Source: a virus. From it: a DNA stretch of 64,000 bases. The notes under the pieces are model-generated. The model was not told the origin of the DNA and ran no database searches. It saw nothing but the letters and a program-made list of their open reading frames with translations. The DNA is taken from the IMG/VR virus record IMGVR_UViG_3300035698_007036, positions 32,001-96,000 of that record, one strand, 5' to 3'. The position numbers and the translations under genes were made by a program. Shown piece by piece: positions 1 to 64,000 of the stretch. Numbering within the stretch: position 1 is the stretch's first letter; each line of letters begins with the position of its first letter.

Positions 1-8
1 GGCACAAC

Positions 9-422
9 ATGTGGCGTATTAGGTACATAACTAGTCAGAAAACCACAGAACAGCTTTTCGGCGTACCGACTTCCGAATACACTAATGACATGATCAGTCT
101 GACTTACTGGTCTAATTTTTACCAAAATATATTTGAAATGGCTCCAGAGAGTCGTCCTCCTGATTCCATAATAGAGGATGATGAGTCTTTGGATGCGTAC
201 ATGGGTGAGTATTACAGTGAGCGGAACCGTGAGGACGCAACCAGGCGAAGCACAATAAAAACTAAGGGCAAACTTTCGGCTTTTGACAAAGAAGAAGTCA
301 TTGTGATGAAATCGAACGAATTATATCAAGAAATAGACTATGATAAGCCAAGGGAAGCACAGCGGCTCAAGGATAAAGACCTTTCTTCTATCAAGAAGAA
401 AGCCAGGAAACGGCGTAGATAG
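9..422 (+). CDS. Phage protein directly upstream of the tape measure gene, possibly a tail assembly chaperone; probably 5'-truncated by the window edge
   Basis: 137-aa ORF whose frame is open to the window edge. Acidic PPDSIIEDDESLD motif and basic C-terminus. The position before a TMP is typical of chaperones; function is inferred from position only. Confidence 0.4.
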   Translation: MWRIRYITSQKTTEQLFGVPTSEYTNDMISLTYWSNFYQNIFEMAPESRPPDSIIEDDESLDAYMGEYYSERNREDATRRSTIKTKGKLSAFDKEEVIVMKSNELYQEIDYDKPREAQRLKDKDLSSIKKKARKRRR

Positions 423-475
423 GTTAGGAATCAGGATTAGGGTTTAAAAAAGAAGTGAGTATTTACGATACTTTT

Positions 476-482
476 GGAGGTG
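476..482 (+). promoter_or_regulatory. Shine-Dalgarno site (GGAGGTG) for the giant ORF
   Basis: GGAGGTG lies 6 nt before an in-frame TTG at 489. The track's TTG at 474 overlaps this site and is unlikely to be the true start. Confidence 0.7.
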
Positions 483-488
483 CTGGCT

Positions 489-3400
489 TTGGGAGAAACT
501 TATGATGTTAATTTAAAAACCACCGTTGATAGATCTAGTGGGGCGGGAAGTAAATCCGCAGGCATTTCCCCTAATGATGTTAAAGAATTCATCAAAGCAA
601 CAAAAGACAATGAGAAGGCTACAAAACGCTTACCTAAAGATATAGCGTTAGCCATAGCTCCAATTTTGAAAGGGGCTTTTAAACAGCAAGGTGTTAGTAA
701 GGATTCGTCTGGACAATCAATAGACGCTCTTGCTACTAAACTAGCCTCACAAATAGGTAGACAGCTCGCCAAACAGTTGGCTATTCATGCCAAAGCTCCA
801 GCAGTAACCCAAAAAGCCACAGCCACGTCTAACAAATCTGACAAAAATACTAAAGCCTTAAAAGACAGTATAGACAAACAGACTACCAAGATAGTTAGTG
901 CTATTTTGAAAGGCATTTCTGCGACGTCAGGCAAACAAAAATCAATTATATCTCCGGATTTTGGTAAACAGATAGCCACTGAAGTAGCCAATGCTGTAAG
1001 AAAAGTTATGGCTAGCAATGTTAGTCAGGCCAAAGAGTCAATTGACTCCGGTAAATTGGCCAACGTTATCTCTAAGCGGGTGTCTTCTGCTATAGACAAG
1101 ACCAGCCTGAAAAACACTGAGCCAGCTAAACTGATTAAGTTTTTAGCAGGCCAAGGACAAAACGGAAAAGACATTGTAAAAGTTTTAGAAGCTTTACAAA
1201 TGGAGATAAAAAGACAGAGCAAAGCCGGAAGTCTTCAAATGCCCAAAGAATTAGTTACAGGAATAAACCAGATAAAAACGGCTTTAGACAAAGTAGCTAA
1301 TCAAAAAACAACTGAACAAGATGGTAAGTCAGCTAAGGAGATAACCAAAGCAGCTGGCGACCTCGCTAAAGCTGTAGATAAGTTAACTTCTGTGGTAGGT
1401 GCTTTAGAGAGTACCGCTAAGAAAGCCAGTGCTGCCAATAGATCTGTTGACAAGATGGCAACTGGCTTAGCCAATTCAGGACAAACAGTGGGTAGGGTAG
1501 TTAAACCTATAAAGCAAAAGATAGAGGCTAAAATAGATAAGATAAATGATACCGAACTTAGAAGAAGTTTTAAAGCCCTTTTATCAGATGTAGAGAAAAC
1601 CATAGCTGCTAGCTACAAGTTAAAGATAACTCCTGAGATAGAAAAACTTATTAATCTTAAGAAAGAACTTGAAGCTAAAATTAGAAATATAGGAATTAGA
1701 TCTAAGGTGCCTGTTGAGGTAGAAGTAGATACCGTTAGTATGGACAAGCAACTAAAAAAGACGGAATCCAATGTTTTAAAGTTCAAGAAAAAAATAGAGA
1801 ATATAGAAATAGAAGGTCCTACAATTAACTTTAAAGCCGCCGCTTCTCCTAAAGGCGACTTCTCTGAGGTGTTAAAAAGAGTAGAGAAACGAATAGCGGA
1901 ATTTACTAAGCAAGAAGAAAAAGAGATAGTTGTTAAGATAGACCAGCAGAAGGGCTCTGTGAAAGGTTTCCAGGTCCAAGTAGAGAGTCTAAATAGGGTT
2001 TTGGATGAACTCAACAAAAAAGCTCAAGGCTCATCCCCTCTGAGTGGCTTTGAAGCTAATGATATAAATGCTGTAGCTAAGAAGATAGATGATCTGACTA
2101 CTAAAATGAGAAATGCAACGCTAGAATCAGCAAGATTGCAGGCTGAGTTAGCTGATATACAGTTAGACCCCATTACCAAAAGTGACGCTGAAAAAATAGT
2201 TAAGCCTTTAGTCGATGCGTTTAACCAAATAGAGGTCCTTTCTAAAAAGATAACCGGCAGTTTAGGTAAGGATGTACAGACTAGTTTTAAAGATGTAAAG
2301 ATCCGTTACAGTGAGGGTAATATAAAAGAAGCTCAGACTTCTGCTAAAGTGTTGAGTAAAGATCTCGGTGCCATAGGTCCGACGGCTCAGCAGGTTAAAT
2401 CTCTCGTAGATGATCTCGATAAGACTCTTGGGGCAGCGGTAAAGGGAGCATCAGAGCGGTATATTAAAGGTGCTAATTCTGTAGAGAAAGTAATGTATGT
2501 TCTTACAGATGCTATAATGGACTATGCTGGAAGTGTAAAATCAGCTCCTGATTTAAACAAGTCGGCCGATAGGCTGGTTAGAAGTATTGAAGATGCGGCA
2601 GATAAATTTGTAAGTTTAGGTAAGCAGGCTGCAGAGGCAATGAAGTATGTTGATAAATTTGAAATGCCACGTTATAATACAGGTGCTGGTAGATCTACTG
2701 ACCTAACAGCCCAAACAGCTAAACGCTTTCCTCCAATAGGTTCTGAAAAGATAAGAGCTAAAGAACTTATAAAATATACACAGACCACAATAAAACCACA
2801 TTATGAAGGTATACAGTCTGCTGGAACGCCAGGAATGGCTAGCGACAAGTCACAGTCAATGGTTGAACAAAGAGTAAGGGAGCTATCTAATTCCTTGGCA
2901 AAGCTTCAAGAAGATATGCTTAAAAATTTGGATAGAAACCTCGAGGGCACTTTTGCTAAATGGAAGGTAGTTAAGGATCCTGGACAGACTTCGAAAGACT
3001 ACGAAAAGATATTTAAGGTAACTGGTGGGGCCAACGCCAAAACTGCTGGAAAAGAATGGGCAGTTCAAATAGCCTCAGCCAAGAATCTTAGAGAGGCCAT
3101 AATAGATGCAAGTAAGGGCCTTAAGACATATAGTACTTCACTAGAACAGCAAGTTAGAAGAATGCCAGTTAAAAAACTTGTCAAATTATATGAGGACAGC
3201 CTTGTTGATTTGGAAGTTTTGGCCACACAAGGTAAGCCTGATGTTAGAAGGCAAAAAGTTGCCTCTTGGATACGCTCTACACCTAATGTGGAGTCTAAAG
3301 ATTGGAACCTGGACGATGATGAGAAGACTAAATTTAAGGAGATAAGAAAAACAGTATCAAGAAAGACTGGGCTTAAGGGTTCCGATATTTTAAAGGAAAT

Positions 3401-6400
3401 AGAAAAAAGCCTAAAGGGTTATGGTGATGACTCATTAGCTGAGCTTTACAAAAAGACATATGCTAGATCAGAAGCTCAAAGATCTATACAGGAGGGTTAT
3501 AAAAAGAAAGGTGCTGGTGGTGTAACTGTAACAGAGCCATTAGTACGTACTTTGGCCGTTCCGGCAGCTAAAATGGATATACAGGGCAATATAACTTTTG
3601 AGACCGCTTCTGGTGCTAAAAGAGGTGTGGCTGAATTTGCTACCTTTAGGTCTGGATTTGAAAAGATGTATGAAAAGCTTCAGTCAAAAGGTGGATCAGG
3701 TTACGATATAGCTGGAGAGTACGATAAACAAGTACGTTCTTTTGCTGTAAAAGTTCCAGCAGGTATGAACAGTCAAGCCAAAGAAACGGCTAAGAAGATG
3801 ATACTGGATCTAGCTTCCAAGGGAGGACCAGAAGATTTTTCCTTTATTATAGAGCAGTATAACGATGCTATAGTAAATAAGGGGGTTAAGCTCAGAAAAT
3901 CTAATGTCATAACGAGTGATGAGGAACTAACCAAGTTTGTTACTGAAAAGTCTTCCAGCATTAATAATAGCTTTAAGGACAACCCCATGGCTTTGGCAAA
4001 GAACATAGAAAACGTAATAGATGACTATGATAGGGCCGGAGTGACCGCACTAGACTTCGTAAGATCCATGGACAGTATAGATTTTGAGAATGTGTACGAC
4101 GTATATGATAAAGTTCTAAACGGACTTACTGTCGGTTTACAGCCATTGGAGAACTTAGCCAAGAATCCTAATTATTCAAGTAATATCAGGGACTACGAAA
4201 AAGCAATACGTCAGGTAGAGCAGTTAATGCCCGTTGTTGAACCAGGCCGTCCACGTAGAGGTGCCTACCAGGCAGGAGTAACTCATGTAACTTCAAGAAC
4301 TTCTGATGTATTTAGTGGAGAATCCCGTCTTACCCCAGAAGATCAAAAGAAACATATTACGGATATTAATTTAAGAGCCAAAGAGATGATGGAAGAAGCT
4401 AAAACACTTAGAAAATTAAGTGAAAAGATGCCTGAAACTTTTAAAGAGAGAAAGGGTCAGCCTCCATCTAGAATTAAAACTCTGACTTCATTAGGTCTTC
4501 CAGAATCTACCATTTCTGCTATTCTAGAAAGAGGTAAAGCAAGGGGCGGAGATACTAATGACTTCTCAAAAGGTACAGATTACTTAAAAGCTTTGGGTGG
4601 TACAACCGTTCAAATGCAGACCCAGCCCATACATGCTATGGCCCCTTTTGGGATGCAGGCAGGGCATAGAGGTAGAGCAGGTATGGGTTCTATAACCCGC
4701 AGTATGTCATTTGATAGAGAGATAAATAAGACTATATCTGACTTAAAGGGCACCCCTGTAAAGGGTACAGTTACTGATTTTCCAGCTGTGAGAACTACCG
4801 AAGAGCAGGAGTTAATAGCCGGAGGAAGATATGGTAGAAGTGGTTATGGTTTTAATGCGGCTACAGAATTTAAATCAGTAGCCGGTACTCATGAGGATAC
4901 TATTCAGGTAGCAGGTAAGATTGCTGATGCTTTAACTAGTAGAATAAAGACTGTTATGTTTCCAGCTTCTGGCGGACGCTTGGGCAGTCCAGGAGCTGCT
5001 GGTGAAAGGGAATCTTACGTAGGGGATATAACCCCTAAAATGATAAGCGACACTTCCTCAGAAATAGTTAAAGTTTTGGGAATGTCAAAAAACTATGAGG
5101 GTAGGGCTGATCAAGCTTTAATAGAAGAAGTTAATAAAACAGTTAGTGTAGTAAGAGGTGAGAATGTAGAAGTGCAGGCAGCAAAGATTGCTGAAGTATT
5201 TTTAAATCACTTTGGAAGAAAATTTATGACACGGTCTGGTACCAAAGGTGTTGGTATAACACCTACAAATCTAAATGAGAAGGATGCTAAATTTCAACTT
5301 AAAGTCGGTAAGAAAAAAGGCCTTGGTGTTTATGAAGATCCAAAGTCTATGGGTGAATTAGCGTCAGTAATAATGCTTAAAAATAGAAAAGAACTTGAAA
5401 GTAGTTTTTTCAACAAAGTTGGTGCTGGTCAAGGTCCCAAAGACAGTAAGGAAATTAGATCCGAATTCGAGAAAACCAGAAAAGCTATTTTAGATTCTGG
5501 TAATAAATTTATGATAGAGGCCTTAAGAAACAAGGACCTTGGGGTAGCCACTGAGGGCGAGGCTAACACTAACCAAGCCTTATTTACTACGTTTAAAGAC
5601 ATGATGGCTAGCCCAGCTATTAATCAGCAGTTTACTGGTAATAGTGTTGCTGATATATCTAAACTTAAAGACTTTTATATGAAGACTGGTGGAGACAAAG
5701 CAAGTTTAACTAAAATGAAACCGATAGAGGTTAGAATAAATTCCTCAAGTGTTGGTAGAAGAGGGTTACAGTCTGAAGTACTGGAAGCCGTCTTAGGCAA
5801 CGTAGTAGGAAAAGCCAAGCACGGATCCACAGTAATTGAATCAGATATACCTAATGAACAATACCAGAACTTACTGACCGGTGGTAAAGATCAAAGTGGC
5901 CAATACAAATCCGGCACGTTAAGTAAATATTCCAAAGCCTTGGGCTATAAAAAAGCTCTTGATAGTACCAAAGACCTTGAATCTGAAATATCTGACATAT
6001 ACGGAGTCGATGGTTTAGGCAGGAAAGTTTCTGAGGAGGCCTCTACTTTAAGTGAGTTAGCGTCGTCTGGAGCAGGTTCTAAGGTTTTAGGAGAACAACG
6101 AGCAGCCGTTGAGAAGGCTAAAACAGCCTTAGACGAGGCCGAAGCTAAAGTAGCCGAGGCTATGAACCTAGAAGAGACTTCTAACTTCTATTCCAATGTT
6201 ATTGACGAGTTTGGTAAGAAGCGAAGAGGCCTCATTTCTACACAACATTTTATTCAGATAGCTGAAGAACCAGGTGAGCAGCAAGATTGGAAAGCTGGAC
6301 AAGTCAAAGATCTTAAGAAAGGAATAAAGCTAAACCAGTTAGCTTACTCCGCATACGGTACTATTTTTGGCGAGCAATCAGCGGTAATTGATGAGATAAG

Positions 6401-9400
6401 GGAAAACCTTACTGATGCGTCTCAACAAAATTGGGAATATATAAAAGCGTTACAGTACATGAGCAACGATCAATCCGATGCCACTGACAAATATAAAGCA
6501 AGTTTAGAAAACGCACTCAAGAGTACTGGCAAGCAGGTAAAGTTAGGTGATCTTAAATCTTTTACCAGGTCTACAGGTACACTTACAGGAAAAAGAGACG
6601 ATCCTTCAAGCCTTAAAAATACTATAATGGATCATGAGAAATATTCTACACCTTTCTTAGTAGAGATACCAAAAACTAATTCACCAATAGATAAATTAGG
6701 TAAAGAGTTTGAAGATTTTTATGTACCAGGTCCACAAGCCAGAAGTGTTTATCCAGAGAATTTAGTAGCAGGCGAATATGGTATTGATAAAGTATCTAGA
6801 AGGATACAGCATGTAATAAACTCAGCTAAACAAGTAGAAGATTTTTCTAAAGACCCTATGGGGTCTATAGATCAAAATGAATTTATAAATATGGTAAGGC
6901 AGAACTTGTTCGAGCTTGAGCAACAGGCTATGGGATTTGAAAGAACTATCAATCCTCAAAATGCCCAGTTCAACATAGGTGAACTACAGGGTATGTTTAG
7001 TAAGCTAAGCACACTCCTATCAAATGATGCCGCCATACCAGTTTCTAAAGGCTTTAAACCAGAAGCGTTTAAAAATGTAAAGATGACTGAACAAGAAACA
7101 ATGCAACGTTTTATTGTTGAAAGAATGAAAGAAGTTGATCGAGGAGATACTTACAACTCTGGTATAAATAAAGGACAAATAAAGACCATACAGGGGGCTT
7201 ATGTAGAGTCCATAAAAAGGCTAGTTGATATGTACGTAGGAGTTTCTCCAGAGGTTAAGCAAGGATATTACAAAGCCGAAGACGTTAAGATGTTAATAGC
7301 TAACGATGATCTAACATCTCCATTAATTGAAGCTATGATGAAAGGTGAACCAGAAGGCATTGTAGAAGGCCTTGGGACACAAGCTAAGTACTTTAAATCA
7401 AATAATGTAGGCCAATTAAAAGAAAGAGTAGACAAATATCTTAATTGGCATGGCGAAAAGGTTAATGCTTATCCGGCTATAAATAGACGTCTGGGCGATC
7501 AAGTTGAACCTAAAAAGAAAAAAGAGGAAATGAAAGTCATTGCTGGCACCTTAGGAATAGGGGATAAGCTTAAGAAGGAGACCCTTCTTAAGAGAGCCGG
7601 TACATTAGAGAAAGCTAAAGTAGACTATCAAAATGAATTAGCTCAAATGACTTTAGGTAAAAAGGGTGCCGTACAAGAGACTTTGTTTACCAGGAGAATT
7701 CCTGCGGCCTATGGTAAGGCTGTAGCCGCAACTGTTGATAGAACAGAAGAAATGAAAACGTTTCTAGTGGAGATGGATTCTATTTATGATGAATTGTCAA
7801 CAGCTACTCGACTCAATGATGTTGTAACTCCCAATAAAGCTACTGAACTTGCCAAGACTATAGATTCTGCTCAGAAAGAGCTTGAAGACATAAGAGTACG
7901 ACATGTTGAAAGGGTAGATAAAGCAAGACAAGGTTCTAATTTACCTGTTCTAAAACAAAACGAGCTTATGATACCTGAAGCTTCTGCTAGGTTGTTGCCT
8001 GCACAGTTCCCCAAACCATATAAATTTGGAAAAATGGGATCAGTTACTGAAGACAAGGGAACATCAGAAACTGGTAAGAACTTTGATGAGTTAATCAAGT
8101 ATAGAAATAGATTAGAGAGCTATATAGCTAAGAATCCAGGTTCTGATATAGTAAAAGGAATGAATGAATTTATGGAGAAAGAACTAATTCCTTACGTGGA
8201 GAGTGTTCGTTTTCCATTCACTGGTATATCATCAGTACTTCCTTCCAAAGGACGTGTAACAAAGAAGGGTGATTTTAGAGGTATAGGGGATCAGACTGTA
8301 ATAGTACCAGGTGCTCCGGAAATGTCACCAGAAGATTTTAGTAATTTTCAAAAGCAAATAGAAAAAATACAAACAGTAAGAGGATCATTGTCCAAAACTA
8401 GAGAAGGCCTCTTGTCTAAACCTGGTGGTTCCCCTCAGTCTCCAGAAGTCAAAAGTTTAACCACCACTATTAACAGGTTAGATAAGGCTATAGATGACGT
8501 CATTCCTAAATACTTAGCCCATCAACAGAAGCTTGATTTCGACGGTGACTCTCTATTCGTACATACAGCAAAGCTGAAGGAAGCCAGAGCAGAAATTAAG
8601 CAACATTATGAGACTGTAATACAAACACCTAGTAAAGACGGTATGCCTGCCAGTTTTCTAGCATCCCACAGCGGAAAATTTGCTTCTGACGCTATCGAGC
8701 CCTTTGTGCAAAATGCTGTTTTAGCCGATATGAAGATGGGTTTTGATAAGAAGCAAGGAGGCAAAGGTGAAGAATTCCTTAGAACTCCAACTTTTTCTGA
8801 AGACCTTAGCTACATATCTACTGAGAAACAATTAGACTTTCTTAAAACCCGTATGGGTGACTACGGTGACATAATAAGAGAAGCCCTCGATGCTGTACAG
8901 GCTCCAGAAGGTTTGTCCACTGAGATTTTAAAATCAGTAAGAGAAATTTCCGGAAAAGACGGTGTTACGTCTGGTGATGTACTTACAGCTATACAGGGGA
9001 TTACATCTAATAAGCCAGCATCAGCAGATGCTTATGTTAAAGCCGGTTTAGAGAAACGTACAGGAGAAGAAAAGTATAAGGATTTCATTAGTGCTCAAAC
9101 TTATAAAATACATACAGGACCTGAAGTAGAGTCCTTAACTAGAATGCAGAGAGTTATAGAGACATATGCCGGATTTGGCAAAGAGGGCCTTATAGGTAAG
9201 GGCTCTGAGTCTAGGGCACGCCCTGAATTTGAGGAACGCTGGCCATCAGATATGCCTGGTTTATTTGGACCAAGGGGTGGAGTACAAGAATTTAATACCA
9301 TGTTAAATGAAATGTCTCGTTTTGGTCAGCAGGCTGGTATGGACGTTAAGCACGCTGGTGCCAACCCAGTAATACAAGAGATAGTGAGTCTTTTGACAAA

Positions 9401-12400
9401 GGGTGGTAAAGAGGCTGACAAACCTTACGGCGGTGTTGATGAGCTGTTAGATAAAGTTTCTTCAGGTGATAAAACCTTAGGTGGTCTACAAGACATACAA
9501 GATGCTATAAATGATGCGGTTGATAAAAGAGTAGGTGTGTTAAGCACAAAACAGCTAAGGGGCCAACTTTCTAAGCTTGTGACACAGCGTGGTGATGACC
9601 CTTCAGCCATAGGTGAGATGGATAGGCCTGAGCTTATAAGTACAGTTAAGAAGCAAGTAGGCTTAGAACCTTTTTTCAAGGATATGGCAGACATAATTTA
9701 CAAAGAGGCCCTGTCTGGTATACAGCAACAGTTGGCTAATATGACCCCTGAAGCCCATGATAAGACCACAACAGGTTTCAAAGGCACAGACGAGCAATTT
9801 GCCAAAGACACTCTTGCCCAAGAGATGCGTGGTGGTGGTATAAACATTGCTAAACATATTACTAAAGCCCTTCATCCTTTATATACATATAGAACTAGCG
9901 GTGCCAATTTAGGATCAGAACAGCAAAAAGCTGTACAAAGAGTTGGCGGCGTTAATAGTCCTGACTTACAACCTGGTAAGTTAAGTGAAGATAGATTTAA
10001 TAGTATGAGAAAGAAAGCCATCCAATCCCAGTCTGTAACTGCTAATTTAAGCAGGGATTTACAGACTGCTGTCCAATATGCAGAGAGGGGAACTTATTCT
10101 GAGTTGGTATATAGTGGTCTAGAGTCTCTACATAAACAATCCAAAGATGTAAAAAAGGCTGCCTCGACTTTTGATGATTATAAACCTACCCTAGGTGCTG
10201 TAGGAGATGCTGGGGCTGCTGCCGAGCTAGCTAAGTACGGAACTTTGATGAATGACTTTACGGATGCCCAGTTAACGTCATCTAGCGTTCTGACCGGTGA
10301 AATGGCTGAAAGTATAAAGGGTATAATAACTACAGGACCTACGGATATAACCAAAAGTAAAGATTTAAATAATATGAGAGACGAGATAGAGAGGCTCTCG
10401 AAGTTAGCAGGAGTTCCAAGACTAAGTGATGTTTCTGAAAATGAAATAGATAATTTAACTGGAATATTTGGAGAATTTGTAGATAAAAATGCATCGCCTG
10501 ACATAAAAAACGATGAGGCACAAAAGACAAAGCTTGTAAATAATCTTAAAGAAAAGACTAAAGCACTTCACCAGTTACAAAAAGTTATAGATGCTTTAAG
10601 AGTTAGGGCTGTAGAATCAGAAGCTATCTTAAATTTGATACCTTCTAATGTAGACATTGGTGGGGTAATGGTAGGGGCTAAGTCTTTTGATAGACCAGGT
10701 CCGGAGACCATAAAGGACGAGGGTGGGAATGTTGTAATAAAAAAAGCATATGAAAGAGGAATCATAGGAACAAGTGCTCCAATAGATACTGATATGTTAG
10801 ACCAGGGACAATTTAGATCATCAACAAGTTCTCCTCAATTCTATAGTAATCGCGGCCCAGGTACACCAGGTGGTGGAGTCCCAGGTGAGTGTGTTCGTGT
10901 AACCAATTGTGACGGTCCTCTAGACGTCAGGGTGGTTGATATAGCTTCAGGAGTCAATATAGGGACTTTGGCGTCTGCCTCAGAAAGAGTTGGGGCAACT
11001 CTGCAAGATAAGATGGCGTCTAATAGAATAGCCACTGAACAATTTGTACAGGATTTGAGAAAAAACGCCTCCGACTTAAGTGGAGGAAAAGACGAACCTT
11101 GGACTCACGACAAATATGTAGAGGAAACTCAAGGTAGATATACAACCCAACAAGCCTACAGGGCTAGTGGTCTGGCTGGCGGAACTTTAGAAGATAAATC
11201 TGAATCCCTTTCAGCACAGCAGGCTCAGGTAATAAAAATAATTAAAGAGATGACAGGTGTACATCAGGCGAGAGGTATTAGTGAGATAAATGATACTCCT
11301 AATGAGCCAACGGGCGGTATAGCTGACGCTAAGTATGCTGCAAGAACTGAACTTGGTACACTACTACATTTAAAAGAGCAGAAACAGTTAGTTAAAGATT
11401 ATGGAGATAGGGCAGTAATAGAGAAAACTCTTAAAGTCAATCCGAATACTTCTGACAGTGGTATTAAAGAGGGTCTGACAGGCTCTATGCTTTCTAACTA
11501 TATTTCAGGGCATGTTGACGCCATACTTAAGAAAGAGGGTGCTGGCGGTGGGATAGGTGAAATAGATAAGTTTTCTGATATTGAGTCTGTAATAGATTTT
11601 AAAACCTCTGGCCAGAATTTTATGGACGCTTTAAATTCAGCCGGTTTTAAAGATACTCCTGAGTATACACCAGAAAAAATGAAGGCTTTATCTGATATAC
11701 CTAATGGTGAATTCTATGTAGAAAAATTAGAGAATGCTCGTCATCAGGTTAACGTCTATCTTGAAGGATTACGTCAGATGCTAGGCGGAACTGTTGAAGA
11801 TTTTGAGAATGTAACCGGTGAACTATCGTTTATTAATAACATGGATTCAGGAGACAGAATTAAAGTCAAGTTCAAATTTGACGAGCAGGCCTTCGAAAAT
11901 GATATGGCTGCTGTTAGAAAAGCAAGAGAATTGATAAGTGAGTATTTAGCTAATGCTGACAAAACATTAACCCCATCACAGCTACATACCAAGCCTGAAG
12001 ACATAAAATATCAGGGTGCGTTAAGATCAGCAGTTGGTTCTGGAAAAGTAGGCAAGTTTGCTTTTAAGGGGGCAGCATCTCCAGAATATTTAAGAAATGC
12101 TGAAGAAGAGAACATGGTTAGACAGAAATCAGGCTTCTCTATGGTTGGCGATGCAGATTTAAACAGAAATATAAGAAATGCCCAGTCGTTTATCACTGGT
12201 GATTTAAAACCAAAAGCCCACGGAGCTGCTATGGAAGCCTCCACTATGGCAGAGAGAGCCCGTGAGGAGACTAGAAAATCTGGTATAGACCAGACTAGAA
12301 GTGTTCGTATGCAAGCCGACAAGTACGGTGATCAAGGAGCTTTAGGGAATATAGATGATGAATTTTCCCGTGCCCAAAGAGGCCCTACTAATCAAAGAGG

Positions 12401-15400
12401 AGTTTCAGCCGTTTTCGTTGCCCTTAAAGCTATGCATGAACAAGCCATATTAGCTCAACAAGACGAAGGAATAGATTTTGAGATGGACGTCTCTAAATTG
12501 CCAGAGTCACTTGGTGGCCTTATAGATAAGGTGTCGCAAGTGGGCCCAGATTTTGGTGAGTATGTCTCAAAGGTCAACGAGCTTATAGATACTGGTGAAT
12601 TAAAACAATATGAGATAAACAAGTCTTATAAAATATATAGAATAGCTATGGGAAATTTCTATATTAAAAGAGCTGAAGCTGCTAAGAAGCAGATGGAAGA
12701 GCTTTACACTCAAGAAAAGAACACTGGGGAGCCAGCAGGTTCAAAGCAAGCTTATGATAGGTATAGAGCTATAGTAGAGGGTCTTCAGAAAAGGATCCAA
12801 GGTACTATAGGACAAAGAACAGACATTTATACTAAAGATAGAAGGTACTTTAGTCCTCAGTTAGCTAAAGAAGCTGGGACATACCTTACTCCAAAAGACA
12901 TTATGGATAAGTCTTCAGGACCTTTGGGCAGTAATGACAAACTTAAAGGTATGTTTGAAAGCATAATATTTGACATAGATAAGAAAGGTAGTAAGGGGAT
13001 AGATAAGGGAAGAAATATGGCCCGTTCCCCTGTAGAAAAAGTAAGAGAAGCCTTCAAAATGATGAGTAAACCTAAAGACAAAGAAGGTAAGGAATTAGAT
13101 ATAGATCTAGTCTCTCTTTTAAGAGACGGGGAAAGAATGAAAAGAGTAGGATCGGATCTTAAAGAAGATTGGGATTTTGCTGGGGTAGTAGATAATATAT
13201 CTAGGCTCAGAGCAGCCCTACAGATGTTTGTAAAGAACAACATAAGTGAAGATTTTAAGATTAATGAGCAACAGAATTTAAATGAGGTCATAAAACTTCT
13301 TAAGACTTTAGAAAACAATTATGTGAAGTTTGGTAAGAGTATAGGTAAGAGTAAAAAAGAATGGGGCGATATGGGGCTGGTCAAGGTACCGCCAATTCTT
13401 GCCCCTGTAGATCAAGAGTCTATGCATGAGAGAAATCTACAGCAAACTCGTAAATATTTTAAAAGAACAGAAGGTGAAGGTGGTGCTAAAATAGGCGAGC
13501 GTTTTACTTATCCAGTTAAAGTACTTGGCGAAGCTGGTCAGCAAATAAAAAATCAACAAATACATTTTTATAAATACGGTGAAGCTATAGATTATGCTGG
13601 TGATAAGCTTGGTCTATTTAAAGAAAAACAAGAAGATGTAATGAAGTTTATACAAGGTGGCAATAGGACTATGGGCTCTGCCATTATGCGTGCTGTTAGA
13701 TGGGGTGCAGCTTCTTCTATAGTGTATGGCGGATGGCAGAAGGTAATGGACTCCATAGATATGATGTCCGACGTTGAGACAGAGATAGCACAATTGAGAA
13801 TGGTGATGAGTCCACTTGAAACTGATTTTGATGCTATGGGCAAGTCCGCGTTTGGTTTCGCTAAACAATATGGAGTGCCTGTTAAAAGTGTTCTAAAATC
13901 TATGAAGGTGTTCGCTCAACAGGGTTTGAGTCAATCAGATGTTATTGAAAGAACACAGACTTCTACATTAGCATCAAATGTTACTACTCTTGAGGCTAAG
14001 GATGCTACTGAAGCTTTAACTGCCACTATGAAAGTCTTTAGAAATGAGATAGGCTCTTCTGCTCATGCCCTTGACGCTTGGAGTGAGGTTGAAGCTAAAC
14101 ACGCTATTACTGCTGGTGATATGGCTGATGCTATTAAGAAATCAGCATCGGCTGGTAAGAACGCTGGTTTTACGTTTGATCAGTTAAATGGTATTATCGC
14201 TTCTATAGGTTCTACCACAAGACAGACTGGTAAAGAGGTAGGCACCTCCCTAAGATTTATATTCAGACGTCTAGCCTCTGAAAAAGGACCTAAAGAGTTA
14301 GCAAAATTAGGCATCCCAGTACTTGAAAATTCTGGAGAATTGAGGAAAGGTTTTGACATACTAGATGATCTATCTTCTCAATGGGACGGGTTAACCAGAG
14401 CTCAGAAAATGAATGTTGCTCAAGCAGTCGGTGGTACTAGACAGTATAACCAACTACTTGTTTTAATGGATAATTGGGACGAAGCTCTGTCAGCTATAGA
14501 GGATAGTACTAACTCTAAGGGGTCGGCTGAGAGAAGAAACCTTGAGTTAATGAAGACTTACAGTAAGCAGGTTGAACAGGTTAAAGCAGCAGCATCCGAA
14601 GCAGGTGTTTCTTTGGGCAAATTAGTATTACCTACATTTAAAGCCGGGCTTACTGGCCTCAAGGGTTTTTTAGAATTTGTTAACAATATACCATCAGGTA
14701 TAAAATTGACCACCGCTGCTTTATCTGGCCTAATAATTTACTTTGCCAAGGGTGCTGATGCTATACAAGGGTTTCTTGAATACTTTAGAGGCGGTAAATC
14801 CATTATATCAGACTTCGGACGCTCCCTTTCAGACGAATGGAAGTTAACTCAATCTGAGGTTTTTGGTTCTGGGGAATTTGCCAGCTATGACGCCACTCTA
14901 AATGTAAAGAAGGTCAAAGTAAAAGATTTAATAGACTTTAAATCCATGGGCAATATCGATCCTGAGTCTACAAAGGATTTACTGGGGTCTAACATGGGAG
15001 ACTTTCATTCCTCAGTAGGTAAGTCTCTGTTCCTTTTGAAATCAGTTGCTACGGAATACAACAAGTGGTTAGCTGAAAGCTTTAAAGATACCAGTGATAC
15101 TGCTGATAAATATTTAGGAAAACCATTACAAAGAGCCGGACAAGTTGCTGATAAAGCCGGTCGTTCCCTGATCTCATCAGGACTTAAGTCCATTGATAAG
15201 GGTGGTACATTTGGTGCAATAACTGGTGCTGCTACAGGGGCATTGGGTGCAGGAGCTTCTGCTATAGGCAAGTCGTCCGAATTTGCTGGCGAGTTAGAAC
15301 AGACAATAACAAAGAAATTTGGTAGGCCCGCTGGTAGAATGTTCAATGAGATGGCCCAAAATTCTAAGGGGTTTTTAAGTGTAATAACGCCGTTAGCTGT

Positions 15401-18400
15401 CTCTTTGACAGCTGCCGGTGGTGCTGCTTACGTAATGTATAAACACTATAAAAATCTAGCAATGTCAGCACAAGATTATGAGAAGTCTATTTACGGTATA
15501 AGAAGGGCTAATGAGAGTGAATTAAAGACCGTAAAAAGTAGGATCAATGAGTATTCTAAACTTGAGAGGTCTATAGAGAAAGCATCACAGGTTACCGCTC
15601 CAGGAGTTAAAAAGAAGAGACAAGGGTTAGAAACTTATGAAAGTCCTCTAACAACTATGGCTGGAGTAATTTCTGATGTTAGGGATTTCTCTAATAGGTT
15701 AGGAGATACCAATACAGAATTAGTAGCAGGATATGATAAATTTGGTAATGCTGTAATAAGAACTTCTAACAATTTAAAAGAATATCTTAAAGTCCTAGAA
15801 TCCACTGCCCGTAAGGACATGGCCAAGGTGGAGATAGATGTAGCAGCCAGATTTGTCACCGATCTTACGAAGACTGGCGGCACTGAAAAATGGAAAGAGG
15901 AACTTAAAGCCCTTGCTTCTGAAATTCCAGTAATTGGTGAAATGGTGGCAAGTGGTATAAGTGTAGGTCCAGCTAAAGCATTAGAAACCATAACTGGTAA
16001 ACTGAATGACCTTATAGTACTTAAGAATAAATTTCCTATGTCCAATGCTTTCGATAAGGACATTAAGAAATACCAAGAGCAATTGTCTAAAGTAAGATCC
16101 TCCTTTAGTGCTACTTACGAAGACTTTAAAAGAGTTCTTGCTGGGATATCTACGGAAGGCATGTCTCGTGATGATGTATCTAAAATATTCAGTTCCCCTG
16201 AAATTCGCAAGGGTTACGAGCTAATGATAGACATTGAACCGAGATTCCAATTAAACGCTGTCAAGGGTAAAATAAAACCAGAAGATATAATAGGTTCTGA
16301 TGTACTAAGTAGAACTCTTAACTTCGATTTTGATGTAACTAAGGAACTTACTAAGGCCCGTCTAGAATCATCCTCTGTAATGCAGAGAGAGGGTAAAGCG
16401 TTGTCCGGGGACATATTACTCTTTATGGACGATGTAGCTAGTAAATACAATATGGCAGGAAGCCAAGCACAGATTTCACTTAAGGAAACAACCGATGGGG
16501 TTTTTGAATGGTTTGTTACATACTTCAATACTAAAACATTACGTGTAGAAGAACGCCCATTTGAAGGTGCCATGATGGATATGGTTGAAAACATTTTTCC
16601 TAAAAATAAAATTGAAGATGAACTTAGTGAAAGAATAGATTCTCTTAATGAATTTATGGCAGGGGCGTCTGCTGGATTAAGAGGTGTTAATCCAAAAGAT
16701 TTTAAGAAGGATTTTAATTTAGGTGAGCGTTTCTTCAGTGAGGTTCCTACCACTACACTAATCCAATCCGACAAAGGCTTTACGCCAGGCGAAGGGTTTG
16801 GAGTCTCAGATTTCCAAAAAGATTGGCAGAAGTCTGCACAGGACTATTTCTTTACTCCAATGAAAGATTATAAAAATCAAGTAGAAGAACTTCAGAAGCT
16901 GAAATTAAGCGGCCTCGAAGAGGCTGGGTCAGTTAGCTTATCTAAAGAGCTATATGAAAATCTAACCAGTTTACAAAATGTTCTAAAGAACAATCAAGTA
17001 GTTTTACAGTACAGAGCTGTCTTTGCTGACCTTACTAAAACTATGGAGGCAGGGACACGTGCTCTTAAAGAAGAATTAGCAGTAGAGAAAAGTCGTCAGC
17101 AGATAAGTAAAGATACAGCCGGTTATATGAAAGGTATATCATCAGGCCTTGACAATATGGATTTGGGGTCTCAGAAGTATTCAGATTTATCCGATAAACA
17201 ACGTGCTTTAAGAAGTTCAGGTACTTATAGGGATTTGGCCTCCAGAGCTAGTGAGATCAATATAGAAAGACAGCAAACCGAAAAGGGTGTGTACGATACT
17301 GATCGTGCTTTAGTGGCGTTAGATAGTATCTCAGACGTTTCTAAAGGCTTTGGTGCGTCTATGACTGCCGAGGAGATGAAAAAATATGTCGATATTATAG
17401 CCAAGACAGATGATGCTGGGGCACAGTCTATTGCTATAGAAACCAGTAAGGTTGTAGACAATACCGCTGCTACGGTGGAGAGATTAGATAAGCTTATAGA
17501 AAATCAAGGTGGCGGAAGATCTACAGAAGACACCATAAAGAAAGCAATACCTTTCTTTACAGCTTCTTTTGATGATAATGACAACATTGCAAATACCATG
17601 GAAAATTTAGCCGAAATGCGAGATAGTGCAGCTGCTAAGGGTAATACAGCAGATGTTGTGTCCGCTAATAGGGCTTTAGATGTAGTGACAAAAGAATTAG
17701 TAGACAAAGTAGGATACGAAAAAGCTGGAAAAACTGTTAAAGGTGGAATACTTCCCTCGATATGGGATCCTATAAAGCAATTTAAACCAGAGGAATTTTC
17801 ACAGAGAGCTTTTGGTGGCATGTCCTTCGATGATTTTTCTACTCAAATTAAATCAGGTATGACAGAAGACCAAGCCAAGGTGTTTGATAATAGTAAAGCA
17901 GTTAAAGAGTTAGTATCTTTACAGGCTACTGCTGGAACAGAACCACTTATAGACTCTAAGAATTGGATTAAAACTACTGCTGCTCTAGGTGTTGGAGCTC
18001 AAGGATTTAAGAGCTACGCCACAAAAGAGTTAGAACAACTCAGAACACAGAAAACTGAGACTGTTAATGCCATCGAGACTAGATCTGCTGAAGGTAAAGA
18101 CGTGGCCCAATTTGAAGAAAAACTTACAACGCTAAACGATAAGATAGGTGGAGCTGAAAAACGAGAAGATTACTCTAATTTAGTAAAGAATACTGCTATT
18201 GTTTCTGCTGCCATAATGGAGCTCTCTAAAGCTACTGGTAGTACAGAAGGTACCATACAGACCCTAGGAGCTAGTGCAGTTGCTGCTGCTGTTGCCATGA
18301 AATCTTTATCAGCAATTACTGGTACTGATATGCCAGCGGAAATTAAAGCATCCGCTGATAAAATGGCAACAGCTGGAAAAGGTTTTATAGATAAAAACAG

Positions 18401-21400
18401 TGCCACACCAGTAGAAAAAGTTGAGTTCATGGTCAATAGTAAGAAGTTTATGGATGCTTTTAAGAAAGAAATGGAAACTCAAGGCTTCAACGTCAACGCA
18501 TCCCAATTTCCAGGATTTGCCGATGGCGGTGTTATGACCGGTAGTGGTATGGTCACAGGCCCTGGAGGCCCTACTGACGATAGAGTTCCTTATGTCAGAG
18601 CAGGTAAACATGTAGGAAATCTTTCGCCTAAAGAGTTTGTAATAAAAGAGGCATCAGCCAGAGGTAAGTATGCGGAGCTAAATCATCTTAATAAAACTGG
18701 CGAGTTTCCTGATAAGAAAAATAGTATGTGGGATAATATAAAGGAACGTCCCATTAGTTCAGCATTACTAGGCCTTAGCGGCTTGTCCGGTATGGCCGGT
18801 AATATGCTTAAGAATCCGGCATTATTGTTAGCCGGTATGGGAGGCATTGCCTCAGGTACTGCCGCCGCCGCTCTAGGTTACGCCGAAGGCGGTTCTCTTG
18901 ATGATGCCTTGTTTGACACTCAGTTTAAATTACGTGCTTTAAAAAAGAGTGTTCCTCATAGACTTAAGGGTTTAGGTGTTGATCCTTTAAACAGAGGCAA
19001 GGCCACTATGAAGAGTTTGGCTCTAGATGACAAATTATCTAATGCCTTATTTGACGCTCAGTCCAAAGCAAGAGGTCTTAAGTCCAGTATGCCTCATAGA
19101 TTAAAAGGGACAGGGCGTGAAGCTTTAGGCAGAAGTAAGTCAGCCATAGAGACTTTTAGACGTGGTTCTGATAAAATCCCGAACACTATGTTTGATGCCC
19201 AGTTCAAAGCAAGAGGCCTTAAGTCCAGTATACCGCACAAACTGAAAGGCATGGGTCTTGATGCCATGGCCAAGGCAGGCCAGTTTGGGGACAAAATCTC
19301 GGATGCCATGTTTGATGCCCAGTTCAAAGCAAGAGGCCTTAAGTCCAGTATACCGCACAAACTGAAAGGCATGGGTCTTGATGCCATGGCCAAGGCAGGC
19401 CAGTTTGGGGACAAAATCTCGGATACCATGTTTGATGCCCAGTTCAAAGCAAGAGGCCTTAAGTCCAGTATACCTTACGGTCTAAAAGGATTAGGTCGTG
19501 ATGCCTTAGGTCGAGGCAAATCAGCCGTAGAAGCCCTTAAATATGGGCCAACAGGTGAGAAGATTTCCGGGGCCTTGTTCGACGCCCGGTCAAAGGCTAG
19601 AGGTCTTAGTAAAGCCATGCCTCATAAGTTCAAAGGTCTAGGTGTAGACGCTCTTAAAGGTATAGCTAGCAAAGGGGCTGGTAAATTAGCTAAAGGATTC
19701 GGCATTAAAGCCGGATTGAAGTTGGCAGCTTCAGTAGGTTCTAAGTTTATTCCAGGCTTGAATGTGCTATCTTGGGGGGCTACTATATATGACGTAGTAA
19801 AAATGATGTCTAAAGCTAAGCCAGCGGTAGCTGCGGCAAAAGGATTGTCTCTCGGGGGATCTCCTGATAGTATAATGGCTATGGTCAGCCCCGGAGAGTG
19901 GATAGTTCCGGCTGACAAGGTTAGAGGTAATTTGTCCAAGTTAAAGCAATTAAATAAGACAGGTATGTTACCAGGATATGCTGACGGGGGCCTTGTCGGA
20001 GGTAATACTTCACCTGATGCCCCATCGTCATCTACCGAGCCTTCTACTATTAAAGTAGATTTAAGCGATAGTAGTTTAAAAGTCTTAAGAACAGCTGTAG
20101 GTGCTGGAGCCGCTGCTACAGGTGCCGGTTATTTAGCTAGTAAATCCGAAGCAAAAACTAGATTGGCTACCGCATCAAAAGAAGCGGAAGAGCAGTCAAG
20201 AGTGTTTGCTAAAGTAATAGAGGATAATAGTGAAGCGGCCCAAGGGGTAATAGATGGCATGAGAACTACCTCTGTTGAATCTAACAGGATAATTAACCCT
20301 GTTCCAACAGAAGAGCGATCTCGCGTTCTAGACACCGGGGCTGAGAAAGAAAAAGTAGCCTCTGATATGAAAAAGATCAGAGATCGTATAGTTAAAGAGC
20401 ATGAAAGACTTAATGATGAGATGGCTGAAATAGCCAAAGAAGCTTCAAAAATAGAAATAGCAGAACAATTTAAAAGAGAGAAAGAAAATTTAGACAGGAC
20501 TTTAAAAGAGATAGACCTTACTAGTGGTATAAGAGCAAATTTAGAGAAAGCTACCTATCAACAAGACCCCACTAGCTTTTTTTCACCACCTAAAAAATCG
20601 GATCTATTAAGCGGTTTTTACAGGCCTCAAACTACAGACTTTGGTGTAACGAGAGAGTCTGAGATGACTCCGGAACAATCTATGGTTTATAGAGAGATAT
20701 CATTGTTTCCCGGTAAGATGCGATCATTTTTTGAGGCCATTTCAGTAGGTGATAGCTCTATACAGAAAAAAATAAGGGCGTACGCTGGAGTGTCTGCCGG
20801 AGATGCTTTTAAGAAGCTTGATGATCTAAAAAATAAGAGACAACAAGTAAGTGATGTATCGACTGATGTTCAGAAGAGAAAAGCAGAACTGGAATCTAGG
20901 AAATCAGACGGACTTTCTAGTGCCGAGTCTGAAGAACTTGACAAGTTAAATGATTCTGCCGAAGAGTTACAAGATACTTTTACGGATCTTACTGGTGAAA
21001 TAGGTACTTTACAGGCCACTATAAAGAAAGCCATAACTACAGAAACCATAAGACTGGCAAATAGATCGACTGCCAGAGAGGATTTGGCCAGAGAAGGAAA
21101 ATTTGCTGATCGTAAATATGGGAGAACTGGGGCTGTTACAAAAGCAACTACAGGTTTTCCTGGAGAAGTATCAACTTCCCAGAGCTACAAAGAGTTGTCC
21201 GTTATGCAGCAGGTTTATTTAGACATGAGCAACAAGCAAAAGAAGGGCTATGATGCTTTCTATAGAGGTCTTGAAGAGATAGGTCATATGGAGTCCAATT
21301 TAGCTAATGCTCAAGGAGAAAAAGTAAAAGCCATAGAAGAAGGGGATACGGATGCTGTAGCTAAATACGGTGCACAAATATCAGACTTGAAAAATAAAAT

Positions 21401-24400
21401 GTCGAATGCTAGAGACGTTACACAGGAATACGGTAACGCTTTAAGGAAAATAGTTGATGTAAAAAATGTCATTAGGGAACTTAGTTCAGCTTTGGATCAG
21501 TTAAAGGTTTCCGATGCTATAAGAAATTTTCCAGGTACGAGAGAAATGAATGATAAATACTCTAAGCTTTATGGTGGTGGCCATCCAGGAGCTCGTACAG
21601 ATGTATCAGCCATGGAACAAAGAAATGCTGCTGAAGTAGGTATCAATTTAGAACATCTTAAATCTACACAGTATGAAAAACAATTAGCAGCTATTCTTCA
21701 TGATTTGAGCTCTGGCAATTTGTCTGGTGAGGCCTATAATCAAAAAGTAATGGAAGCCATGGATATTGTTACGACTAAGCCAGGTAGAGATGAGTCCAGT
21801 ATTAGACAGCGAGAAGAGAATGATGCCCTTAATAAGCAGAAGGATGTTTTCGTCAATTTAGTTTCAGCTTTAGAAAGATTGAAGCAATCTGGCCGATTTT
21901 CTGAAGGTGAGGTATATAATTTTAGCAAGGGTCAAGCTGCATTGACAGGTGTGATTACCAGGGCTGCTACCCCAGTAACTAAAGATGAGAGAATGACACA
22001 TGTTGAGAAGCAATATAATTGGTGGGAAAAGATACCTCTTTTTAGGGACCAATATATGGCCGATAGAAAAATTACAGAAGATGGTGGAGATAATCAGTAC
22101 ATAGGATACACTCAAAAAGATATGAAAGAAACGCAAGGACGCCTACAAGATGCCATGAAAGAAGTTCCAACCATGGATGTTATGCAAGCACGTGCTGGAA
22201 ATTCAGAGATTGTAGACGAACTTAAAAAGCAAACTACTTTAATGGAGAAAAAAGTTTTTGAAGAAAAACATAGTCTCATTAATAGTCTTTTGGGTTCATT
22301 GACTGTTGGTACACAGAAAAAAAGAGAAGGAGGCCGCATCTTTGGTGCTGGAGGTCCTACTGACGACAAGGTTCCTGCTTACTTAAGTCCTGGAGAGTAT
22401 GTAGTTAAAGCTAGTTCTGCTAAAAAGTTAGGCTACGCCACACTAGAAAACATAAATAGTACTGGGGATGTTCCTAAATTTGCAGAAGGTGGCTCTCCAG
22501 AGGAAAAACTTGCGGACAAAATTAAGCGTGCAAGAGCAGCCGAAAAAGAAAAGGCTCTTCCTTGGAATCAAAAAGGTAATGATAAAATTAAAGAGATTTA
22601 TACATTACCTATAAAAGATGAATCGGTTGTAGGTCTCGAAAGACTATTTTCTTCAGGGTTATCAAGCATCTATGAAACTTCCGCAAATGGGACCAAACTT
22701 GATCCTTATTTACCGGCTGGAATAACTCATGAGGAAGTCACTAATAGACAGACTTTTGAGGCTAATAGAGCAGTGGTGACAAAATTTACTAAAGCTGAAG
22801 ATGACAGACGACAATATGCGAAAAGAGCTAAAAATAAGAATAATATTGAGGATTGGAGAGATACTATCGAGCGTAGAATTCCAGGTGAATTGGCTGTATC
22901 TAACAAATTTTTAGATATACCTAGTGCTGGTTATGGCCAGTTTGGGGTAACAAAGGACCGTATTGGTACAGAAGTACAGATGCTTATTGATTATCAGAGA
23001 CAATTAGAAAAACTTAAAGAAAATAAAGATACTCTTGACAACGCTATAAAAAATAAATATGGCAAAGATGCTGGATTGGATCTCTCCACCAAGTTGTGGG
23101 GAGGTATTGATTCCAAAACTGAGGAACCTGTACCTGGTACTATAGCAGAACAAACAGCACGAATTGCTGTTGCGTTGAAGGGCTTTAAAGATGGCAATAT
23201 GGATTTTACTGATAAGGTTAATAGAAATTTGTTACAATCCATTGTAGAAACACAAAAACAAAATATAGCCCCAGCTGCCAAGTTTATGGATTCAGTTTCA
23301 AAGGGTAATAAATATAAAGACGTGTTTGGTGTCAATAAATGGAAAACATACGCGACCGTAAATCCGGCCCGTTTTAATGAAATAGATAAATTATTGGCCG
23401 AAGGGCACATTGACGAGGCAAAAAAAGAATTTGAAGTCTGGCAAAAAAAGTTTGAGAAAAATGGAGGGCCAAGTGCTGATGATATATCTAGTAAGTATTC
23501 CAAGAGAAATTATATAGGGGAGGACGAAGGGCAAGCTATACTTGATAGGATGAAAGAGATTGGGGGTTTAACCGGAGATCCTGAGAGCTACGGTAGAGAA
23601 AAATATGGACTTCGTAGAGTAGAGCCTAAGAAAAAGAAATCCTTATTTGATTTATTCGATCAACAATTTGTAGGGGCTCCGACATCTTCTAGAGTTTTTC
23701 ATGCTGGCGGTATTATGCCGTTTACGGGTAATGCGTTTTTACAGAAAGGCGAGGTAGTAATACCACAATCGTTTGGCGACGGTGGCCCTGTGGCATCTAG
23801 TGTTAAAGCTCTAATGTCTAGAGATTCTAATGAGCTTAAAGGCACTGCCACTGTCAAAATAGACGCCTCAGATTTCCAGAGAGCTGTTGATGATCTTACT
23901 TCCCATAAAATGGAATTAAGTAGGACTGAGGTTACAGTAAATACAGAAGGAGTCAAAATACCAGTCGATGCGGAAGGCATCACTGTAAAAGTTGATACTA
24001 CGGATGCTAGGGTAAAGGTTGACACTGAAGGTGCTTTTGTTAAGGTAGACACTACTGGTGCTATGGTAGGGGTTGATACTTCAGGGGAGAAAGTTGGTGT
24101 AGACACTACTGGTGCTATGGTAGGGGTTGATACTACCGGTGTGTTAGTTGGTGTTGATACTACCAATGCTACAATTAAAGTTGACACGACAGGTATTAGT
24201 GTCCCAGTAAATACCTCCGGTTCGAAGGTAGCGTTAGATGTTTCTGGTATTCAGGAAGCTGTTGAGACCGCTTTAAGAAACGCTAATGGGTCAAGTTCTG
24301 TTGGTGCTGAGGAAGTAGCTAGAGTGGCTGAAGCACTAGCTGATATCACTAATAGACTAGATTCTAAAATAGCCAATTTAGAAAACGATATGAGTAATGT

Positions 24401-24620
24401 AACTATGGTAAATATAGATAGGGAAACTTTAAGCCCTGTAGTTTCAGAGATAGTGGGAGCCGAGATTGATCGTGTGAAGATGGATATTGTAGCCAATACT
24501 CAAACTATATCATCTTTGGAATCAGACATACTTAGACAGTCAAGATACGTTGAGGTAAAGATGAGCCAAAAGGATGACGATATTAACGATCTTAAAAACT
24601 GGACAAGGAGCATGGCGTAA
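489..24620 (+). CDS. Giant tail tape-measure polyprotein (~8,040 aa) with an N-terminal two-barrel RNA polymerase region and a PD-(D/E)XK nuclease
   Basis: Single uninterrupted ORF. TP901-type TMP core at ~13671-14760, lambda gpH-like (F/Y)AxGG...GExV modules in the C-terminal third, RNAP motifs at ~4635-9360 and nuclease motifs at ~11157-11760. Hub-like genes follow. Confidence 0.9.
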   Translation: MGETYDVNLKTTVDRSSGAGSKSAGISPNDVKEFIKATKDNEKATKRLPKDIALAIAPILKGAFKQQGVSKDSSGQSIDALATKLASQIGRQLAKQLAIHAKAPAVTQKATATSNKSDKNTKALKDSIDKQTTKIVSAILKGISATSGKQKSIISPDFGKQIATEVANAVRKVMASNVSQAKESIDSGKLANVISKRVSSAIDKTSLKNTEPAKLIKFLAGQGQNGKDIVKVLEALQMEIKRQSKAGSLQMPKELVTGINQIKTALDKVANQKTTEQDGKSAKEITKAAGDLAKAVDKLTSVVGALESTAKKASAANRSVDKMATGLANSGQTVGRVVKPIKQKIEAKIDKINDTELRRSFKALLSDVEKTIAASYKLKITPEIEKLINLKKELEAKIRNIGIRSKVPVEVEVDTVSMDKQLKKTESNVLKFKKKIENIEIEGPTINFKAAASPKGDFSEVLKRVEKRIAEFTKQEEKEIVVKIDQQKGSVKGFQVQVESLNRVLDELNKKAQGSSPLSGFEANDINAVAKKIDDLTTKMRNATLESARLQAELADIQLDPITKSDAEKIVKPLVDAFNQIEVLSKKITGSLGKDVQTSFKDVKIRYSEGNIKEAQTSAKVLSKDLGAIGPTAQQVKSLVDDLDKTLGAAVKGASERYIKGANSVEKVMYVLTDAIMDYAGSVKSAPDLNKSADRLVRSIEDAADKFVSLGKQAAEAMKYVDKFEMPRYNTGAGRSTDLTAQTAKRFPPIGSEKIRAKELIKYTQTTIKPHYEGIQSAGTPGMASDKSQSMVEQRVRELSNSLAKLQEDMLKNLDRNLEGTFAKWKVVKDPGQTSKDYEKIFKVTGGANAKTAGKEWAVQIASAKNLREAIIDASKGLKTYSTSLEQQVRRMPVKKLVKLYEDSLVDLEVLATQGKPDVRRQKVASWIRSTPNVESKDWNLDDDEKTKFKEIRKTVSRKTGLKGSDILKEIEKSLKGYGDDSLAELYKKTYARSEAQRSIQEGYKKKGAGGVTVTEPLVRTLAVPAAKMDIQGNITFETASGAKRGVAEFATFRSGFEKMYEKLQSKGGSGYDIAGEYDKQVRSFAVKVPAGMNSQAKETAKKMILDLASKGGPEDFSFIIEQYNDAIVNKGVKLRKSNVITSDEELTKFVTEKSSSINNSFKDNPMALAKNIENVIDDYDRAGVTALDFVRSMDSIDFENVYDVYDKVLNGLTVGLQPLENLAKNPNYSSNIRDYEKAIRQVEQLMPVVEPGRPRRGAYQAGVTHVTSRTSDVFSGESRLTPEDQKKHITDINLRAKEMMEEAKTLRKLSEKMPETFKERKGQPPSRIKTLTSLGLPESTISAILERGKARGGDTNDFSKGTDYLKALGGTTVQMQTQPIHAMAPFGMQAGHRGRAGMGSITRSMSFDREINKTISDLKGTPVKGTVTDFPAVRTTEEQELIAGGRYGRSGYGFNAATEFKSVAGTHEDTIQVAGKIADALTSRIKTVMFPASGGRLGSPGAAGERESYVGDITPKMISDTSSEIVKVLGMSKNYEGRADQALIEEVNKTVSVVRGENVEVQAAKIAEVFLNHFGRKFMTRSGTKGVGITPTNLNEKDAKFQLKVGKKKGLGVYEDPKSMGELASVIMLKNRKELESSFFNKVGAGQGPKDSKEIRSEFEKTRKAILDSGNKFMIEALRNKDLGVATEGEANTNQALFTTFKDMMASPAINQQFTGNSVADISKLKDFYMKTGGDKASLTKMKPIEVRINSSSVGRRGLQSEVLEAVLGNVVGKAKHGSTVIESDIPNEQYQNLLTGGKDQSGQYKSGTLSKYSKALGYKKALDSTKDLESEISDIYGVDGLGRKVSEEASTLSELASSGAGSKVLGEQRAAVEKAKTALDEAEAKVAEAMNLEETSNFYSNVIDEFGKKRRGLISTQHFIQIAEEPGEQQDWKAGQVKDLKKGIKLNQLAYSAYGTIFGEQSAVIDEIRENLTDASQQNWEYIKALQYMSNDQSDATDKYKASLENALKSTGKQVKLGDLKSFTRSTGTLTGKRDDPSSLKNTIMDHEKYSTPFLVEIPKTNSPIDKLGKEFEDFYVPGPQARSVYPENLVAGEYGIDKVSRRIQHVINSAKQVEDFSKDPMGSIDQNEFINMVRQNLFELEQQAMGFERTINPQNAQFNIGELQGMFSKLSTLLSNDAAIPVSKGFKPEAFKNVKMTEQETMQRFIVERMKEVDRGDTYNSGINKGQIKTIQGAYVESIKRLVDMYVGVSPEVKQGYYKAEDVKMLIANDDLTSPLIEAMMKGEPEGIVEGLGTQAKYFKSNNVGQLKERVDKYLNWHGEKVNAYPAINRRLGDQVEPKKKKEEMKVIAGTLGIGDKLKKETLLKRAGTLEKAKVDYQNELAQMTLGKKGAVQETLFTRRIPAAYGKAVAATVDRTEEMKTFLVEMDSIYDELSTATRLNDVVTPNKATELAKTIDSAQKELEDIRVRHVERVDKARQGSNLPVLKQNELMIPEASARLLPAQFPKPYKFGKMGSVTEDKGTSETGKNFDELIKYRNRLESYIAKNPGSDIVKGMNEFMEKELIPYVESVRFPFTGISSVLPSKGRVTKKGDFRGIGDQTVIVPGAPEMSPEDFSNFQKQIEKIQTVRGSLSKTREGLLSKPGGSPQSPEVKSLTTTINRLDKAIDDVIPKYLAHQQKLDFDGDSLFVHTAKLKEARAEIKQHYETVIQTPSKDGMPASFLASHSGKFASDAIEPFVQNAVLADMKMGFDKKQGGKGEEFLRTPTFSEDLSYISTEKQLDFLKTRMGDYGDIIREALDAVQAPEGLSTEILKSVREISGKDGVTSGDVLTAIQGITSNKPASADAYVKAGLEKRTGEEKYKDFISAQTYKIHTGPEVESLTRMQRVIETYAGFGKEGLIGKGSESRARPEFEERWPSDMPGLFGPRGGVQEFNTMLNEMSRFGQQAGMDVKHAGANPVIQEIVSLLTKGGKEADKPYGGVDELLDKVSSGDKTLGGLQDIQDAINDAVDKRVGVLSTKQLRGQLSKLVTQRGDDPSAIGEMDRPELISTVKKQVGLEPFFKDMADIIYKEALSGIQQQLANMTPEAHDKTTTGFKGTDEQFAKDTLAQEMRGGGINIAKHITKALHPLYTYRTSGANLGSEQQKAVQRVGGVNSPDLQPGKLSEDRFNSMRKKAIQSQSVTANLSRDLQTAVQYAERGTYSELVYSGLESLHKQSKDVKKAASTFDDYKPTLGAVGDAGAAAELAKYGTLMNDFTDAQLTSSSVLTGEMAESIKGIITTGPTDITKSKDLNNMRDEIERLSKLAGVPRLSDVSENEIDNLTGIFGEFVDKNASPDIKNDEAQKTKLVNNLKEKTKALHQLQKVIDALRVRAVESEAILNLIPSNVDIGGVMVGAKSFDRPGPETIKDEGGNVVIKKAYERGIIGTSAPIDTDMLDQGQFRSSTSSPQFYSNRGPGTPGGGVPGECVRVTNCDGPLDVRVVDIASGVNIGTLASASERVGATLQDKMASNRIATEQFVQDLRKNASDLSGGKDEPWTHDKYVEETQGRYTTQQAYRASGLAGGTLEDKSESLSAQQAQVIKIIKEMTGVHQARGISEINDTPNEPTGGIADAKYAARTELGTLLHLKEQKQLVKDYGDRAVIEKTLKVNPNTSDSGIKEGLTGSMLSNYISGHVDAILKKEGAGGGIGEIDKFSDIESVIDFKTSGQNFMDALNSAGFKDTPEYTPEKMKALSDIPNGEFYVEKLENARHQVNVYLEGLRQMLGGTVEDFENVTGELSFINNMDSGDRIKVKFKFDEQAFENDMAAVRKARELISEYLANADKTLTPSQLHTKPEDIKYQGALRSAVGSGKVGKFAFKGAASPEYLRNAEEENMVRQKSGFSMVGDADLNRNIRNAQSFITGDLKPKAHGAAMEASTMAERAREETRKSGIDQTRSVRMQADKYGDQGALGNIDDEFSRAQRGPTNQRGVSAVFVALKAMHEQAILAQQDEGIDFEMDVSKLPESLGGLIDKVSQVGPDFGEYVSKVNELIDTGELKQYEINKSYKIYRIAMGNFYIKRAEAAKKQMEELYTQEKNTGEPAGSKQAYDRYRAIVEGLQKRIQGTIGQRTDIYTKDRRYFSPQLAKEAGTYLTPKDIMDKSSGPLGSNDKLKGMFESIIFDIDKKGSKGIDKGRNMARSPVEKVREAFKMMSKPKDKEGKELDIDLVSLLRDGERMKRVGSDLKEDWDFAGVVDNISRLRAALQMFVKNNISEDFKINEQQNLNEVIKLLKTLENNYVKFGKSIGKSKKEWGDMGLVKVPPILAPVDQESMHERNLQQTRKYFKRTEGEGGAKIGERFTYPVKVLGEAGQQIKNQQIHFYKYGEAIDYAGDKLGLFKEKQEDVMKFIQGGNRTMGSAIMRAVRWGAASSIVYGGWQKVMDSIDMMSDVETEIAQLRMVMSPLETDFDAMGKSAFGFAKQYGVPVKSVLKSMKVFAQQGLSQSDVIERTQTSTLASNVTTLEAKDATEALTATMKVFRNEIGSSAHALDAWSEVEAKHAITAGDMADAIKKSASAGKNAGFTFDQLNGIIASIGSTTRQTGKEVGTSLRFIFRRLASEKGPKELAKLGIPVLENSGELRKGFDILDDLSSQWDGLTRAQKMNVAQAVGGTRQYNQLLVLMDNWDEALSAIEDSTNSKGSAERRNLELMKTYSKQVEQVKAAASEAGVSLGKLVLPTFKAGLTGLKGFLEFVNNIPSGIKLTTAALSGLIIYFAKGADAIQGFLEYFRGGKSIISDFGRSLSDEWKLTQSEVFGSGEFASYDATLNVKKVKVKDLIDFKSMGNIDPESTKDLLGSNMGDFHSSVGKSLFLLKSVATEYNKWLAESFKDTSDTADKYLGKPLQRAGQVADKAGRSLISSGLKSIDKGGTFGAITGAATGALGAGASAIGKSSEFAGELEQTITKKFGRPAGRMFNEMAQNSKGFLSVITPLAVSLTAAGGAAYVMYKHYKNLAMSAQDYEKSIYGIRRANESELKTVKSRINEYSKLERSIEKASQVTAPGVKKKRQGLETYESPLTTMAGVISDVRDFSNRLGDTNTELVAGYDKFGNAVIRTSNNLKEYLKVLESTARKDMAKVEIDVAARFVTDLTKTGGTEKWKEELKALASEIPVIGEMVASGISVGPAKALETITGKLNDLIVLKNKFPMSNAFDKDIKKYQEQLSKVRSSFSATYEDFKRVLAGISTEGMSRDDVSKIFSSPEIRKGYELMIDIEPRFQLNAVKGKIKPEDIIGSDVLSRTLNFDFDVTKELTKARLESSSVMQREGKALSGDILLFMDDVASKYNMAGSQAQISLKETTDGVFEWFVTYFNTKTLRVEERPFEGAMMDMVENIFPKNKIEDELSERIDSLNEFMAGASAGLRGVNPKDFKKDFNLGERFFSEVPTTTLIQSDKGFTPGEGFGVSDFQKDWQKSAQDYFFTPMKDYKNQVEELQKLKLSGLEEAGSVSLSKELYENLTSLQNVLKNNQVVLQYRAVFADLTKTMEAGTRALKEELAVEKSRQQISKDTAGYMKGISSGLDNMDLGSQKYSDLSDKQRALRSSGTYRDLASRASEINIERQQTEKGVYDTDRALVALDSISDVSKGFGASMTAEEMKKYVDIIAKTDDAGAQSIAIETSKVVDNTAATVERLDKLIENQGGGRSTEDTIKKAIPFFTASFDDNDNIANTMENLAEMRDSAAAKGNTADVVSANRALDVVTKELVDKVGYEKAGKTVKGGILPSIWDPIKQFKPEEFSQRAFGGMSFDDFSTQIKSGMTEDQAKVFDNSKAVKELVSLQATAGTEPLIDSKNWIKTTAALGVGAQGFKSYATKELEQLRTQKTETVNAIETRSAEGKDVAQFEEKLTTLNDKIGGAEKREDYSNLVKNTAIVSAAIMELSKATGSTEGTIQTLGASAVAAAVAMKSLSAITGTDMPAEIKASADKMATAGKGFIDKNSATPVEKVEFMVNSKKFMDAFKKEMETQGFNVNASQFPGFADGGVMTGSGMVTGPGGPTDDRVPYVRAGKHVGNLSPKEFVIKEASARGKYAELNHLNKTGEFPDKKNSMWDNIKERPISSALLGLSGLSGMAGNMLKNPALLLAGMGGIASGTAAAALGYAEGGSLDDALFDTQFKLRALKKSVPHRLKGLGVDPLNRGKATMKSLALDDKLSNALFDAQSKARGLKSSMPHRLKGTGREALGRSKSAIETFRRGSDKIPNTMFDAQFKARGLKSSIPHKLKGMGLDAMAKAGQFGDKISDAMFDAQFKARGLKSSIPHKLKGMGLDAMAKAGQFGDKISDTMFDAQFKARGLKSSIPYGLKGLGRDALGRGKSAVEALKYGPTGEKISGALFDARSKARGLSKAMPHKFKGLGVDALKGIASKGAGKLAKGFGIKAGLKLAASVGSKFIPGLNVLSWGATIYDVVKMMSKAKPAVAAAKGLSLGGSPDSIMAMVSPGEWIVPADKVRGNLSKLKQLNKTGMLPGYADGGLVGGNTSPDAPSSSTEPSTIKVDLSDSSLKVLRTAVGAGAAATGAGYLASKSEAKTRLATASKEAEEQSRVFAKVIEDNSEAAQGVIDGMRTTSVESNRIINPVPTEERSRVLDTGAEKEKVASDMKKIRDRIVKEHERLNDEMAEIAKEASKIEIAEQFKREKENLDRTLKEIDLTSGIRANLEKATYQQDPTSFFSPPKKSDLLSGFYRPQTTDFGVTRESEMTPEQSMVYREISLFPGKMRSFFEAISVGDSSIQKKIRAYAGVSAGDAFKKLDDLKNKRQQVSDVSTDVQKRKAELESRKSDGLSSAESEELDKLNDSAEELQDTFTDLTGEIGTLQATIKKAITTETIRLANRSTAREDLAREGKFADRKYGRTGAVTKATTGFPGEVSTSQSYKELSVMQQVYLDMSNKQKKGYDAFYRGLEEIGHMESNLANAQGEKVKAIEEGDTDAVAKYGAQISDLKNKMSNARDVTQEYGNALRKIVDVKNVIRELSSALDQLKVSDAIRNFPGTREMNDKYSKLYGGGHPGARTDVSAMEQRNAAEVGINLEHLKSTQYEKQLAAILHDLSSGNLSGEAYNQKVMEAMDIVTTKPGRDESSIRQREENDALNKQKDVFVNLVSALERLKQSGRFSEGEVYNFSKGQAALTGVITRAATPVTKDERMTHVEKQYNWWEKIPLFRDQYMADRKITEDGGDNQYIGYTQKDMKETQGRLQDAMKEVPTMDVMQARAGNSEIVDELKKQTTLMEKKVFEEKHSLINSLLGSLTVGTQKKREGGRIFGAGGPTDDKVPAYLSPGEYVVKASSAKKLGYATLENINSTGDVPKFAEGGSPEEKLADKIKRARAAEKEKALPWNQKGNDKIKEIYTLPIKDESVVGLERLFSSGLSSIYETSANGTKLDPYLPAGITHEEVTNRQTFEANRAVVTKFTKAEDDRRQYAKRAKNKNNIEDWRDTIERRIPGELAVSNKFLDIPSAGYGQFGVTKDRIGTEVQMLIDYQRQLEKLKENKDTLDNAIKNKYGKDAGLDLSTKLWGGIDSKTEEPVPGTIAEQTARIAVALKGFKDGNMDFTDKVNRNLLQSIVETQKQNIAPAAKFMDSVSKGNKYKDVFGVNKWKTYATVNPARFNEIDKLLAEGHIDEAKKEFEVWQKKFEKNGGPSADDISSKYSKRNYIGEDEGQAILDRMKEIGGLTGDPESYGREKYGLRRVEPKKKKSLFDLFDQQFVGAPTSSRVFHAGGIMPFTGNAFLQKGEVVIPQSFGDGGPVASSVKALMSRDSNELKGTATVKIDASDFQRAVDDLTSHKMELSRTEVTVNTEGVKIPVDAEGITVKVDTTDARVKVDTEGAFVKVDTTGAMVGVDTSGEKVGVDTTGAMVGVDTTGVLVGVDTTNATIKVDTTGISVPVNTSGSKVALDVSGIQEAVETALRNANGSSSVGAEEVARVAEALADITNRLDSKIANLENDMSNVTMVNIDRETLSPVVSEIVGAEIDRVKMDIVANTQTISSLESDILRQSRYVEVKMSQKDDDINDLKNWTRSMA
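4635..6370 (+). other. RNA polymerase beta-like region within the giant ORF
   Basis: Motifs collinear with E. coli RpoB: APF..RAGMGS (IPF..RALMGAN), PAVRTTEE (PLVGTGME), GFN..GTHEDTI (GQN..GYNFEDSI; ED at 4893-4898), GRKFMTRSGTKGV (GDKMAGRHGNKGV; Lys at 5220 and 5244), PIEVRINSSSVGRRGLQSEVLEAVLG ([26 protein letters not shown]). Confidence 0.85.
6708..9360 (+). other. RNA polymerase beta'-like region within the giant ORF, with catalytic DFDGD
   Basis: Motifs collinear with E. coli RpoC: YVPGPQAR..HVIN (PVLPPDLR..RVIN), LAQMTLGKKGAVQETLFTRRI ([21 protein letters not shown]), VRFP at 8205-8216 (NRAP), KLDFDGDSLFVH..EARAE with DFDGD at 8535-8549 (NADFDGDQMAVH..EAQLE), QAGMDVKHAG at 9330-9359 (trigger loop QLTMRTFHIG). 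Confidence 0.88.
11157..11950 (+). other. PD-(D/E)XK nuclease domain (RecB/AddB-like) within the giant ORF
   Basis: Ordered motifs YRASGL, GTLLH (11355), IEK, ISGHVDAI (Asp at 11517), VIDFKTS (11589-11609) and HQVNVY (QxxxY, 11745-11759). Confidence 0.8.
13671..14760 (+). other. Tape-measure core domain (TP901/PhageMin_Tail-like)
   Basis: Typical helical segments: AFGFAKQYG..FAQQG..TLASNV..ATEALTA..LDAWSEV..MADAIKKSASAG..DQLNGIIASIGSTTRQTGKEVGTSLRFIFRRL..GELR..DILDDLSSQWDGLT..QAVGGTRQYNQLLVLMDNW..SAERRN. A hydrophobic stretch follows. Confidence 0.9.
19188..19474 (+). repeat. 120-bp in-frame tandem repeat (~2.4 near-identical copies) inside six degenerate ~40-49-aa basic repeats (~18894-19680)
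   Basis: Lines 19201 and 19321 are identical; lines 19261 and 19381 differ at one base. The peptide unit is (L/M)FDxQxKARGLKSSxPHxLKGxG. Confidence 0.95.
23931..24254 (+). repeat. 12 x 9-aa (27-nt) repeat VxVDTTGxx near the TMP C-terminus
   Basis: VTVNTEGVK IPVDAEGIT VKVDTTDAR VKVDTEGAF VKVDTTGAM VGVDTSGEK VGVDTTGAM VGVDTTGVL VGVDTTNAT IKVDTTGIS VPVNTSGSK VALDVSGIQ. Confidence 0.92.
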
Positions 24621-26623
24621 TGGCTGAGCAATATATACAAAATAATTTCTGGAACACTTACGGGAGTACCACTAACTTATACACTGTTAGTTGTGAACAA
24701 GAAAATACTACAAGCGTAGCAGCAGATGTACTAAAATACTACGGTATAGAAGTTAGAAACGATGAGGTAGGTGGTAAATTACCTGATATAGATATACGAC
24801 ATATGAATGCTTTAGACCTAATCAAACTATCGCTCTTAGAAGCTTCCTGTGATGCTGAGGTTGGGAAGCCTTATGAGATGTTTATGGATTATGAAAACAA
24901 TCAAGCAGAATTTAGACAAGTAGGATATAACTCTGGAAATATATTTGATGTTTACTACACTATCCAGACATCTTCCTATAATGAATATTGTAGTGGTGTA
25001 ATGGTCACAGGAAGGGATCCTTTGCCTAGACGTAAGACTGAAGCAGATGGACTAGAATGGAGACCTATATGGGGCACTGATCCTGAACTTAGGCACATAT
25101 ATGATACAACTGATATGGTTAGCAATTGTAACAGATACGAATTTTTTCAACAATGTACTATAGCCTTTAGAGACCCCCATTTAAATACAGCATATGCTGA
25201 TGGTATTGATAATTTATACGAGACGCAAACTCCGTATGAGAAGATACAAGGTTACGTTATACAAAGAAATAGTAGCTCTCTCTATATGACTGCAGATGTC
25301 ACTATAGTAGACTCTAATAAGACACAGATACCTATTAAGCTAACCAATGATACTATAACGCCTGATATAGGTACGCTCTTTAAGCCAATTGCAGTTAGTA
25401 CCGACATGCTTGAGACTGACTGTTGGACAGAGTTGACAAGCGTACCATCAGAATTTGAACAAATAGGTGTAAAAGTAGAAATACCTGAAACATTTAGATT
25501 TACAACCAAATATGGACAAGTCGTAGATAATTTTGTTGATATTGTAAAAGTTTACGTTGTTGGTGTAAGATTGACTCAATGCCAGAGTTGGCCTAATGAG
25601 GACAAAGCCGGTATAGCTGATCCTTCAGCCAGTAATTCAGAGATTTGGATAAGCATGAATGACTTTAAGGCGGAGATATTTGGCATGCAACCAGGGGTAA
25701 ATTATGTGGTTGGGTATGACCCAAGCCCAAATGCACAATTCAAAACACCATATATAGTTTTTGCCGATGCTTCATATGATACTGATAAAGCTATATATGG
25801 CACAGGGTGTACGTGTAATATAAGGCCTACTTCACCGGTAGCCAGCTATACCGATGACTTACTTAATATAAAGAGGACTATACTACCTACTGGAGGCGGC
25901 GGAGGGATAATGGTTCACGATGTTTGGGCTATAGTAGAACTTAACTGTCCATCTATAACTATAACAGATCCGAAGGGACATGCCAAGGATGTAGCTGAAA
26001 ATCTGGATTATAATTTGTTTCCAGTAATAGTAGTAGATGAACCCCCACCAGTAGCTTTTAATGGTACAATAATAGACCAAACTGTGGGTATAAAAGACAA
26101 TGATCCTACTAAATCGCAGAATTTCACAGATACTCCTTATGAATTAGCTATGGACCAGATGGCTAAAGGTGGAGGTTTACAACTACATCTTTCTTTTTTA
26201 GAGGCTGAAGAGTGTAGGAAACTGTCGGTGTCTTTACATACTTATATGAATAGAGGAAATAATATAGAAACGGTATCTATCTGTGGGCCCAATTGTGAGC
26301 CTGTATTAGGTGGCTACGGTGCCCACGGTATAGTAAATAATATACAATATCAGTATAGTGATAGAGGGTCTTACACCATATCTGTTACGGAAGGTCCAGG
26401 TTTAATAGGGGATTTTGGAAGCTCTTCTACAGGTGTTAATTTAAAAGATGTAGAAAGCAAATCTTCACAAGCTACAGTTATAGATGATTTAGGTAACGGC
26501 GTGTATTTTAAAGTAAGGGTGGACGGCTTCGGTGATTTTGTAGCCTTCAATATGTCACAAGATGTAATAAGGGTTGGTGATGTTGTACAAGTTACTATTC
26601 ATAATATACCAATAGAGGATTAA
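24620..26623 (+). CDS. Putative tail tip/baseplate hub-associated protein (667 aa)
   Basis: Coupled to the TMP stop by a TAATG overlap. Acidic and beta-rich, with an OB-fold-like C-terminus (GNGVYFKVRVDG..IRVGDVVQVTI). Function is inferred from position. Confidence 0.55.
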   Translation: MAEQYIQNNFWNTYGSTTNLYTVSCEQENTTSVAADVLKYYGIEVRNDEVGGKLPDIDIRHMNALDLIKLSLLEASCDAEVGKPYEMFMDYENNQAEFRQVGYNSGNIFDVYYTIQTSSYNEYCSGVMVTGRDPLPRRKTEADGLEWRPIWGTDPELRHIYDTTDMVSNCNRYEFFQQCTIAFRDPHLNTAYADGIDNLYETQTPYEKIQGYVIQRNSSSLYMTADVTIVDSNKTQIPIKLTNDTITPDIGTLFKPIAVSTDMLETDCWTELTSVPSEFEQIGVKVEIPETFRFTTKYGQVVDNFVDIVKVYVVGVRLTQCQSWPNEDKAGIADPSASNSEIWISMNDFKAEIFGMQPGVNYVVGYDPSPNAQFKTPYIVFADASYDTDKAIYGTGCTCNIRPTSPVASYTDDLLNIKRTILPTGGGGGIMVHDVWAIVELNCPSITITDPKGHAKDVAENLDYNLFPVIVVDEPPPVAFNGTIIDQTVGIKDNDPTKSQNFTDTPYELAMDQMAKGGGLQLHLSFLEAEECRKLSVSLHTYMNRGNNIETVSICGPNCEPVLGGYGAHGIVNNIQYQYSDRGSYTISVTEGPGLIGDFGSSSTGVNLKDVESKSSQATVIDDLGNGVYFKVRVDGFGDFVAFNMSQDVIRVGDVVQVTIHNIPIED

Positions 26624-26634
26624 AGGAGCAGAGT

Positions 26635-27225
26635 ATGGCTATAGAAAGAGTAAAAATAAGGGCTAGAATAACTATAGGAAGTTTAGTAGTCGAGACTCCT
26701 TACATACAATCTTTCAATGTGAACGTCGCTAGAGGTCAGATATCTACTTTTTCAGCACAACTAAAAGTACTGGCAGCAGAAATAGTTGATAAAATAACAG
26801 GTTCTGGTATAATCATACAGGCTGGTGAAAATTCACCAAGTAAAACAATTTTTTCTGGTGTAGTAAAGAGGGCGAAGATAACCCCAGTTTTTGACGATCC
26901 CTCTTTTATTTTAATGAGTCTGGATGGTCAAGACGTTTTAAGTTATCTTTCAGGTAAGAAATATACCAGGCGTTGCAGAGCAACTGCCGCAACATGGGTC
27001 AGTTTAGATAATGTTTTAAGACCTGGGCTTAGAACTGGTAAATTTAGAGCTCAGGGGTCTATGTCAACTACTATAGTTCCTGTAGATGGTCTTATGAATA
27101 ATCAAAATCCGGTGACAACTACCCCCTCAACTATTCTTGACAGGGCTGCCTCCAACATGTCAACAACGGGAGATGTGATGACGATGTCTCAAATTGTTAC
27201 TATTTTAAATTACGATCCTGACTAA
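26635..27225 (+). CDS. Putative baseplate hub-like protein (196 aa)
   Basis: AGGAG RBS. IQSFNVNVARGQISTFSAQL..IFSGVV..SLDGQDVLSYL resembles the N-terminal barrel of gp27/gpD-type hubs. Confidence 0.55.
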   Translation: MAIERVKIRARITIGSLVVETPYIQSFNVNVARGQISTFSAQLKVLAAEIVDKITGSGIIIQAGENSPSKTIFSGVVKRAKITPVFDDPSFILMSLDGQDVLSYLSGKKYTRRCRATAATWVSLDNVLRPGLRTGKFRAQGSMSTTIVPVDGLMNNQNPVTTTPSTILDRAASNMSTTGDVMTMSQIVTILNYDPD

Positions 27226-27241
27226 GCTAAAAGGAGACAAT

Positions 27242-27628
27242 ATGGCAGAACAATCAAGCACAACAGCTGTACACTTACTAGCTGGTATGAAAGCCGAAAT
27301 GAGTATACCAAGACTGGCCGCTAATCCCAAAGCACCTTTTGCGGCCCAGGGCGAATATATGACTGAACATGGAACTAAAATAACTTTACAAAATGGATTT
27401 TATGTAGAGGATACTTCAGTAGGTGAAATAACTTCTGTATCATCAGACAAAATTGCCATAACTTATTGGCACAAGAAAGCCGAAAAAAACACAGTGTGGT
27501 TCATAGCAGCCAATAGATTACAAAAAGCTCGTTTTGATGTCATAGCAGTATCAATCCACGACCATTCAAATATTGTACAAGGTGGTCCTGCTTATGGTAC
27601 TTATTTTAGTGATAGTGAGGAGGACTAA
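27242..27628 (+). CDS. Hypothetical virion protein, possibly spike-tip-like (128 aa)
   Basis: AGGAG RBS; C-terminal HxH motif (SIHDHS) in a baseplate context. Confidence 0.4.
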   Translation: MAEQSSTTAVHLLAGMKAEMSIPRLAANPKAPFAAQGEYMTEHGTKITLQNGFYVEDTSVGEITSVSSDKIAITYWHKKAEKNTVWFIAANRLQKARFDVIAVSIHDHSNIVQGGPAYGTYFSDSEED

Positions 27629-27631
27629 AAG

Positions 27632-28216
27632 ATGGCTAATGAGTGCTGTCAGATTGTTAGCGATCTAGATCTTGGTTTAGAGGCATGTATAATTTCTATA
27701 AATGTCAGTAGTAATACTGAAACATTTTGGTTATGTAACGAGGTCAAACTTGGCCCTACTATAGGCACTGTATCTATATCAGCCTATGCTAACAGTAGAG
27801 TGTACGTGGGATGTCCCAGTAAAGCTGGCGTTTCTGTAAATTGGATGAGGCGTTATGATTGTGATGATAACGTTGTACACTTTTTGAATAATGGTCAGGG
27901 ACAGTCTTATATATCAGGAGAAACTGCAGGATTGGTTGAGATAATTAATACTACTGGCCGAACATATCCTGTAATCAGTGCCAGTGCTTCGTCGGGACCG
28001 GCTTCAACTTATATGAAGACTGACAGGGAGGATGGTTTTGGGTTAACGTACTCTGGAGACCCTTGGAATTTTGATACATCCGATTTGGAAACCATTGTAA
28101 TAGATAATTTCGGAGTGGCGGCTGGAAATATGTATTTACAGAATTTTGATCTAACCCTAACCCCAGGAACTTTACCAGTGGCAAATTTCTCATTTATGTT
28201 TTTTATTGACGATTAA
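27632..28216 (+). CDS. Hypothetical virion protein (194 aa), beta-rich
   Basis: Tightly packed operon ORF with an upstream GAGGAGG. Confidence 0.6.
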   Translation: MANECCQIVSDLDLGLEACIISINVSSNTETFWLCNEVKLGPTIGTVSISAYANSRVYVGCPSKAGVSVNWMRRYDCDDNVVHFLNNGQGQSYISGETAGLVEIINTTGRTYPVISASASSGPASTYMKTDREDGFGLTYSGDPWNFDTSDLETIVIDNFGVAAGNMYLQNFDLTLTPGTLPVANFSFMFFIDD

Positions 28217-28228
28217 GGGGGATGTACT

Positions 28229-28516
28229 ATGGCAGATGAAATGCAACCGGGAGTACAATATAAACTAAGAGCTGGTTCTCCCATGCCCACAACTGGTGGA
28301 AAGTTTGTATGGCATACATTTAAAGTTGAAAAATTTTTAGTAGAGAATTATATTTGTACTGAAGATCTACCAGGAAGCGACGATTTTAGAGGTCAGGGTG
28401 GGGATTACATTTCGGCCAGTTTTTCTAGAGTAGGGGTGAGAGGTGGCACAGTTTTTCAGGGTAAGAAAACCAAAAGCCCTACATTTATTGAAGAAGATGA
28501 TCCAGAAATGGGTTAA
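28229..28516 (+). CDS. Hypothetical protein (95 aa)
   Basis: Operon ORF with a purine-rich RBS. Confidence 0.6.
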   Translation: MADEMQPGVQYKLRAGSPMPTTGGKFVWHTFKVEKFLVENYICTEDLPGSDDFRGQGGDYISASFSRVGVRGGTVFQGKKTKSPTFIEEDDPEMG

Positions 28517-28531
28517 TAAAGGGAGTGTGTT

Positions 28532-28786
28532 ATGGCAGATAGTCCGGTGGATTTCATAGAATGTACGTCGTTAAACATATCTTATGATGTTATGGGTATA
28601 GCCACGTTAAGTTTTACTGTTGTTCATAATTATTATTCTGCTAGCATGCTATCAAGTTATAAAGAGATAGGACCTGTTGGTGGTCAGACATTCAGTGGTT
28701 ATATAACTGATGCTTATATGAGTGCTATATTAAAAACTGACGGTTGGTATGAGACTCAAGTAACTCTTATAACTACAACTAATTAA
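28532..28786 (+). CDS. Hypothetical virion protein (84 aa)
   Basis: GGGAG RBS; beta-strand pattern SLNISYD..ATLSFTV..FSGYIT is reminiscent of a hub half-barrel. Confidence 0.55.
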   Translation: MADSPVDFIECTSLNISYDVMGIATLSFTVVHNYYSASMLSSYKEIGPVGGQTFSGYITDAYMSAILKTDGWYETQVTLITTTN

Positions 28787-28798
28787 GGAGAAACTGAT

Positions 28799-28999
28799 AT
28801 GGCATGTGGCGGGTGTGCGAGAAGACAAGCAGCAAAAAGTGCTAACGCAGCTAACCCAGTTATGGGTGGATATAGATATCTTACCGATGTTCAAATAAGA
28901 GCAAGACTTGAGGCTTATAAAAAAAGATACTGTAATGAATGTAGTAAAAGATACGAATGTGACTATTCTTCGTACATAACATGTAAGAATATCACTTAA
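28799..28999 (+). CDS. Small Cys-rich, probably metal-binding protein (66 aa)
   Basis: AAGGAG RBS; motifs CGGC and CNEC..C..C. Confidence 0.6.
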   Translation: MACGGCARRQAAKSANAANPVMGGYRYLTDVQIRARLEAYKKRYCNECSKRYECDYSSYITCKNIT

Positions 29000-29039
29000 T
29001 AATGTAACTTATATAGATATAGAAAAGGAGGAAGTTGTT

Positions 29040-29708
29040 ATGGCCATTATTATAGGATTTGCCACCCAGGTAGGGGGAGATTTTGTTGGGGCCTGTGCGA
29101 CATCGGTAAGTTGGGGTTACAGCCCTAATGTACAGAGACTTTATTGTCTAGGACCACCGGCTCAGGCAGCGTACAGTATTGAAAAACCAACAGAAAATTT
29201 AACTATAGCGATTTACCAAGAAACTGGTGGACCTTCTACCCATGATGTCTCTGCCAGTGAATCTTGTGACGATCTTATTACCATTTCGGCAGCAGTTGAT
29301 CCAGGCTCTTGCGTTGGGTCAGTAGATGGAGTTTCAGGCGTGTGGTATTTAACTAGTTATGGTTATTCTAAAGGTGACCCACTTCTACCAGGTACGGAAA
29401 CCTGGACCATGACAAGATGGGTTGACGGGGCAGACCCAATTTTGTCCCCTGCTCCAACACACTTTATTAGGAATGCTGCGGAAGCACAGGCGTCTGTAGA
29501 GACGGGAACCATTTGCGGTGTAAATTGGGATAGTAATTATGCTATTCTGGAGGGTCGAACTGGAAGTGTTTCAGCCGGGTCACTTGGCCAGTCTAATTCC
29601 ACTTATTATGGCGTAGCAACATCAGTAGGCGGAGCAGCTGCTCCAGCTGGGGATACATATAACGGCAGTGCCAGTTGTCCTGTTACCCCATTATGGACTG
29701 GTGTTTAA
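29040..29708 (+). CDS. Putative tail-tube-like virion protein (222 aa)
   Basis: AGGAGG RBS; SVSWGYSPNVQRLYCLG and YLTSYGYS..ETWTM strand patterns recall tube-fold proteins. The fold assignment is weak. Confidence 0.4.
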   Translation: MAIIIGFATQVGGDFVGACATSVSWGYSPNVQRLYCLGPPAQAAYSIEKPTENLTIAIYQETGGPSTHDVSASESCDDLITISAAVDPGSCVGSVDGVSGVWYLTSYGYSKGDPLLPGTETWTMTRWVDGADPILSPAPTHFIRNAAEAQASVETGTICGVNWDSNYAILEGRTGSVSAGSLGQSNSTYYGVATSVGGAAAPAGDTYNGSASCPVTPLWTGV

Positions 29709-29726
29709 TTAGAAAGGATTAAAGGC

Positions 29727-30161
29727 ATGGATAGTTTTAGCATATCAGAAATATACACTTTGGAATTAAGATGGAAAGACGTGTTATATGAGACGGACAA
29801 TATATGTAAATTTGTAGGTGCTTATTTTGCTGGTCCTGCCCTAAGTAACGCTGAAAAGATAGGCTGCAATGATAGTATTAGGTTGGATTTTTTTAAACAG
29901 TATACTATTGTTATAAGAAATGCATATGTAGCAAGATTTTCTTGGTCTGAGGTAGTTTACGCTGTGGATGGCACTGTTGCCCTTAAGGATGCCAAAATGG
30001 AACATGACAAGTTGAACAAGGTACCTAAGCTGACGGCCCCGGATTACATAGTAATAGACACACATGACCATGAGTCTGATATCCACGTTTATAATTTAAA
30101 TTACACATCTTATGTTGTAAATGAGAATCATATCATGTACAATTTCATTAAGGGGAGATAG
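29727..30161 (+). CDS. Hypothetical protein (144 aa)
   Basis: Operon ORF. Confidence 0.6.
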   Translation: MDSFSISEIYTLELRWKDVLYETDNICKFVGAYFAGPALSNAEKIGCNDSIRLDFFKQYTIVIRNAYVARFSWSEVVYAVDGTVALKDAKMEHDKLNKVPKLTAPDYIVIDTHDHESDIHVYNLNYTSYVVNENHIMYNFIKGR

Positions 30162-30163
30162 GG

Positions 30164-30505
30164 ATGGCACCAAGAGGACGAAATAGATTTTGTGGTAGAG
30201 ATGATTTTTGGGAGCATGTCTATGGTACTACAGCGTCTGGTAATCTACCAGATTGGAAGAAAGATGACCATGAGGGACATTGTTGGGCACAGTGTCCGTA
30301 TTCTACCCAAAGCAGTACATTAAGAACAAGGCTTTTGTTAGAGTTAGGAGACTCTGATCCTTTACCAACTAAAGTAGATCATACCGATAGTGGCAAAGTC
30401 CATTATATGAGAACACAAAGTAAAGGAAGTGCGTGGGGATTTGAATGTACATATGACAATTGCCCTTACTATTTGTCTAATGGGCGAAGATACTTTTATG
30501 TTTAG
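30164..30505 (+). CDS. Hypothetical Cys/His-containing protein (113 aa)
   Basis: Motifs HCWAQCPY and FECTYDNCPYY; RBS present. Confidence 0.6.
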   Translation: MAPRGRNRFCGRDDFWEHVYGTTASGNLPDWKKDDHEGHCWAQCPYSTQSSTLRTRLLLELGDSDPLPTKVDHTDSGKVHYMRTQSKGSAWGFECTYDNCPYYLSNGRRYFYV

Positions 30506-30516
30506 GAGGAAATAAA

Positions 30517-31488
30517 ATGGCGTTAAACGTTGACACACAAGATCTTACGAATTATCCTGGAACTGTTAAGAGGGTTTCTATCGACACAAGTTCCATCGTG
30601 CCCGCCGGTTATGAGGGGGACGAGAAAATCGTTATGACAGGATCAACTACGGCTTACAGTGACAACACAGCAAGAACTGCTATTCAGTCTCTTTATATAA
30701 CTGATTTTAAAACAGGTTGGTTAAAGAGTTCTGGTTTTGCTGGCTCTGGCGGAAAATTCGATTTGGATTTAACTCATTACAGTTTTATGTTGAAGTTCGA
30801 CAGTACCGCAAGTGGTACTGATAGCTTAGGTTACTATCAAGTGGATTTAGATTATGGTACAACGCCCATCTCAGGCGAAGCTATTGCGGCTGATATGGAA
30901 ACAAAAATTAGGGCCTTGACAATGGCAACTGCAGATACTGGGTTCTCATTGGCTTACAAGAATGCTTCTGTAGAATTTATGAACAGTAAGTTTTATATAA
31001 TTTCTGGAAGTATTGGTGAGTACTATACTGGTTCTAATAGGACATCTGTTAGAGTTAAAGCCGCGAACACTAACGACTGTACATCAGAACTAGGATTTGA
31101 CATGAATATGAACAGTGAACTAATGGCGGCTGTTTCTGTTAAAGAGGCTGCTCTAGGTGCTAATTATACATTAGGTACTACACCGCTTACTATAGGTGCT
31201 GGTACTGGTGTGGCGGCAGGTGATGCTATGATGATCACTGACGGTACCAGTACTGATTATTTTACCGCTCTTACTGGAACAACCGATACATCGGTTGTAG
31301 TAGCAGTCAGTGCAACCAATGATTTTGACGGTATAGCCAGTAGCTATGCCACTGTTTCTGGGACTAAAGTACAGCTTCTTAGAGAGCAGGATCCGGACTC
31401 TGGGCCTACATCGTGGTATACAGATATGGATTCCATCGCTCGTTGGGCTATTAAAACAATGATAAATCAGATTGATTATAGCTCTTAA
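30517..31488 (+). CDS. Virion structural protein (323 aa)
   Basis: AGGAGG RBS; T/S/G-rich; shares an IxSGxxG..ELGF module with the 37962 and 45751 ORFs. Confidence 0.65.
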   Translation: MALNVDTQDLTNYPGTVKRVSIDTSSIVPAGYEGDEKIVMTGSTTAYSDNTARTAIQSLYITDFKTGWLKSSGFAGSGGKFDLDLTHYSFMLKFDSTASGTDSLGYYQVDLDYGTTPISGEAIAADMETKIRALTMATADTGFSLAYKNASVEFMNSKFYIISGSIGEYYTGSNRTSVRVKAANTNDCTSELGFDMNMNSELMAAVSVKEAALGANYTLGTTPLTIGAGTGVAAGDAMMITDGTSTDYFTALTGTTDTSVVVAVSATNDFDGIASSYATVSGTKVQLLREQDPDSGPTSWYTDMDSIARWAIKTMINQIDYSS

Positions 31489-31498
31489 GGAGAATTAA

Positions 31499-31993
31499 AT
31501 GGCTGAGTTTTTTATACGTAATAGTCTTAATCCTAGTAAAGTTGTTCTTTGCGGTATAACATACCGACAGGTTACACCTAAAGGTAACGACGGCGAAGCT
31601 ATATGGGTTGTAGAAATAGCTACAAATGAACTGGATATCAATGACGATACTATAGCTTCGGAGTATCTTAATTTAGTAGACCTGTCCTACCTTGAAGATG
31701 AGATAACTGAAGCGGTGGTAAGGATTTCTACCAAGGTAGATTGGTCACCTCTAATAACAGATACTAGAGCTCCGTATGTTGAATCAGTTTTTCCTGCTGA
31801 GTATGAAGTTCCATTAGAAACTTCTATAGAGGTGGTAATAAGGGAGATATTACCAGCGGCTGGTATAGATATTGATTCCATAACTATGAGTGTAGCCGAC
31901 TTTGATGTGTCAAACGAATTGGAAATAACTGGAGATCCTTATGATTACAAAGTAAAATGGTCACCATTCATAAGGGTACAGGACGAATATTAA
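31499..31993 (+). CDS. Virion protein with a C-terminal Ig-like domain (164 aa)
   Basis: APYVESVFP..TSIEVVIRE..GIDIDSITMSV resembles FPYLEGLNP..TDVYFEIKD..GVDIDTLEMTV in the 34251 ORF. Confidence 0.6.
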   Translation: MAEFFIRNSLNPSKVVLCGITYRQVTPKGNDGEAIWVVEIATNELDINDDTIASEYLNLVDLSYLEDEITEAVVRISTKVDWSPLITDTRAPYVESVFPAEYEVPLETSIEVVIREILPAAGIDIDSITMSVADFDVSNELEITGDPYDYKVKWSPFIRVQDEY

Positions 31994-32003
31994 GGAGAGT
32001 ATT

Positions 32004-32420
32004 ATGATTAAGGCCAAAGAGTTTTGGAAATTTTTATGTGAGGGCATGGATTATAGGATATTTTCCGGCGTGCCTTGTTTAGGTTTTGCAACCCTCTACG
32101 ACTGTATGAGTTCAAAGTTTATGCACTATATTCCAGCTGTAGATGAGCACTCTGCGTTTGGGATATCTTTAGGTGCTGCCGTAGCAGGCGTTAGAACTGG
32201 TGTTTTAGTTGACTGTAATTATCTTGATTTGACTGAGGATTGGATGAAATTCTGCTTCGAGCATAAAAAGCACGTAGTCATACTAACTAATGGGGAGCCT
32301 AAGAATAACGTTTCCAAGTTGGTTTTTGACGGTGACTACACTAAACTAGAAAAGTATTTATCGACTAAACGTAAAGGAGAGAAGCCAGCAATAATTGTAT
32401 TAGAAGGGGTTAGCAAATGA
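32004..32420 (+). CDS. Sulfopyruvate/phosphonopyruvate decarboxylase alpha-like protein (ThDP PYR domain), divergent
   Basis: FSGVPC..HYIPAVDEHSAFGISLGAAVAG matches the ComD/Ppd N-terminal signature, including the conserved Glu. The usual MQNSGxGN motif is not recognisable. Confidence 0.75.
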   Translation: MIKAKEFWKFLCEGMDYRIFSGVPCLGFATLYDCMSSKFMHYIPAVDEHSAFGISLGAAVAGVRTGVLVDCNYLDLTEDWMKFCFEHKKHVVILTNGEPKNNVSKLVFDGDYTKLEKYLSTKRKGEKPAIIVLEGVSK

Positions 32421-33007
32421 AAAGGCAACCTGTAATTAAAAAATGGTTAAAACTTTTGAAGGAAAATGATGCTGTAATAGTTTCAGGCGAAGGTCTTTCA
32501 AAGATAGTTTTTGGATTAGACGATCAAAGAGTTTTTTATTTTGATAAACTTGGAAGGGCCATACCGTTCAGTATAGGTCTTGCGATGGCAATAAATAAAA
32601 GAGTATTTGTCATATGTGAAGATATCGAGTTAATGAGGAACTTTAGTCTAATGGCCCAAGCAGCATCCAGTAGGTGTGTAAATCTTATTTTTGTGTTTGT
32701 GGGCTGTGGCACGCACCAGGATTCTGGTGGACAGCCTAATGTACTAAGCAATATAAAGGCACCCAAAGGGGTTCTGTTTAATATGGGCATAACGGTTTAT
32801 GATTTTACTCCACATTTTAATGACAAGTATAATAGAACGTTGCCTGATGTTTTTGAAAGACTACGAGGACCATCAGTTGCTTTGGTAGACGTAGATCCAG
32901 GAGTGACTAATATTACAAAAGTAGACATAGACAAAATAAAAGTCGTAGCTAGATTCTCAGAATTTGTTCAGGATTTAGAGCTTGGAACTTCTCTGTTTTT
33001 ACCTTAA
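32417..33007 (+). CDS. Sulfopyruvate/phosphonopyruvate decarboxylase beta-like protein (ThDP PP domain), degenerate
   Basis: ATGA overlap with the alpha gene. MKR..VFY..IGLAMA..RVFVICEDIELMRN..NLIFVFVGCG..SGGQP..GPS follows the ComE layout, but GDG reads EDI and DN reads GC. Confidence 0.75.
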   Translation: MKRQPVIKKWLKLLKENDAVIVSGEGLSKIVFGLDDQRVFYFDKLGRAIPFSIGLAMAINKRVFVICEDIELMRNFSLMAQAASSRCVNLIFVFVGCGTHQDSGGQPNVLSNIKAPKGVLFNMGITVYDFTPHFNDKYNRTLPDVFERLRGPSVALVDVDPGVTNITKVDIDKIKVVARFSEFVQDLELGTSLFLP

Positions 33008-33018
33008 GGAGGGTATAG

Positions 33019-34239
33019 ATGTCATACGAAAACATAAAACTTCGAAAATCTAATGTAGCCGTAGTTGATGGTTACTTCTATATGATGGACCAAGACGTAG
33101 ATGCTTTGATTGTGAAGACAGATGATGGTACCCAGGCGTTTTCGTATCCATTAAGTAAGACAATATCTAATGCTGTTACCAGTATGGAGTGGGATGGTAG
33201 AAATTTTTGGACTTTAGAAACTTCAGATACTAATGAAGTCACTATCCGTAGATGGTATATAAATAACTACGTCTGTAAACTTAGAGATACTTTTACCTTG
33301 TCTCCAGGAGCTCATAATTATGTGTCCGAAGCTATGACGGTAGAGCACTATCATAGAGCTTTCACAGGTGACGAGGTGGCAGGCTCTTCCACTTTGAGCA
33401 TGGATAGCACTAATATGGCCAATGGCGAGACTTTAGCTTTAGGTCCTAATGGTAGTGGTCAGGTAGAGGAAGTGGTAGTAAACACGACTTCAGCAGGTTC
33501 TGTAACCATTTACGGTAATACAGCCTACTCTTATCTTACAGGGGATCTTGTGTGTTTCTACAAGGACATATGGCTGTTTAATAATTATGATGGCGTGTCC
33601 GCTAGTGCTGGAGCTCTATATAAGATAGATGGTTATACCGGTATATACACCACGCATTCCGGTGGTGGTGAGTTTTATAACATAAAGGCCTGTACTTTCT
33701 ACGATATGTCCTATGTTGATGTTTCTTGGGATAATGCTATTAGTTACGTTAGAGGGACCAACATGATTTTCTTGAATCCACAAAACCTAGATGATAACTT
33801 TGGTTCTATGATAATGGACAATTTAAACGATAATTTAGCTGACACTATTATAATATACGATGTGGCTGTAGAAGGAGCGAATGTTTATAGATTACAGAGA
33901 GAAGCAACTTACTACGGAACGACCGCAACTTTTGCCGACAGTACTTACAATTACCAGTTAAGTACATTAGACGCATTTATTACAAGCATCTCTTTAAGAG
34001 CAGCACCTGCTATTCTCCCTGCCAATAGTGTTAATGAGTCCGATATAACAGCAGTAGTTAAAGACCAATTTAATCAACCTATAGTTAGTAAAATAGTTTC
34101 ATTTACTGACGACGACACTAATGGTTACATAACATCATCATCTGTTAATACAGATGGTCAAGGTGTCGCTGAGACTAAATACCATGCTGGAAATCAAGCT
34201 AGAGAAGTAAAGGTAACTGCAACCGCTCAGCAGAGCTAA
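33019..34239 (+). CDS. Virion protein with a C-terminal invasin-type (Big_1) Ig-like domain (406 aa)
   Basis: ISLRAAPAILPAN..ITAVVKDQFNQPI..VSF..TDGQGVAETKY; paralogous to the next gene. Confidence 0.7.
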   Translation: MSYENIKLRKSNVAVVDGYFYMMDQDVDALIVKTDDGTQAFSYPLSKTISNAVTSMEWDGRNFWTLETSDTNEVTIRRWYINNYVCKLRDTFTLSPGAHNYVSEAMTVEHYHRAFTGDEVAGSSTLSMDSTNMANGETLALGPNGSGQVEEVVVNTTSAGSVTIYGNTAYSYLTGDLVCFYKDIWLFNNYDGVSASAGALYKIDGYTGIYTTHSGGGEFYNIKACTFYDMSYVDVSWDNAISYVRGTNMIFLNPQNLDDNFGSMIMDNLNDNLADTIIIYDVAVEGANVYRLQREATYYGTTATFADSTYNYQLSTLDAFITSISLRAAPAILPANSVNESDITAVVKDQFNQPIVSKIVSFTDDDTNGYITSSSVNTDGQGVAETKYHAGNQAREVKVTATAQQS

Positions 34240-34250
34240 GGAGTAATTAG

Positions 34251-36923
34251 ATGGCGTATGAAAACATAAGTCTCTCGTATCCTAATTTTTGTATAGCCCC
34301 AGTAGTTGGGACTTTTGCTACTATACATGGTACGGACACTTTAAGAATAAAAAACGCTACAGGAGCTGTTCAAGGTGACTATTTATTATCGAATAGTATA
34401 ACAGACAACCTCCTCTGCCTTGAGTATGTGGGGCCGAGAAATATACCAGCCGTTATTGATGGTTTGACATTTTTTACTATAGAAAAGGCGAGTTCTACAT
34501 CTGTAAATATAAATAGGTGGGAGCTAGACGCTTCAGGGATAGCACTTGATCTTGTACAGACCATAACTAAAAGTACATCTGGGGTCAACCACTATAACGC
34601 CTTGACCGGGTGTGTTGAATACTATTCACGTAAGTTTACCTCGGCCGAGGGTAATGGTAGTGATCATATAACTACAACCTCCACAAGTAAGATAGCGGCT
34701 GGCATGAGATTATTCTTAGGCCCTAGCAACGACATAGATAATCTTGGAGAAGGTGAATGGATAACGGTAGACTATGTTTCCGGAAGTGATGTGTATTTCA
34801 CTACTAATATTACGAAGGATTACCTGATAGATGACCAGGTAAATTTTTATAAGAACACTTATATTTACAGTTCATTAGGTTACAACGGAGCAGCTGACTA
34901 TGGAAGTTTGTTTCAGTTAGACGCCAAAACAGGGAATTTGTTAAACGTTAATTACGATGGCTTTTATAGAAAAGCACAAGTATGTAAATGGTATCCAGCT
35001 ACTGGGAACATCCCTACAGTAGTCGGTACCAACATGGTTTTTGTGTCTCCGTATGATTCTTATCTAAACTGGAGATCCATGTCTTTAAACAATTTGGATG
35101 ATGACAAAGCCACCACATTGTCAGTCTATGATTTAGCTTTTGACAGCAGCACAATATATAAGTTAATGCAGCAGATAACAAAGAAAGATGATGACGGTGA
35201 TGAGGTTACAACTAATTGGTCACCCTATTATAATTACCTACAAGATTCACTACTACCCTATACCAATAGTTTACAGATGTATACTGATAAATCGACTATG
35301 GTCGGCCAATATGACTCAACAGCCCTGACGGTGGTTTTAAGGGACCAATTTGGTGTAGGGCTGTTAGGGGTGGCGGTAACAGTAGCACGTGCTGACGGTG
35401 ACTCTGGGGCCGTTTTAGACCCAATAGACGGACAGCTTACAACCAATAGCAGTGGGATAGCTCAGGTGGGTTATACCTCTGGAGCTATTTATGGTGGGTT
35501 GACCCAATTAACATGTAAGGCTTCTGGTGGATCACCTTCCACTGGGAGTGCTTGGGTATGGGATTCTACGCATATTATCAGCAAAATAGAGCACGAGAAT
35601 ACAGGCAGGGTGTACCAACTATTTGCCAATTCTACGTTTGCCGTAGAGTGTCCTACTCTTATGCGACAGGTTTTAAACATTTATACAAGTGACCAGACAT
35701 TATTTTGTAGGACACGCTTTACTTCTCCAGGAGGAAATTGGAGTAATCCCAGTTCCTATTCATCATTGGTGTCTACCTATCTCCCATCCTTAATAGTTGG
35801 ATCTGGAGACGGCCCACAGGAAAGCTTTTTTGGTTGGGAAAACAAAGATAATCCAGGCAAGAATCATACTATTAGACAAGTAGTAGATGCAGAAGGGGAA
35901 GGCAGAGTGGAGCAGGTAGGGGATGCTGTGGGTTATAATGATAGATTAAGACAAGTAGCAGATGCTGAATCCGACTTACAAGTTAGCCAATTGAAAATGA
36001 GTCAACATACAAGTTGGATAAACGGAATAGCTTACGATGAACTGTTTACAGAGACTGTGATAAATCAGTTCGTTTTTGTTGAGGAGGCTATACCACAATT
36101 TTGGAGCGAGAAGAATCCTATAGACACTAATATCTGGATTAGATTGAGGCCATTTGCTTTCGATTTAAACCCAGCAACTTTGAAGTTTTATGTTAAGGAA
36201 GATTCTTATTCCGGAAATACTGGCTACGTAGATATGGCCCCATATTTAACTGTTACTGTTTTTGATGCTGGCGGCGGAATAGATGGACTTGATGTGACGT
36301 GTAATCCACCAAGCGATTTCCACTACAGCGGTATAGTATACGTCAGAATAGAAGTGTATGATTTAGCCGGAACTCCTAATTTTATTTGGGTCGATTATTG
36401 GTTCAGTATTATACCTGATTATAGATTTCCTTATCTTGAGGGGCTGAATCCAAGTAGAGAACAAGATAATGTTGCGGTTGACACCGATGTTTATTTTGAG
36501 ATAAAGGACGTAGGGGTAGGCGTAGACATAGACACTCTTGAGATGACCGTCAATTCAAGGATAGTTGTACCTACTACTATAGTTAAGATAGATGATAATC
36601 ATTACACAGTGGAGTATGATCCAAGTGATGATTTTCAATTTGATAAATCAATATTTGTTAATGTAAAGGTTAACGATCTTTCTAACTATGATAATTTGAT
36701 GAATGACAGTTATAGATTCTATACAGTGTCCAGTGACGAAGTATGGTATACCGACTTCTTTCCAGGCGTATGTAAAAGAGGTATGTCGAGATATTCAGAT
36801 GTAAGAATTGTTTTACTTGATGCTGGTAGCGGAATAGATAGAGACAGTATAAGAGTTCAAGTTCTAGAAAGGGAGGCCACTAGTAGATTTAATATTGTTC
36901 CGATAGTATATAGAATTTCATAA
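34251..36923 (+). CDS. Virion protein with Big_1 and further Ig-like domains (890 aa)
   Basis: N-terminal half is paralogous to the 33019 ORF (YENIxL, GTNMxFxxP, VxxDQF). C-terminal Ig-like repeats are present. Confidence 0.7.
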   Translation: MAYENISLSYPNFCIAPVVGTFATIHGTDTLRIKNATGAVQGDYLLSNSITDNLLCLEYVGPRNIPAVIDGLTFFTIEKASSTSVNINRWELDASGIALDLVQTITKSTSGVNHYNALTGCVEYYSRKFTSAEGNGSDHITTTSTSKIAAGMRLFLGPSNDIDNLGEGEWITVDYVSGSDVYFTTNITKDYLIDDQVNFYKNTYIYSSLGYNGAADYGSLFQLDAKTGNLLNVNYDGFYRKAQVCKWYPATGNIPTVVGTNMVFVSPYDSYLNWRSMSLNNLDDDKATTLSVYDLAFDSSTIYKLMQQITKKDDDGDEVTTNWSPYYNYLQDSLLPYTNSLQMYTDKSTMVGQYDSTALTVVLRDQFGVGLLGVAVTVARADGDSGAVLDPIDGQLTTNSSGIAQVGYTSGAIYGGLTQLTCKASGGSPSTGSAWVWDSTHIISKIEHENTGRVYQLFANSTFAVECPTLMRQVLNIYTSDQTLFCRTRFTSPGGNWSNPSSYSSLVSTYLPSLIVGSGDGPQESFFGWENKDNPGKNHTIRQVVDAEGEGRVEQVGDAVGYNDRLRQVADAESDLQVSQLKMSQHTSWINGIAYDELFTETVINQFVFVEEAIPQFWSEKNPIDTNIWIRLRPFAFDLNPATLKFYVKEDSYSGNTGYVDMAPYLTVTVFDAGGGIDGLDVTCNPPSDFHYSGIVYVRIEVYDLAGTPNFIWVDYWFSIIPDYRFPYLEGLNPSREQDNVAVDTDVYFEIKDVGVGVDIDTLEMTVNSRIVVPTTIVKIDDNHYTVEYDPSDDFQFDKSIFVNVKVNDLSNYDNLMNDSYRFYTVSSDEVWYTDFFPGVCKRGMSRYSDVRIVLLDAGSGIDRDSIRVQVLEREATSRFNIVPIVYRIS

Positions 36924-36933
36924 AGGAGGCTTG

Positions 36934-37287
36934 ATGAAATTTAACATCTATGTGTTTCTGGATCAAAGGGGAAAACCCTATTATGTGGGCAGAACTAATA
37001 ATTTCAGTAGAAGACGGAAAGAACATTTAGGTGAAATAAAGAAGGGAAATAAATTACCGAAATATAATAAAGCCAGTAAGATGATTAAACAAGGTTATGG
37101 ATTTAAAATGAAGACTATAGCTAAGACATTAGACTTAAAGGACTCTATGGAGCTAGAGAAATTTTTTATCAAGAGATACAGAGGACTAGGATACACGCTT
37201 TATAATCTTACATCTGGCGGAGATGATAAACAGAGGATTAAGATAAATTATCCTAAAAAGAAAGTTTACAAAATAAAGAAACGTTAA
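36934..37287 (+). CDS. Free-standing GIY-YIG endonuclease
   Basis: IYVF..YYVGRT..RRKEH..ELEKFFI..YNLTSGG covers all GIY-YIG catalytic motifs. Basic and AT-rich. AGGAGG at 36924-36929 favours the ATG at 36934. Confidence 0.85.
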   Translation: MKFNIYVFLDQRGKPYYVGRTNNFSRRRKEHLGEIKKGNKLPKYNKASKMIKQGYGFKMKTIAKTLDLKDSMELEKFFIKRYRGLGYTLYNLTSGGDDKQRIKINYPKKKVYKIKKR

Positions 37288-37303
37288 TCGGAGGAGGTTG
37301 TGG

Positions 37304-37939
37304 ATGTCAATAGAAATCACCAATTTTTCACTTTCGACAGGCGGGTGGGAATATGCTAGCGGCAGTATTGGTGTGGATATCATCGACCAGGTTTATAATG
37401 TAACCACTTCAGGCTGTTATTTAGAGATTAATGGTACTACTGTAAGCACTGTTTTAACCCCTATTTCTGAAGGATATAGGATGACTTATGACTCTCCGGA
37501 TAACTTTATATCTCTGACAGGCCCATCAACATTCACAACCAATGGGTCTAATGACAATGGAGACCATGTTTACGAAGATTTTTATCTAACCTTCGGATAT
37601 ATAGTGGAGTATGTTAATACCCCATTGGAAGGTTGGGACTTTGGTTATAATACTGAAGTGGTAGTGAGGGCAAGTGCTGAGAACATGGCATCCTGTCCTA
37701 TCAAGAACGCGGAAGCCTTTTGGTTTGAGACAGAATCTAGGCCAAACAGGCATTTAGGTGCAAGTATAGTAGGAATTCCTGTTAAGTCAGACTCCGCCGT
37801 CCTGTCTGCATCTATTTATCCACAAAGCACTGCATTTTTCTATGGTAAGACTTACAAAGTTGTGCTTAGGGCCAGAGACTTCGTAGGAAACGAAATGATA
37901 CCACTTGAATTCGAATTCAAAATTGAAGATAGGCCCTAA
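37304..37939 (+). CDS. Virion protein, Ig-like and beta-rich (~211 aa)
   Basis: GGAGGAGG RBS favours the ATG at 37304. Contains LGASIVG and LSASIYP motifs like those of the terminal repeat ORF. Confidence 0.6.
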   Translation: MSIEITNFSLSTGGWEYASGSIGVDIIDQVYNVTTSGCYLEINGTTVSTVLTPISEGYRMTYDSPDNFISLTGPSTFTTNGSNDNGDHVYEDFYLTFGYIVEYVNTPLEGWDFGYNTEVVVRASAENMASCPIKNAEAFWFETESRPNRHLGASIVGIPVKSDSAVLSASIYPQSTAFFYGKTYKVVLRARDFVGNEMIPLEFEFKIEDRP

Positions 37940-37961
37940 TAATTTTAAGGAGGAATAAGAT

Positions 37962-39518
37962 ATGGCTGCAACAACAAGGTGGGTAGAATATTCGGTATCT
38001 GATGCGGGCGTAGCAACAACCGGCGGGGGTACAGCTTCTGGAACAGGTACTCGTGGATTTTGTGAAGCTACTGCAAGTGTTGATGACACCTTTGATGTAG
38101 GCCCAACATCAAATAGACTATATTTAAATATCGACAGTGATCCTGCCAGTACTTATGTCACTCTAGCCAGTGGTACAGATCTAGACCCTAGGTTTGTAGC
38201 CAAAGATATTACCGAAAAGGTTCATGACCTAGGTAAGGTTGGTCAATATGAGATAGGCTACGATCACGCACAATGTGTTTGGGAAAATGACGATACTGCG
38301 AGTCGTTTTGTCATTTATTCTGGATCATTTGGATCAAGTTCACAGGTAACTGTGACGAGTGGTACTAACACTGTTCATACCGAGCTTGGTTTTGGTACCA
38401 AATCAGAAGTAGGCGGTTCAGCCACTTCTAATGCTGGTGATAGTGGTGTAACTATTTCTGGCTCGTATGATGGTTTCTATGATGAGTTTTATCATGTAAT
38501 CATAAATAAAGAGGTTAACGTAGGTACACCAAGTAAGGGAGGCTCTAATACTTATGTTGGTAACATTACACAGGGCGGTGTGTTTACACACACAAGTGCC
38601 ATTACCTATGTTTTATCCATTGACGTTACTAATGGTACAACTCTGAATGGTGGTACTGGTGCTGTCCCCACTATGAGTTGGACATCTACTGGTAGTGCTG
38701 ACGATGGCGGCCCCATTGAACTGTTGTTTGCCAACTATTGGTATTCTGTAGGAACAAAGGGCGTTAAAGTAAAGTTCACAGATTCTGTTTTTGTTACTGT
38801 GGACCCAGCCTGGACTATAATTTGTACTTATCCGCAGTATGCCCAAGGGTTGAATACCTCAGCCCCAATAGCGACCGCAATGTTTACTTGGGCAAGTAAT
38901 AGGGGCGACGATGCTACGGCAGCGGCTACAACAAATACAACTTATACCAGGTTAGGCACTAGAGGATTATATATTAAGTGGACAGGTACTTTGGATCTAA
39001 CCGCTAATGAGGATTTCTATGTTGTATGTACACCGCCGCAACCGCAATCGTACGACATCACCAATTTAAATTACGGAAATGTCACAGTCTCTACAGAGTC
39101 TTCTGTAAAGGTATCTCTTTTCGAGATCATGTCTGGGGCTAAAGAGATATCTTCTGTTAAATTTGGTCTACAGGCTGAAGGAACTTTCTCTCACCATGAC
39201 CAAGGGAATAATGATACCAAGTTTAGATTTGGTACAGTAGGTCCTGGGGCCACTGCTGGTTCTAGTCCCATTAACGGAAAGGAATGGCATTCTGCGGTAA
39301 CTGCTGCTGATATAAGTAGCGATGTACAACCTAGTTATTTAGCGGTAACTAAAGGTGATTTGGCTGTGGTAGCAGACGCCGATGCCAGTGAAATTATAGG
39401 TACTAGTGCCTCTAATGGCATGACCGCCGATCCTATCTGGCTCGGAGTTAAATTAGGCTCTTCGGAAGTCGGTGCTAATAGCACCATTAACTATAGAGTT
39501 TATTTCGATTACGCCTAA
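37962..39518 (+). CDS. Virion structural protein (518 aa)
   Basis: AAGGAGG RBS; T/S/G-rich; carries the shared FVIYSGSFGSSSQV..ELGF module. Confidence 0.65.
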   Translation: MAATTRWVEYSVSDAGVATTGGGTASGTGTRGFCEATASVDDTFDVGPTSNRLYLNIDSDPASTYVTLASGTDLDPRFVAKDITEKVHDLGKVGQYEIGYDHAQCVWENDDTASRFVIYSGSFGSSSQVTVTSGTNTVHTELGFGTKSEVGGSATSNAGDSGVTISGSYDGFYDEFYHVIINKEVNVGTPSKGGSNTYVGNITQGGVFTHTSAITYVLSIDVTNGTTLNGGTGAVPTMSWTSTGSADDGGPIELLFANYWYSVGTKGVKVKFTDSVFVTVDPAWTIICTYPQYAQGLNTSAPIATAMFTWASNRGDDATAAATTNTTYTRLGTRGLYIKWTGTLDLTANEDFYVVCTPPQPQSYDITNLNYGNVTVSTESSVKVSLFEIMSGAKEISSVKFGLQAEGTFSHHDQGNNDTKFRFGTVGPGATAGSSPINGKEWHSAVTAADISSDVQPSYLAVTKGDLAVVADADASEIIGTSASNGMTADPIWLGVKLGSSEVGANSTINYRVYFDYA

Positions 39519-39555
39519 TTTTGTTGTAGAATTTAATGGAAAAGGAGGGGATGAA

Positions 39556-39762
39556 ATGCCTTTGTACGAATTTTTATGTACAGAATGTGGTAAACTACAT
39601 ACTGACTTAGTGAAGTTAGGCACCGAAACATCTAAATGTCCGAAATGTAACAATGTTGCGGAGAGGGTGATGTCAGTGCCTAATTTTGTTTTAAAAGGGA
39701 ATGGTTGGGCTAAAGATAACTATGGACTTAAAAAGACTAAAAAGGGGAAATCTGAATCATGA
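39556..39762 (+). CDS. FmdB-family zinc-ribbon protein (68 aa)
   Basis: MPLYEFLCTECG..CPKC..ERVMSVPNFVLKGNGW is the canonical FmdB pattern. AGGAGG at 39543-39548 places the start at ATG 39556. Confidence 0.85.
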   Translation: MPLYEFLCTECGKLHTDLVKLGTETSKCPKCNNVAERVMSVPNFVLKGNGWAKDNYGLKKTKKGKSES

Positions 39763-40061
39763 GACGTGGATGGGAAATAGAATTAAGTGACGGTACCATT
39801 ATTAATGAATTTCAGATGGACTGGACAAAGGTCCCAAAGAAGGAGATAATCCGTTTAACTTTGAGATATGACGGAAGAGAGTGGAATCTACAGGGTCATG
39901 GGGCCTATTTACAAAAGAAGCGTGGGTCTATGACCCCGTTTCACCAAGATAGTTTTAGAGTAGAATCTCGATCGATAGGTTACTATGACGGTAACTCTAA
40001 AGTGTGGTATACAGTTAAAGAAAGTACAGGTAAAATGAGGGTGGAAGTTGAGGATACCTAA
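39759..40061 (+). CDS. Hypothetical protein (100 aa)
   Basis: Coupled by overlaps on both sides (ATGA, TAATG). Confidence 0.65.
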   Translation: MRRGWEIELSDGTIINEFQMDWTKVPKKEIIRLTLRYDGREWNLQGHGAYLQKKRGSMTPFHQDSFRVESRSIGYYDGNSKVWYTVKESTGKMRVEVEDT

Positions 40062-43000
40062 TGAGTAATTGTTTTTTAAACAGTGATAATTATTGGGATT
40101 GCTACATGCCATATCCAGGCACTAATTCTGAGGATATAGTTTCTGGACTTAGAATGATCCCTAACATAGCCTGTCAGTACTGGGTAAAGGGATTGCCAGG
40201 CCTTTGCGTTAACTGGAACAAAACTGAAAATAAATGCTCTGTAGAAGATGGCAGTCCATCTGGATACGCCGAAAGTTATTGTGACGGTGTGGGGCGTAAA
40301 TCCAATTGTAGTCAATATGATGATGCTGGACTGACAGATTTGGACGAATACGTATGTATAGCCCCTTGTTTTGAACGTAGTGGTATCGGTACACAAGTTG
40401 AAGGTGCCAGTACTGTTATGCTACAGGCCATAACAGCTTCTGAAATTTTAGGATACAATGAGGGCAAATGTGATAGTATGGGTATGGGCCGTGGCCAATC
40501 AGGCATAGGGCAAAGCCTTGAAAATTTGATAAAGATGCAAAGAGTCTGTAATTATTATAGACCTTACGATATGGGTTTTGGATTTAAAGAACCTCAACAG
40601 CTTATAAAAAATAGTGACGGGTCTATAAATTTAACAGCAATGCAAGCAGCGGTAATGGATGAATTAGCCAAGCGTCTGCCTTTCCATTTTAAGTTATATA
40701 ACTTAAGGGCTAAATCTCAAAAGTGTGCTTATTGGGACCAGGATTATGGTTCAGACTTTCTTGTTAATACTGCCGGAGATGGGGTAATACTAAATGCTAC
40801 ATTTGATGCTGGAGGCAAGGTACGTGAGTGTACTTGTACTGACAGTGAGGCTATACCATATAATACTAGGGATTTAAGTGCTGCAAGCTTGCCAATATTG
40901 CGAAGAGTTTGGTCATCACAAGCCAATACTATAATTTGTAATGGGGCGAAGCCAGAATGTCCTTGTTATACTGGGGAATGGTTGTATTGTATAGATGTTC
41001 AAATGCTTTCTGGTATGAAGATAACAGCAGAGCAGATGTTAGAGTTGAGATTTTGGACCAGAAATTGGTCAACTCAAGAGGAGTATGACCTTTATTACGA
41101 GGATTTGCCAGGTACAAATCCAAACGATCCAACTACCGCTGACATTTATACATTTGAACAATGGAAAAGACTAGATCCAATTAATGTTGAGGATAGTATA
41201 ATGCTTGGAGCAAGAGTTAGTATGTGCCAACCAGTCTTGCCAGGAGCTAAATATTTTGATACATCTACATTTCTAGAATATGATAGTATTACGTATCCTA
41301 GCTTGATGACACCAGTAGAATTTCCAGACAGTAAAAGTAAAGGTACTACTACCCCTAATCAGGTTTCGTTCCCGACTCTTGTAAGGGATCTCAACAGTGA
41401 GACACCGTCTCTTTTAGAGATTTTCTATCCTTATGTAGTAGATGATCCTTTTGGTAAGACGTTCGGTTGTGGGCAGGATTTAGGGAGCATACCATGTATA
41501 AAGAGAAGTTGTGATGCTGGAGGAGATTCAGTTTCTGTTGTAGGGGTTAGTGTAAGAAATAAGACTATATTAGGTATTAACTTAACTCGAACTAATGTAA
41601 AATTTGATATATTAAACGAATATGATAGTTTGTCACACTATCTTTTGAAAAATCCAGAAGCTGAATCAGAATTTAATCACAAAATAGAAAATTTTATTGG
41701 GGAAGTCAGAAGAGAAAACATTGAGGATGATCTGTTGTATGAGGAAACATCTGATAGTTTCGGATCTTTTAAGATAGGTCCGGTTGGGTTAGCCTACCAA
41801 GAAAAGAACACTATAGCAGTTATTGTTGACTTGGGTTCCACAAACAAACACCACTACGAGTTCAGGAAAGTAGACGTTTGGTCTCAATGGTATGGTGGTA
41901 TATCTTTGCAGTCAAAATATAAGAGAGAGATAGAAACTGGCGACGTAGTTGTAGATTCCGACGACCTGTTTATATCTCCATCTGCCGAAGCTGAGATTAG
42001 CATGATACCATTGAAAGGTGACAATCCTTATAATCTAACAGCAGGAGTACAACAATGTTTACCAGTCTCTGTAAACGAAAGAATGAATGCTCTTGTACAA
42101 TATGATGAATATAGTTATTGTATAAAAAAGAAAACCGTTACGGATTTGGAAGTGTTAGATTGGCTAAGGGTAGGGAATTATGGCCTTGTTTGGATAGAAA
42201 TACTAGATTCTAATTTGAACTATATATTGGACTGGGAAGTTGTTACAGCAGAAGTCACTAAGGTTCATACAGATGAGTTTGGTGTTGTAATAACTGACGA
42301 AACAGTAGAGATGGAGGTAGTTTTTCCTACAGGCGATCATGAACAGGTAAATATACCAAGAAATGCTGTGTTGATTGGCCCTAAAGACGGAAAGAAAAGA
42401 TGGTTTTCATCTGACGGAAGTCAAAAGATAACTGTGGATTACTATTACACATTTTTTAGTACTACTGATGATATAGATACTGATGAAAAGATTGTTTGGC
42501 CAACATTTGACGAAGGCGGAGATAGATTTGTTAAAGGAGAGATGGTGGTAGAATCTACTGTTGGTGATAGTTTCCTATCTGGAGAACAATTTAAGATAGC
42601 TGGTATAACCACCAATACACCGCAAATAGCTTGTCTATTTACTTCTGAGGACAACGCATTGATTAGTTTAATAGCCACCAAGCTTCTAATTAACATACCT
42701 ATATTACGTGCTAGGCCTGTTGAGATAAAATATAGTTGGACTGATTCTGGAAGCTCTTATCAGTTGAGACCAGAAAGATCTTTCGCGAAAGAATTACAAA
42801 GTGATAAAGCCTTAGGAGGAGCTACTCATAACTTTGTTCCTTATTGCGGAGATCATGAACTTACTTCACTTATGAATATAGGACCGATGTGGTACCCTTT
42901 CGGGGCGTGTGAGACCTTTGCAGCCTATAATGTATATGTTAATGTAGCATACTGTACTCTGCCTATAGAAGATGCACCTAGGAATGATATGAGAGCCCGA

Positions 43001-45346
43001 GGTCCTGATGAGTATTATGCTCTTTTTCTGGGAGAGGGGGCCATTGCCGCATGTTCTAATAATTTTCTATATGGTTATACTGTTATGCAGAAGAGGCCAG
43101 TATTTACCGGTTATGGTAATATAGGCACTTATGTCAATGAGACCTACTATAATGCTATGAATTGGGATATGCCGCCGTTTGGTAATACTTACCGAGAGTA
43201 TGTGGAAAGATTTTTTAGCACCGACAGAGTAACTTACCAATCATCTGATGGAGGTGAGGTTACTTTTGTAGCTAAATGGCTACCTAAAGTAATGGATAAC
43301 ACTGATTTTAATTTTACATTCAATTCGTTTGGGTACAAAAAATCAGAAGGTGCGTTTGAATTCATTAGCCAAATGAATTATATGAAATCCCCCGCCGTTA
43401 ATGAGAAAGTAGATAAAGCCCGCCTCAGATTCGGAGATGTTTTTGACATAAGAAAAGAAGGTAGGGTGGCGTATCCACCTCCTGTAATAGAGGACGATGA
43501 GCACTCAACTCCTTTTTATTGTTTTTATAAATTCAAAGAGGAAGATGTGTTATGGGCTTGGCAAGATTACTGGAAGTCTATAGAGAGAGAAGTTAGTGAA
43601 AATAAACTGGAGTTCGTTCAGTTGACCAACCCTGAGTATACTTTTGATATGTACAAAATAGAGCATAGAAAGTGTTTAGAGGAGGGAGAACATAATATAG
43701 TGTTCGGACCACCTGAAGTAGAGGAAGGAATACTAATCAAATATCCATTTATACAGGTAGACGGTGGGCCCAAAAGATTTTTTGAAATAGATTACGATGA
43801 TTACAATTCAGAATATGTAGACTGGAAAGATGAAAACAGCGGAGGCAAAGATGCCTCTGGAGAAGAAGATGAATCAGAGGAAAAAAAGGATGGCCTAGTA
43901 TATGAGCAAACTAGCGATCCCGATGTATGGTATGTAGATGATAATATGCTATATGATGTTGAAGCTAGCTCGTCCGAAGACGCATGTGAAGCAGTAGGTA
44001 GAGTTATAAAATTAGGTTATGACTCTCTAACTGAAGAATGGACAAAGGGGTATTATAATAGAGGTATAATAGCCAAAATTAAGAAGGATAGACTTAAATA
44101 CATGCCACATGTTGTAAATGATTGGGAAGTAGCCTCTGTATCCCGCGATCCAACTATAGGCCTCGATCCTTGTGTAAATGAACACACTGATAAATATTGG
44201 GTCACTTCAGGTGTAGGCTTAGAATGGCAGGTTACTTTTGGAGAGGAGGGGTGCCCAGCAAATATAAGATTTTTTGGTTACAAAGGGTTGTATTCTTGCA
44301 CTAAACAGAATGCTATCAAGCTTACTACCTCTAATGTCTGTATACCAGGCTATAAAGTAGAAGCTATAGTAGATTCCAATAGGATTGTATTGGCTGACAG
44401 ACCTTATATATTACCATCTAATAAGGAATTGAGAGAGAAAAGATTTGAATTTTATCAAATATACGAGGATTTTGATATACTACCTAAATTGATGATTAAC
44501 AAAGTGACTGACTTGACTGTAACCTTTACAGTTCCAACAAGTTATTACGCCTGTATTTTTAAGACTAATGGGTTTAAGTTCTCTAGAGCCGAGTATGTAA
44601 GTGAAACTGAGATAATTAATGTATGGGAACGTAAGTACACAGTTTCTAGAGGTAGTACCGGTGATTACAATCCTAATGGTACACTGGAGCCCATGAAGCC
44701 TAATTTCGGCTTTATTAATGGCGGCATATATTGGCCACCATGGACGACTACTGTATCAGAAATAAATGCTGAAGATAAGTTGAGAAGTATAAATACTAGG
44801 GAATTTAATCCAGACGCGATCGATATAACTTCTAATGATATACTGTCTTTAGAAGAAAGTATACAGAAAGAATTATATGAGGATGCGATTTCTTTAGAGG
44901 TGGATAACGGTTATAAGACTTATAATCATTTTGTACCACCACAACTTTCAGGTTTTTTTGAAACTATAGGAGATGTCTATTTCAGTACTGCTGTTATGAT
45001 AGTCGATGTCAAGACTATCCCATGGAAGAATCATTATCTTACAACAACACATGAAGAAGTAGAGGTTTGGCAACCAAAAGGTCACCTTTTTGGTTGGAAT
45101 GCCGACACTACTGTGGGAACTAGGTGCTTTGAGTTGGGTCCTGTAGAGCCTATATTTAAGGTCAGGTTTATACATCGACATGGGTCTTCCCTTCTTTATG
45201 AACCTTTAGGAGGGACATTAGAGTCTTATGCCGGAGTAACTAAGCTTAAGTATATAGTAAGTAAGGCTGTATCTAACGAGGCTAATAAAATAAAAAAACT
45301 GAACCATGGTCCTGATTCCTTTTCTAGCCCAGATTCTGTGACTTAA
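40061..45346 (+). CDS. Large acidic protein with a Cys-rich N-terminus, probably virion-associated (1761 aa)
   Basis: Long ORF within the structural operon; many Cys motifs (CQYW, CVNW, CNYY, CAYW, CNGAKPECPCYTG). Confidence 0.65.
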   Translation: MSNCFLNSDNYWDCYMPYPGTNSEDIVSGLRMIPNIACQYWVKGLPGLCVNWNKTENKCSVEDGSPSGYAESYCDGVGRKSNCSQYDDAGLTDLDEYVCIAPCFERSGIGTQVEGASTVMLQAITASEILGYNEGKCDSMGMGRGQSGIGQSLENLIKMQRVCNYYRPYDMGFGFKEPQQLIKNSDGSINLTAMQAAVMDELAKRLPFHFKLYNLRAKSQKCAYWDQDYGSDFLVNTAGDGVILNATFDAGGKVRECTCTDSEAIPYNTRDLSAASLPILRRVWSSQANTIICNGAKPECPCYTGEWLYCIDVQMLSGMKITAEQMLELRFWTRNWSTQEEYDLYYEDLPGTNPNDPTTADIYTFEQWKRLDPINVEDSIMLGARVSMCQPVLPGAKYFDTSTFLEYDSITYPSLMTPVEFPDSKSKGTTTPNQVSFPTLVRDLNSETPSLLEIFYPYVVDDPFGKTFGCGQDLGSIPCIKRSCDAGGDSVSVVGVSVRNKTILGINLTRTNVKFDILNEYDSLSHYLLKNPEAESEFNHKIENFIGEVRRENIEDDLLYEETSDSFGSFKIGPVGLAYQEKNTIAVIVDLGSTNKHHYEFRKVDVWSQWYGGISLQSKYKREIETGDVVVDSDDLFISPSAEAEISMIPLKGDNPYNLTAGVQQCLPVSVNERMNALVQYDEYSYCIKKKTVTDLEVLDWLRVGNYGLVWIEILDSNLNYILDWEVVTAEVTKVHTDEFGVVITDETVEMEVVFPTGDHEQVNIPRNAVLIGPKDGKKRWFSSDGSQKITVDYYYTFFSTTDDIDTDEKIVWPTFDEGGDRFVKGEMVVESTVGDSFLSGEQFKIAGITTNTPQIACLFTSEDNALISLIATKLLINIPILRARPVEIKYSWTDSGSSYQLRPERSFAKELQSDKALGGATHNFVPYCGDHELTSLMNIGPMWYPFGACETFAAYNVYVNVAYCTLPIEDAPRNDMRARGPDEYYALFLGEGAIAACSNNFLYGYTVMQKRPVFTGYGNIGTYVNETYYNAMNWDMPPFGNTYREYVERFFSTDRVTYQSSDGGEVTFVAKWLPKVMDNTDFNFTFNSFGYKKSEGAFEFISQMNYMKSPAVNEKVDKARLRFGDVFDIRKEGRVAYPPPVIEDDEHSTPFYCFYKFKEEDVLWAWQDYWKSIEREVSENKLEFVQLTNPEYTFDMYKIEHRKCLEEGEHNIVFGPPEVEEGILIKYPFIQVDGGPKRFFEIDYDDYNSEYVDWKDENSGGKDASGEEDESEEKKDGLVYEQTSDPDVWYVDDNMLYDVEASSSEDACEAVGRVIKLGYDSLTEEWTKGYYNRGIIAKIKKDRLKYMPHVVNDWEVASVSRDPTIGLDPCVNEHTDKYWVTSGVGLEWQVTFGEEGCPANIRFFGYKGLYSCTKQNAIKLTTSNVCIPGYKVEAIVDSNRIVLADRPYILPSNKELREKRFEFYQIYEDFDILPKLMINKVTDLTVTFTVPTSYYACIFKTNGFKFSRAEYVSETEIINVWERKYTVSRGSTGDYNPNGTLEPMKPNFGFINGGIYWPPWTTTVSEINAEDKLRSINTREFNPDAIDITSNDILSLEESIQKELYEDAISLEVDNGYKTYNHFVPPQLSGFFETIGDVYFSTAVMIVDVKTIPWKNHYLTTTHEEVEVWQPKGHLFGWNADTTVGTRCFELGPVEPIFKVRFIHRHGSSLLYEPLGGTLESYAGVTKLKYIVSKAVSNEANKIKKLNHGPDSFSSPDSVT

Positions 45347-45359
45347 GGTGGTAAATTAA

Positions 45360-45761
45360 ATGATTGGTAATTTAGTAGATTTCATAAAATGTCCAGTATG
45401 TATAGAAGGTAGTATGAGACTCTCTGTAAAGAACACCTTTGAGTCTTACGGGCAAGGATTTGATTTGGATGATATAGATAAATTAGAGGACGGTATGATA
45501 GAACAATATTGGGTTTTTGATTGCCTTAACTGCGGAGCCACGCAGCGATACAACTTTAGGGATATAGAGAGATTGGCCAGGAAAGAAATATCTAAACGAG
45601 TGTTAACTTTGAAAGCAGCAGGAGAATTGGGTACAACTATAAATACTAAGGTCAAGTATCTAGTCTACTGCGGAGTTTGTAATGGCTATGACTCCAATGG
45701 GTCATGCCCACAAAAAGTATACGATAAGTGCCAATTAAGGAGGATGCCAGGTGGCCTATAA
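45360..45761 (+). CDS. Zinc-ribbon protein (133 aa)
   Basis: Motifs CPVC, CLNCG and CGVC..C..C. Confidence 0.7.
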   Translation: MIGNLVDFIKCPVCIEGSMRLSVKNTFESYGQGFDLDDIDKLEDGMIEQYWVFDCLNCGATQRYNFRDIERLARKEISKRVLTLKAAGELGTTINTKVKYLVYCGVCNGYDSNGSCPQKVYDKCQLRRMPGGL

Positions 45762-48700
45762 TTTTATAAATGAAGCCTCTACTATAAAAGTGTCTACGTT
45801 GTGTTATCATGACAATACAGAGGGATATGCCTCTGATTTTAGTGTCAATGGTGAGTTCAGCGATTGGGACTACTATAATGGTGTTCACACTTATGGATGT
45901 TGGGGAGGTTTTCTGTTCGGAACTCTTCATGGAACTTCTGGTTATATAGGTAGATACAATACATTTAATCCTGTGCCAGGTGAGGCATACTACTTCGTTA
46001 AGATAGCCATGAAATATAGTCCTGTAGAGAGCAGTGTGGCCTCTCAGGGCCGATTGATGTGGCGAACAATAGCTAACACCTCCTGGGGTGTTGACAAGCA
46101 AGAAGACTTTACTATATACGCTGACAATGAATGGCATGTTTACACAATAAATATGGGTAATGCCCAATGGTGGCAGGGCGACATCAATGACTTACGTTTG
46201 TACCCTGCTCTTAACGGTAGAGCTGATGATAGTTTTTTTATAAAATATATAAAAATAGTTTCCACTGATACCTATAGATGTACTAATGGTGACTGCGACT
46301 ACTACACAAGCTATGAGCACGATTGTCCTGGTGTTGGCACCAAAGGGGCGTGTACCTCCTCCCCTAATGAATCTGACTACTACACTGTTGGTGGCACTCT
46401 TGTAGTTAATATAAATGGTTATGGTCAGGAGAACATACAAATAGCTACTATGGTAGATGCTACAGGTCTACAGGTGGCTAAAGTTTTAGGCCAGTCTATA
46501 TCTGGATTAGACATAGGTGGTTATGCTGAGGTGGATGTAACTTACAATGAGGATAAAACGTTAACAATATACTCTGGTACATATGGGGCATCTAGTTCAG
46601 TGGATGTTGAGGACTCGGACACAGCCAAAGCTCTTGGATTCGATACTACTACAAAAATTGTAGGAACTGATTCTTCTTCTGGGTACCTACCTCGTTGTTC
46701 TTTTTCGCTTAAAACCTACCAGTTATACGATATATTCGATACAAATGATGATACAAACTTTATTTTCGATCCCAAACTTAATAACATAGAGGGAGGTAGA
46801 AGAGATGTTTTGGATAGTGGTTTAGGTACCGCAGAACTTTCGTCTTCAAGTACCGGAGTTACTTCCAGAAGCTACACAAAAATTTCTAACTATGGCAAAA
46901 CCATAATAGACTTCAGTAATCCGTTTAATGCTAGTGGTAGAATTAACAAGATAATGGCGGCCTGTACATTGACCATTGATGGAGGCACAGCCACTAGTTG
47001 TAAATTTAAAATATTTAGACCTACTAAGGATGGCACTTTACGTTATATTACTTATGTGGATATACCCAATAGGGAGAGTGGCAGCACCTTACAATCAAGT
47101 AGCCAGGAATTTGTTTCTGTGGATTGTGATGTTATAGTAAATAAGGGCGATTTTTTAGGCATCTATAACGCCGATGTTTATGTAGGAAAGCATAAAGCTG
47201 GGGATGTGGATGCATTCTATACCCAAGTGTCAGGGGACGTAGTAACTGATGTGATCAGTTATTCCACTTTAGGTGACGGAACAGCCGGATTTTCCATGTA
47301 CGCTTGTGGTAATCAAAAACAGAATAGGATAACTTTGGATCTTGATTTGGGGGCTAGATATAATTTAAATAGTGTAGTTATAGATGGAGAAGTAACCTCA
47401 GACTATTTAGAGTACAATATAGCACGATGTAAGGATGTAACTTGGAAGTTTGATACTTTCGGACTAACCCACACCACCGGTTATTGGGATGATTTACACG
47501 GTTATGGTGTTAGTTATACAAACCCTAATGCTGGTTATGGGTTAAGCAGTCTTACAGATGGTATATTTGTTGTTGAGAATAATACAGCTGCAGATAGTTA
47601 TGTTGTACAGACCGGAGATGATAAAGAAGGGGTTATACCCACTAACCCTAAATACTTTTTTTGTAATGGAGACGGTGAGTGGCTGTCCACACTTATGTTT
47701 ACCGCAACATGGCAAATTGATCCATATATAGAAGAATTTGAACACGATCCTGTAGCATTTTACATTGAGTTCCCTAACATGGTAGAGAAAGAAATATCTA
47801 GGTCTAAGATATATTTTAAGGAACCACAGAATTTTAGAAATTTTGGGTTGTCTTACTTGAGTGACACGGCAGGCCTATATGGCAATTCCGATGACAAACA
47901 ATACACTTACATACCAGAGTACGTAGCAGTTACACTTAACGGATTAAGATACCACGATGGTATGTCTCTTTATTCTAATGTTGAGCCGTATTTGTTTAAT
48001 AACCCGTGTACAGGGGAGCCTGAAATGACTTTTCCAGCCGCTTGGGTTGAAGGCAGTAGTGCCACTGTAACTAACGGTGATGAATACCAGGCATCAACCA
48101 TGTGCGAATGGACCACTATAGAGCATGAATGGGATCCAGTAGTCTGTAAAGGTTTCAGAGTTTATTGTAATTTCCACAAGTCCACTAAAGTAACAGAGAT
48201 GGAATTGTACTGTAGAACTGATGATGTAGGCTCAAGTTTAGCCGGTAGTACGTCACTTTTGTTTTCTAATTACGGAGACCATTGGACAGAGGCGAGTATG
48301 CTTCAGAATGGGCAAGAATCTGTAGAGGCCGTTATAGGGGATACCCCGAGATACTTTGTTTTGGATATAGAGCCTATAACTACTGTGAGACTAAAGAATG
48401 TAGTATTTAATATAGACAAAGAAGCGGGTTATGTAGGTAGTAAGGGGTGTGATTACGATGTATATTCAGGTGATGCCCGCCTTGGGGAGACTGGGTCTTC
48501 ACAAATAGTCACTTTGAAAAATGTTTATGGAAGCCCTTATGATTTGTATGCTAACATTGCTCAAAAGAGCTTGAAGGAGTCTGGTTTAATTTTCCATAGT
48601 AGACTAAATGATGATGCTGCCGTAACGAATCCAATAATAGGTGCTGATGCTAAATATAAAAAGGCGTCAGTCAGTCATGAGCTGATGGGAGTACAGAATA

Positions 48701-51700
48701 ACTGTGCTATAAATTGTATAACTTATGGTCTTGGCAATTTAATGGATGGTGCCAGGACTTTTTTTTCTAACGACGATGGACAAACTATAATTTATAACGG
48801 GACTGTGTCAGGTACAGACTCGATGGATTTCACTAACATAAATACTGGGTCATTAACTACAGTGACTTTACCTACTACTTACAGGGATAGATATTGGAGA
48901 TTTTATGCTCCATGGTCAGCTTTAGATATAAGCATAAGAGAGATTCAGGTTTTTGATGCTGATGGTGCTATTTATACTAATGTTACATGGTACTATGATT
49001 CCGGTGATCCGACTAATGTACCGATTTCCACATCAGCTCCTCATTTGACCAATGGTTCTTTGACTGGAAGTTACTATACCATTTCTGAGGGATTGTTCAT
49101 AACAGTAGACCTTGGTGTTTCTACCACTATAAAGGAAGTGAGACTTTTTCACGAACCAGTTGCTGGTTATACTACCACGGTTGACCAAGCTGGTATAGAT
49201 GATAGGGTGGTAATGTACATAGCTGGTGGAGATGGAACGTCTGGTCATATTTTTTCTGATGAAAGTTATTATACACATTCACTTAATACGAACAACGGTG
49301 CTGTTAGCACCCCTATGGTAGGTTCTTTTTCTTCTGGGGCTATAGAGTTTACAGGTTCAGAATATTTAAAGTTTAATACAAGTGATGAGTGGCGACTTAA
49401 TTTAGATATATACGATATAAGTGTAAGAGCTCGTTTTACATCACTACCTTTAGATGGAGAAGATGCTTGTTTTGTGGAGGGTACCTCTGCTGGAGAATAC
49501 AAAGCATGGAAGTTTTGTTTAAGAAATGTCTCTGGTGTCTACTATTTGTCTTTTTATGAAAACAATTCTTTAAAACAAAACGCTGTTTGGACTCCTACTC
49601 TAAATACTTGGTACACATTGAAGGCCAGAAGAACCCCAGGTACTGGCAATCTTTACGTTGATGGTGCCTCTGTGTATTCGGCATCGGTCACAATAGTTAA
49701 CATAAATACAGGTGTATATGTTTATGTTGGTAGGGGTTTTGATGGTCACATGGAAGAGCTTAGGGTTGGTAGAGAAGTAAATCGTTCCAATACCCCTCCA
49801 ACTGTCAAATATGAAACATTTCTTAGACTCGATGTTTACACAAGTGCTGATGATGTAACTTACGCACTGCACTCTCAGAACAGTTTGGCATTTAATGGGC
49901 TTTCAAGTGAGTTAACCACAGGGGGAGTAGCTGCCGGGGGAACCAATCCGTATAATGCGTATGACAACAATGCTTCCACTGAGACCCAGTGGGGTGGTGG
50001 GTCAGGAGTTAGAACGTCTACTTATACGTTCTCTTCTCCACAAGAAATAGATTTTATAAGAGTAAGAGGTTCATATTACCCTTTTTACATTTATGGTTTC
50101 ACACCTGAAGGTAATTCCTATTTATTGATAACTAGTAATGGTGGTAATAATACGTGGATCACGTTCTCTTTTGTTAGTTATGAGGCATACAGTTATATTT
50201 ATTACAGGACTCAAATTTCTCAGTATTCGAATTCCTTAGATGAGATTCAGTGTTTTAAAAAGAACGATAGGTCTAATAGTACATTTATGTCTATCTATTA
50301 CTCTTATTTTTATGTTGATTTAAATTATAGAAAAGCCTTATACCTTATTAGAAGTTGGGGAGCAGCCGATGCAGCGGATGTTTCTCTAACTGAAAATGTA
50401 GAGTACTCTACAGATATTACATCAGATGTTAATTCAGTAGTCTTTAATAGTAGTGAAACAGACGAGGTTAGATGGTTAAGAATAGCTATACCTAATACCA
50501 GTATTAACCGTACTATTCGAAAGCTGGGGATCTACCCCGATATAAGAAAATCTGTTGTTTATGGTCATTATAATTGTACTTGGCATGACTTAGGCACCGC
50601 TTTAACAGACTACGGTACTGGTACCAATGCTGCTTTAAACAAGACTGTAACTTCGTCAAGTCAATTCGGGGATTTGGGACCTGAAAGAGTAACTGATGGG
50701 GTTATAGGCGATACCATTTCCTACGCGTTTCTTTCCGGATATGAGACAGCTCCTTGGGTAAAAATAGATTTAGAGGAGGCTATGGATATATATAGATTCA
50801 AGTGTTATTTTGGTTACGATAGTTCTGATACTAGTTACTTGATTACAAGTTATACAATAGCAACTTCATTGGATGATAGTGCTTGGACTACAAGATTTAG
50901 TATATCCGGCAATACTGAATTAGAAAGAACACATGATCTCACTAGTAGTATATCAGTGAGGTATGTTAAATTGACCATTACTGGTTATAATAACACCTCA
51001 GTACTTATGTATTTATCTTCAGGAGATTACGAGTATTTTAAAGGTACAGTTGTTAGAGAGTTAGAGGTATATGCTGATTACGGTGCTTCTTATATAAGTA
51101 GTAATGACTGGCCTATACTAATAACTAATTTAAATGACCAATTTTATTTAAAAAGCCACTCTGTAGTTGGAATAGATTCACAAAGTACTACTGACGACTG
51201 GAGCAACATCGACTCTAATTTTTCATATTCTGATGTTGTTAGTGCTAACCCTAACATGGCAACCTTTGGTGACTGGGGAGATGCTCCGGTATATGATCAA
51301 TGGGTAGCTGTAAAGAATACTACGGCTAGTTACTACGATAGTGGGCCAAAATATATAAAGCATCTTGTTGTTGAAAACAGTCAAGGCTTAAGTTCATGTG
51401 AGTATAGTTGGTGGTGGAGATCATCTCTAAGCACACTATCAAATGACCATATGTATGTTAAGGAGTCTGCACGATCTTTAAAAATAGAATATCCCACAAG
51501 CTCTGGGGTGGATAATATATCATTAATAGAAGGTGATTATTTTGGAGTTGATGCTCAAGCAGGAGTAAGAGACGGCATGCGGTTGTGGCTTCATATTGAC
51601 GACATAAACAATCTTGATACTGAATACGGTTATTTCTATTTCGGCAATGAAGAGACTCCGGTGGTATACAAATGGAACATAAAAACTTTTTATGACGCCG

Positions 51701-52716
51701 GAGCGTTAAGTACGGGTTGGAATAGTTTGTTTCTGCGATTTAAAGATTATGACGATATAGATTACACCAATTCACAAGATCCATATACTGTAGATGTTAG
51801 AGTACCAAGTACTATAAATTGGAAGTCCATAGGACTAGCTTTCAGGGGGGTGGGCACCGCACTGACTATGAGAATAGAGGGGTTTACTTTGTTAAAGAAT
51901 AAATTCCTAGACAGAGGCTACTACAATTATGGCCTGTATCTTTTACAGAATGACACACTGACTATAAATATGAGCGAGTTAAGTCTAAGTGAAGGAACTA
52001 TAGAGTTTGTAATTAGGCCTGATTATGATCCTAATGGACGAGGTTATTTCAATGTTTTTAAACTGAGAAGCCTTTTTGCTATGTGGAATTTGGCTAAAGA
52101 CTTTTTCGGGGCATATATTTACGGAGGAAATTTAGTTATTTACTTCGGGAACCTAAATGGCAGCCTTACTTTTTTTGAAACCCCTGTGGCGGACTATTGG
52201 GAAAGGGATGACATAGTTCATATAGGTATAACTTGGTCCAATAACGGTTCAGCTATATCTTCGGACAGCAGTACTGTCCAAGTTTATGTTTATGGTGAGT
52301 TACAGAGTAGGTTGTTTGATACCTGGGAAGTGAATGAGGATAAGAAGGTTAATTTCACATTAGGGGGTAAGCCTCCGATTGCGGTTTCTCAGAACTATTC
52401 TGTGGATATCTCATCTATAGACTCGGTGGTTTCTGAACTACGTATTTACAACTATTGTAAAACTAATTTTGATGACACTCTATACGATGTGTTTAATGCC
52501 CAAGGAAATCTGGAAGATCCTAGTCAATTTATTGAGATATCAAAAGATAATCTAACCTTCTATAAAGTAGGAAATACGTCATTGCCTCTGTTTTGGGATG
52601 ATGTGCCAGACGGTACTGCGGTTTCTCTTTATGTTAGAACTGTTTTACCTAGAGCCCTAACAGGAAAAGAGTTAAGAACTGCAGGAATAATAGTCAGTTG
52701 GGATGTGGGGGTATAA
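45751..52716 (+). CDS. Large tail fibre/adhesin-like protein with LamG and F5/8 (discoidin) domains (2321 aa)
   Basis: GTG start with GGAGG RBS. LamG motifs: GAIEFTGSEYL..FDGHMEELRV and EGTIEFVIRP..VSELRIYN. Discoidin motif: NAALNKTVTSSS..WVKIDL..VRYVKLTI. Confidence 0.75.
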   Translation: MAYNFINEASTIKVSTLCYHDNTEGYASDFSVNGEFSDWDYYNGVHTYGCWGGFLFGTLHGTSGYIGRYNTFNPVPGEAYYFVKIAMKYSPVESSVASQGRLMWRTIANTSWGVDKQEDFTIYADNEWHVYTINMGNAQWWQGDINDLRLYPALNGRADDSFFIKYIKIVSTDTYRCTNGDCDYYTSYEHDCPGVGTKGACTSSPNESDYYTVGGTLVVNINGYGQENIQIATMVDATGLQVAKVLGQSISGLDIGGYAEVDVTYNEDKTLTIYSGTYGASSSVDVEDSDTAKALGFDTTTKIVGTDSSSGYLPRCSFSLKTYQLYDIFDTNDDTNFIFDPKLNNIEGGRRDVLDSGLGTAELSSSSTGVTSRSYTKISNYGKTIIDFSNPFNASGRINKIMAACTLTIDGGTATSCKFKIFRPTKDGTLRYITYVDIPNRESGSTLQSSSQEFVSVDCDVIVNKGDFLGIYNADVYVGKHKAGDVDAFYTQVSGDVVTDVISYSTLGDGTAGFSMYACGNQKQNRITLDLDLGARYNLNSVVIDGEVTSDYLEYNIARCKDVTWKFDTFGLTHTTGYWDDLHGYGVSYTNPNAGYGLSSLTDGIFVVENNTAADSYVVQTGDDKEGVIPTNPKYFFCNGDGEWLSTLMFTATWQIDPYIEEFEHDPVAFYIEFPNMVEKEISRSKIYFKEPQNFRNFGLSYLSDTAGLYGNSDDKQYTYIPEYVAVTLNGLRYHDGMSLYSNVEPYLFNNPCTGEPEMTFPAAWVEGSSATVTNGDEYQASTMCEWTTIEHEWDPVVCKGFRVYCNFHKSTKVTEMELYCRTDDVGSSLAGSTSLLFSNYGDHWTEASMLQNGQESVEAVIGDTPRYFVLDIEPITTVRLKNVVFNIDKEAGYVGSKGCDYDVYSGDARLGETGSSQIVTLKNVYGSPYDLYANIAQKSLKESGLIFHSRLNDDAAVTNPIIGADAKYKKASVSHELMGVQNNCAINCITYGLGNLMDGARTFFSNDDGQTIIYNGTVSGTDSMDFTNINTGSLTTVTLPTTYRDRYWRFYAPWSALDISIREIQVFDADGAIYTNVTWYYDSGDPTNVPISTSAPHLTNGSLTGSYYTISEGLFITVDLGVSTTIKEVRLFHEPVAGYTTTVDQAGIDDRVVMYIAGGDGTSGHIFSDESYYTHSLNTNNGAVSTPMVGSFSSGAIEFTGSEYLKFNTSDEWRLNLDIYDISVRARFTSLPLDGEDACFVEGTSAGEYKAWKFCLRNVSGVYYLSFYENNSLKQNAVWTPTLNTWYTLKARRTPGTGNLYVDGASVYSASVTIVNINTGVYVYVGRGFDGHMEELRVGREVNRSNTPPTVKYETFLRLDVYTSADDVTYALHSQNSLAFNGLSSELTTGGVAAGGTNPYNAYDNNASTETQWGGGSGVRTSTYTFSSPQEIDFIRVRGSYYPFYIYGFTPEGNSYLLITSNGGNNTWITFSFVSYEAYSYIYYRTQISQYSNSLDEIQCFKKNDRSNSTFMSIYYSYFYVDLNYRKALYLIRSWGAADAADVSLTENVEYSTDITSDVNSVVFNSSETDEVRWLRIAIPNTSINRTIRKLGIYPDIRKSVVYGHYNCTWHDLGTALTDYGTGTNAALNKTVTSSSQFGDLGPERVTDGVIGDTISYAFLSGYETAPWVKIDLEEAMDIYRFKCYFGYDSSDTSYLITSYTIATSLDDSAWTTRFSISGNTELERTHDLTSSISVRYVKLTITGYNNTSVLMYLSSGDYEYFKGTVVRELEVYADYGASYISSNDWPILITNLNDQFYLKSHSVVGIDSQSTTDDWSNIDSNFSYSDVVSANPNMATFGDWGDAPVYDQWVAVKNTTASYYDSGPKYIKHLVVENSQGLSSCEYSWWWRSSLSTLSNDHMYVKESARSLKIEYPTSSGVDNISLIEGDYFGVDAQAGVRDGMRLWLHIDDINNLDTEYGYFYFGNEETPVVYKWNIKTFYDAGALSTGWNSLFLRFKDYDDIDYTNSQDPYTVDVRVPSTINWKSIGLAFRGVGTALTMRIEGFTLLKNKFLDRGYYNYGLYLLQNDTLTINMSELSLSEGTIEFVIRPDYDPNGRGYFNVFKLRSLFAMWNLAKDFFGAYIYGGNLVIYFGNLNGSLTFFETPVADYWERDDIVHIGITWSNNGSAISSDSSTVQVYVYGELQSRLFDTWEVNEDKKVNFTLGGKPPIAVSQNYSVDISSIDSVVSELRIYNYCKTNFDDTLYDVFNAQGNLEDPSQFIEISKDNLTFYKVGNTSLPLFWDDVPDGTAVSLYVRTVLPRALTGKELRTAGIIVSWDVGV

Positions 52717-55319
52717 TGAACTTTAATCTTTTAGAATCTTCTTATGGGTCTTTTGATACGTCAGTTGGTACAGTAAGTGGTACCTTTGATGAAATGCGTG
52801 CCATAATGACGTTATCAGGAACCAAAGACATATATGGAGATGATATACTGTGTATGGATTTTGATCTCGGCTCACGAATAGAGACAGATAGTATGCATTA
52901 CTATTTCAGCTGTACTACAGCCTCAGCCACCGTTGCTTCAGGTGTAGGTTTTTATTATAAGAACGACCCAGTAGATTCTTATGTAAATACACCCACTTTA
53001 ATAAGTACTGGGTATTATACTACAACTATTTCCGGGCTTAATGCCCCAAGGTACATAAGAATAGTACACACAGTATCTGGAACTTCCATATCTGGTACAG
53101 TTACCGGAGTAGAGGTTACGAATGAGGATAACACAGTAGACTTTGGCACAGATGGCTCATTGGCAAGTTTAACCATACACAGTACTACCAACACGGCACA
53201 GTTAACTAGTTCCCATGTGTATAACACTAATGGTATTCGGTCGAATGCCTATGTTAAAATAGAACCTACAGGCGGTATTGTGGATGAGGCTTTATTTTTG
53301 TCTGGCTCAGAAGATGGCCCTTGGCGTGGTCCAAGAAGTGACCAGTTCATGGATCCTACAGAATCTTCTCAGGCGTTATTGTATAATTTTCCCGAATGTG
53401 ATAAGCGTGGCTCTATAACTGGTGATGTATTTACTGTATACCCTGATTATACTGAAGGTGTGTTCACCTCAAAAATAATGGACACTGGTGGTGAACCATT
53501 TTTCAATGTCAACCTGTCTTGTAATTTACCTGCTGGGACGAGAATAGCGGTTGATGAGTCTGATACGTCCTCGACAATAGAGGTTAGAAGCATTAACAAT
53601 AGGCCTAAGAATTACGCCTATTACCGTAGATATTTCAGAAGCCCTTACCATGTTAGTACTAATTATGCCGGTGTGTATAGCACCTACAATTTAAAGGATG
53701 GGACCGTAAAAGCGGCTAATTGTAGAGACATAGAGGATCCTGATTATAATGAATACGCTAGAAGTATTATGGAGACTATAGACCCCAATAATGAGTATAC
53801 ATACCTTCTTTTCAGGGGCAAAGAAGTAGTTTACAAAAAATTCACTACAACCGATATTGCCCACGATACTTACGATAAGAGTGTAAGGTTAAACTCTAAT
53901 GCTATCCTGACTCCATGGGCAGTATTGCCTACCTCAACAGGCGGCTGTTGGCTTTATTTTTATACGGCAACCGGGGACACTTTAAGTGTTGGCTACTATC
54001 TTAGGTACTATAATTCATCAGGCTCACTACTTTATGATTCTACGGCGTCTACTAACAAAGATATATATTATTGTGACGTAGTTTATGCCACAGGTGATTT
54101 ATGGTATAACTCAGGTGCAGTTATCAAGATCAACAATGATGGTGACATAATATATACTATAGTGCCAGATGTTACGAATCTCGATTTAAGAGGCATTTGC
54201 ACAACTTCCGACGGAGGCTGTTGGATTGTTAATGATGAAGATCTTCATAGGCTGGATTCAGAGGGTAACGAGGTAGATTCTATTCTTGGGGTAAGTACTT
54301 ACGGTTCACTGACCATGGTAGCCCTTGATGGTGAAACAGGCCTTTGGTTAATGGATGGTAATTACGTTAGGAATATAGATATAGACACGGAGCGTGTGCT
54401 TTTCGACGTGTATGTAGGTCAGCCCAGGTTGTTTAGACCAACTGGTACGGATGACGGAATTATGGTTCATTGTACAGATTATTATTGTAAATTTATAGAT
54501 AAAGACACAAGAAGTATAACTAACAGCCATTATGTTTACACAACAATACCAGGGCCTTTTAGTGTCTCTTTTGATAACGATAATCATTCTGGAAAGATGT
54601 ATAAAACCAATGATTTTTTCCCGATATCCGCATCTGCTTCCTCATACGAAAGTGATGGTTGGGCTAGCTACCACCCGCCTTACTACGCTGTTGCTAATAG
54701 TGAATATGTATATTGGGAGGCTGATCACAGCGTTACAGGATATATACCCCAATGGTGGAAATGCGATGTTGGAAAATTCGTGGTACCTAAGATTTTGCGG
54801 ATTAGTCAAGTAAGAAGTGATAACTACTGCCGGTTGGAGGCCAGTACAGATGATTCTAATTGGGACATATTATACAATTCTATGCGACCAAGTACCAGCA
54901 GTATGAGTCAGTACTCTTTTTATACTAACCAAAAAGCTTATAGGTACTTTCGGATATATTTCTATTCTGGGGCAAATTACTGTGGTATACGCGAGACTGA
55001 ACTTATAAGTATATCTCCCTATTTTCCTAATGAGTTGGATACGGAATGGAATAATTTAGAATGGAAAAAAGTGTCGTTAGATAGTTACGATTTTTCTTCT
55101 GATAGATACCATCAGGTTAGGATTACTATGCGAAGAGACAGCCTGGCAATAGAGCCATCTGTTTATGGTGGATATGTAAACAAAAGCACAGATTTAGGAG
55201 ATGTACGCCCTAATGGAAGTAAAGAGTTTTACATAAAATTAGAGACCCCCTCAGATACTAGTGATTACTTAGGTAGTGCTAATACTAACGTTTTAGCTTG
55301 GTGGGAGGTTCCAGTATAA
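52716..55319 (+). CDS. Virion protein with beta-propeller-like and discoidin-like regions (~867 aa)
   Basis: TAATG-coupled start at 52716; GGCW and GDLW blade-like repeats; PQWWKCD..LEASTDDSNW..AYRYFRIY. Confidence 0.65.
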   Translation: MNFNLLESSYGSFDTSVGTVSGTFDEMRAIMTLSGTKDIYGDDILCMDFDLGSRIETDSMHYYFSCTTASATVASGVGFYYKNDPVDSYVNTPTLISTGYYTTTISGLNAPRYIRIVHTVSGTSISGTVTGVEVTNEDNTVDFGTDGSLASLTIHSTTNTAQLTSSHVYNTNGIRSNAYVKIEPTGGIVDEALFLSGSEDGPWRGPRSDQFMDPTESSQALLYNFPECDKRGSITGDVFTVYPDYTEGVFTSKIMDTGGEPFFNVNLSCNLPAGTRIAVDESDTSSTIEVRSINNRPKNYAYYRRYFRSPYHVSTNYAGVYSTYNLKDGTVKAANCRDIEDPDYNEYARSIMETIDPNNEYTYLLFRGKEVVYKKFTTTDIAHDTYDKSVRLNSNAILTPWAVLPTSTGGCWLYFYTATGDTLSVGYYLRYYNSSGSLLYDSTASTNKDIYYCDVVYATGDLWYNSGAVIKINNDGDIIYTIVPDVTNLDLRGICTTSDGGCWIVNDEDLHRLDSEGNEVDSILGVSTYGSLTMVALDGETGLWLMDGNYVRNIDIDTERVLFDVYVGQPRLFRPTGTDDGIMVHCTDYYCKFIDKDTRSITNSHYVYTTIPGPFSVSFDNDNHSGKMYKTNDFFPISASASSYESDGWASYHPPYYAVANSEYVYWEADHSVTGYIPQWWKCDVGKFVVPKILRISQVRSDNYCRLEASTDDSNWDILYNSMRPSTSSMSQYSFYTNQKAYRYFRIYFYSGANYCGIRETELISISPYFPNELDTEWNNLEWKKVSLDSYDFSSDRYHQVRITMRRDSLAIEPSVYGGYVNKSTDLGDVRPNGSKEFYIKLETPSDTSDYLGSANTNVLAWWEVPV

Positions 55320-57154
55320 TGAGTGACTATGCTTCAGATATAGACGTCAGTGATTTTGATTTTATGGGAAGCATAACCGTGACTAATAATGTAGATGAGG
55401 ACCTGATAAACTATTCTATACCGTTAGCACTAACACCAGACAATTTTAATTTTGCGTTTGCCCAATCGGATGGTGCTGATATAAGAATAGCCGAAGGCTC
55501 TGGAGGAACTCAGGTTTTACACATGTATTTAAGAAGATGGGTAGTTAATACCTACGGTGAACTCTGGTTTAAAATACCCAAGTTAGAAGCACTAGACACT
55601 AAGACTTTCTACATATATTTTGGTTTTGTCGGGTCCATTTCGGATGCTTCTAATATAAGTGAGATGGATTTTTTGATGGCAGATAGGTTTGACAGTAATA
55701 ACTATGATTCTAGTAAATGGTCACCAAGTACATATTATTTAGATACCAAAAATTCCCCATTAGCTGGGGCTATCAATTGGCAGATAAGAGCATGGGTAGA
55801 GCACACCCCCTCATCTAAGAATGCCGGTGAGTACCCTAATTATGCATCACTGCGTCATTACTTTTGGGCGAACCCGTCACCTGATTTTTATTTTCGTTAC
55901 TTTTATAATAATGTAGCGACTGATTTTGTTACTGATAGTGAAGTAGGTTATTCTACGACTAATGGTACTATAGAAAAGGGCTCATTTCAGGATATAATTT
56001 ACGATTATTATGAACCAATAGATACACTGAGATTGAGAATACAGAAGCATGATACATTTGCTGACAGTGACTACACATGGGAAAAGCAGACATTTGGTAA
56101 TTTACGTTGTACTAATTTTAGGCATCAGTGGTATACTAATAAGACCAGTGTAGGCCAGGTTTATATAAGACAGGGCGGAGTAATAATGAGGGACTATTGT
56201 GGTAGCGATCCTACCATAGATTACTCAGGCCTTTATATAGAATTTGCTAATATAGAACCTACGGTTCTTTCTACTAAAACTTATAATGATTATTCAACGG
56301 ATTACATTTTCTATCACGAAACAGATTTAGGCGGTGATCCACGAAATCTTTCTGATAATGCTAACAATAGTGTCTGGACCACAGATATTACAGTTGATAT
56401 AGACGGCTATGCCTTAATAGACTTCGGTAGGTATGACGACAGCCTAGTCAGTACAGAGTTTGTCCACTATGATAACGGGCATGTTAGATATTACGGTGCT
56501 TCTAAACTGTCAGATAATGAACTAGATATCAACGGGAGAGATTACTGGAGTAGTACCACCTCATCAGGTGCGTGGGCAGCTATAGAGTTTTACACAGACA
56601 CAAAGGTTGGAAGTTTGTTTGTAAAGGCTGTACCTGGCGAATTAGATAGTATGATAGAAAGTTTTAGATTTGAGGGAACTGCCACCGATCCAAGACTCCC
56701 CACTACTGTCTGGAAGACACTTTGTAGCGGTATAGCCAATGAGGCTACAGGTTGGCAGGGATTCTACTTCACTAATGGCAGGCCTTTTAAATACTATAGA
56801 CTGTTTGTTGATAGTACTTATGGTGGAAATGCGAAGATCCAGGAATGGAAACTCTATGAGTTTATAGAGAATCCTGTTCAGTTAACTCAGAAAGCTATTT
56901 CGGTGCTTAGGCTAAAGCCTACAACGGCTTATGGTCAGTTTCCAAAACAGTTAGAGCTACAGGGATCTAATGGTTTAACATGGGATACCATCACATCCGC
57001 TAGTACCTATACACCATCAGACCTAAATTGGCAGGAATTTGCTTTTACTAATACAGCCCTTTATTGGTCTTATAGAATTAATTTTACCGACAATTGGACT
57101 GGCACAAACGATAAAATAAGCATAGCAGAATGGGCTATGCAGGAGGAGATATAA
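55319..57154 (+). CDS. DUF2341-like plus discoidin-like virion protein (~611 aa)
   Basis: TAATG-coupled start; AQSDGADIRI..LWFKIP..FYIYFG; discoidin-like FKYYRLFV..IQEWKL and LQGSN..W..YWSYRI. Confidence 0.7.
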   Translation: MSDYASDIDVSDFDFMGSITVTNNVDEDLINYSIPLALTPDNFNFAFAQSDGADIRIAEGSGGTQVLHMYLRRWVVNTYGELWFKIPKLEALDTKTFYIYFGFVGSISDASNISEMDFLMADRFDSNNYDSSKWSPSTYYLDTKNSPLAGAINWQIRAWVEHTPSSKNAGEYPNYASLRHYFWANPSPDFYFRYFYNNVATDFVTDSEVGYSTTNGTIEKGSFQDIIYDYYEPIDTLRLRIQKHDTFADSDYTWEKQTFGNLRCTNFRHQWYTNKTSVGQVYIRQGGVIMRDYCGSDPTIDYSGLYIEFANIEPTVLSTKTYNDYSTDYIFYHETDLGGDPRNLSDNANNSVWTTDITVDIDGYALIDFGRYDDSLVSTEFVHYDNGHVRYYGASKLSDNELDINGRDYWSSTTSSGAWAAIEFYTDTKVGSLFVKAVPGELDSMIESFRFEGTATDPRLPTTVWKTLCSGIANEATGWQGFYFTNGRPFKYYRLFVDSTYGGNAKIQEWKLYEFIENPVQLTQKAISVLRLKPTTAYGQFPKQLELQGSNGLTWDTITSASTYTPSDLNWQEFAFTNTALYWSYRINFTDNWTGTNDKISIAEWAMQEEI

Positions 57155-57155
57155 T

Positions 57156-60083
57156 ATGGACGCAACATATGTTAGTAGTAGTAGTTTTAAGGTGGCGGAG
57201 GATAAGACATTAGAATTTATAACTGATAGACGCGTCAAATTGGATTGTGGCGTTTCTGGGATAGTATACACCAATATAGTATCCAGTTCTTACGCTATTG
57301 GGTTTACTACCGTTGTCATAGATGAGTCATCCTTAGACTCTAATTTAATAACAGCTCTTTATGGTGTAGTTGCTCCTGGAGAGACTGGGAGTTTACCAAC
57401 CCATTCACACGACGGATCAGAAGGTAGTGGTGGTGGTTTAACAATAAGTGGTTCAGCTTCAACATTATTGGATCTTACAGATACTCCGTCTATTTATGAT
57501 GACGGTAAGTACCTTCGTTCCACTTCTGATGGTACAGAGTGGGCCACGGTTTCAGGCGGTTCAAGTGTTGCGTCCTTCTTAGATTTAACTGACACACCTT
57601 TAGCCTATGACACTGGTAAATATGTTGTTTCTACCGCTTCAGGCATTGAGTTTTCTGACTATAGTATAAATTCGGCCAGCACAGATTTTGTGGCCAGGCG
57701 GTTGTTAGCAGATTATGATTTAGATAATGAAACACTAAGCGACACTATAACATTAGACCCTACAACACAAGATAGAGTAGTTATTGAAGTAGAGAGTATG
57801 GATACAAATGGCGGAGCTCCATATGTACAGCTTAACGGAGACTCTGGTTCTAATTATACTTATGGTTATGTCGGTCAGGATGGGGCTAATACCATCCAAA
57901 ATTCAGGACCAGCAACCAGTATTGGACTTGGTAGTGGTAACAGAGAGAGTTGTGCATCAATAACTGATCTATTCTTAAAAAAGACTGGTAATTATAGGAG
58001 TGCTATTGTACAACGAGCAGATTATGAAACAACAAATACTGACAGTATAATAATAAACGTTCATTATTACTGGGCAAATACAGCAGATGACGTGACCAGT
58101 TTAGTTCTTGCAACGGCTGGGAATGTAACTGGAACCGTAAAAGTTTATAGTTACGAAAACATAGATGTGCCTACAGTCAGTGGTATTGACGGTGCCGATG
58201 GGGCCGATGGGTCTGACGGGGCTTCCACATTTTTGGAATTAAATGATACCCCAACAACTTACTCAGGAACTGAGGGACAGTATCTTGTCTCGACCGCTTC
58301 AGGCATAGAGTTCACTGACATAGCTTTAGTTGAATCAAATTTTAAAGCTTATGAGTTGGTAGTAGAATATGATTTGAGTGGTGAGGCTTTAAATGAGACT
58401 ATTTCTAGTGTGTCTGGTGATACCAATGATAGGTGGATGATTGATTATAATTTACTAGATACGTCAGGATCAAATAATGCTATTCATCTCAGCTTTAATG
58501 GTGACACAGGGACTAATTACTATGTAGGTAATATAGCGGAGAGTAACGATGCAGCAACAGCTGGGCATGACATCGGACTTACCTATACCCAGTTGGCATA
58601 TGCTTATGCAAACACAGCGGTAAATGGTTACGCCAATCTTTATCTTGAAACTGGTGCCCCTAGATCTGTTCACTCGTTTATGTCTAGAACAACCACAACT
58701 GATGCTGCTAAACATTTACTATATTATGGTTCAACTTGGTCGAATACAGTGGACGAAGTTTCGACTATTGAAATAACTTCTGCTGGAGCACTAACTGGTA
58801 AGATAAGATTATACAAATTCAAAGAAGTATCTATACCTGTCAAGCCAGCATCTTTAACTGAGTCTACTTTCTATGCTGATGAACTGGTTAAAGAATGGGA
58901 TTTAACAGCATCAGGTATAGATGAGGTATTCGATTGGGACGGTGAGAATGAAGAAGCTCATATGGAATTTGCTGTTACGAATAATACTTCCGCTATGACT
59001 TTCGTAGTCAGGCCTAATAGTGATACCTCCGCTACTTATGGTTTTTCCGCCCAGTATGTTACAGACACACCATCTGCTACTCAGTCCTGGAATGCTGATT
59101 TGGCTTGGGAGGGTCTTGCTGTAGCCGCTACAGGTGGTACAGACACAATGTATTTTAGAGGTTATTTTAACTCTAGTCTTAAAAAAGCTTCAGGAGGTCG
59201 TACTGGATATACTTGGCATGCAAGATCGGATAGTAATAGACAAGGTTACTATCTAACTAAATGGGATGATTCAAGTTCTTTAGTAACATCTTTACAGATA
59301 TATTTAACTGGGGCTCCCTCTGGATCAGTTAAACTGTTTAAGAAAAAGAAAGTGGCCTTACCTACAGTAGAGACAGAAGTAAATCTATACCGTGGTAAGC
59401 AGTCTATCAAGGTTAATTGGGCCACAGCTTCAGGTGTTGATTGTCTGCCTGGTAATGTAGAAATAGGTGGAACACTTTACAATATAGCCACTACTGTCAG
59501 TAAGGACGTGACGAGTTTGGACGTCAGTACCTGGTATTATGTGTATATCGATCCACCATCAACAGGAATTTCTTTGGATGAGGGGGATGTAGAATATTCT
59601 ACCACTGCTCCTACTCAAAATACTACACTTATGGGCCAGTATAATGGGAGCAAGAGATGTATAGGTGCTTTCTATTCTGATGTCTCTAGTAATATAGTAG
59701 AATTTTTTAACTCAAGGGGTTATGTAGAATGGACTTCAGGCGTACCATTGGATCAAACTGATCGATTTCCCAGTAATGTTTGGACCGATCAATCCCTTAT
59801 AGTCCCACTTTGGGCAGATGGAGCAGTTAGTCTACTTGTTGCTGGCCAAAGTGTTAATTCAGAGGCTGGTTCTTTGTATATTAGGACTAATGGGACTAGC
59901 GGTAATGGTATATGGTGCGGTTACGTTTATACATCCAGCTTACGAACCGAGGTGGTAGTCGATTTAACTTATGATTCTACCGGGAAAGTCGAAACCAAAT
60001 TTAATGCGGTGGCGGCAACTTCCAAGTTTGATTTGTATAATATGGGACATTTTATTCCAGACGATATCTATACAGGAGTATAA
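57156..60083 (+). CDS. Tail fibre-like protein with internal repeats (975 aa)
   Basis: Three xLxLxDTP..G(K/Q)Y..GxE(F/W) repeats, a short GxD collagen-like run and three (L/F/P)N(G/S)D..Y domains. Confidence 0.7.
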   Translation: MDATYVSSSSFKVAEDKTLEFITDRRVKLDCGVSGIVYTNIVSSSYAIGFTTVVIDESSLDSNLITALYGVVAPGETGSLPTHSHDGSEGSGGGLTISGSASTLLDLTDTPSIYDDGKYLRSTSDGTEWATVSGGSSVASFLDLTDTPLAYDTGKYVVSTASGIEFSDYSINSASTDFVARRLLADYDLDNETLSDTITLDPTTQDRVVIEVESMDTNGGAPYVQLNGDSGSNYTYGYVGQDGANTIQNSGPATSIGLGSGNRESCASITDLFLKKTGNYRSAIVQRADYETTNTDSIIINVHYYWANTADDVTSLVLATAGNVTGTVKVYSYENIDVPTVSGIDGADGADGSDGASTFLELNDTPTTYSGTEGQYLVSTASGIEFTDIALVESNFKAYELVVEYDLSGEALNETISSVSGDTNDRWMIDYNLLDTSGSNNAIHLSFNGDTGTNYYVGNIAESNDAATAGHDIGLTYTQLAYAYANTAVNGYANLYLETGAPRSVHSFMSRTTTTDAAKHLLYYGSTWSNTVDEVSTIEITSAGALTGKIRLYKFKEVSIPVKPASLTESTFYADELVKEWDLTASGIDEVFDWDGENEEAHMEFAVTNNTSAMTFVVRPNSDTSATYGFSAQYVTDTPSATQSWNADLAWEGLAVAATGGTDTMYFRGYFNSSLKKASGGRTGYTWHARSDSNRQGYYLTKWDDSSSLVTSLQIYLTGAPSGSVKLFKKKKVALPTVETEVNLYRGKQSIKVNWATASGVDCLPGNVEIGGTLYNIATTVSKDVTSLDVSTWYYVYIDPPSTGISLDEGDVEYSTTAPTQNTTLMGQYNGSKRCIGAFYSDVSSNIVEFFNSRGYVEWTSGVPLDQTDRFPSNVWTDQSLIVPLWADGAVSLLVAGQSVNSEAGSLYIRTNGTSGNGIWCGYVYTSSLRTEVVVDLTYDSTGKVETKFNAVAATSKFDLYNMGHFIPDDIYTGV

Positions 60084-60086
60084 AGT

Positions 60087-61088
60087 ATGCCAACAGACAC
60101 TTGCTATGCCACCTGGGTAGAATCAAATACCCAATGGATTGATTACGATGACCAACAGTGGGGAGAGTGTCTACCAGGGCTGCTTAATCAAATATGGACA
60201 GATACAACTCTATATGTTTATGCTGCTTTAGACCTTGGTTTTGAGGTTATAGACATAGTAACAGAGAATAAAGTAGCCTACATAGATTATAGTGGAGGGT
60301 TCTCTACAGTGTGGGCTAATGATACTATTGTTTTCTTGGGCACATCTACAAATGGTATTAGTATTTTATATAAGACAGATATAATAGCAGATAGTCCTCC
60401 CACTGATTTAGCAAGCTATTCACAAAGTTTAAATTTTTTTTATGGGACGTCATCAAATAATATAAGATATCTACATGGTAATAATGATTTTCTGTTGTGC
60501 GTTACTGACACAGAGGTGGATATATTAAAGCTGGATAACAATACGTATAGAAGTTCAAGTACAACAGTAAGTGGCAATGCTTACAAAGGTTTTATGACGT
60601 CAACAGGTAAATTTTATTACACCACAGTGAGCCCTCAGTGGTCTGTAAATCGCGTAGATAAGCCTATTATGGATTGGACCACCCCCCACGCTACTTATGT
60701 TGCTGATGGCACAATACTGGCCTCTGGTATAGCTATAAATGATATATTTGTAACCGAGGGAACCTCATCTAATGGAATAGATAATGTGCTTTTGATAGCC
60801 ACGAGTTCAGGCGTGTATGTAATAGACGAAAATGATTCATTTGATATCTATAATACAACCGGTTCTGGCTACTCAATAGTACCTGGTCTGTCTAGTAACT
60901 TCACAGCTGTTTGGGCTGATGAAAACTCTAGCCTATCGAGTGGGAAGTTATATGTAGCTAGTGAAGATGCTTTCACTATAATAGATTTAGAAACAAAAAC
61001 AGTATACGATAGATATACACAAGAACTAAAGGGTAGAGGTAATGAAGTCCTAGATACTGATGGAATAATAGATATAAACGTAGTATAA
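60087..61088 (+). CDS. Virion protein, beta-propeller-like (333 aa)
   Basis: Blade-like repeats LYVYAA..GFEVID, VFLGTSTNGISIL, LLIATSSGVYVID and LYVASEDAFTIID. Confidence 0.6.
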   Translation: MPTDTCYATWVESNTQWIDYDDQQWGECLPGLLNQIWTDTTLYVYAALDLGFEVIDIVTENKVAYIDYSGGFSTVWANDTIVFLGTSTNGISILYKTDIIADSPPTDLASYSQSLNFFYGTSSNNIRYLHGNNDFLLCVTDTEVDILKLDNNTYRSSSTTVSGNAYKGFMTSTGKFYYTTVSPQWSVNRVDKPIMDWTTPHATYVADGTILASGIAINDIFVTEGTSSNGIDNVLLIATSSGVYVIDENDSFDIYNTTGSGYSIVPGLSSNFTAVWADENSSLSSGKLYVASEDAFTIIDLETKTVYDRYTQELKGRGNEVLDTDGIIDINVV

Positions 61089-61099
61089 GGAGATAAAGT

Positions 61100-62701
61100 A
61101 TGGCACTAGTGGGCTGGAATCCTGCTCAGAAATTAGCACTGACCATAGATAATTCAAAAGTGGATGAGGATCTAATCGATTTCCCTATCAATATCGCTTT
61201 AACCTCTAATACTGGTATAGGAGGATTTGATGCTGTAGATATTTTTGACAAACTTTCCTATGCTGATAGGCATCATATCGTAGTTACTGATTCTAATGAT
61301 AACAAGCTTTACACAGAGATAGCTTATTGGGATTCTATAAATGAAAAAGCGTCTCTTTGGACTAAAGTGCCTACGGTTTCTTCTGGGACTGATACAGACT
61401 TATACTTATACTACGATGCTGCTGCCACTACTGCTTCTGGTTACACCAACGACACTGGTACGATCCAGGCCAAAGCTGTATGGGACTCTAATTTTGTTGG
61501 CGTTTGGCATATGAATCAAGATCCAGGTATTGGTGGGGCTTGTATATTAGATTCAACTTCGAACGAATTACACGGTACTCCTAATGGCTCCATGACGTCC
61601 GCTGATTTGGTAGATACCAACTATGGTATGAAAGCTATAGATTTTGATGGTTTAAATGACTATATAAATGTACTGGATAACTCCAAATTAGATCTAACTA
61701 CCGCACTCACAATGGAAGCTATAGCAAGACCACAAGACTGGTCTTTAGAATCTTATCAAAAGATATTATGTAAGACGGATAATGCTAATACGAGTCCATA
61801 CTTTATTCAAACAGACAACTCTGTAGTTACAACCGGCAGCTTTTACTATGGGGAATATATAAGTGGGGCGTACAGAAGTGCTAGGACGACGACTGGACTA
61901 CCCGAGAATGCTGACTATTATTTAGCTGGTACCTATAACGGCAGCACCAATCAAGGATATTTAAATGGGATACCAGGTGCGGTTTATAACATAGCTGGTA
62001 GTATAGACACATCAGGTTACCCATTAAGGTTTGGAGGTGAATATTTTACAAATAATTTTTTTGATGGTTATATCAATGAAATTAGGATATCTAAATCTGT
62101 AAGAACTCCAGGATGGCTTAAGACCACATATTACTCTAACTGGGATGACTTGTTAACTCTTAGTAGTGCTCTTTGGGCTAATTTTTATTTTTCTAACCCC
62201 ACACCTTCTGGAATTACGGTATACGGGGTTACTGAACCTCTTTACATAAATGTCACAATCAGCGGGTCCGAACCATCCTTTATGTACGATGCTGTATTTT
62301 ATGATGTCGGAGATGTCCAAATAGGTTCTACCATTTCAGGATCAAGTAGTGGTAGTCAAGTGACAAGAACTCTTGACACACCGTCTGGCACATCTTATAG
62401 TTGGTATGTAACTGCTACAACTTTAGGTCTTAATGACACAAGCCCGATTTATACCTTTGACAATAGGTTTATGTGTGAAGGATACGCTTCAGTTAACAGT
62501 GTCAGAGCGTCTGGGATACCAATAAGACTCTATAGAAGGAGTGATGGTGAGTTAGTAGACTCTGTGACCACGACTGGCACAGATGGTACGTTTCAAATCG
62601 AGACCACTTATAATGAATATCATTATGCGGTCGCCTTATACACAGATGACACAACAAACGCCTTGATCTATGACTACTTGACACCTTCCGGGATAAACTA
62701 A
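61100..62701 (+). CDS. DUF2341-like plus LamG (concanavalin-like) virion protein (533 aa)
   Basis: LYTEIAYWD..LWTKVP..LYLYYD, VGVWHM, AIDFDG..DYI and FFDGYINEIRIS. Confidence 0.8.
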   Translation: MALVGWNPAQKLALTIDNSKVDEDLIDFPINIALTSNTGIGGFDAVDIFDKLSYADRHHIVVTDSNDNKLYTEIAYWDSINEKASLWTKVPTVSSGTDTDLYLYYDAAATTASGYTNDTGTIQAKAVWDSNFVGVWHMNQDPGIGGACILDSTSNELHGTPNGSMTSADLVDTNYGMKAIDFDGLNDYINVLDNSKLDLTTALTMEAIARPQDWSLESYQKILCKTDNANTSPYFIQTDNSVVTTGSFYYGEYISGAYRSARTTTGLPENADYYLAGTYNGSTNQGYLNGIPGAVYNIAGSIDTSGYPLRFGGEYFTNNFFDGYINEIRISKSVRTPGWLKTTYYSNWDDLLTLSSALWANFYFSNPTPSGITVYGVTEPLYINVTISGSEPSFMYDAVFYDVGDVQIGSTISGSSSGSQVTRTLDTPSGTSYSWYVTATTLGLNDTSPIYTFDNRFMCEGYASVNSVRASGIPIRLYRRSDGELVDSVTTTGTDGTFQIETTYNEYHYAVALYTDDTTNALIYDYLTPSGIN

Positions 62702-64000
62702 ATGACTGATTACATCAAACCACCGTATAGCAACCTCCCTTTTACCTTTGGAACTGGGGGATATACGGCCCCAGACTTCAATGATGTTGATTTTCAGTTT
62801 AAAGCACGTGCTATAGTGTCTACTTATGCAGATATGGGAGCCTCTATTGTAGGTGTTAGAGACTACCTTAAAGATTGTCCTACGTATGTGGTAGGTTATG
62901 GCAAATACGGTGTACAGGTTATACAAGGTAAGTGTATATATGGCGGAGTAAGAGATCTAGGGGCTTACATAACAGGTATTAAGCATAGAGGCCAATCCGA
63001 TTTAGGGTCAATGATTATAGGTCTCAGCTCAATAGTCCATACCAATGCGGGCATTTTGGCCAGCATCTACGGTTGGAACGCATCTGATTTACCGTCTTAT
63101 ATCTTCCCCAAAATTAGAGAAATTAGTAATTTGTCAGGTTATATAGGGGCTCATGACCCTGTAGATCTTGGGGCTGTTATATCTGTATTACAATCGGGCA
63201 ATTTATTAGCATCAATTTATCCTATTGCTGGAGGAGATCTGAATGCTTACCTAAAAGTCTATCCACAAAGGGATTTTCCGGCCAGTATCTATGGTTGGGA
63301 GGAGCGGGATTTAACTGCTTCCATTAATTCTATGATAGCCTATGATTTAGGAGCTACTATAGGTGGACATGATCCTAGAAATTTAACTGCGTGGATAAAG
63401 GGTTGGGTTAGAGAAGCCACACACGATCTTGGTGCTCATATTTTAGGTTATACCTATGGAGGTCTTGGTGCCTCTATTAGATCTACTTACCTGGCCGATT
63501 TGGGAGCCCTACTTAATCCAGTATTACCTAGAGACTTGACAGCCAATCTACATGGTTGGCAGTTATATGGTTTGAGTGGGTCAATAAACGGCATCACGCT
63601 TGATACAGATTTGTCTGCATCAATCAATGCTACTGGTGGCTTTAGTAATCTTAATTCCTATATTAGATGTATGTACGGGTCCAATATAAAAAATGACCTG
63701 TCAGCCAGTATTTCGTCTTGGTATACACAGAATTTAGGGGCCAGATTGAATACTATATTTCCTGGCAATTTAGGGGCGTATATTAATCCAGCTGGAGGGA
63801 GTAGCCATATTTCCGCATCTATTTACCCTAAGATGATAAAATTAACTACTATAATTTCCTTTGTAACTATGGAACATAGTGATATGTCCGCCACCATTAA
63901 TATTTGTATGGGGTCAGAGTCTAAAAATATGCCTGCTTATCTACGAGCGTTAGCTAAGGGAGATCTAGGTGCCACTATAGTAGGTCTTTGGGATTTGAAT
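62702..64000 (+). CDS. 3'-truncated ORF (>433 aa, absent from the ORF track) built of ~12-aa (D/N)LxAxI repeats; probable fibre or beta-solenoid protein
   Basis: ATG at 62702 follows the previous stop directly. Hand translation (MTDYIKPPYSNLPF..DLGAYI..DLGAVI..NLLASI..DLTASI..DLGATI) shows no stop up to the window end. Confidence 0.85.
   Translation, partial: MTDYIKPPYSNLPFTFGTGGYTAPDFNDVDFQFKARAIVSTYADMGASIVGVRDYLKDCPTYVVGYGKYGVQVIQGKCIYGGVRDLGAYITGIKHRGQSDLGSMIIGLSSIVHTNAGILASIYGWNASDLPSYIFPKIREISNLSGYIGAHDPVDLGAVISVLQSGNLLASIYPIAGGDLNAYLKVYPQRDFPASIYGWEERDLTASINSMIAYDLGATIGGHDPRNLTAWIKGWVREATHDLGAHILGYTYGGLGASIRSTYLADLGALLNPVLPRDLTANLHGWQLYGLSGSINGITLDTDLSASINATGGFSNLNSYIRCMYGSNIKNDLSASISSWYTQNLGARLNTIFPGNLGAYINPAGGSSHISASIYPKMIKLTTIISFVTMEHSDMSATINICMGSESKNMPAYLRALAKGDLGATIVGLWDLN

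Follow-up and report, generated by a model that had tools for sequence, protein, structure and literature searches.

The window, by which we mean the whole 64,000-nucleotide stretch analysed, belongs to a 119.5-kb virus record that is 41% complete and carries terminase, portal and major-head genes upstream of a giant ORF. A region resembling a multisubunit RNA polymerase (RNAP) and a TP901-type tape-measure core share this single ORF (Table 1), which opens with TTG, the real start possibly lying a few codons downstream. Thirteen tape-measure families from PHROG match it (best E 1.2e-73), and PF10145 is present in every one of its 26 near-length homologues (4,530-7,716 aa). In the coverage profile against homologues the conserved tape-measure block spans aa ~4000-5900, while conservation is weak over roughly the first 700 aa; the N-terminal K/A/S/E-rich region (aa 1-~800) matched neither Pfam nor PHROG families.

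Table 1. Features of the giant ORF and of the related standalone protein (counts are rows of an 81-homologue alignment)
Feature	Position	Strand	Basis
Giant ORF, tape measure protein with putative polymerase, 8,048 aa	474..24620	+	
N-terminal K/A/S/E-rich region, aa 1-~800	474..2870	+	BLASTP coverage profile against 26 homologues
Beta-like module, aa ~800-1977, homologous to an entire second-largest subunit, the stretch N-terminal to the barrel included	2871..6404	+	AlphaFold model and structure match
E1474-D1475, counterpart of E. coli RpoB E813-D814	4893..4898	+	Motif match; 81/81
K1583...K1591-G, two barrel lysines, counterpart of RpoB K1065 and K1073	5220..5249	+	Motif match; 81/81
R1763, counterpart of RpoB R1106	5760..5762	+	81/81; in predicted interface with beta'-like half
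Beta'-like module, aa ~1999-3200	6468..10073	+	Homologue model residues 486-1191 match largest subunits; conservation
Lid-like segment, aa 2084-2116, V-P-x-P-x-x-R ... R-R-I-x-x-V-I-N	6723..6821	+	P2085 81/81, R2090 80/81, R2109 77/81
Variable, mostly helical insertion, aa ~2110-2360, inside clamp-like domain between lid-like and switch-2-like segments	6801..7553	+	Low conservation, gaps; helices 589-735 in homologue model
Switch-2-like segment, aa 2393-2422, G-K-K-G ... R-R-I ... G-K-A-V	7650..7739	+	Ungapped against RpoC 326-362
R2579-F-P, counterpart of RpoC R425-A-P	8208..8216	+	R and P each 81/81; in predicted interface
DFDGD, aa 2688-2692, metal-binding loop, counterpart of RpoC D460/D462/D464	8535..8549	+	hhalign with RpoC 457-481, E 0.0067
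Bridge-helix-like helix pair, aa ~2865-2898	9066..9167	+	Homologue-model helices 1087-1102 and 1105-1121; K2878, G2882 81/81; no residue-level RpoC equivalence established
Trigger-loop-like tip, aa 2945-2962 (Q2953, M2956, K2959, H2960, G2962)	9306..9359	+	Spacing equals RpoC Q929/M932/H936/G938
TP901-type tape-measure core, PF10145, aa 4458-4654	13845..14435	+	PF10145 E 2.3e-26
Compact standalone beta-beta' RNAP, 1,085-1,178 aa, related uncultured phages	L140:7000-10536, L141:7334-10591		

Gene structure, motifs, conservation, fold, a predicted inter-module interface and the existence of a paralogue are shown here by computation. Conservation and structure matching together delimit a polymerase module of about 2,400 aa (aa 800-3200, nt ~2871-10073), so that the span of an earlier sequence-only reading (4635-9360, 1,575 aa) was too narrow. 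The module is a whole beta fused to a beta' with clamp-like domain, switch-2, bridge-helix and trigger-loop elements. Its beta/beta' junction, mapped from a homologue model, falls at aa ~1977-1999, and its C-terminal limit rests on conservation alone, the model reaching aa 2992.

Every motif listed in that earlier reading was found in frame at its coordinates. The two lysines, K1583 (nt 5220) and K1591 (nt 5244), are 8 residues apart and followed by G-V, the GKKG occupies aa 2395-2398, and the histidine of the Q-x-x-M-x-x-x-H-x-G pattern lies at nt 9351. A conservation check that it had proposed was run on 81 homologues with 24-37% overall identity to the window, and it held: the E-D pair, the two lysines, both arginines, and D2688, D2690, G2691 and D2692 are each present in 81/81 rows, the DFDGD phenylalanine in 66/81 with tyrosine in 14. 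H2697 and K2959 are likewise invariant. Elsewhere in the trigger-loop-like tip Q2953 is kept in 80/81, M2956 in 69/81 and H2960 in 71/81 (7 Leu, 3 Lys), and in the switch-2-like segment G2395 in 81/81, K2396 in 71/81 and K2415 in 77/81. The catalytic residues are also invariant in 37/37 unique IMG/VR loci and 27/27 proteins. The trigger-loop stretch aligns gap-free with E. coli RpoC 922-944 and forms a helix-loop-helix (1136-1179) in the homologue model. It is plausible that the lid-like segment is equivalent to RpoC 240-285, but this is not shown, 1-2 residue gaps being needed. A chance match of the motifs had been judged very unlikely; when the residues of the ORF were shuffled 2,000 times, 27 shuffles contained D[FY]DGD, 8 the trigger-loop pattern and 1,111 K-x7-KG[VI], and none (0/2,000) all three jointly.

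Invariance of the catalytic residues at such low overall identity is the pattern of selection on catalysis, an inference from conservation only, and the earlier claim of an active enzyme has no other basis. The opposite view would be a dead relic, an RNAP-derived fold serving as tail bulk, plug or scaffold without catalysis. Loss of the zinc sites, absence of a flap-sized insert and replacement of the trigger-loop histidine in 10/81 members speak for it. However, all metal-binding and substrate-contacting residues tested are retained in 81/81 homologues, and we regard a relic as very improbable.

Compared with canonical RNAPs, the window sequence itself gives only weak statistics. The first 3,000 aa of the ORF matched no Pfam family at E <= 0.1, no RNAP Pfam family reached E <= 10 for the window's own row, and phmmer with the window sequence found no match in PDB; the profile against PDB gave Rpc1 and Rpb1 at E 1.3-1.8 only, and hhalign probabilities against RpoB and RpoC were 0.3% and 5.7%. 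Nevertheless, hhalign selects precisely the K...KG and DFDGD stretches against RpoB/RpoC, the former as 15 columns pairing window aa 1580-1594 with RpoB 1062-1076 (E 0.18, non-significant by itself), and the Rpb1 active-site domain PF00623 is matched at E <= 10 by 15/32 members (best 2.1e-4), the next family by 4/32. An exhaustive profile HMMER search of 1.84 billion representative proteins returned 109 relatives at E <= 0.001, no cellular beta among them, which supports the earlier suggestion of a distinct lineage.

With an AlphaFold model of window aa 800-1999 (pLDDT 78.0, pTM 0.75), the best 9 VIA structure-search rows are all second-largest multisubunit RNAP subunits (Z 12.4-15.2), led by Xanthomonas beta (6j9e_C: Z 15.2, rmsd 5.9, 443 aligned, model 1-1182 against chain 31-1338); seven cover nearly the full model and two, AR9 and phiKZ, only its C-terminal half (model 586 onward). 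The tenth row drops to Z 9.8 and is an unrelated helical hairpin. For the beta'-like half, the evidence is the model of a 35%-identical compact homologue and a complex run (pLDDT 52-55 there), not an AlphaFold model of the window's own half. The homologue model (pLDDT 78.2, pTM 0.69) contains both barrels: residues 4-465 match second-largest subunits, and 486-1191 match largest subunits from their residue ~10-26 onward, including E. coli beta' (4yln_D: Z 12.3, rmsd 4.6, 319 aligned, chain 21-1234) and human Pol I A (Z 12.1, 346 aligned), in support of the earlier claim that beta and beta' are fused in one chain. An archaeal clamp domain (3qqc_A: Z 8.5, 150 aligned) falls on residues 466-742, equivalent to window aa 1978-2400; together with the gap-free RpoC alignments of the switch-2-like and trigger-loop stretches, this supports the claim of a cellular-like clamp and trigger loop. 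In a second structure search the best 50 of 985 chains were all RNAP subunits, and 704/985 reached Z >= 8. Best Foldseek E-values for the models were 0.011 and 0.041, none being <= 0.001. A beta-barrel insert is of low confidence (pLDDT < 50) in both models, at residues 68-100, 116-129 and 139-147 of the homologue and 682-718, 731-748 and 764-771 of the window model.

Complex prediction with the window's own halves (aa 1431-1986 against 2549-2992; custom alignment supplied) scored 0.73, the best of 3 controls 0.00; this mark is met by 58/80 solved complexes and 2/110 mismatched pairs. Runs have at least 61% of contacts in common, with partner pLDDT at least 52. The predicted interface (chain 1 331-344, window aa 1757-1770; chain 2 1150-1162, R2579-F-P) includes the loops of R1763 and R2579 and the strand following DFDGD. 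The predicted arrangement sets the two double-psi barrels opposite one another, so that the E-D pair, both lysines and the arginine of the beta side meet the arginine and DFDGD of the beta' side. Solved beta-beta' complexes exist, and the pass may reflect resemblance to them.

QDE-1 matches homologue-model residues 14-1186 in one chain (Z 11.4, rmsd 5.8, 365 aligned), and the barrels are therefore placed as in a known single-chain enzyme. This match and that of maize RDR2 (Z 9.4), both across the two barrels, could favor a polymerase of other specificity, either RNA-templated like QDE-1 and RDRs or DNA-synthesising like archaeal PolD. Against this, most top rows, and 50/50 in the second search, are DNA-dependent RNAP subunits, the entire beta N-terminal half is present, and the switch-2 and trigger-loop stretches are gap-free against RpoC with identical trigger-loop residue spacing, so that another specificity is hardly to be expected. 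The earlier view that the enzyme is closer to cellular RNAPs than to YonO or crAss types is supported by the best 9 rows of the beta-like model, although with the two-barrel model the margin is small, QDE-1 lying only 1-2 Z units under the best cellular rows.

The polymerase region has no cysteine and therefore no zinc sites. As the earlier reading had it, no Cys-based site exists there: the ORF has two cysteines (aa 3473 and 3479), both outside the polymerase, and the region's cysteine count across the 81 homologues has median 0 and is never above 1. The earlier statement that no alpha-like subunit is encoded held for the whole 119.5-kb record, where neither PF01000 nor PF01193 was found at E <= 1; both were recovered in all 14 control genomes. 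The description 'streamlined' thus holds only in part, for zinc sites, alpha subunit and flap-sized insert, and not for length.

We consider it likely, at a probability of about 0.75, that the giant ORF encodes a phage tail tape measure protein with a single-chain, cell-type two-barrel RNAP ahead of the tape-measure core; catalysis, virion location, injection and promoter use are inferred, there being no experiment on the protein. Alternatively, the polymerase part might be cleaved from the tape measure at maturation and travel on its own as an ejection protein of head or tail, or remain unpackaged and act late. One homologue (P0028, 4,004 aa) stops just before the tape-measure core, at the equivalent of window aa 4264, and the module is spread over 2-3 ORFs at 3 loci on 2 contigs (L014 and L074 on the same contig, and L022). 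Yet the split cases are possibly assembly errors, polymerase and PF10145 share one ORF in all 26 near-length homologues, 63 of the 120 proteins retrieved across searches have at least 4,400 aa, and P23-45 gp96 is full-length in virions (PMC10770324), making cleavage unlikely.

By analogy with P23-45 gp96, the tape measure-polymerase fusion would be packaged in the tail and ejected on infection; its cysteine-free, zinc-free polymerase part would fold or refold at or in the host cytoplasm and transcribe the first-entering ('pre-early') genes independently of any host enzyme. Injection to start viral transcription is likely, albeit inferred. The authors of the P23-45 study proposed that the flat, clamp-less shape of gp96 lets it through the tail (PMC10770324); the present module has about 2,400 aa and a clamp-like domain, and tail passage would therefore need an unfolded or extended form. 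A mainly mechanical or priming role, in which transcription pulls the long genome from the capsid or primers are made, has in its favor the fusion to a protein thought to form the DNA conduit, the 189-269 kb of the relatives' records, which are from uncultured phages, and the proposal of transcription concomitant with DNA translocation in P23-45 (PMC10770324). Such a role is compatible with gene expression, and the present data do not separate the two; however, ChIP-seq and start-site mapping of gp96 showed true promoter-directed pre-early gene transcription (PMC10770324), and a mainly mechanical or priming role appears unlikely.

After injection, one likely downstream player, in our inference, is a compact standalone beta-beta' paralogue (~1,100 aa) that complete relatives also encode and that is possibly a non-virion polymerase; the two-polymerase cascade is inferred only. 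The 1,178-aa protein of a related phage matches Rpb2_6 (E 1.1e-4) and then Rpb1_2 (E 3e-4), and hhalign pairs it with the family profile over the junction and lid-like region (96.3%, E 1.8e-9, 174 columns). Neither the window's own record nor two relatives' records (G004, 89% complete; G007, 72%) yielded the paralogue. No protein outside the tape-measure family is closer in sequence, and beta precedes beta' in one chain here too, but the paralogue is about half the size and lacks the virion-protein fusion; a similar 1,000-aa protein (P0121) has 9 cysteines, whereas the putative virion form has none.

Compared with cellular RNAPs, the window module has the same catalytic residues in the same order, with equal switch-2 and trigger-loop tip spacing, and its beta'-side rows run from the N-terminus through the trigger loop. 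Its beta-then-beta' order is that of rpoB-rpoC in E. coli, and natural rpoBC gene fusions occur in some bacteria. It differs in its 12-18% sequence identity to the matched chains, with Pfam thresholds unmet, in the lack of cysteine/zinc sites and of a detected alpha gene, and in being embedded in a virion protein. From the E-D pair to the first lysine there are 108 residues against 251 in E. coli RpoB, so that an insert the size of the flap is either absent or has a low-confidence helical one in its place; the region before the lid-like segment has ~85 aa against ~245 in RpoC, and a ~250-aa variable helical insertion lies ahead of switch 2. The RNAPs of phiKZ and AR9 are likewise phage-encoded, cell-type, two-barrel and without alpha, and match the C-terminal half of the beta-like model (AR9 7s00_C, Z 14.1, 198 aligned; phiKZ 7ogp_C, Z 13.0, 233 aligned). 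These phages have virion and non-virion RNAP sets, but of four or five separate polypeptides (PMC7824862), in contrast to one tape-measure-fused chain. QDE-1/RDRs, Bacillus prophage YonO and crAss-like phi14:2 gp66 also hold both barrels in one chain, beta-like then beta'-like. Yet such single-chain RNAPs have just a small N-terminal motif in common (PMC10770324), whereas in the window the ~640 aa that precede the beta barrel can be aligned with the N-terminal half of cellular beta.

The polymerase-in-tape-measure kind is known already, but proof has come only from a single, unrelated Thermus phage, P23-45. Its two-barrel gp96 has in vitro activity, occurs in virions and binds pre-early genes, and it has counterparts in P74-26, G20c and TSP4 (Chaban et al. 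2024, PMC10770324). No sequence similarity to gp96 is detectable (hhalign probability 0.4%; best BLASTP E 0.14 with the two whole proteins compared), and the window's phages, uncultured with 189-269 kb records, have another host and phage group. The minimal active core of gp96 (residues 327-1124, DFDGD at 779) is small, clamp-less and flat and groups with the phage/plasmid/QDE-1 clade (PMC10770324), whereas the window module starts ~800 aa in, includes the complete N-terminal half of beta as well as a clamp-like domain, and finds its best structural matches among multisubunit-type subunits; the P23-45 group's non-virion RNAP of solved structure, P74-26 gp62, matches the homologue model less well (Z 8.5, 290 aligned). 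Both proteins nevertheless place a two-barrel RNAP with DFDGD upstream of the tape-measure part in one polypeptide, with the beta-like barrel before the beta'-like one, and each phage group has a second, standalone RNAP resembling a paralogue.

The polymerase module embedded in the window's tape measure protein is very likely a genuine homologue of the two-barrel RNA polymerases (RNAPs), with its catalytic set intact. Stretches of E. coli rpoB and rpoC were set side by side, ungapped, against stretches of the window, and the correspondences are listed in the table, where amino acid numbers are those of the giant ORF. The sequence-only reading had named the main catalytic residues of both barrels, and every one of them was found in frame at the place claimed for it. 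Shuffling the ORF 2,000 times gave no case with the three sharpest patterns together. The lid-like stretch aligns with RpoC only if one or two small gaps are allowed, and the bridge-helix stretch could not be aligned with RpoC residue for residue, leaving its residue-level equivalence unestablished. For the trigger loop and bridge, model 1, an AlphaFold model of the homologue L040, shows a helix-loop-helix (residues 1136-1179) and two helices (residues 1087-1121).

Positions of the polymerase motifs, the features of the giant ORF and its surroundings, and the standalone polymerases of related records
Feature	Position	E. coli counterpart	Remarks
Giant ORF	window 474..24620 (+)		8,048 aa, single and uninterrupted, contains all polymerase motifs
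Glu-Asp pair	E1474/D1475	RpoB E813/D814	
Lysine pair	K1583, K1591	RpoB K1065, K1073	spacing 8 in both, then G-V
Beta arginine	R1763	RpoB R1106	
Passage from beta-like to beta'-like part	aa ~1977-1999		
Variable stretch	aa ~2110-2360		inside the conserved aa ~800-3200 block
Switch-2	aa 2388-2424	RpoC 326-362	G-K-x-G, basic pair and G-[RK]-[SA]-V common to both
R-x-P strand ahead of metal loop	R2579-F-P	RpoC R425-A-P	
D-x-D-G-D metal loop of beta'-type barrel	D2688/2690/2692 (DFDGD, aa 2688-2692)	RpoC D460/462/464	
Trigger-loop tip	Q2953/M2956/H2960/G2962	RpoC Q929/M932/H936/G938	identical spacing
TP901-type tape-measure domain, PF10145	aa 4458-4654		Pfam, E 2.3e-26
G-P-G-G-P-T-D-D ... S-P-G-E-Y-V module	window 18558/22344		two or three occurrences in ORF
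F-D-A-x-x-K-A-R-G-L repeats	window 19050-19600		five copies of ~40-47 aa
V-D-T-type units	window 23937-24230		ten 9-aa units, nine evenly spaced
Very large proteins	window 40061-62701		1,761, 2,321, 873, 618, 975 and 533 aa; F5/8 type C, Laminin_G_3, Big_1 and DUF2341 domains
Standalone single-chain beta-beta' RNAP	L140:7000-10536		1,085-1,178 aa (range of the three); related phage record, not window
Standalone single-chain beta-beta' RNAP	L141:7334-10591		related phage record, not window
Standalone single-chain beta-beta' RNAP	G005:C1:44262-47537		related phage record, not window

The catalytic residues are conserved across a broad set of relatives. A word-indexed search returned 26 homologues of 4,530-7,716 aa that are 25-38% identical and all carry PF10145 (26/26), and two blocks are common to them and the window protein, one at aa ~800-3200 and a tape-measure block at aa ~4000-5900. 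A DNA scan of IMG/VR confirmed 52 of 413 candidate stretches (48 loci), and one of metagenomes confirmed 128 of 164, the best 80 of which were kept and gave 79 loci; both barrels lie in one frame in 109/135 matching ORFs of related loci. An alignment of 81 rows was made from the window and 80 others, 29 rows at least 92% identical to a kept row having been removed. E1474, D1475, K1583, K1591, R1763, R2579, the proline of R-F-P, the three Asp and the Gly of the metal loop, H2697 and K2959 are invariant in it (81/81), and the trigger-loop columns hold Q2953 in 80, M2956 in 69 and H2960 in 71 of the 81 rows. Homologues losing DFDGD or the two lysines would have refuted the sequence-only reading; no row of this alignment lacks either lysine, any of the three Asp or the Gly. 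The most divergent long members all have DxDGD, and most have K-x7-KG. A profile HMMER search with the beta-like alignment against 1.84 billion representatives gave 109 proteins at E <= 0.001 (104 at <= 1e-10 and 93 at <= 1e-30), and there was no cellular beta among these 109.

Several variations on this arrangement were seen. The homologue P0028 (4,004 aa) stops directly ahead of the tape-measure core, at a position equivalent to window aa 4264, and at L014/L074 and L022 (two contigs, three loci) the polymerase is spread over 2-3 ORFs, some of the breaks falling where the beta-like part meets the beta'-like part; such forms may be real, or they may be assembly errors. An RNase_T-type exonuclease domain (PF00929) is present in 4/26 homologues. 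Three MAG-binned contigs with family members (from 3/23 stretches) were considered as a guide to the host. These contigs (L128, L129 and L130, binned with Gammaproteobacteria, Fermentibacteria and Woesearchaeota) are only 16-25 kb long and sit in bins of unrelated phyla. They are probably phage DNA binned by accident, thus no host can be read from them, and this candidate was set aside.

Direct sequence links to the canonical RNAPs are weak. The Rpb1 active-site domain family PF00623 was matched by 15/32 members at E <= 10 (best 2.1e-4), and no other family by more than four members. The window's own row matched neither PF00623 nor any other RNAP family at E <= 10, and the window protein did not reach the Pfam gathering scores of the RNA_pol_Rpb2_* or RNA_pol_Rpb1_* families. 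With aa 1388-3009 as query, phmmer found 0 PDB sequences at E <= 10 and tblastn found none of 50,697 phage records, while the ESM Atlas gave no usable match for aa 2000-3200. When the family profile (A3) was compared with PDB sequences, the best matches were coiled-coil proteins (E 0.0016-0.045), and the largest subunits of RNAPs came up no better than E 1.3-1.8. Against E. coli RpoB and RpoC, hhalign with the family profiles aligned two stretches only, that of K...KG (E 0.18) and that of DFDGD (RpoC 457-481, E 0.0067).

Predicted structures connect the module to the multisubunit enzymes more fully. Model 1 (pLDDT 78.2, pTM 0.69) represents a compact homologue, 35% identical to the window, whose 1,196 aa include both barrels and the trigger-loop motif, and model 2 (pLDDT 78.0, pTM 0.75) covers window aa 800-1999. 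In Foldseek searches of the PDB, RNAPs dominated the top of the list for both models, but the statistics were weak. The best E was 0.041 (E. coli RpoB) for model 2 and 0.011 for model 1, for which no match was at or below 0.001 and RNAP subunits, largest subunits above all, filled nearly all of the top 50. By VIA, the nine top rows for model 2 were all second-largest subunits (Z 15.2-12.4; next row Z 9.8), and seven of them cover almost the whole model: Xanthomonas beta (31-1338, Z 15.2, 443 aligned), plastid beta (15.2), ASFV (14.7), Pol I (14.5), Pol IV and Pol III (both 13.6) and vaccinia (12.4). These near-complete matches indicate that the beta-like part is a whole beta homologue starting near aa 800. 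The AR9 (Z 14.1) and phiKZ (Z 13.0) rows align with the C-terminal half of model 2. The distance from the Glu-Asp pair to the first lysine is 108 aa, compared with 251 in E. coli, and the insert inside the beta barrel is predicted to be helical with a pLDDT below 50.

The VIA rows for model 1 divide in the same way. Residues 4-465 align with ASFV RPB2 (Z 13.2, 224 aligned), Pol I A135 (Z 12.1) and Xanthomonas beta (Z 11.3), and residues 486-1191 with largest subunits from their residue ~10-26 onward, namely human Pol I A (Z 12.1, 346 aligned), Drosophila Rpb1 (Z 11.9, 364), Sulfolobus A' (Z 11.6, 317) and M. tuberculosis beta' (Z 10.4, 340). In a second look, 704/985 chains had Z >= 8, the top 50 were all RNAP subunits, and E. 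coli beta' was aligned over its residues 21-1234 (Z 12.3, 319 aligned). An isolated archaeal clamp domain, 3qqc_A, aligns to residues 466-742 (Z 8.5), and the model predicts a clamp-like domain in the beta'-like part; the variable stretch is likewise predicted to be an insertion within this clamp-like region rather than a linker between the two halves. Unrelated helical bundles also appear in the list for model 1, with Z 9-11 over residues ~750-1055, because a long helical hairpin is inserted in the beta' barrel there. P74-26 gp62 is in the VIA list at Z 8.5. P23-45 gp96, crAss phi14:2 gp66 and YonO are not among the top rows of these lists, and this absence is no evidence of difference. As a separate observation, the best BFVD row for the two-barrel model, and the only one at or below 0.001, was "Minor tail protein, Siphoviridae sp. 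ctnpt50" (A0A8S5SD80 piece 1, E 8.3e-4, 10% identity), which tentatively hints at further, unrelated fusions of tail proteins with RNAPs.

Whether the motifs of the two barrels meet in one active centre was judged indirectly, without inter-residue distances, from a one-chain alignment and a complex prediction. QDE-1 aligns as one chain over model 1 residues 14-1186 (Z 11.4, 365 aligned). The complex predicted for window aa 1431-1986 with aa 2549-2992 scored 0.73, and the best of three controls scored 0.00; the runs agreed in at least 61% of contacts, the partner pLDDT was at least 52, and a custom alignment was supplied. The mark used is reached by 58/80 solved complexes and by 2/110 mismatched pairs. 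Among the residues of the confidently predicted interface are the R1763 loop (aa 1757-1770), the R2579 loop (aa 2576-2588) and the segment immediately following DFDGD (aa 2695-2711). Given that beta-beta' complexes have already been solved, the pass may reflect likeness to them, which is itself the point at issue. The convergence on one active site that had been put forward is thus supported by predictions only.

The module contains no cysteine, and the whole ORF only two (aa 3473 and 3479). Long relatives have 0-2 cysteines; the compact standalone relative P0121 (1,000 aa) has nine. Across 81 homologues the polymerase module has a median of 0 and a maximum of 1 cysteine, and no column contains more than one. 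The earlier statement that no Cys-based zinc site is visible therefore held, and the cellular-type Cys zinc sites of beta' are absent. The companion claim that no alpha-like subunit is encoded also held: neither PF01000 nor PF01193 gave a match at E <= 1 in the 119.5-kb record, which is 41% complete, and both families were detected in 14/14 control genomes.

Downstream of the polymerase, the polypeptide carries a tape-measure core. Besides the TP901-type domain, 13 tape-measure PHROGs families match the ORF (best E 1.2e-73), and its first 3,000 aa match 0 families in Pfam (E <= 0.1) or PHROGs. Between the two, window 11150-11950 (aa ~3560-3826) has no Pfam family, and aa 3401-4000 have no PDB sequence match. 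Genes for a large terminase, portal and major head protein lie 5' of the ORF, and large proteins with Ig-like, lectin and F5/8-C domains lie 3' of it, which places the ORF in the tape-measure slot of a tailed-phage structural module. The very large downstream proteins are likely baseplate, fibre or adhesin proteins; they had no PHROG match, and 10 window ORFs other than the giant one matched 0 PHROGs families. No informative Pfam or PHROG match to a sheath or tube was obtained upstream of the ORF that would distinguish a contractile from a non-contractile tail. The source record comprises 119,536 bases, of which the window takes up 32001-96000. The ORF also contains internal repeats: the F-D-A-type units lie in its C-terminal third and the V-D-T-type units near its C-terminus.

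A family-profile search of five large related records gave weak second matches, which are standalone ORFs with sub-threshold Pfam matches to Rpb2_6 and then Rpb1_2. Such an ORF was found in 3/5 related records, namely G006, G008 and the 268.8-kb G005, which is 100% complete, and not in G004, G007 or the window's own 41%-complete record, G000. When one of them was compared by hhalign with the tape-measure polymerase profile, the match (96.3%, E 1.8e-9, 174 columns) covered the beta/beta' junction and the lid-like segment, indicating that the tape-measure polymerase has a compact free paralogue with the same beta-beta' fusion. This paralogue is a candidate non-virion polymerase. The standalone gene adjoins a gene for an SF2 helicase interrupted by an intein/LAGLIDADG element and one for a phiEco32-like COOH-NH2 ligase.

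We consider it likely, with a probability of roughly 0.7-0.75, that the module is catalytically active, travels in the particle together with the tape measure and starts transcription on the entering DNA. There is no isolate, and RNA synthesis, presence in the virion, injection and pre-early transcription are all inferred. The reading rests on the precedent of gp96, the tape measure of Thermus phage P23-45 with a virion RNAP, on the fusion being kept in 26/26 near-length homologues, and on catalytic residues retained in 81/81 rows at ~30% identity.

A bolder reading, which we regard as no more than possible, is that the family represents another lineage of tail-delivered RNAPs, independent of the first and much larger. 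The enzyme would be a complete cellular-type beta-beta' polymerase with a clamp that has shed all cysteines and zinc sites, so that ~2,400 residues could pass in unfolded form along a very long tail; the almost complete lack of cysteine might reflect such transit. The module would then refold in the host and initiate alone, possibly via the expanded variable helical insertion, before giving way to the compact paralogue. Bacterial beta' carries the sigma-binding clamp helices at the place of this insertion. If the bolder reading is true, the clamp-less shape of gp96 would not be a requirement for tail passage, and the fused paralogue pair could mark a deep, virus-borne branch of the cell-type RNAPs.

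Returning to the likely reading of an active, particle-borne enzyme, the link between tape measure and RNAP has been studied experimentally in one case only, within a narrow group of Thermus phages. In the literature searched, the fusion is described only by Chaban et al. 2024, whose supplements (23 RNAP family alignments and a survey of two-RNAP genomes) may include the present family. The same arrangement is now seen in widespread uncultured large phages (48 IMG/VR loci, 128 confirmed stretches of metagenome and, among 1.84 billion proteins, 109 clusters), with an enzyme of a different build, nearly cell-sized, cysteine-free and, as predicted, clamp-bearing. It offers a natural test case for the storage of a large multidomain enzyme in a tail tube and its passage through that tube and, if active, would be a minimal cell-type beta-beta' core working without alpha, omega, zinc or sigma.

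In gp96 (5,002 aa), the N-terminus is a two-barrel RNAP with DFDGD at 779-783 and a minimal active core at 327-1124; the protein occurs in virions, shows activity in vitro and binds to pre-early genes, and its structure is flat and clamp-less, a shape that its authors suggest aids tail passage (PMC10770324). Like gp96, the window ORF joins an RNAP and a tape-measure core in one polypeptide with the RNAP upstream. However, the two have no sequence similarity (hhalign probability 0.4%, best BLASTP E 0.14), and the window module, three times as large, begins only after the first ~800 aa of the protein. Unlike the clamp-less gp96, the window family is predicted to combine the whole N-terminal half of beta with a clamp-like domain. 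In structure comparisons it matches subunits of the multisubunit type best, whereas gp96 clusters with gp64, the non-virion RNAP of P23-45, in the phage/plasmid/QDE-1 clade (PMC10770324). The margin over the single-chain clade of YonO, crAss gp66 and QDE-1, judged from QDE-1 alone, is small, with QDE-1 at Z 11.4 against 12-13 for the cellular rows of model 1. Unlike cellular RpoB/RpoC, the family has no zinc sites, the window's incomplete record shows no alpha partner, and a flap-sized insert seems to be missing, judging by the short distance between the Glu-Asp pair and the first lysine; a flap (SBHM) insert inside the beta barrel is reported to be common to cellular, killer-plasmid and jumbo-phage beta (Iyer et al., PMC7824862), and the low-confidence helical insert of the window family occupies the place of this SBHM domain. 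In the phiKZ/AR9-type RNAPs, beta and beta' are each split into separate gene products, whereas the window encodes a single uninterrupted ORF. Finally, three of the five related records pair the tape-measure polymerase with a second, standalone paralogous RNAP; this putative additional pair of virion and non-virion RNAP (vRNAP/nvRNAP) paralogues parallels that of P23-45 and is of interest for how two-barrel polymerases evolved early on.
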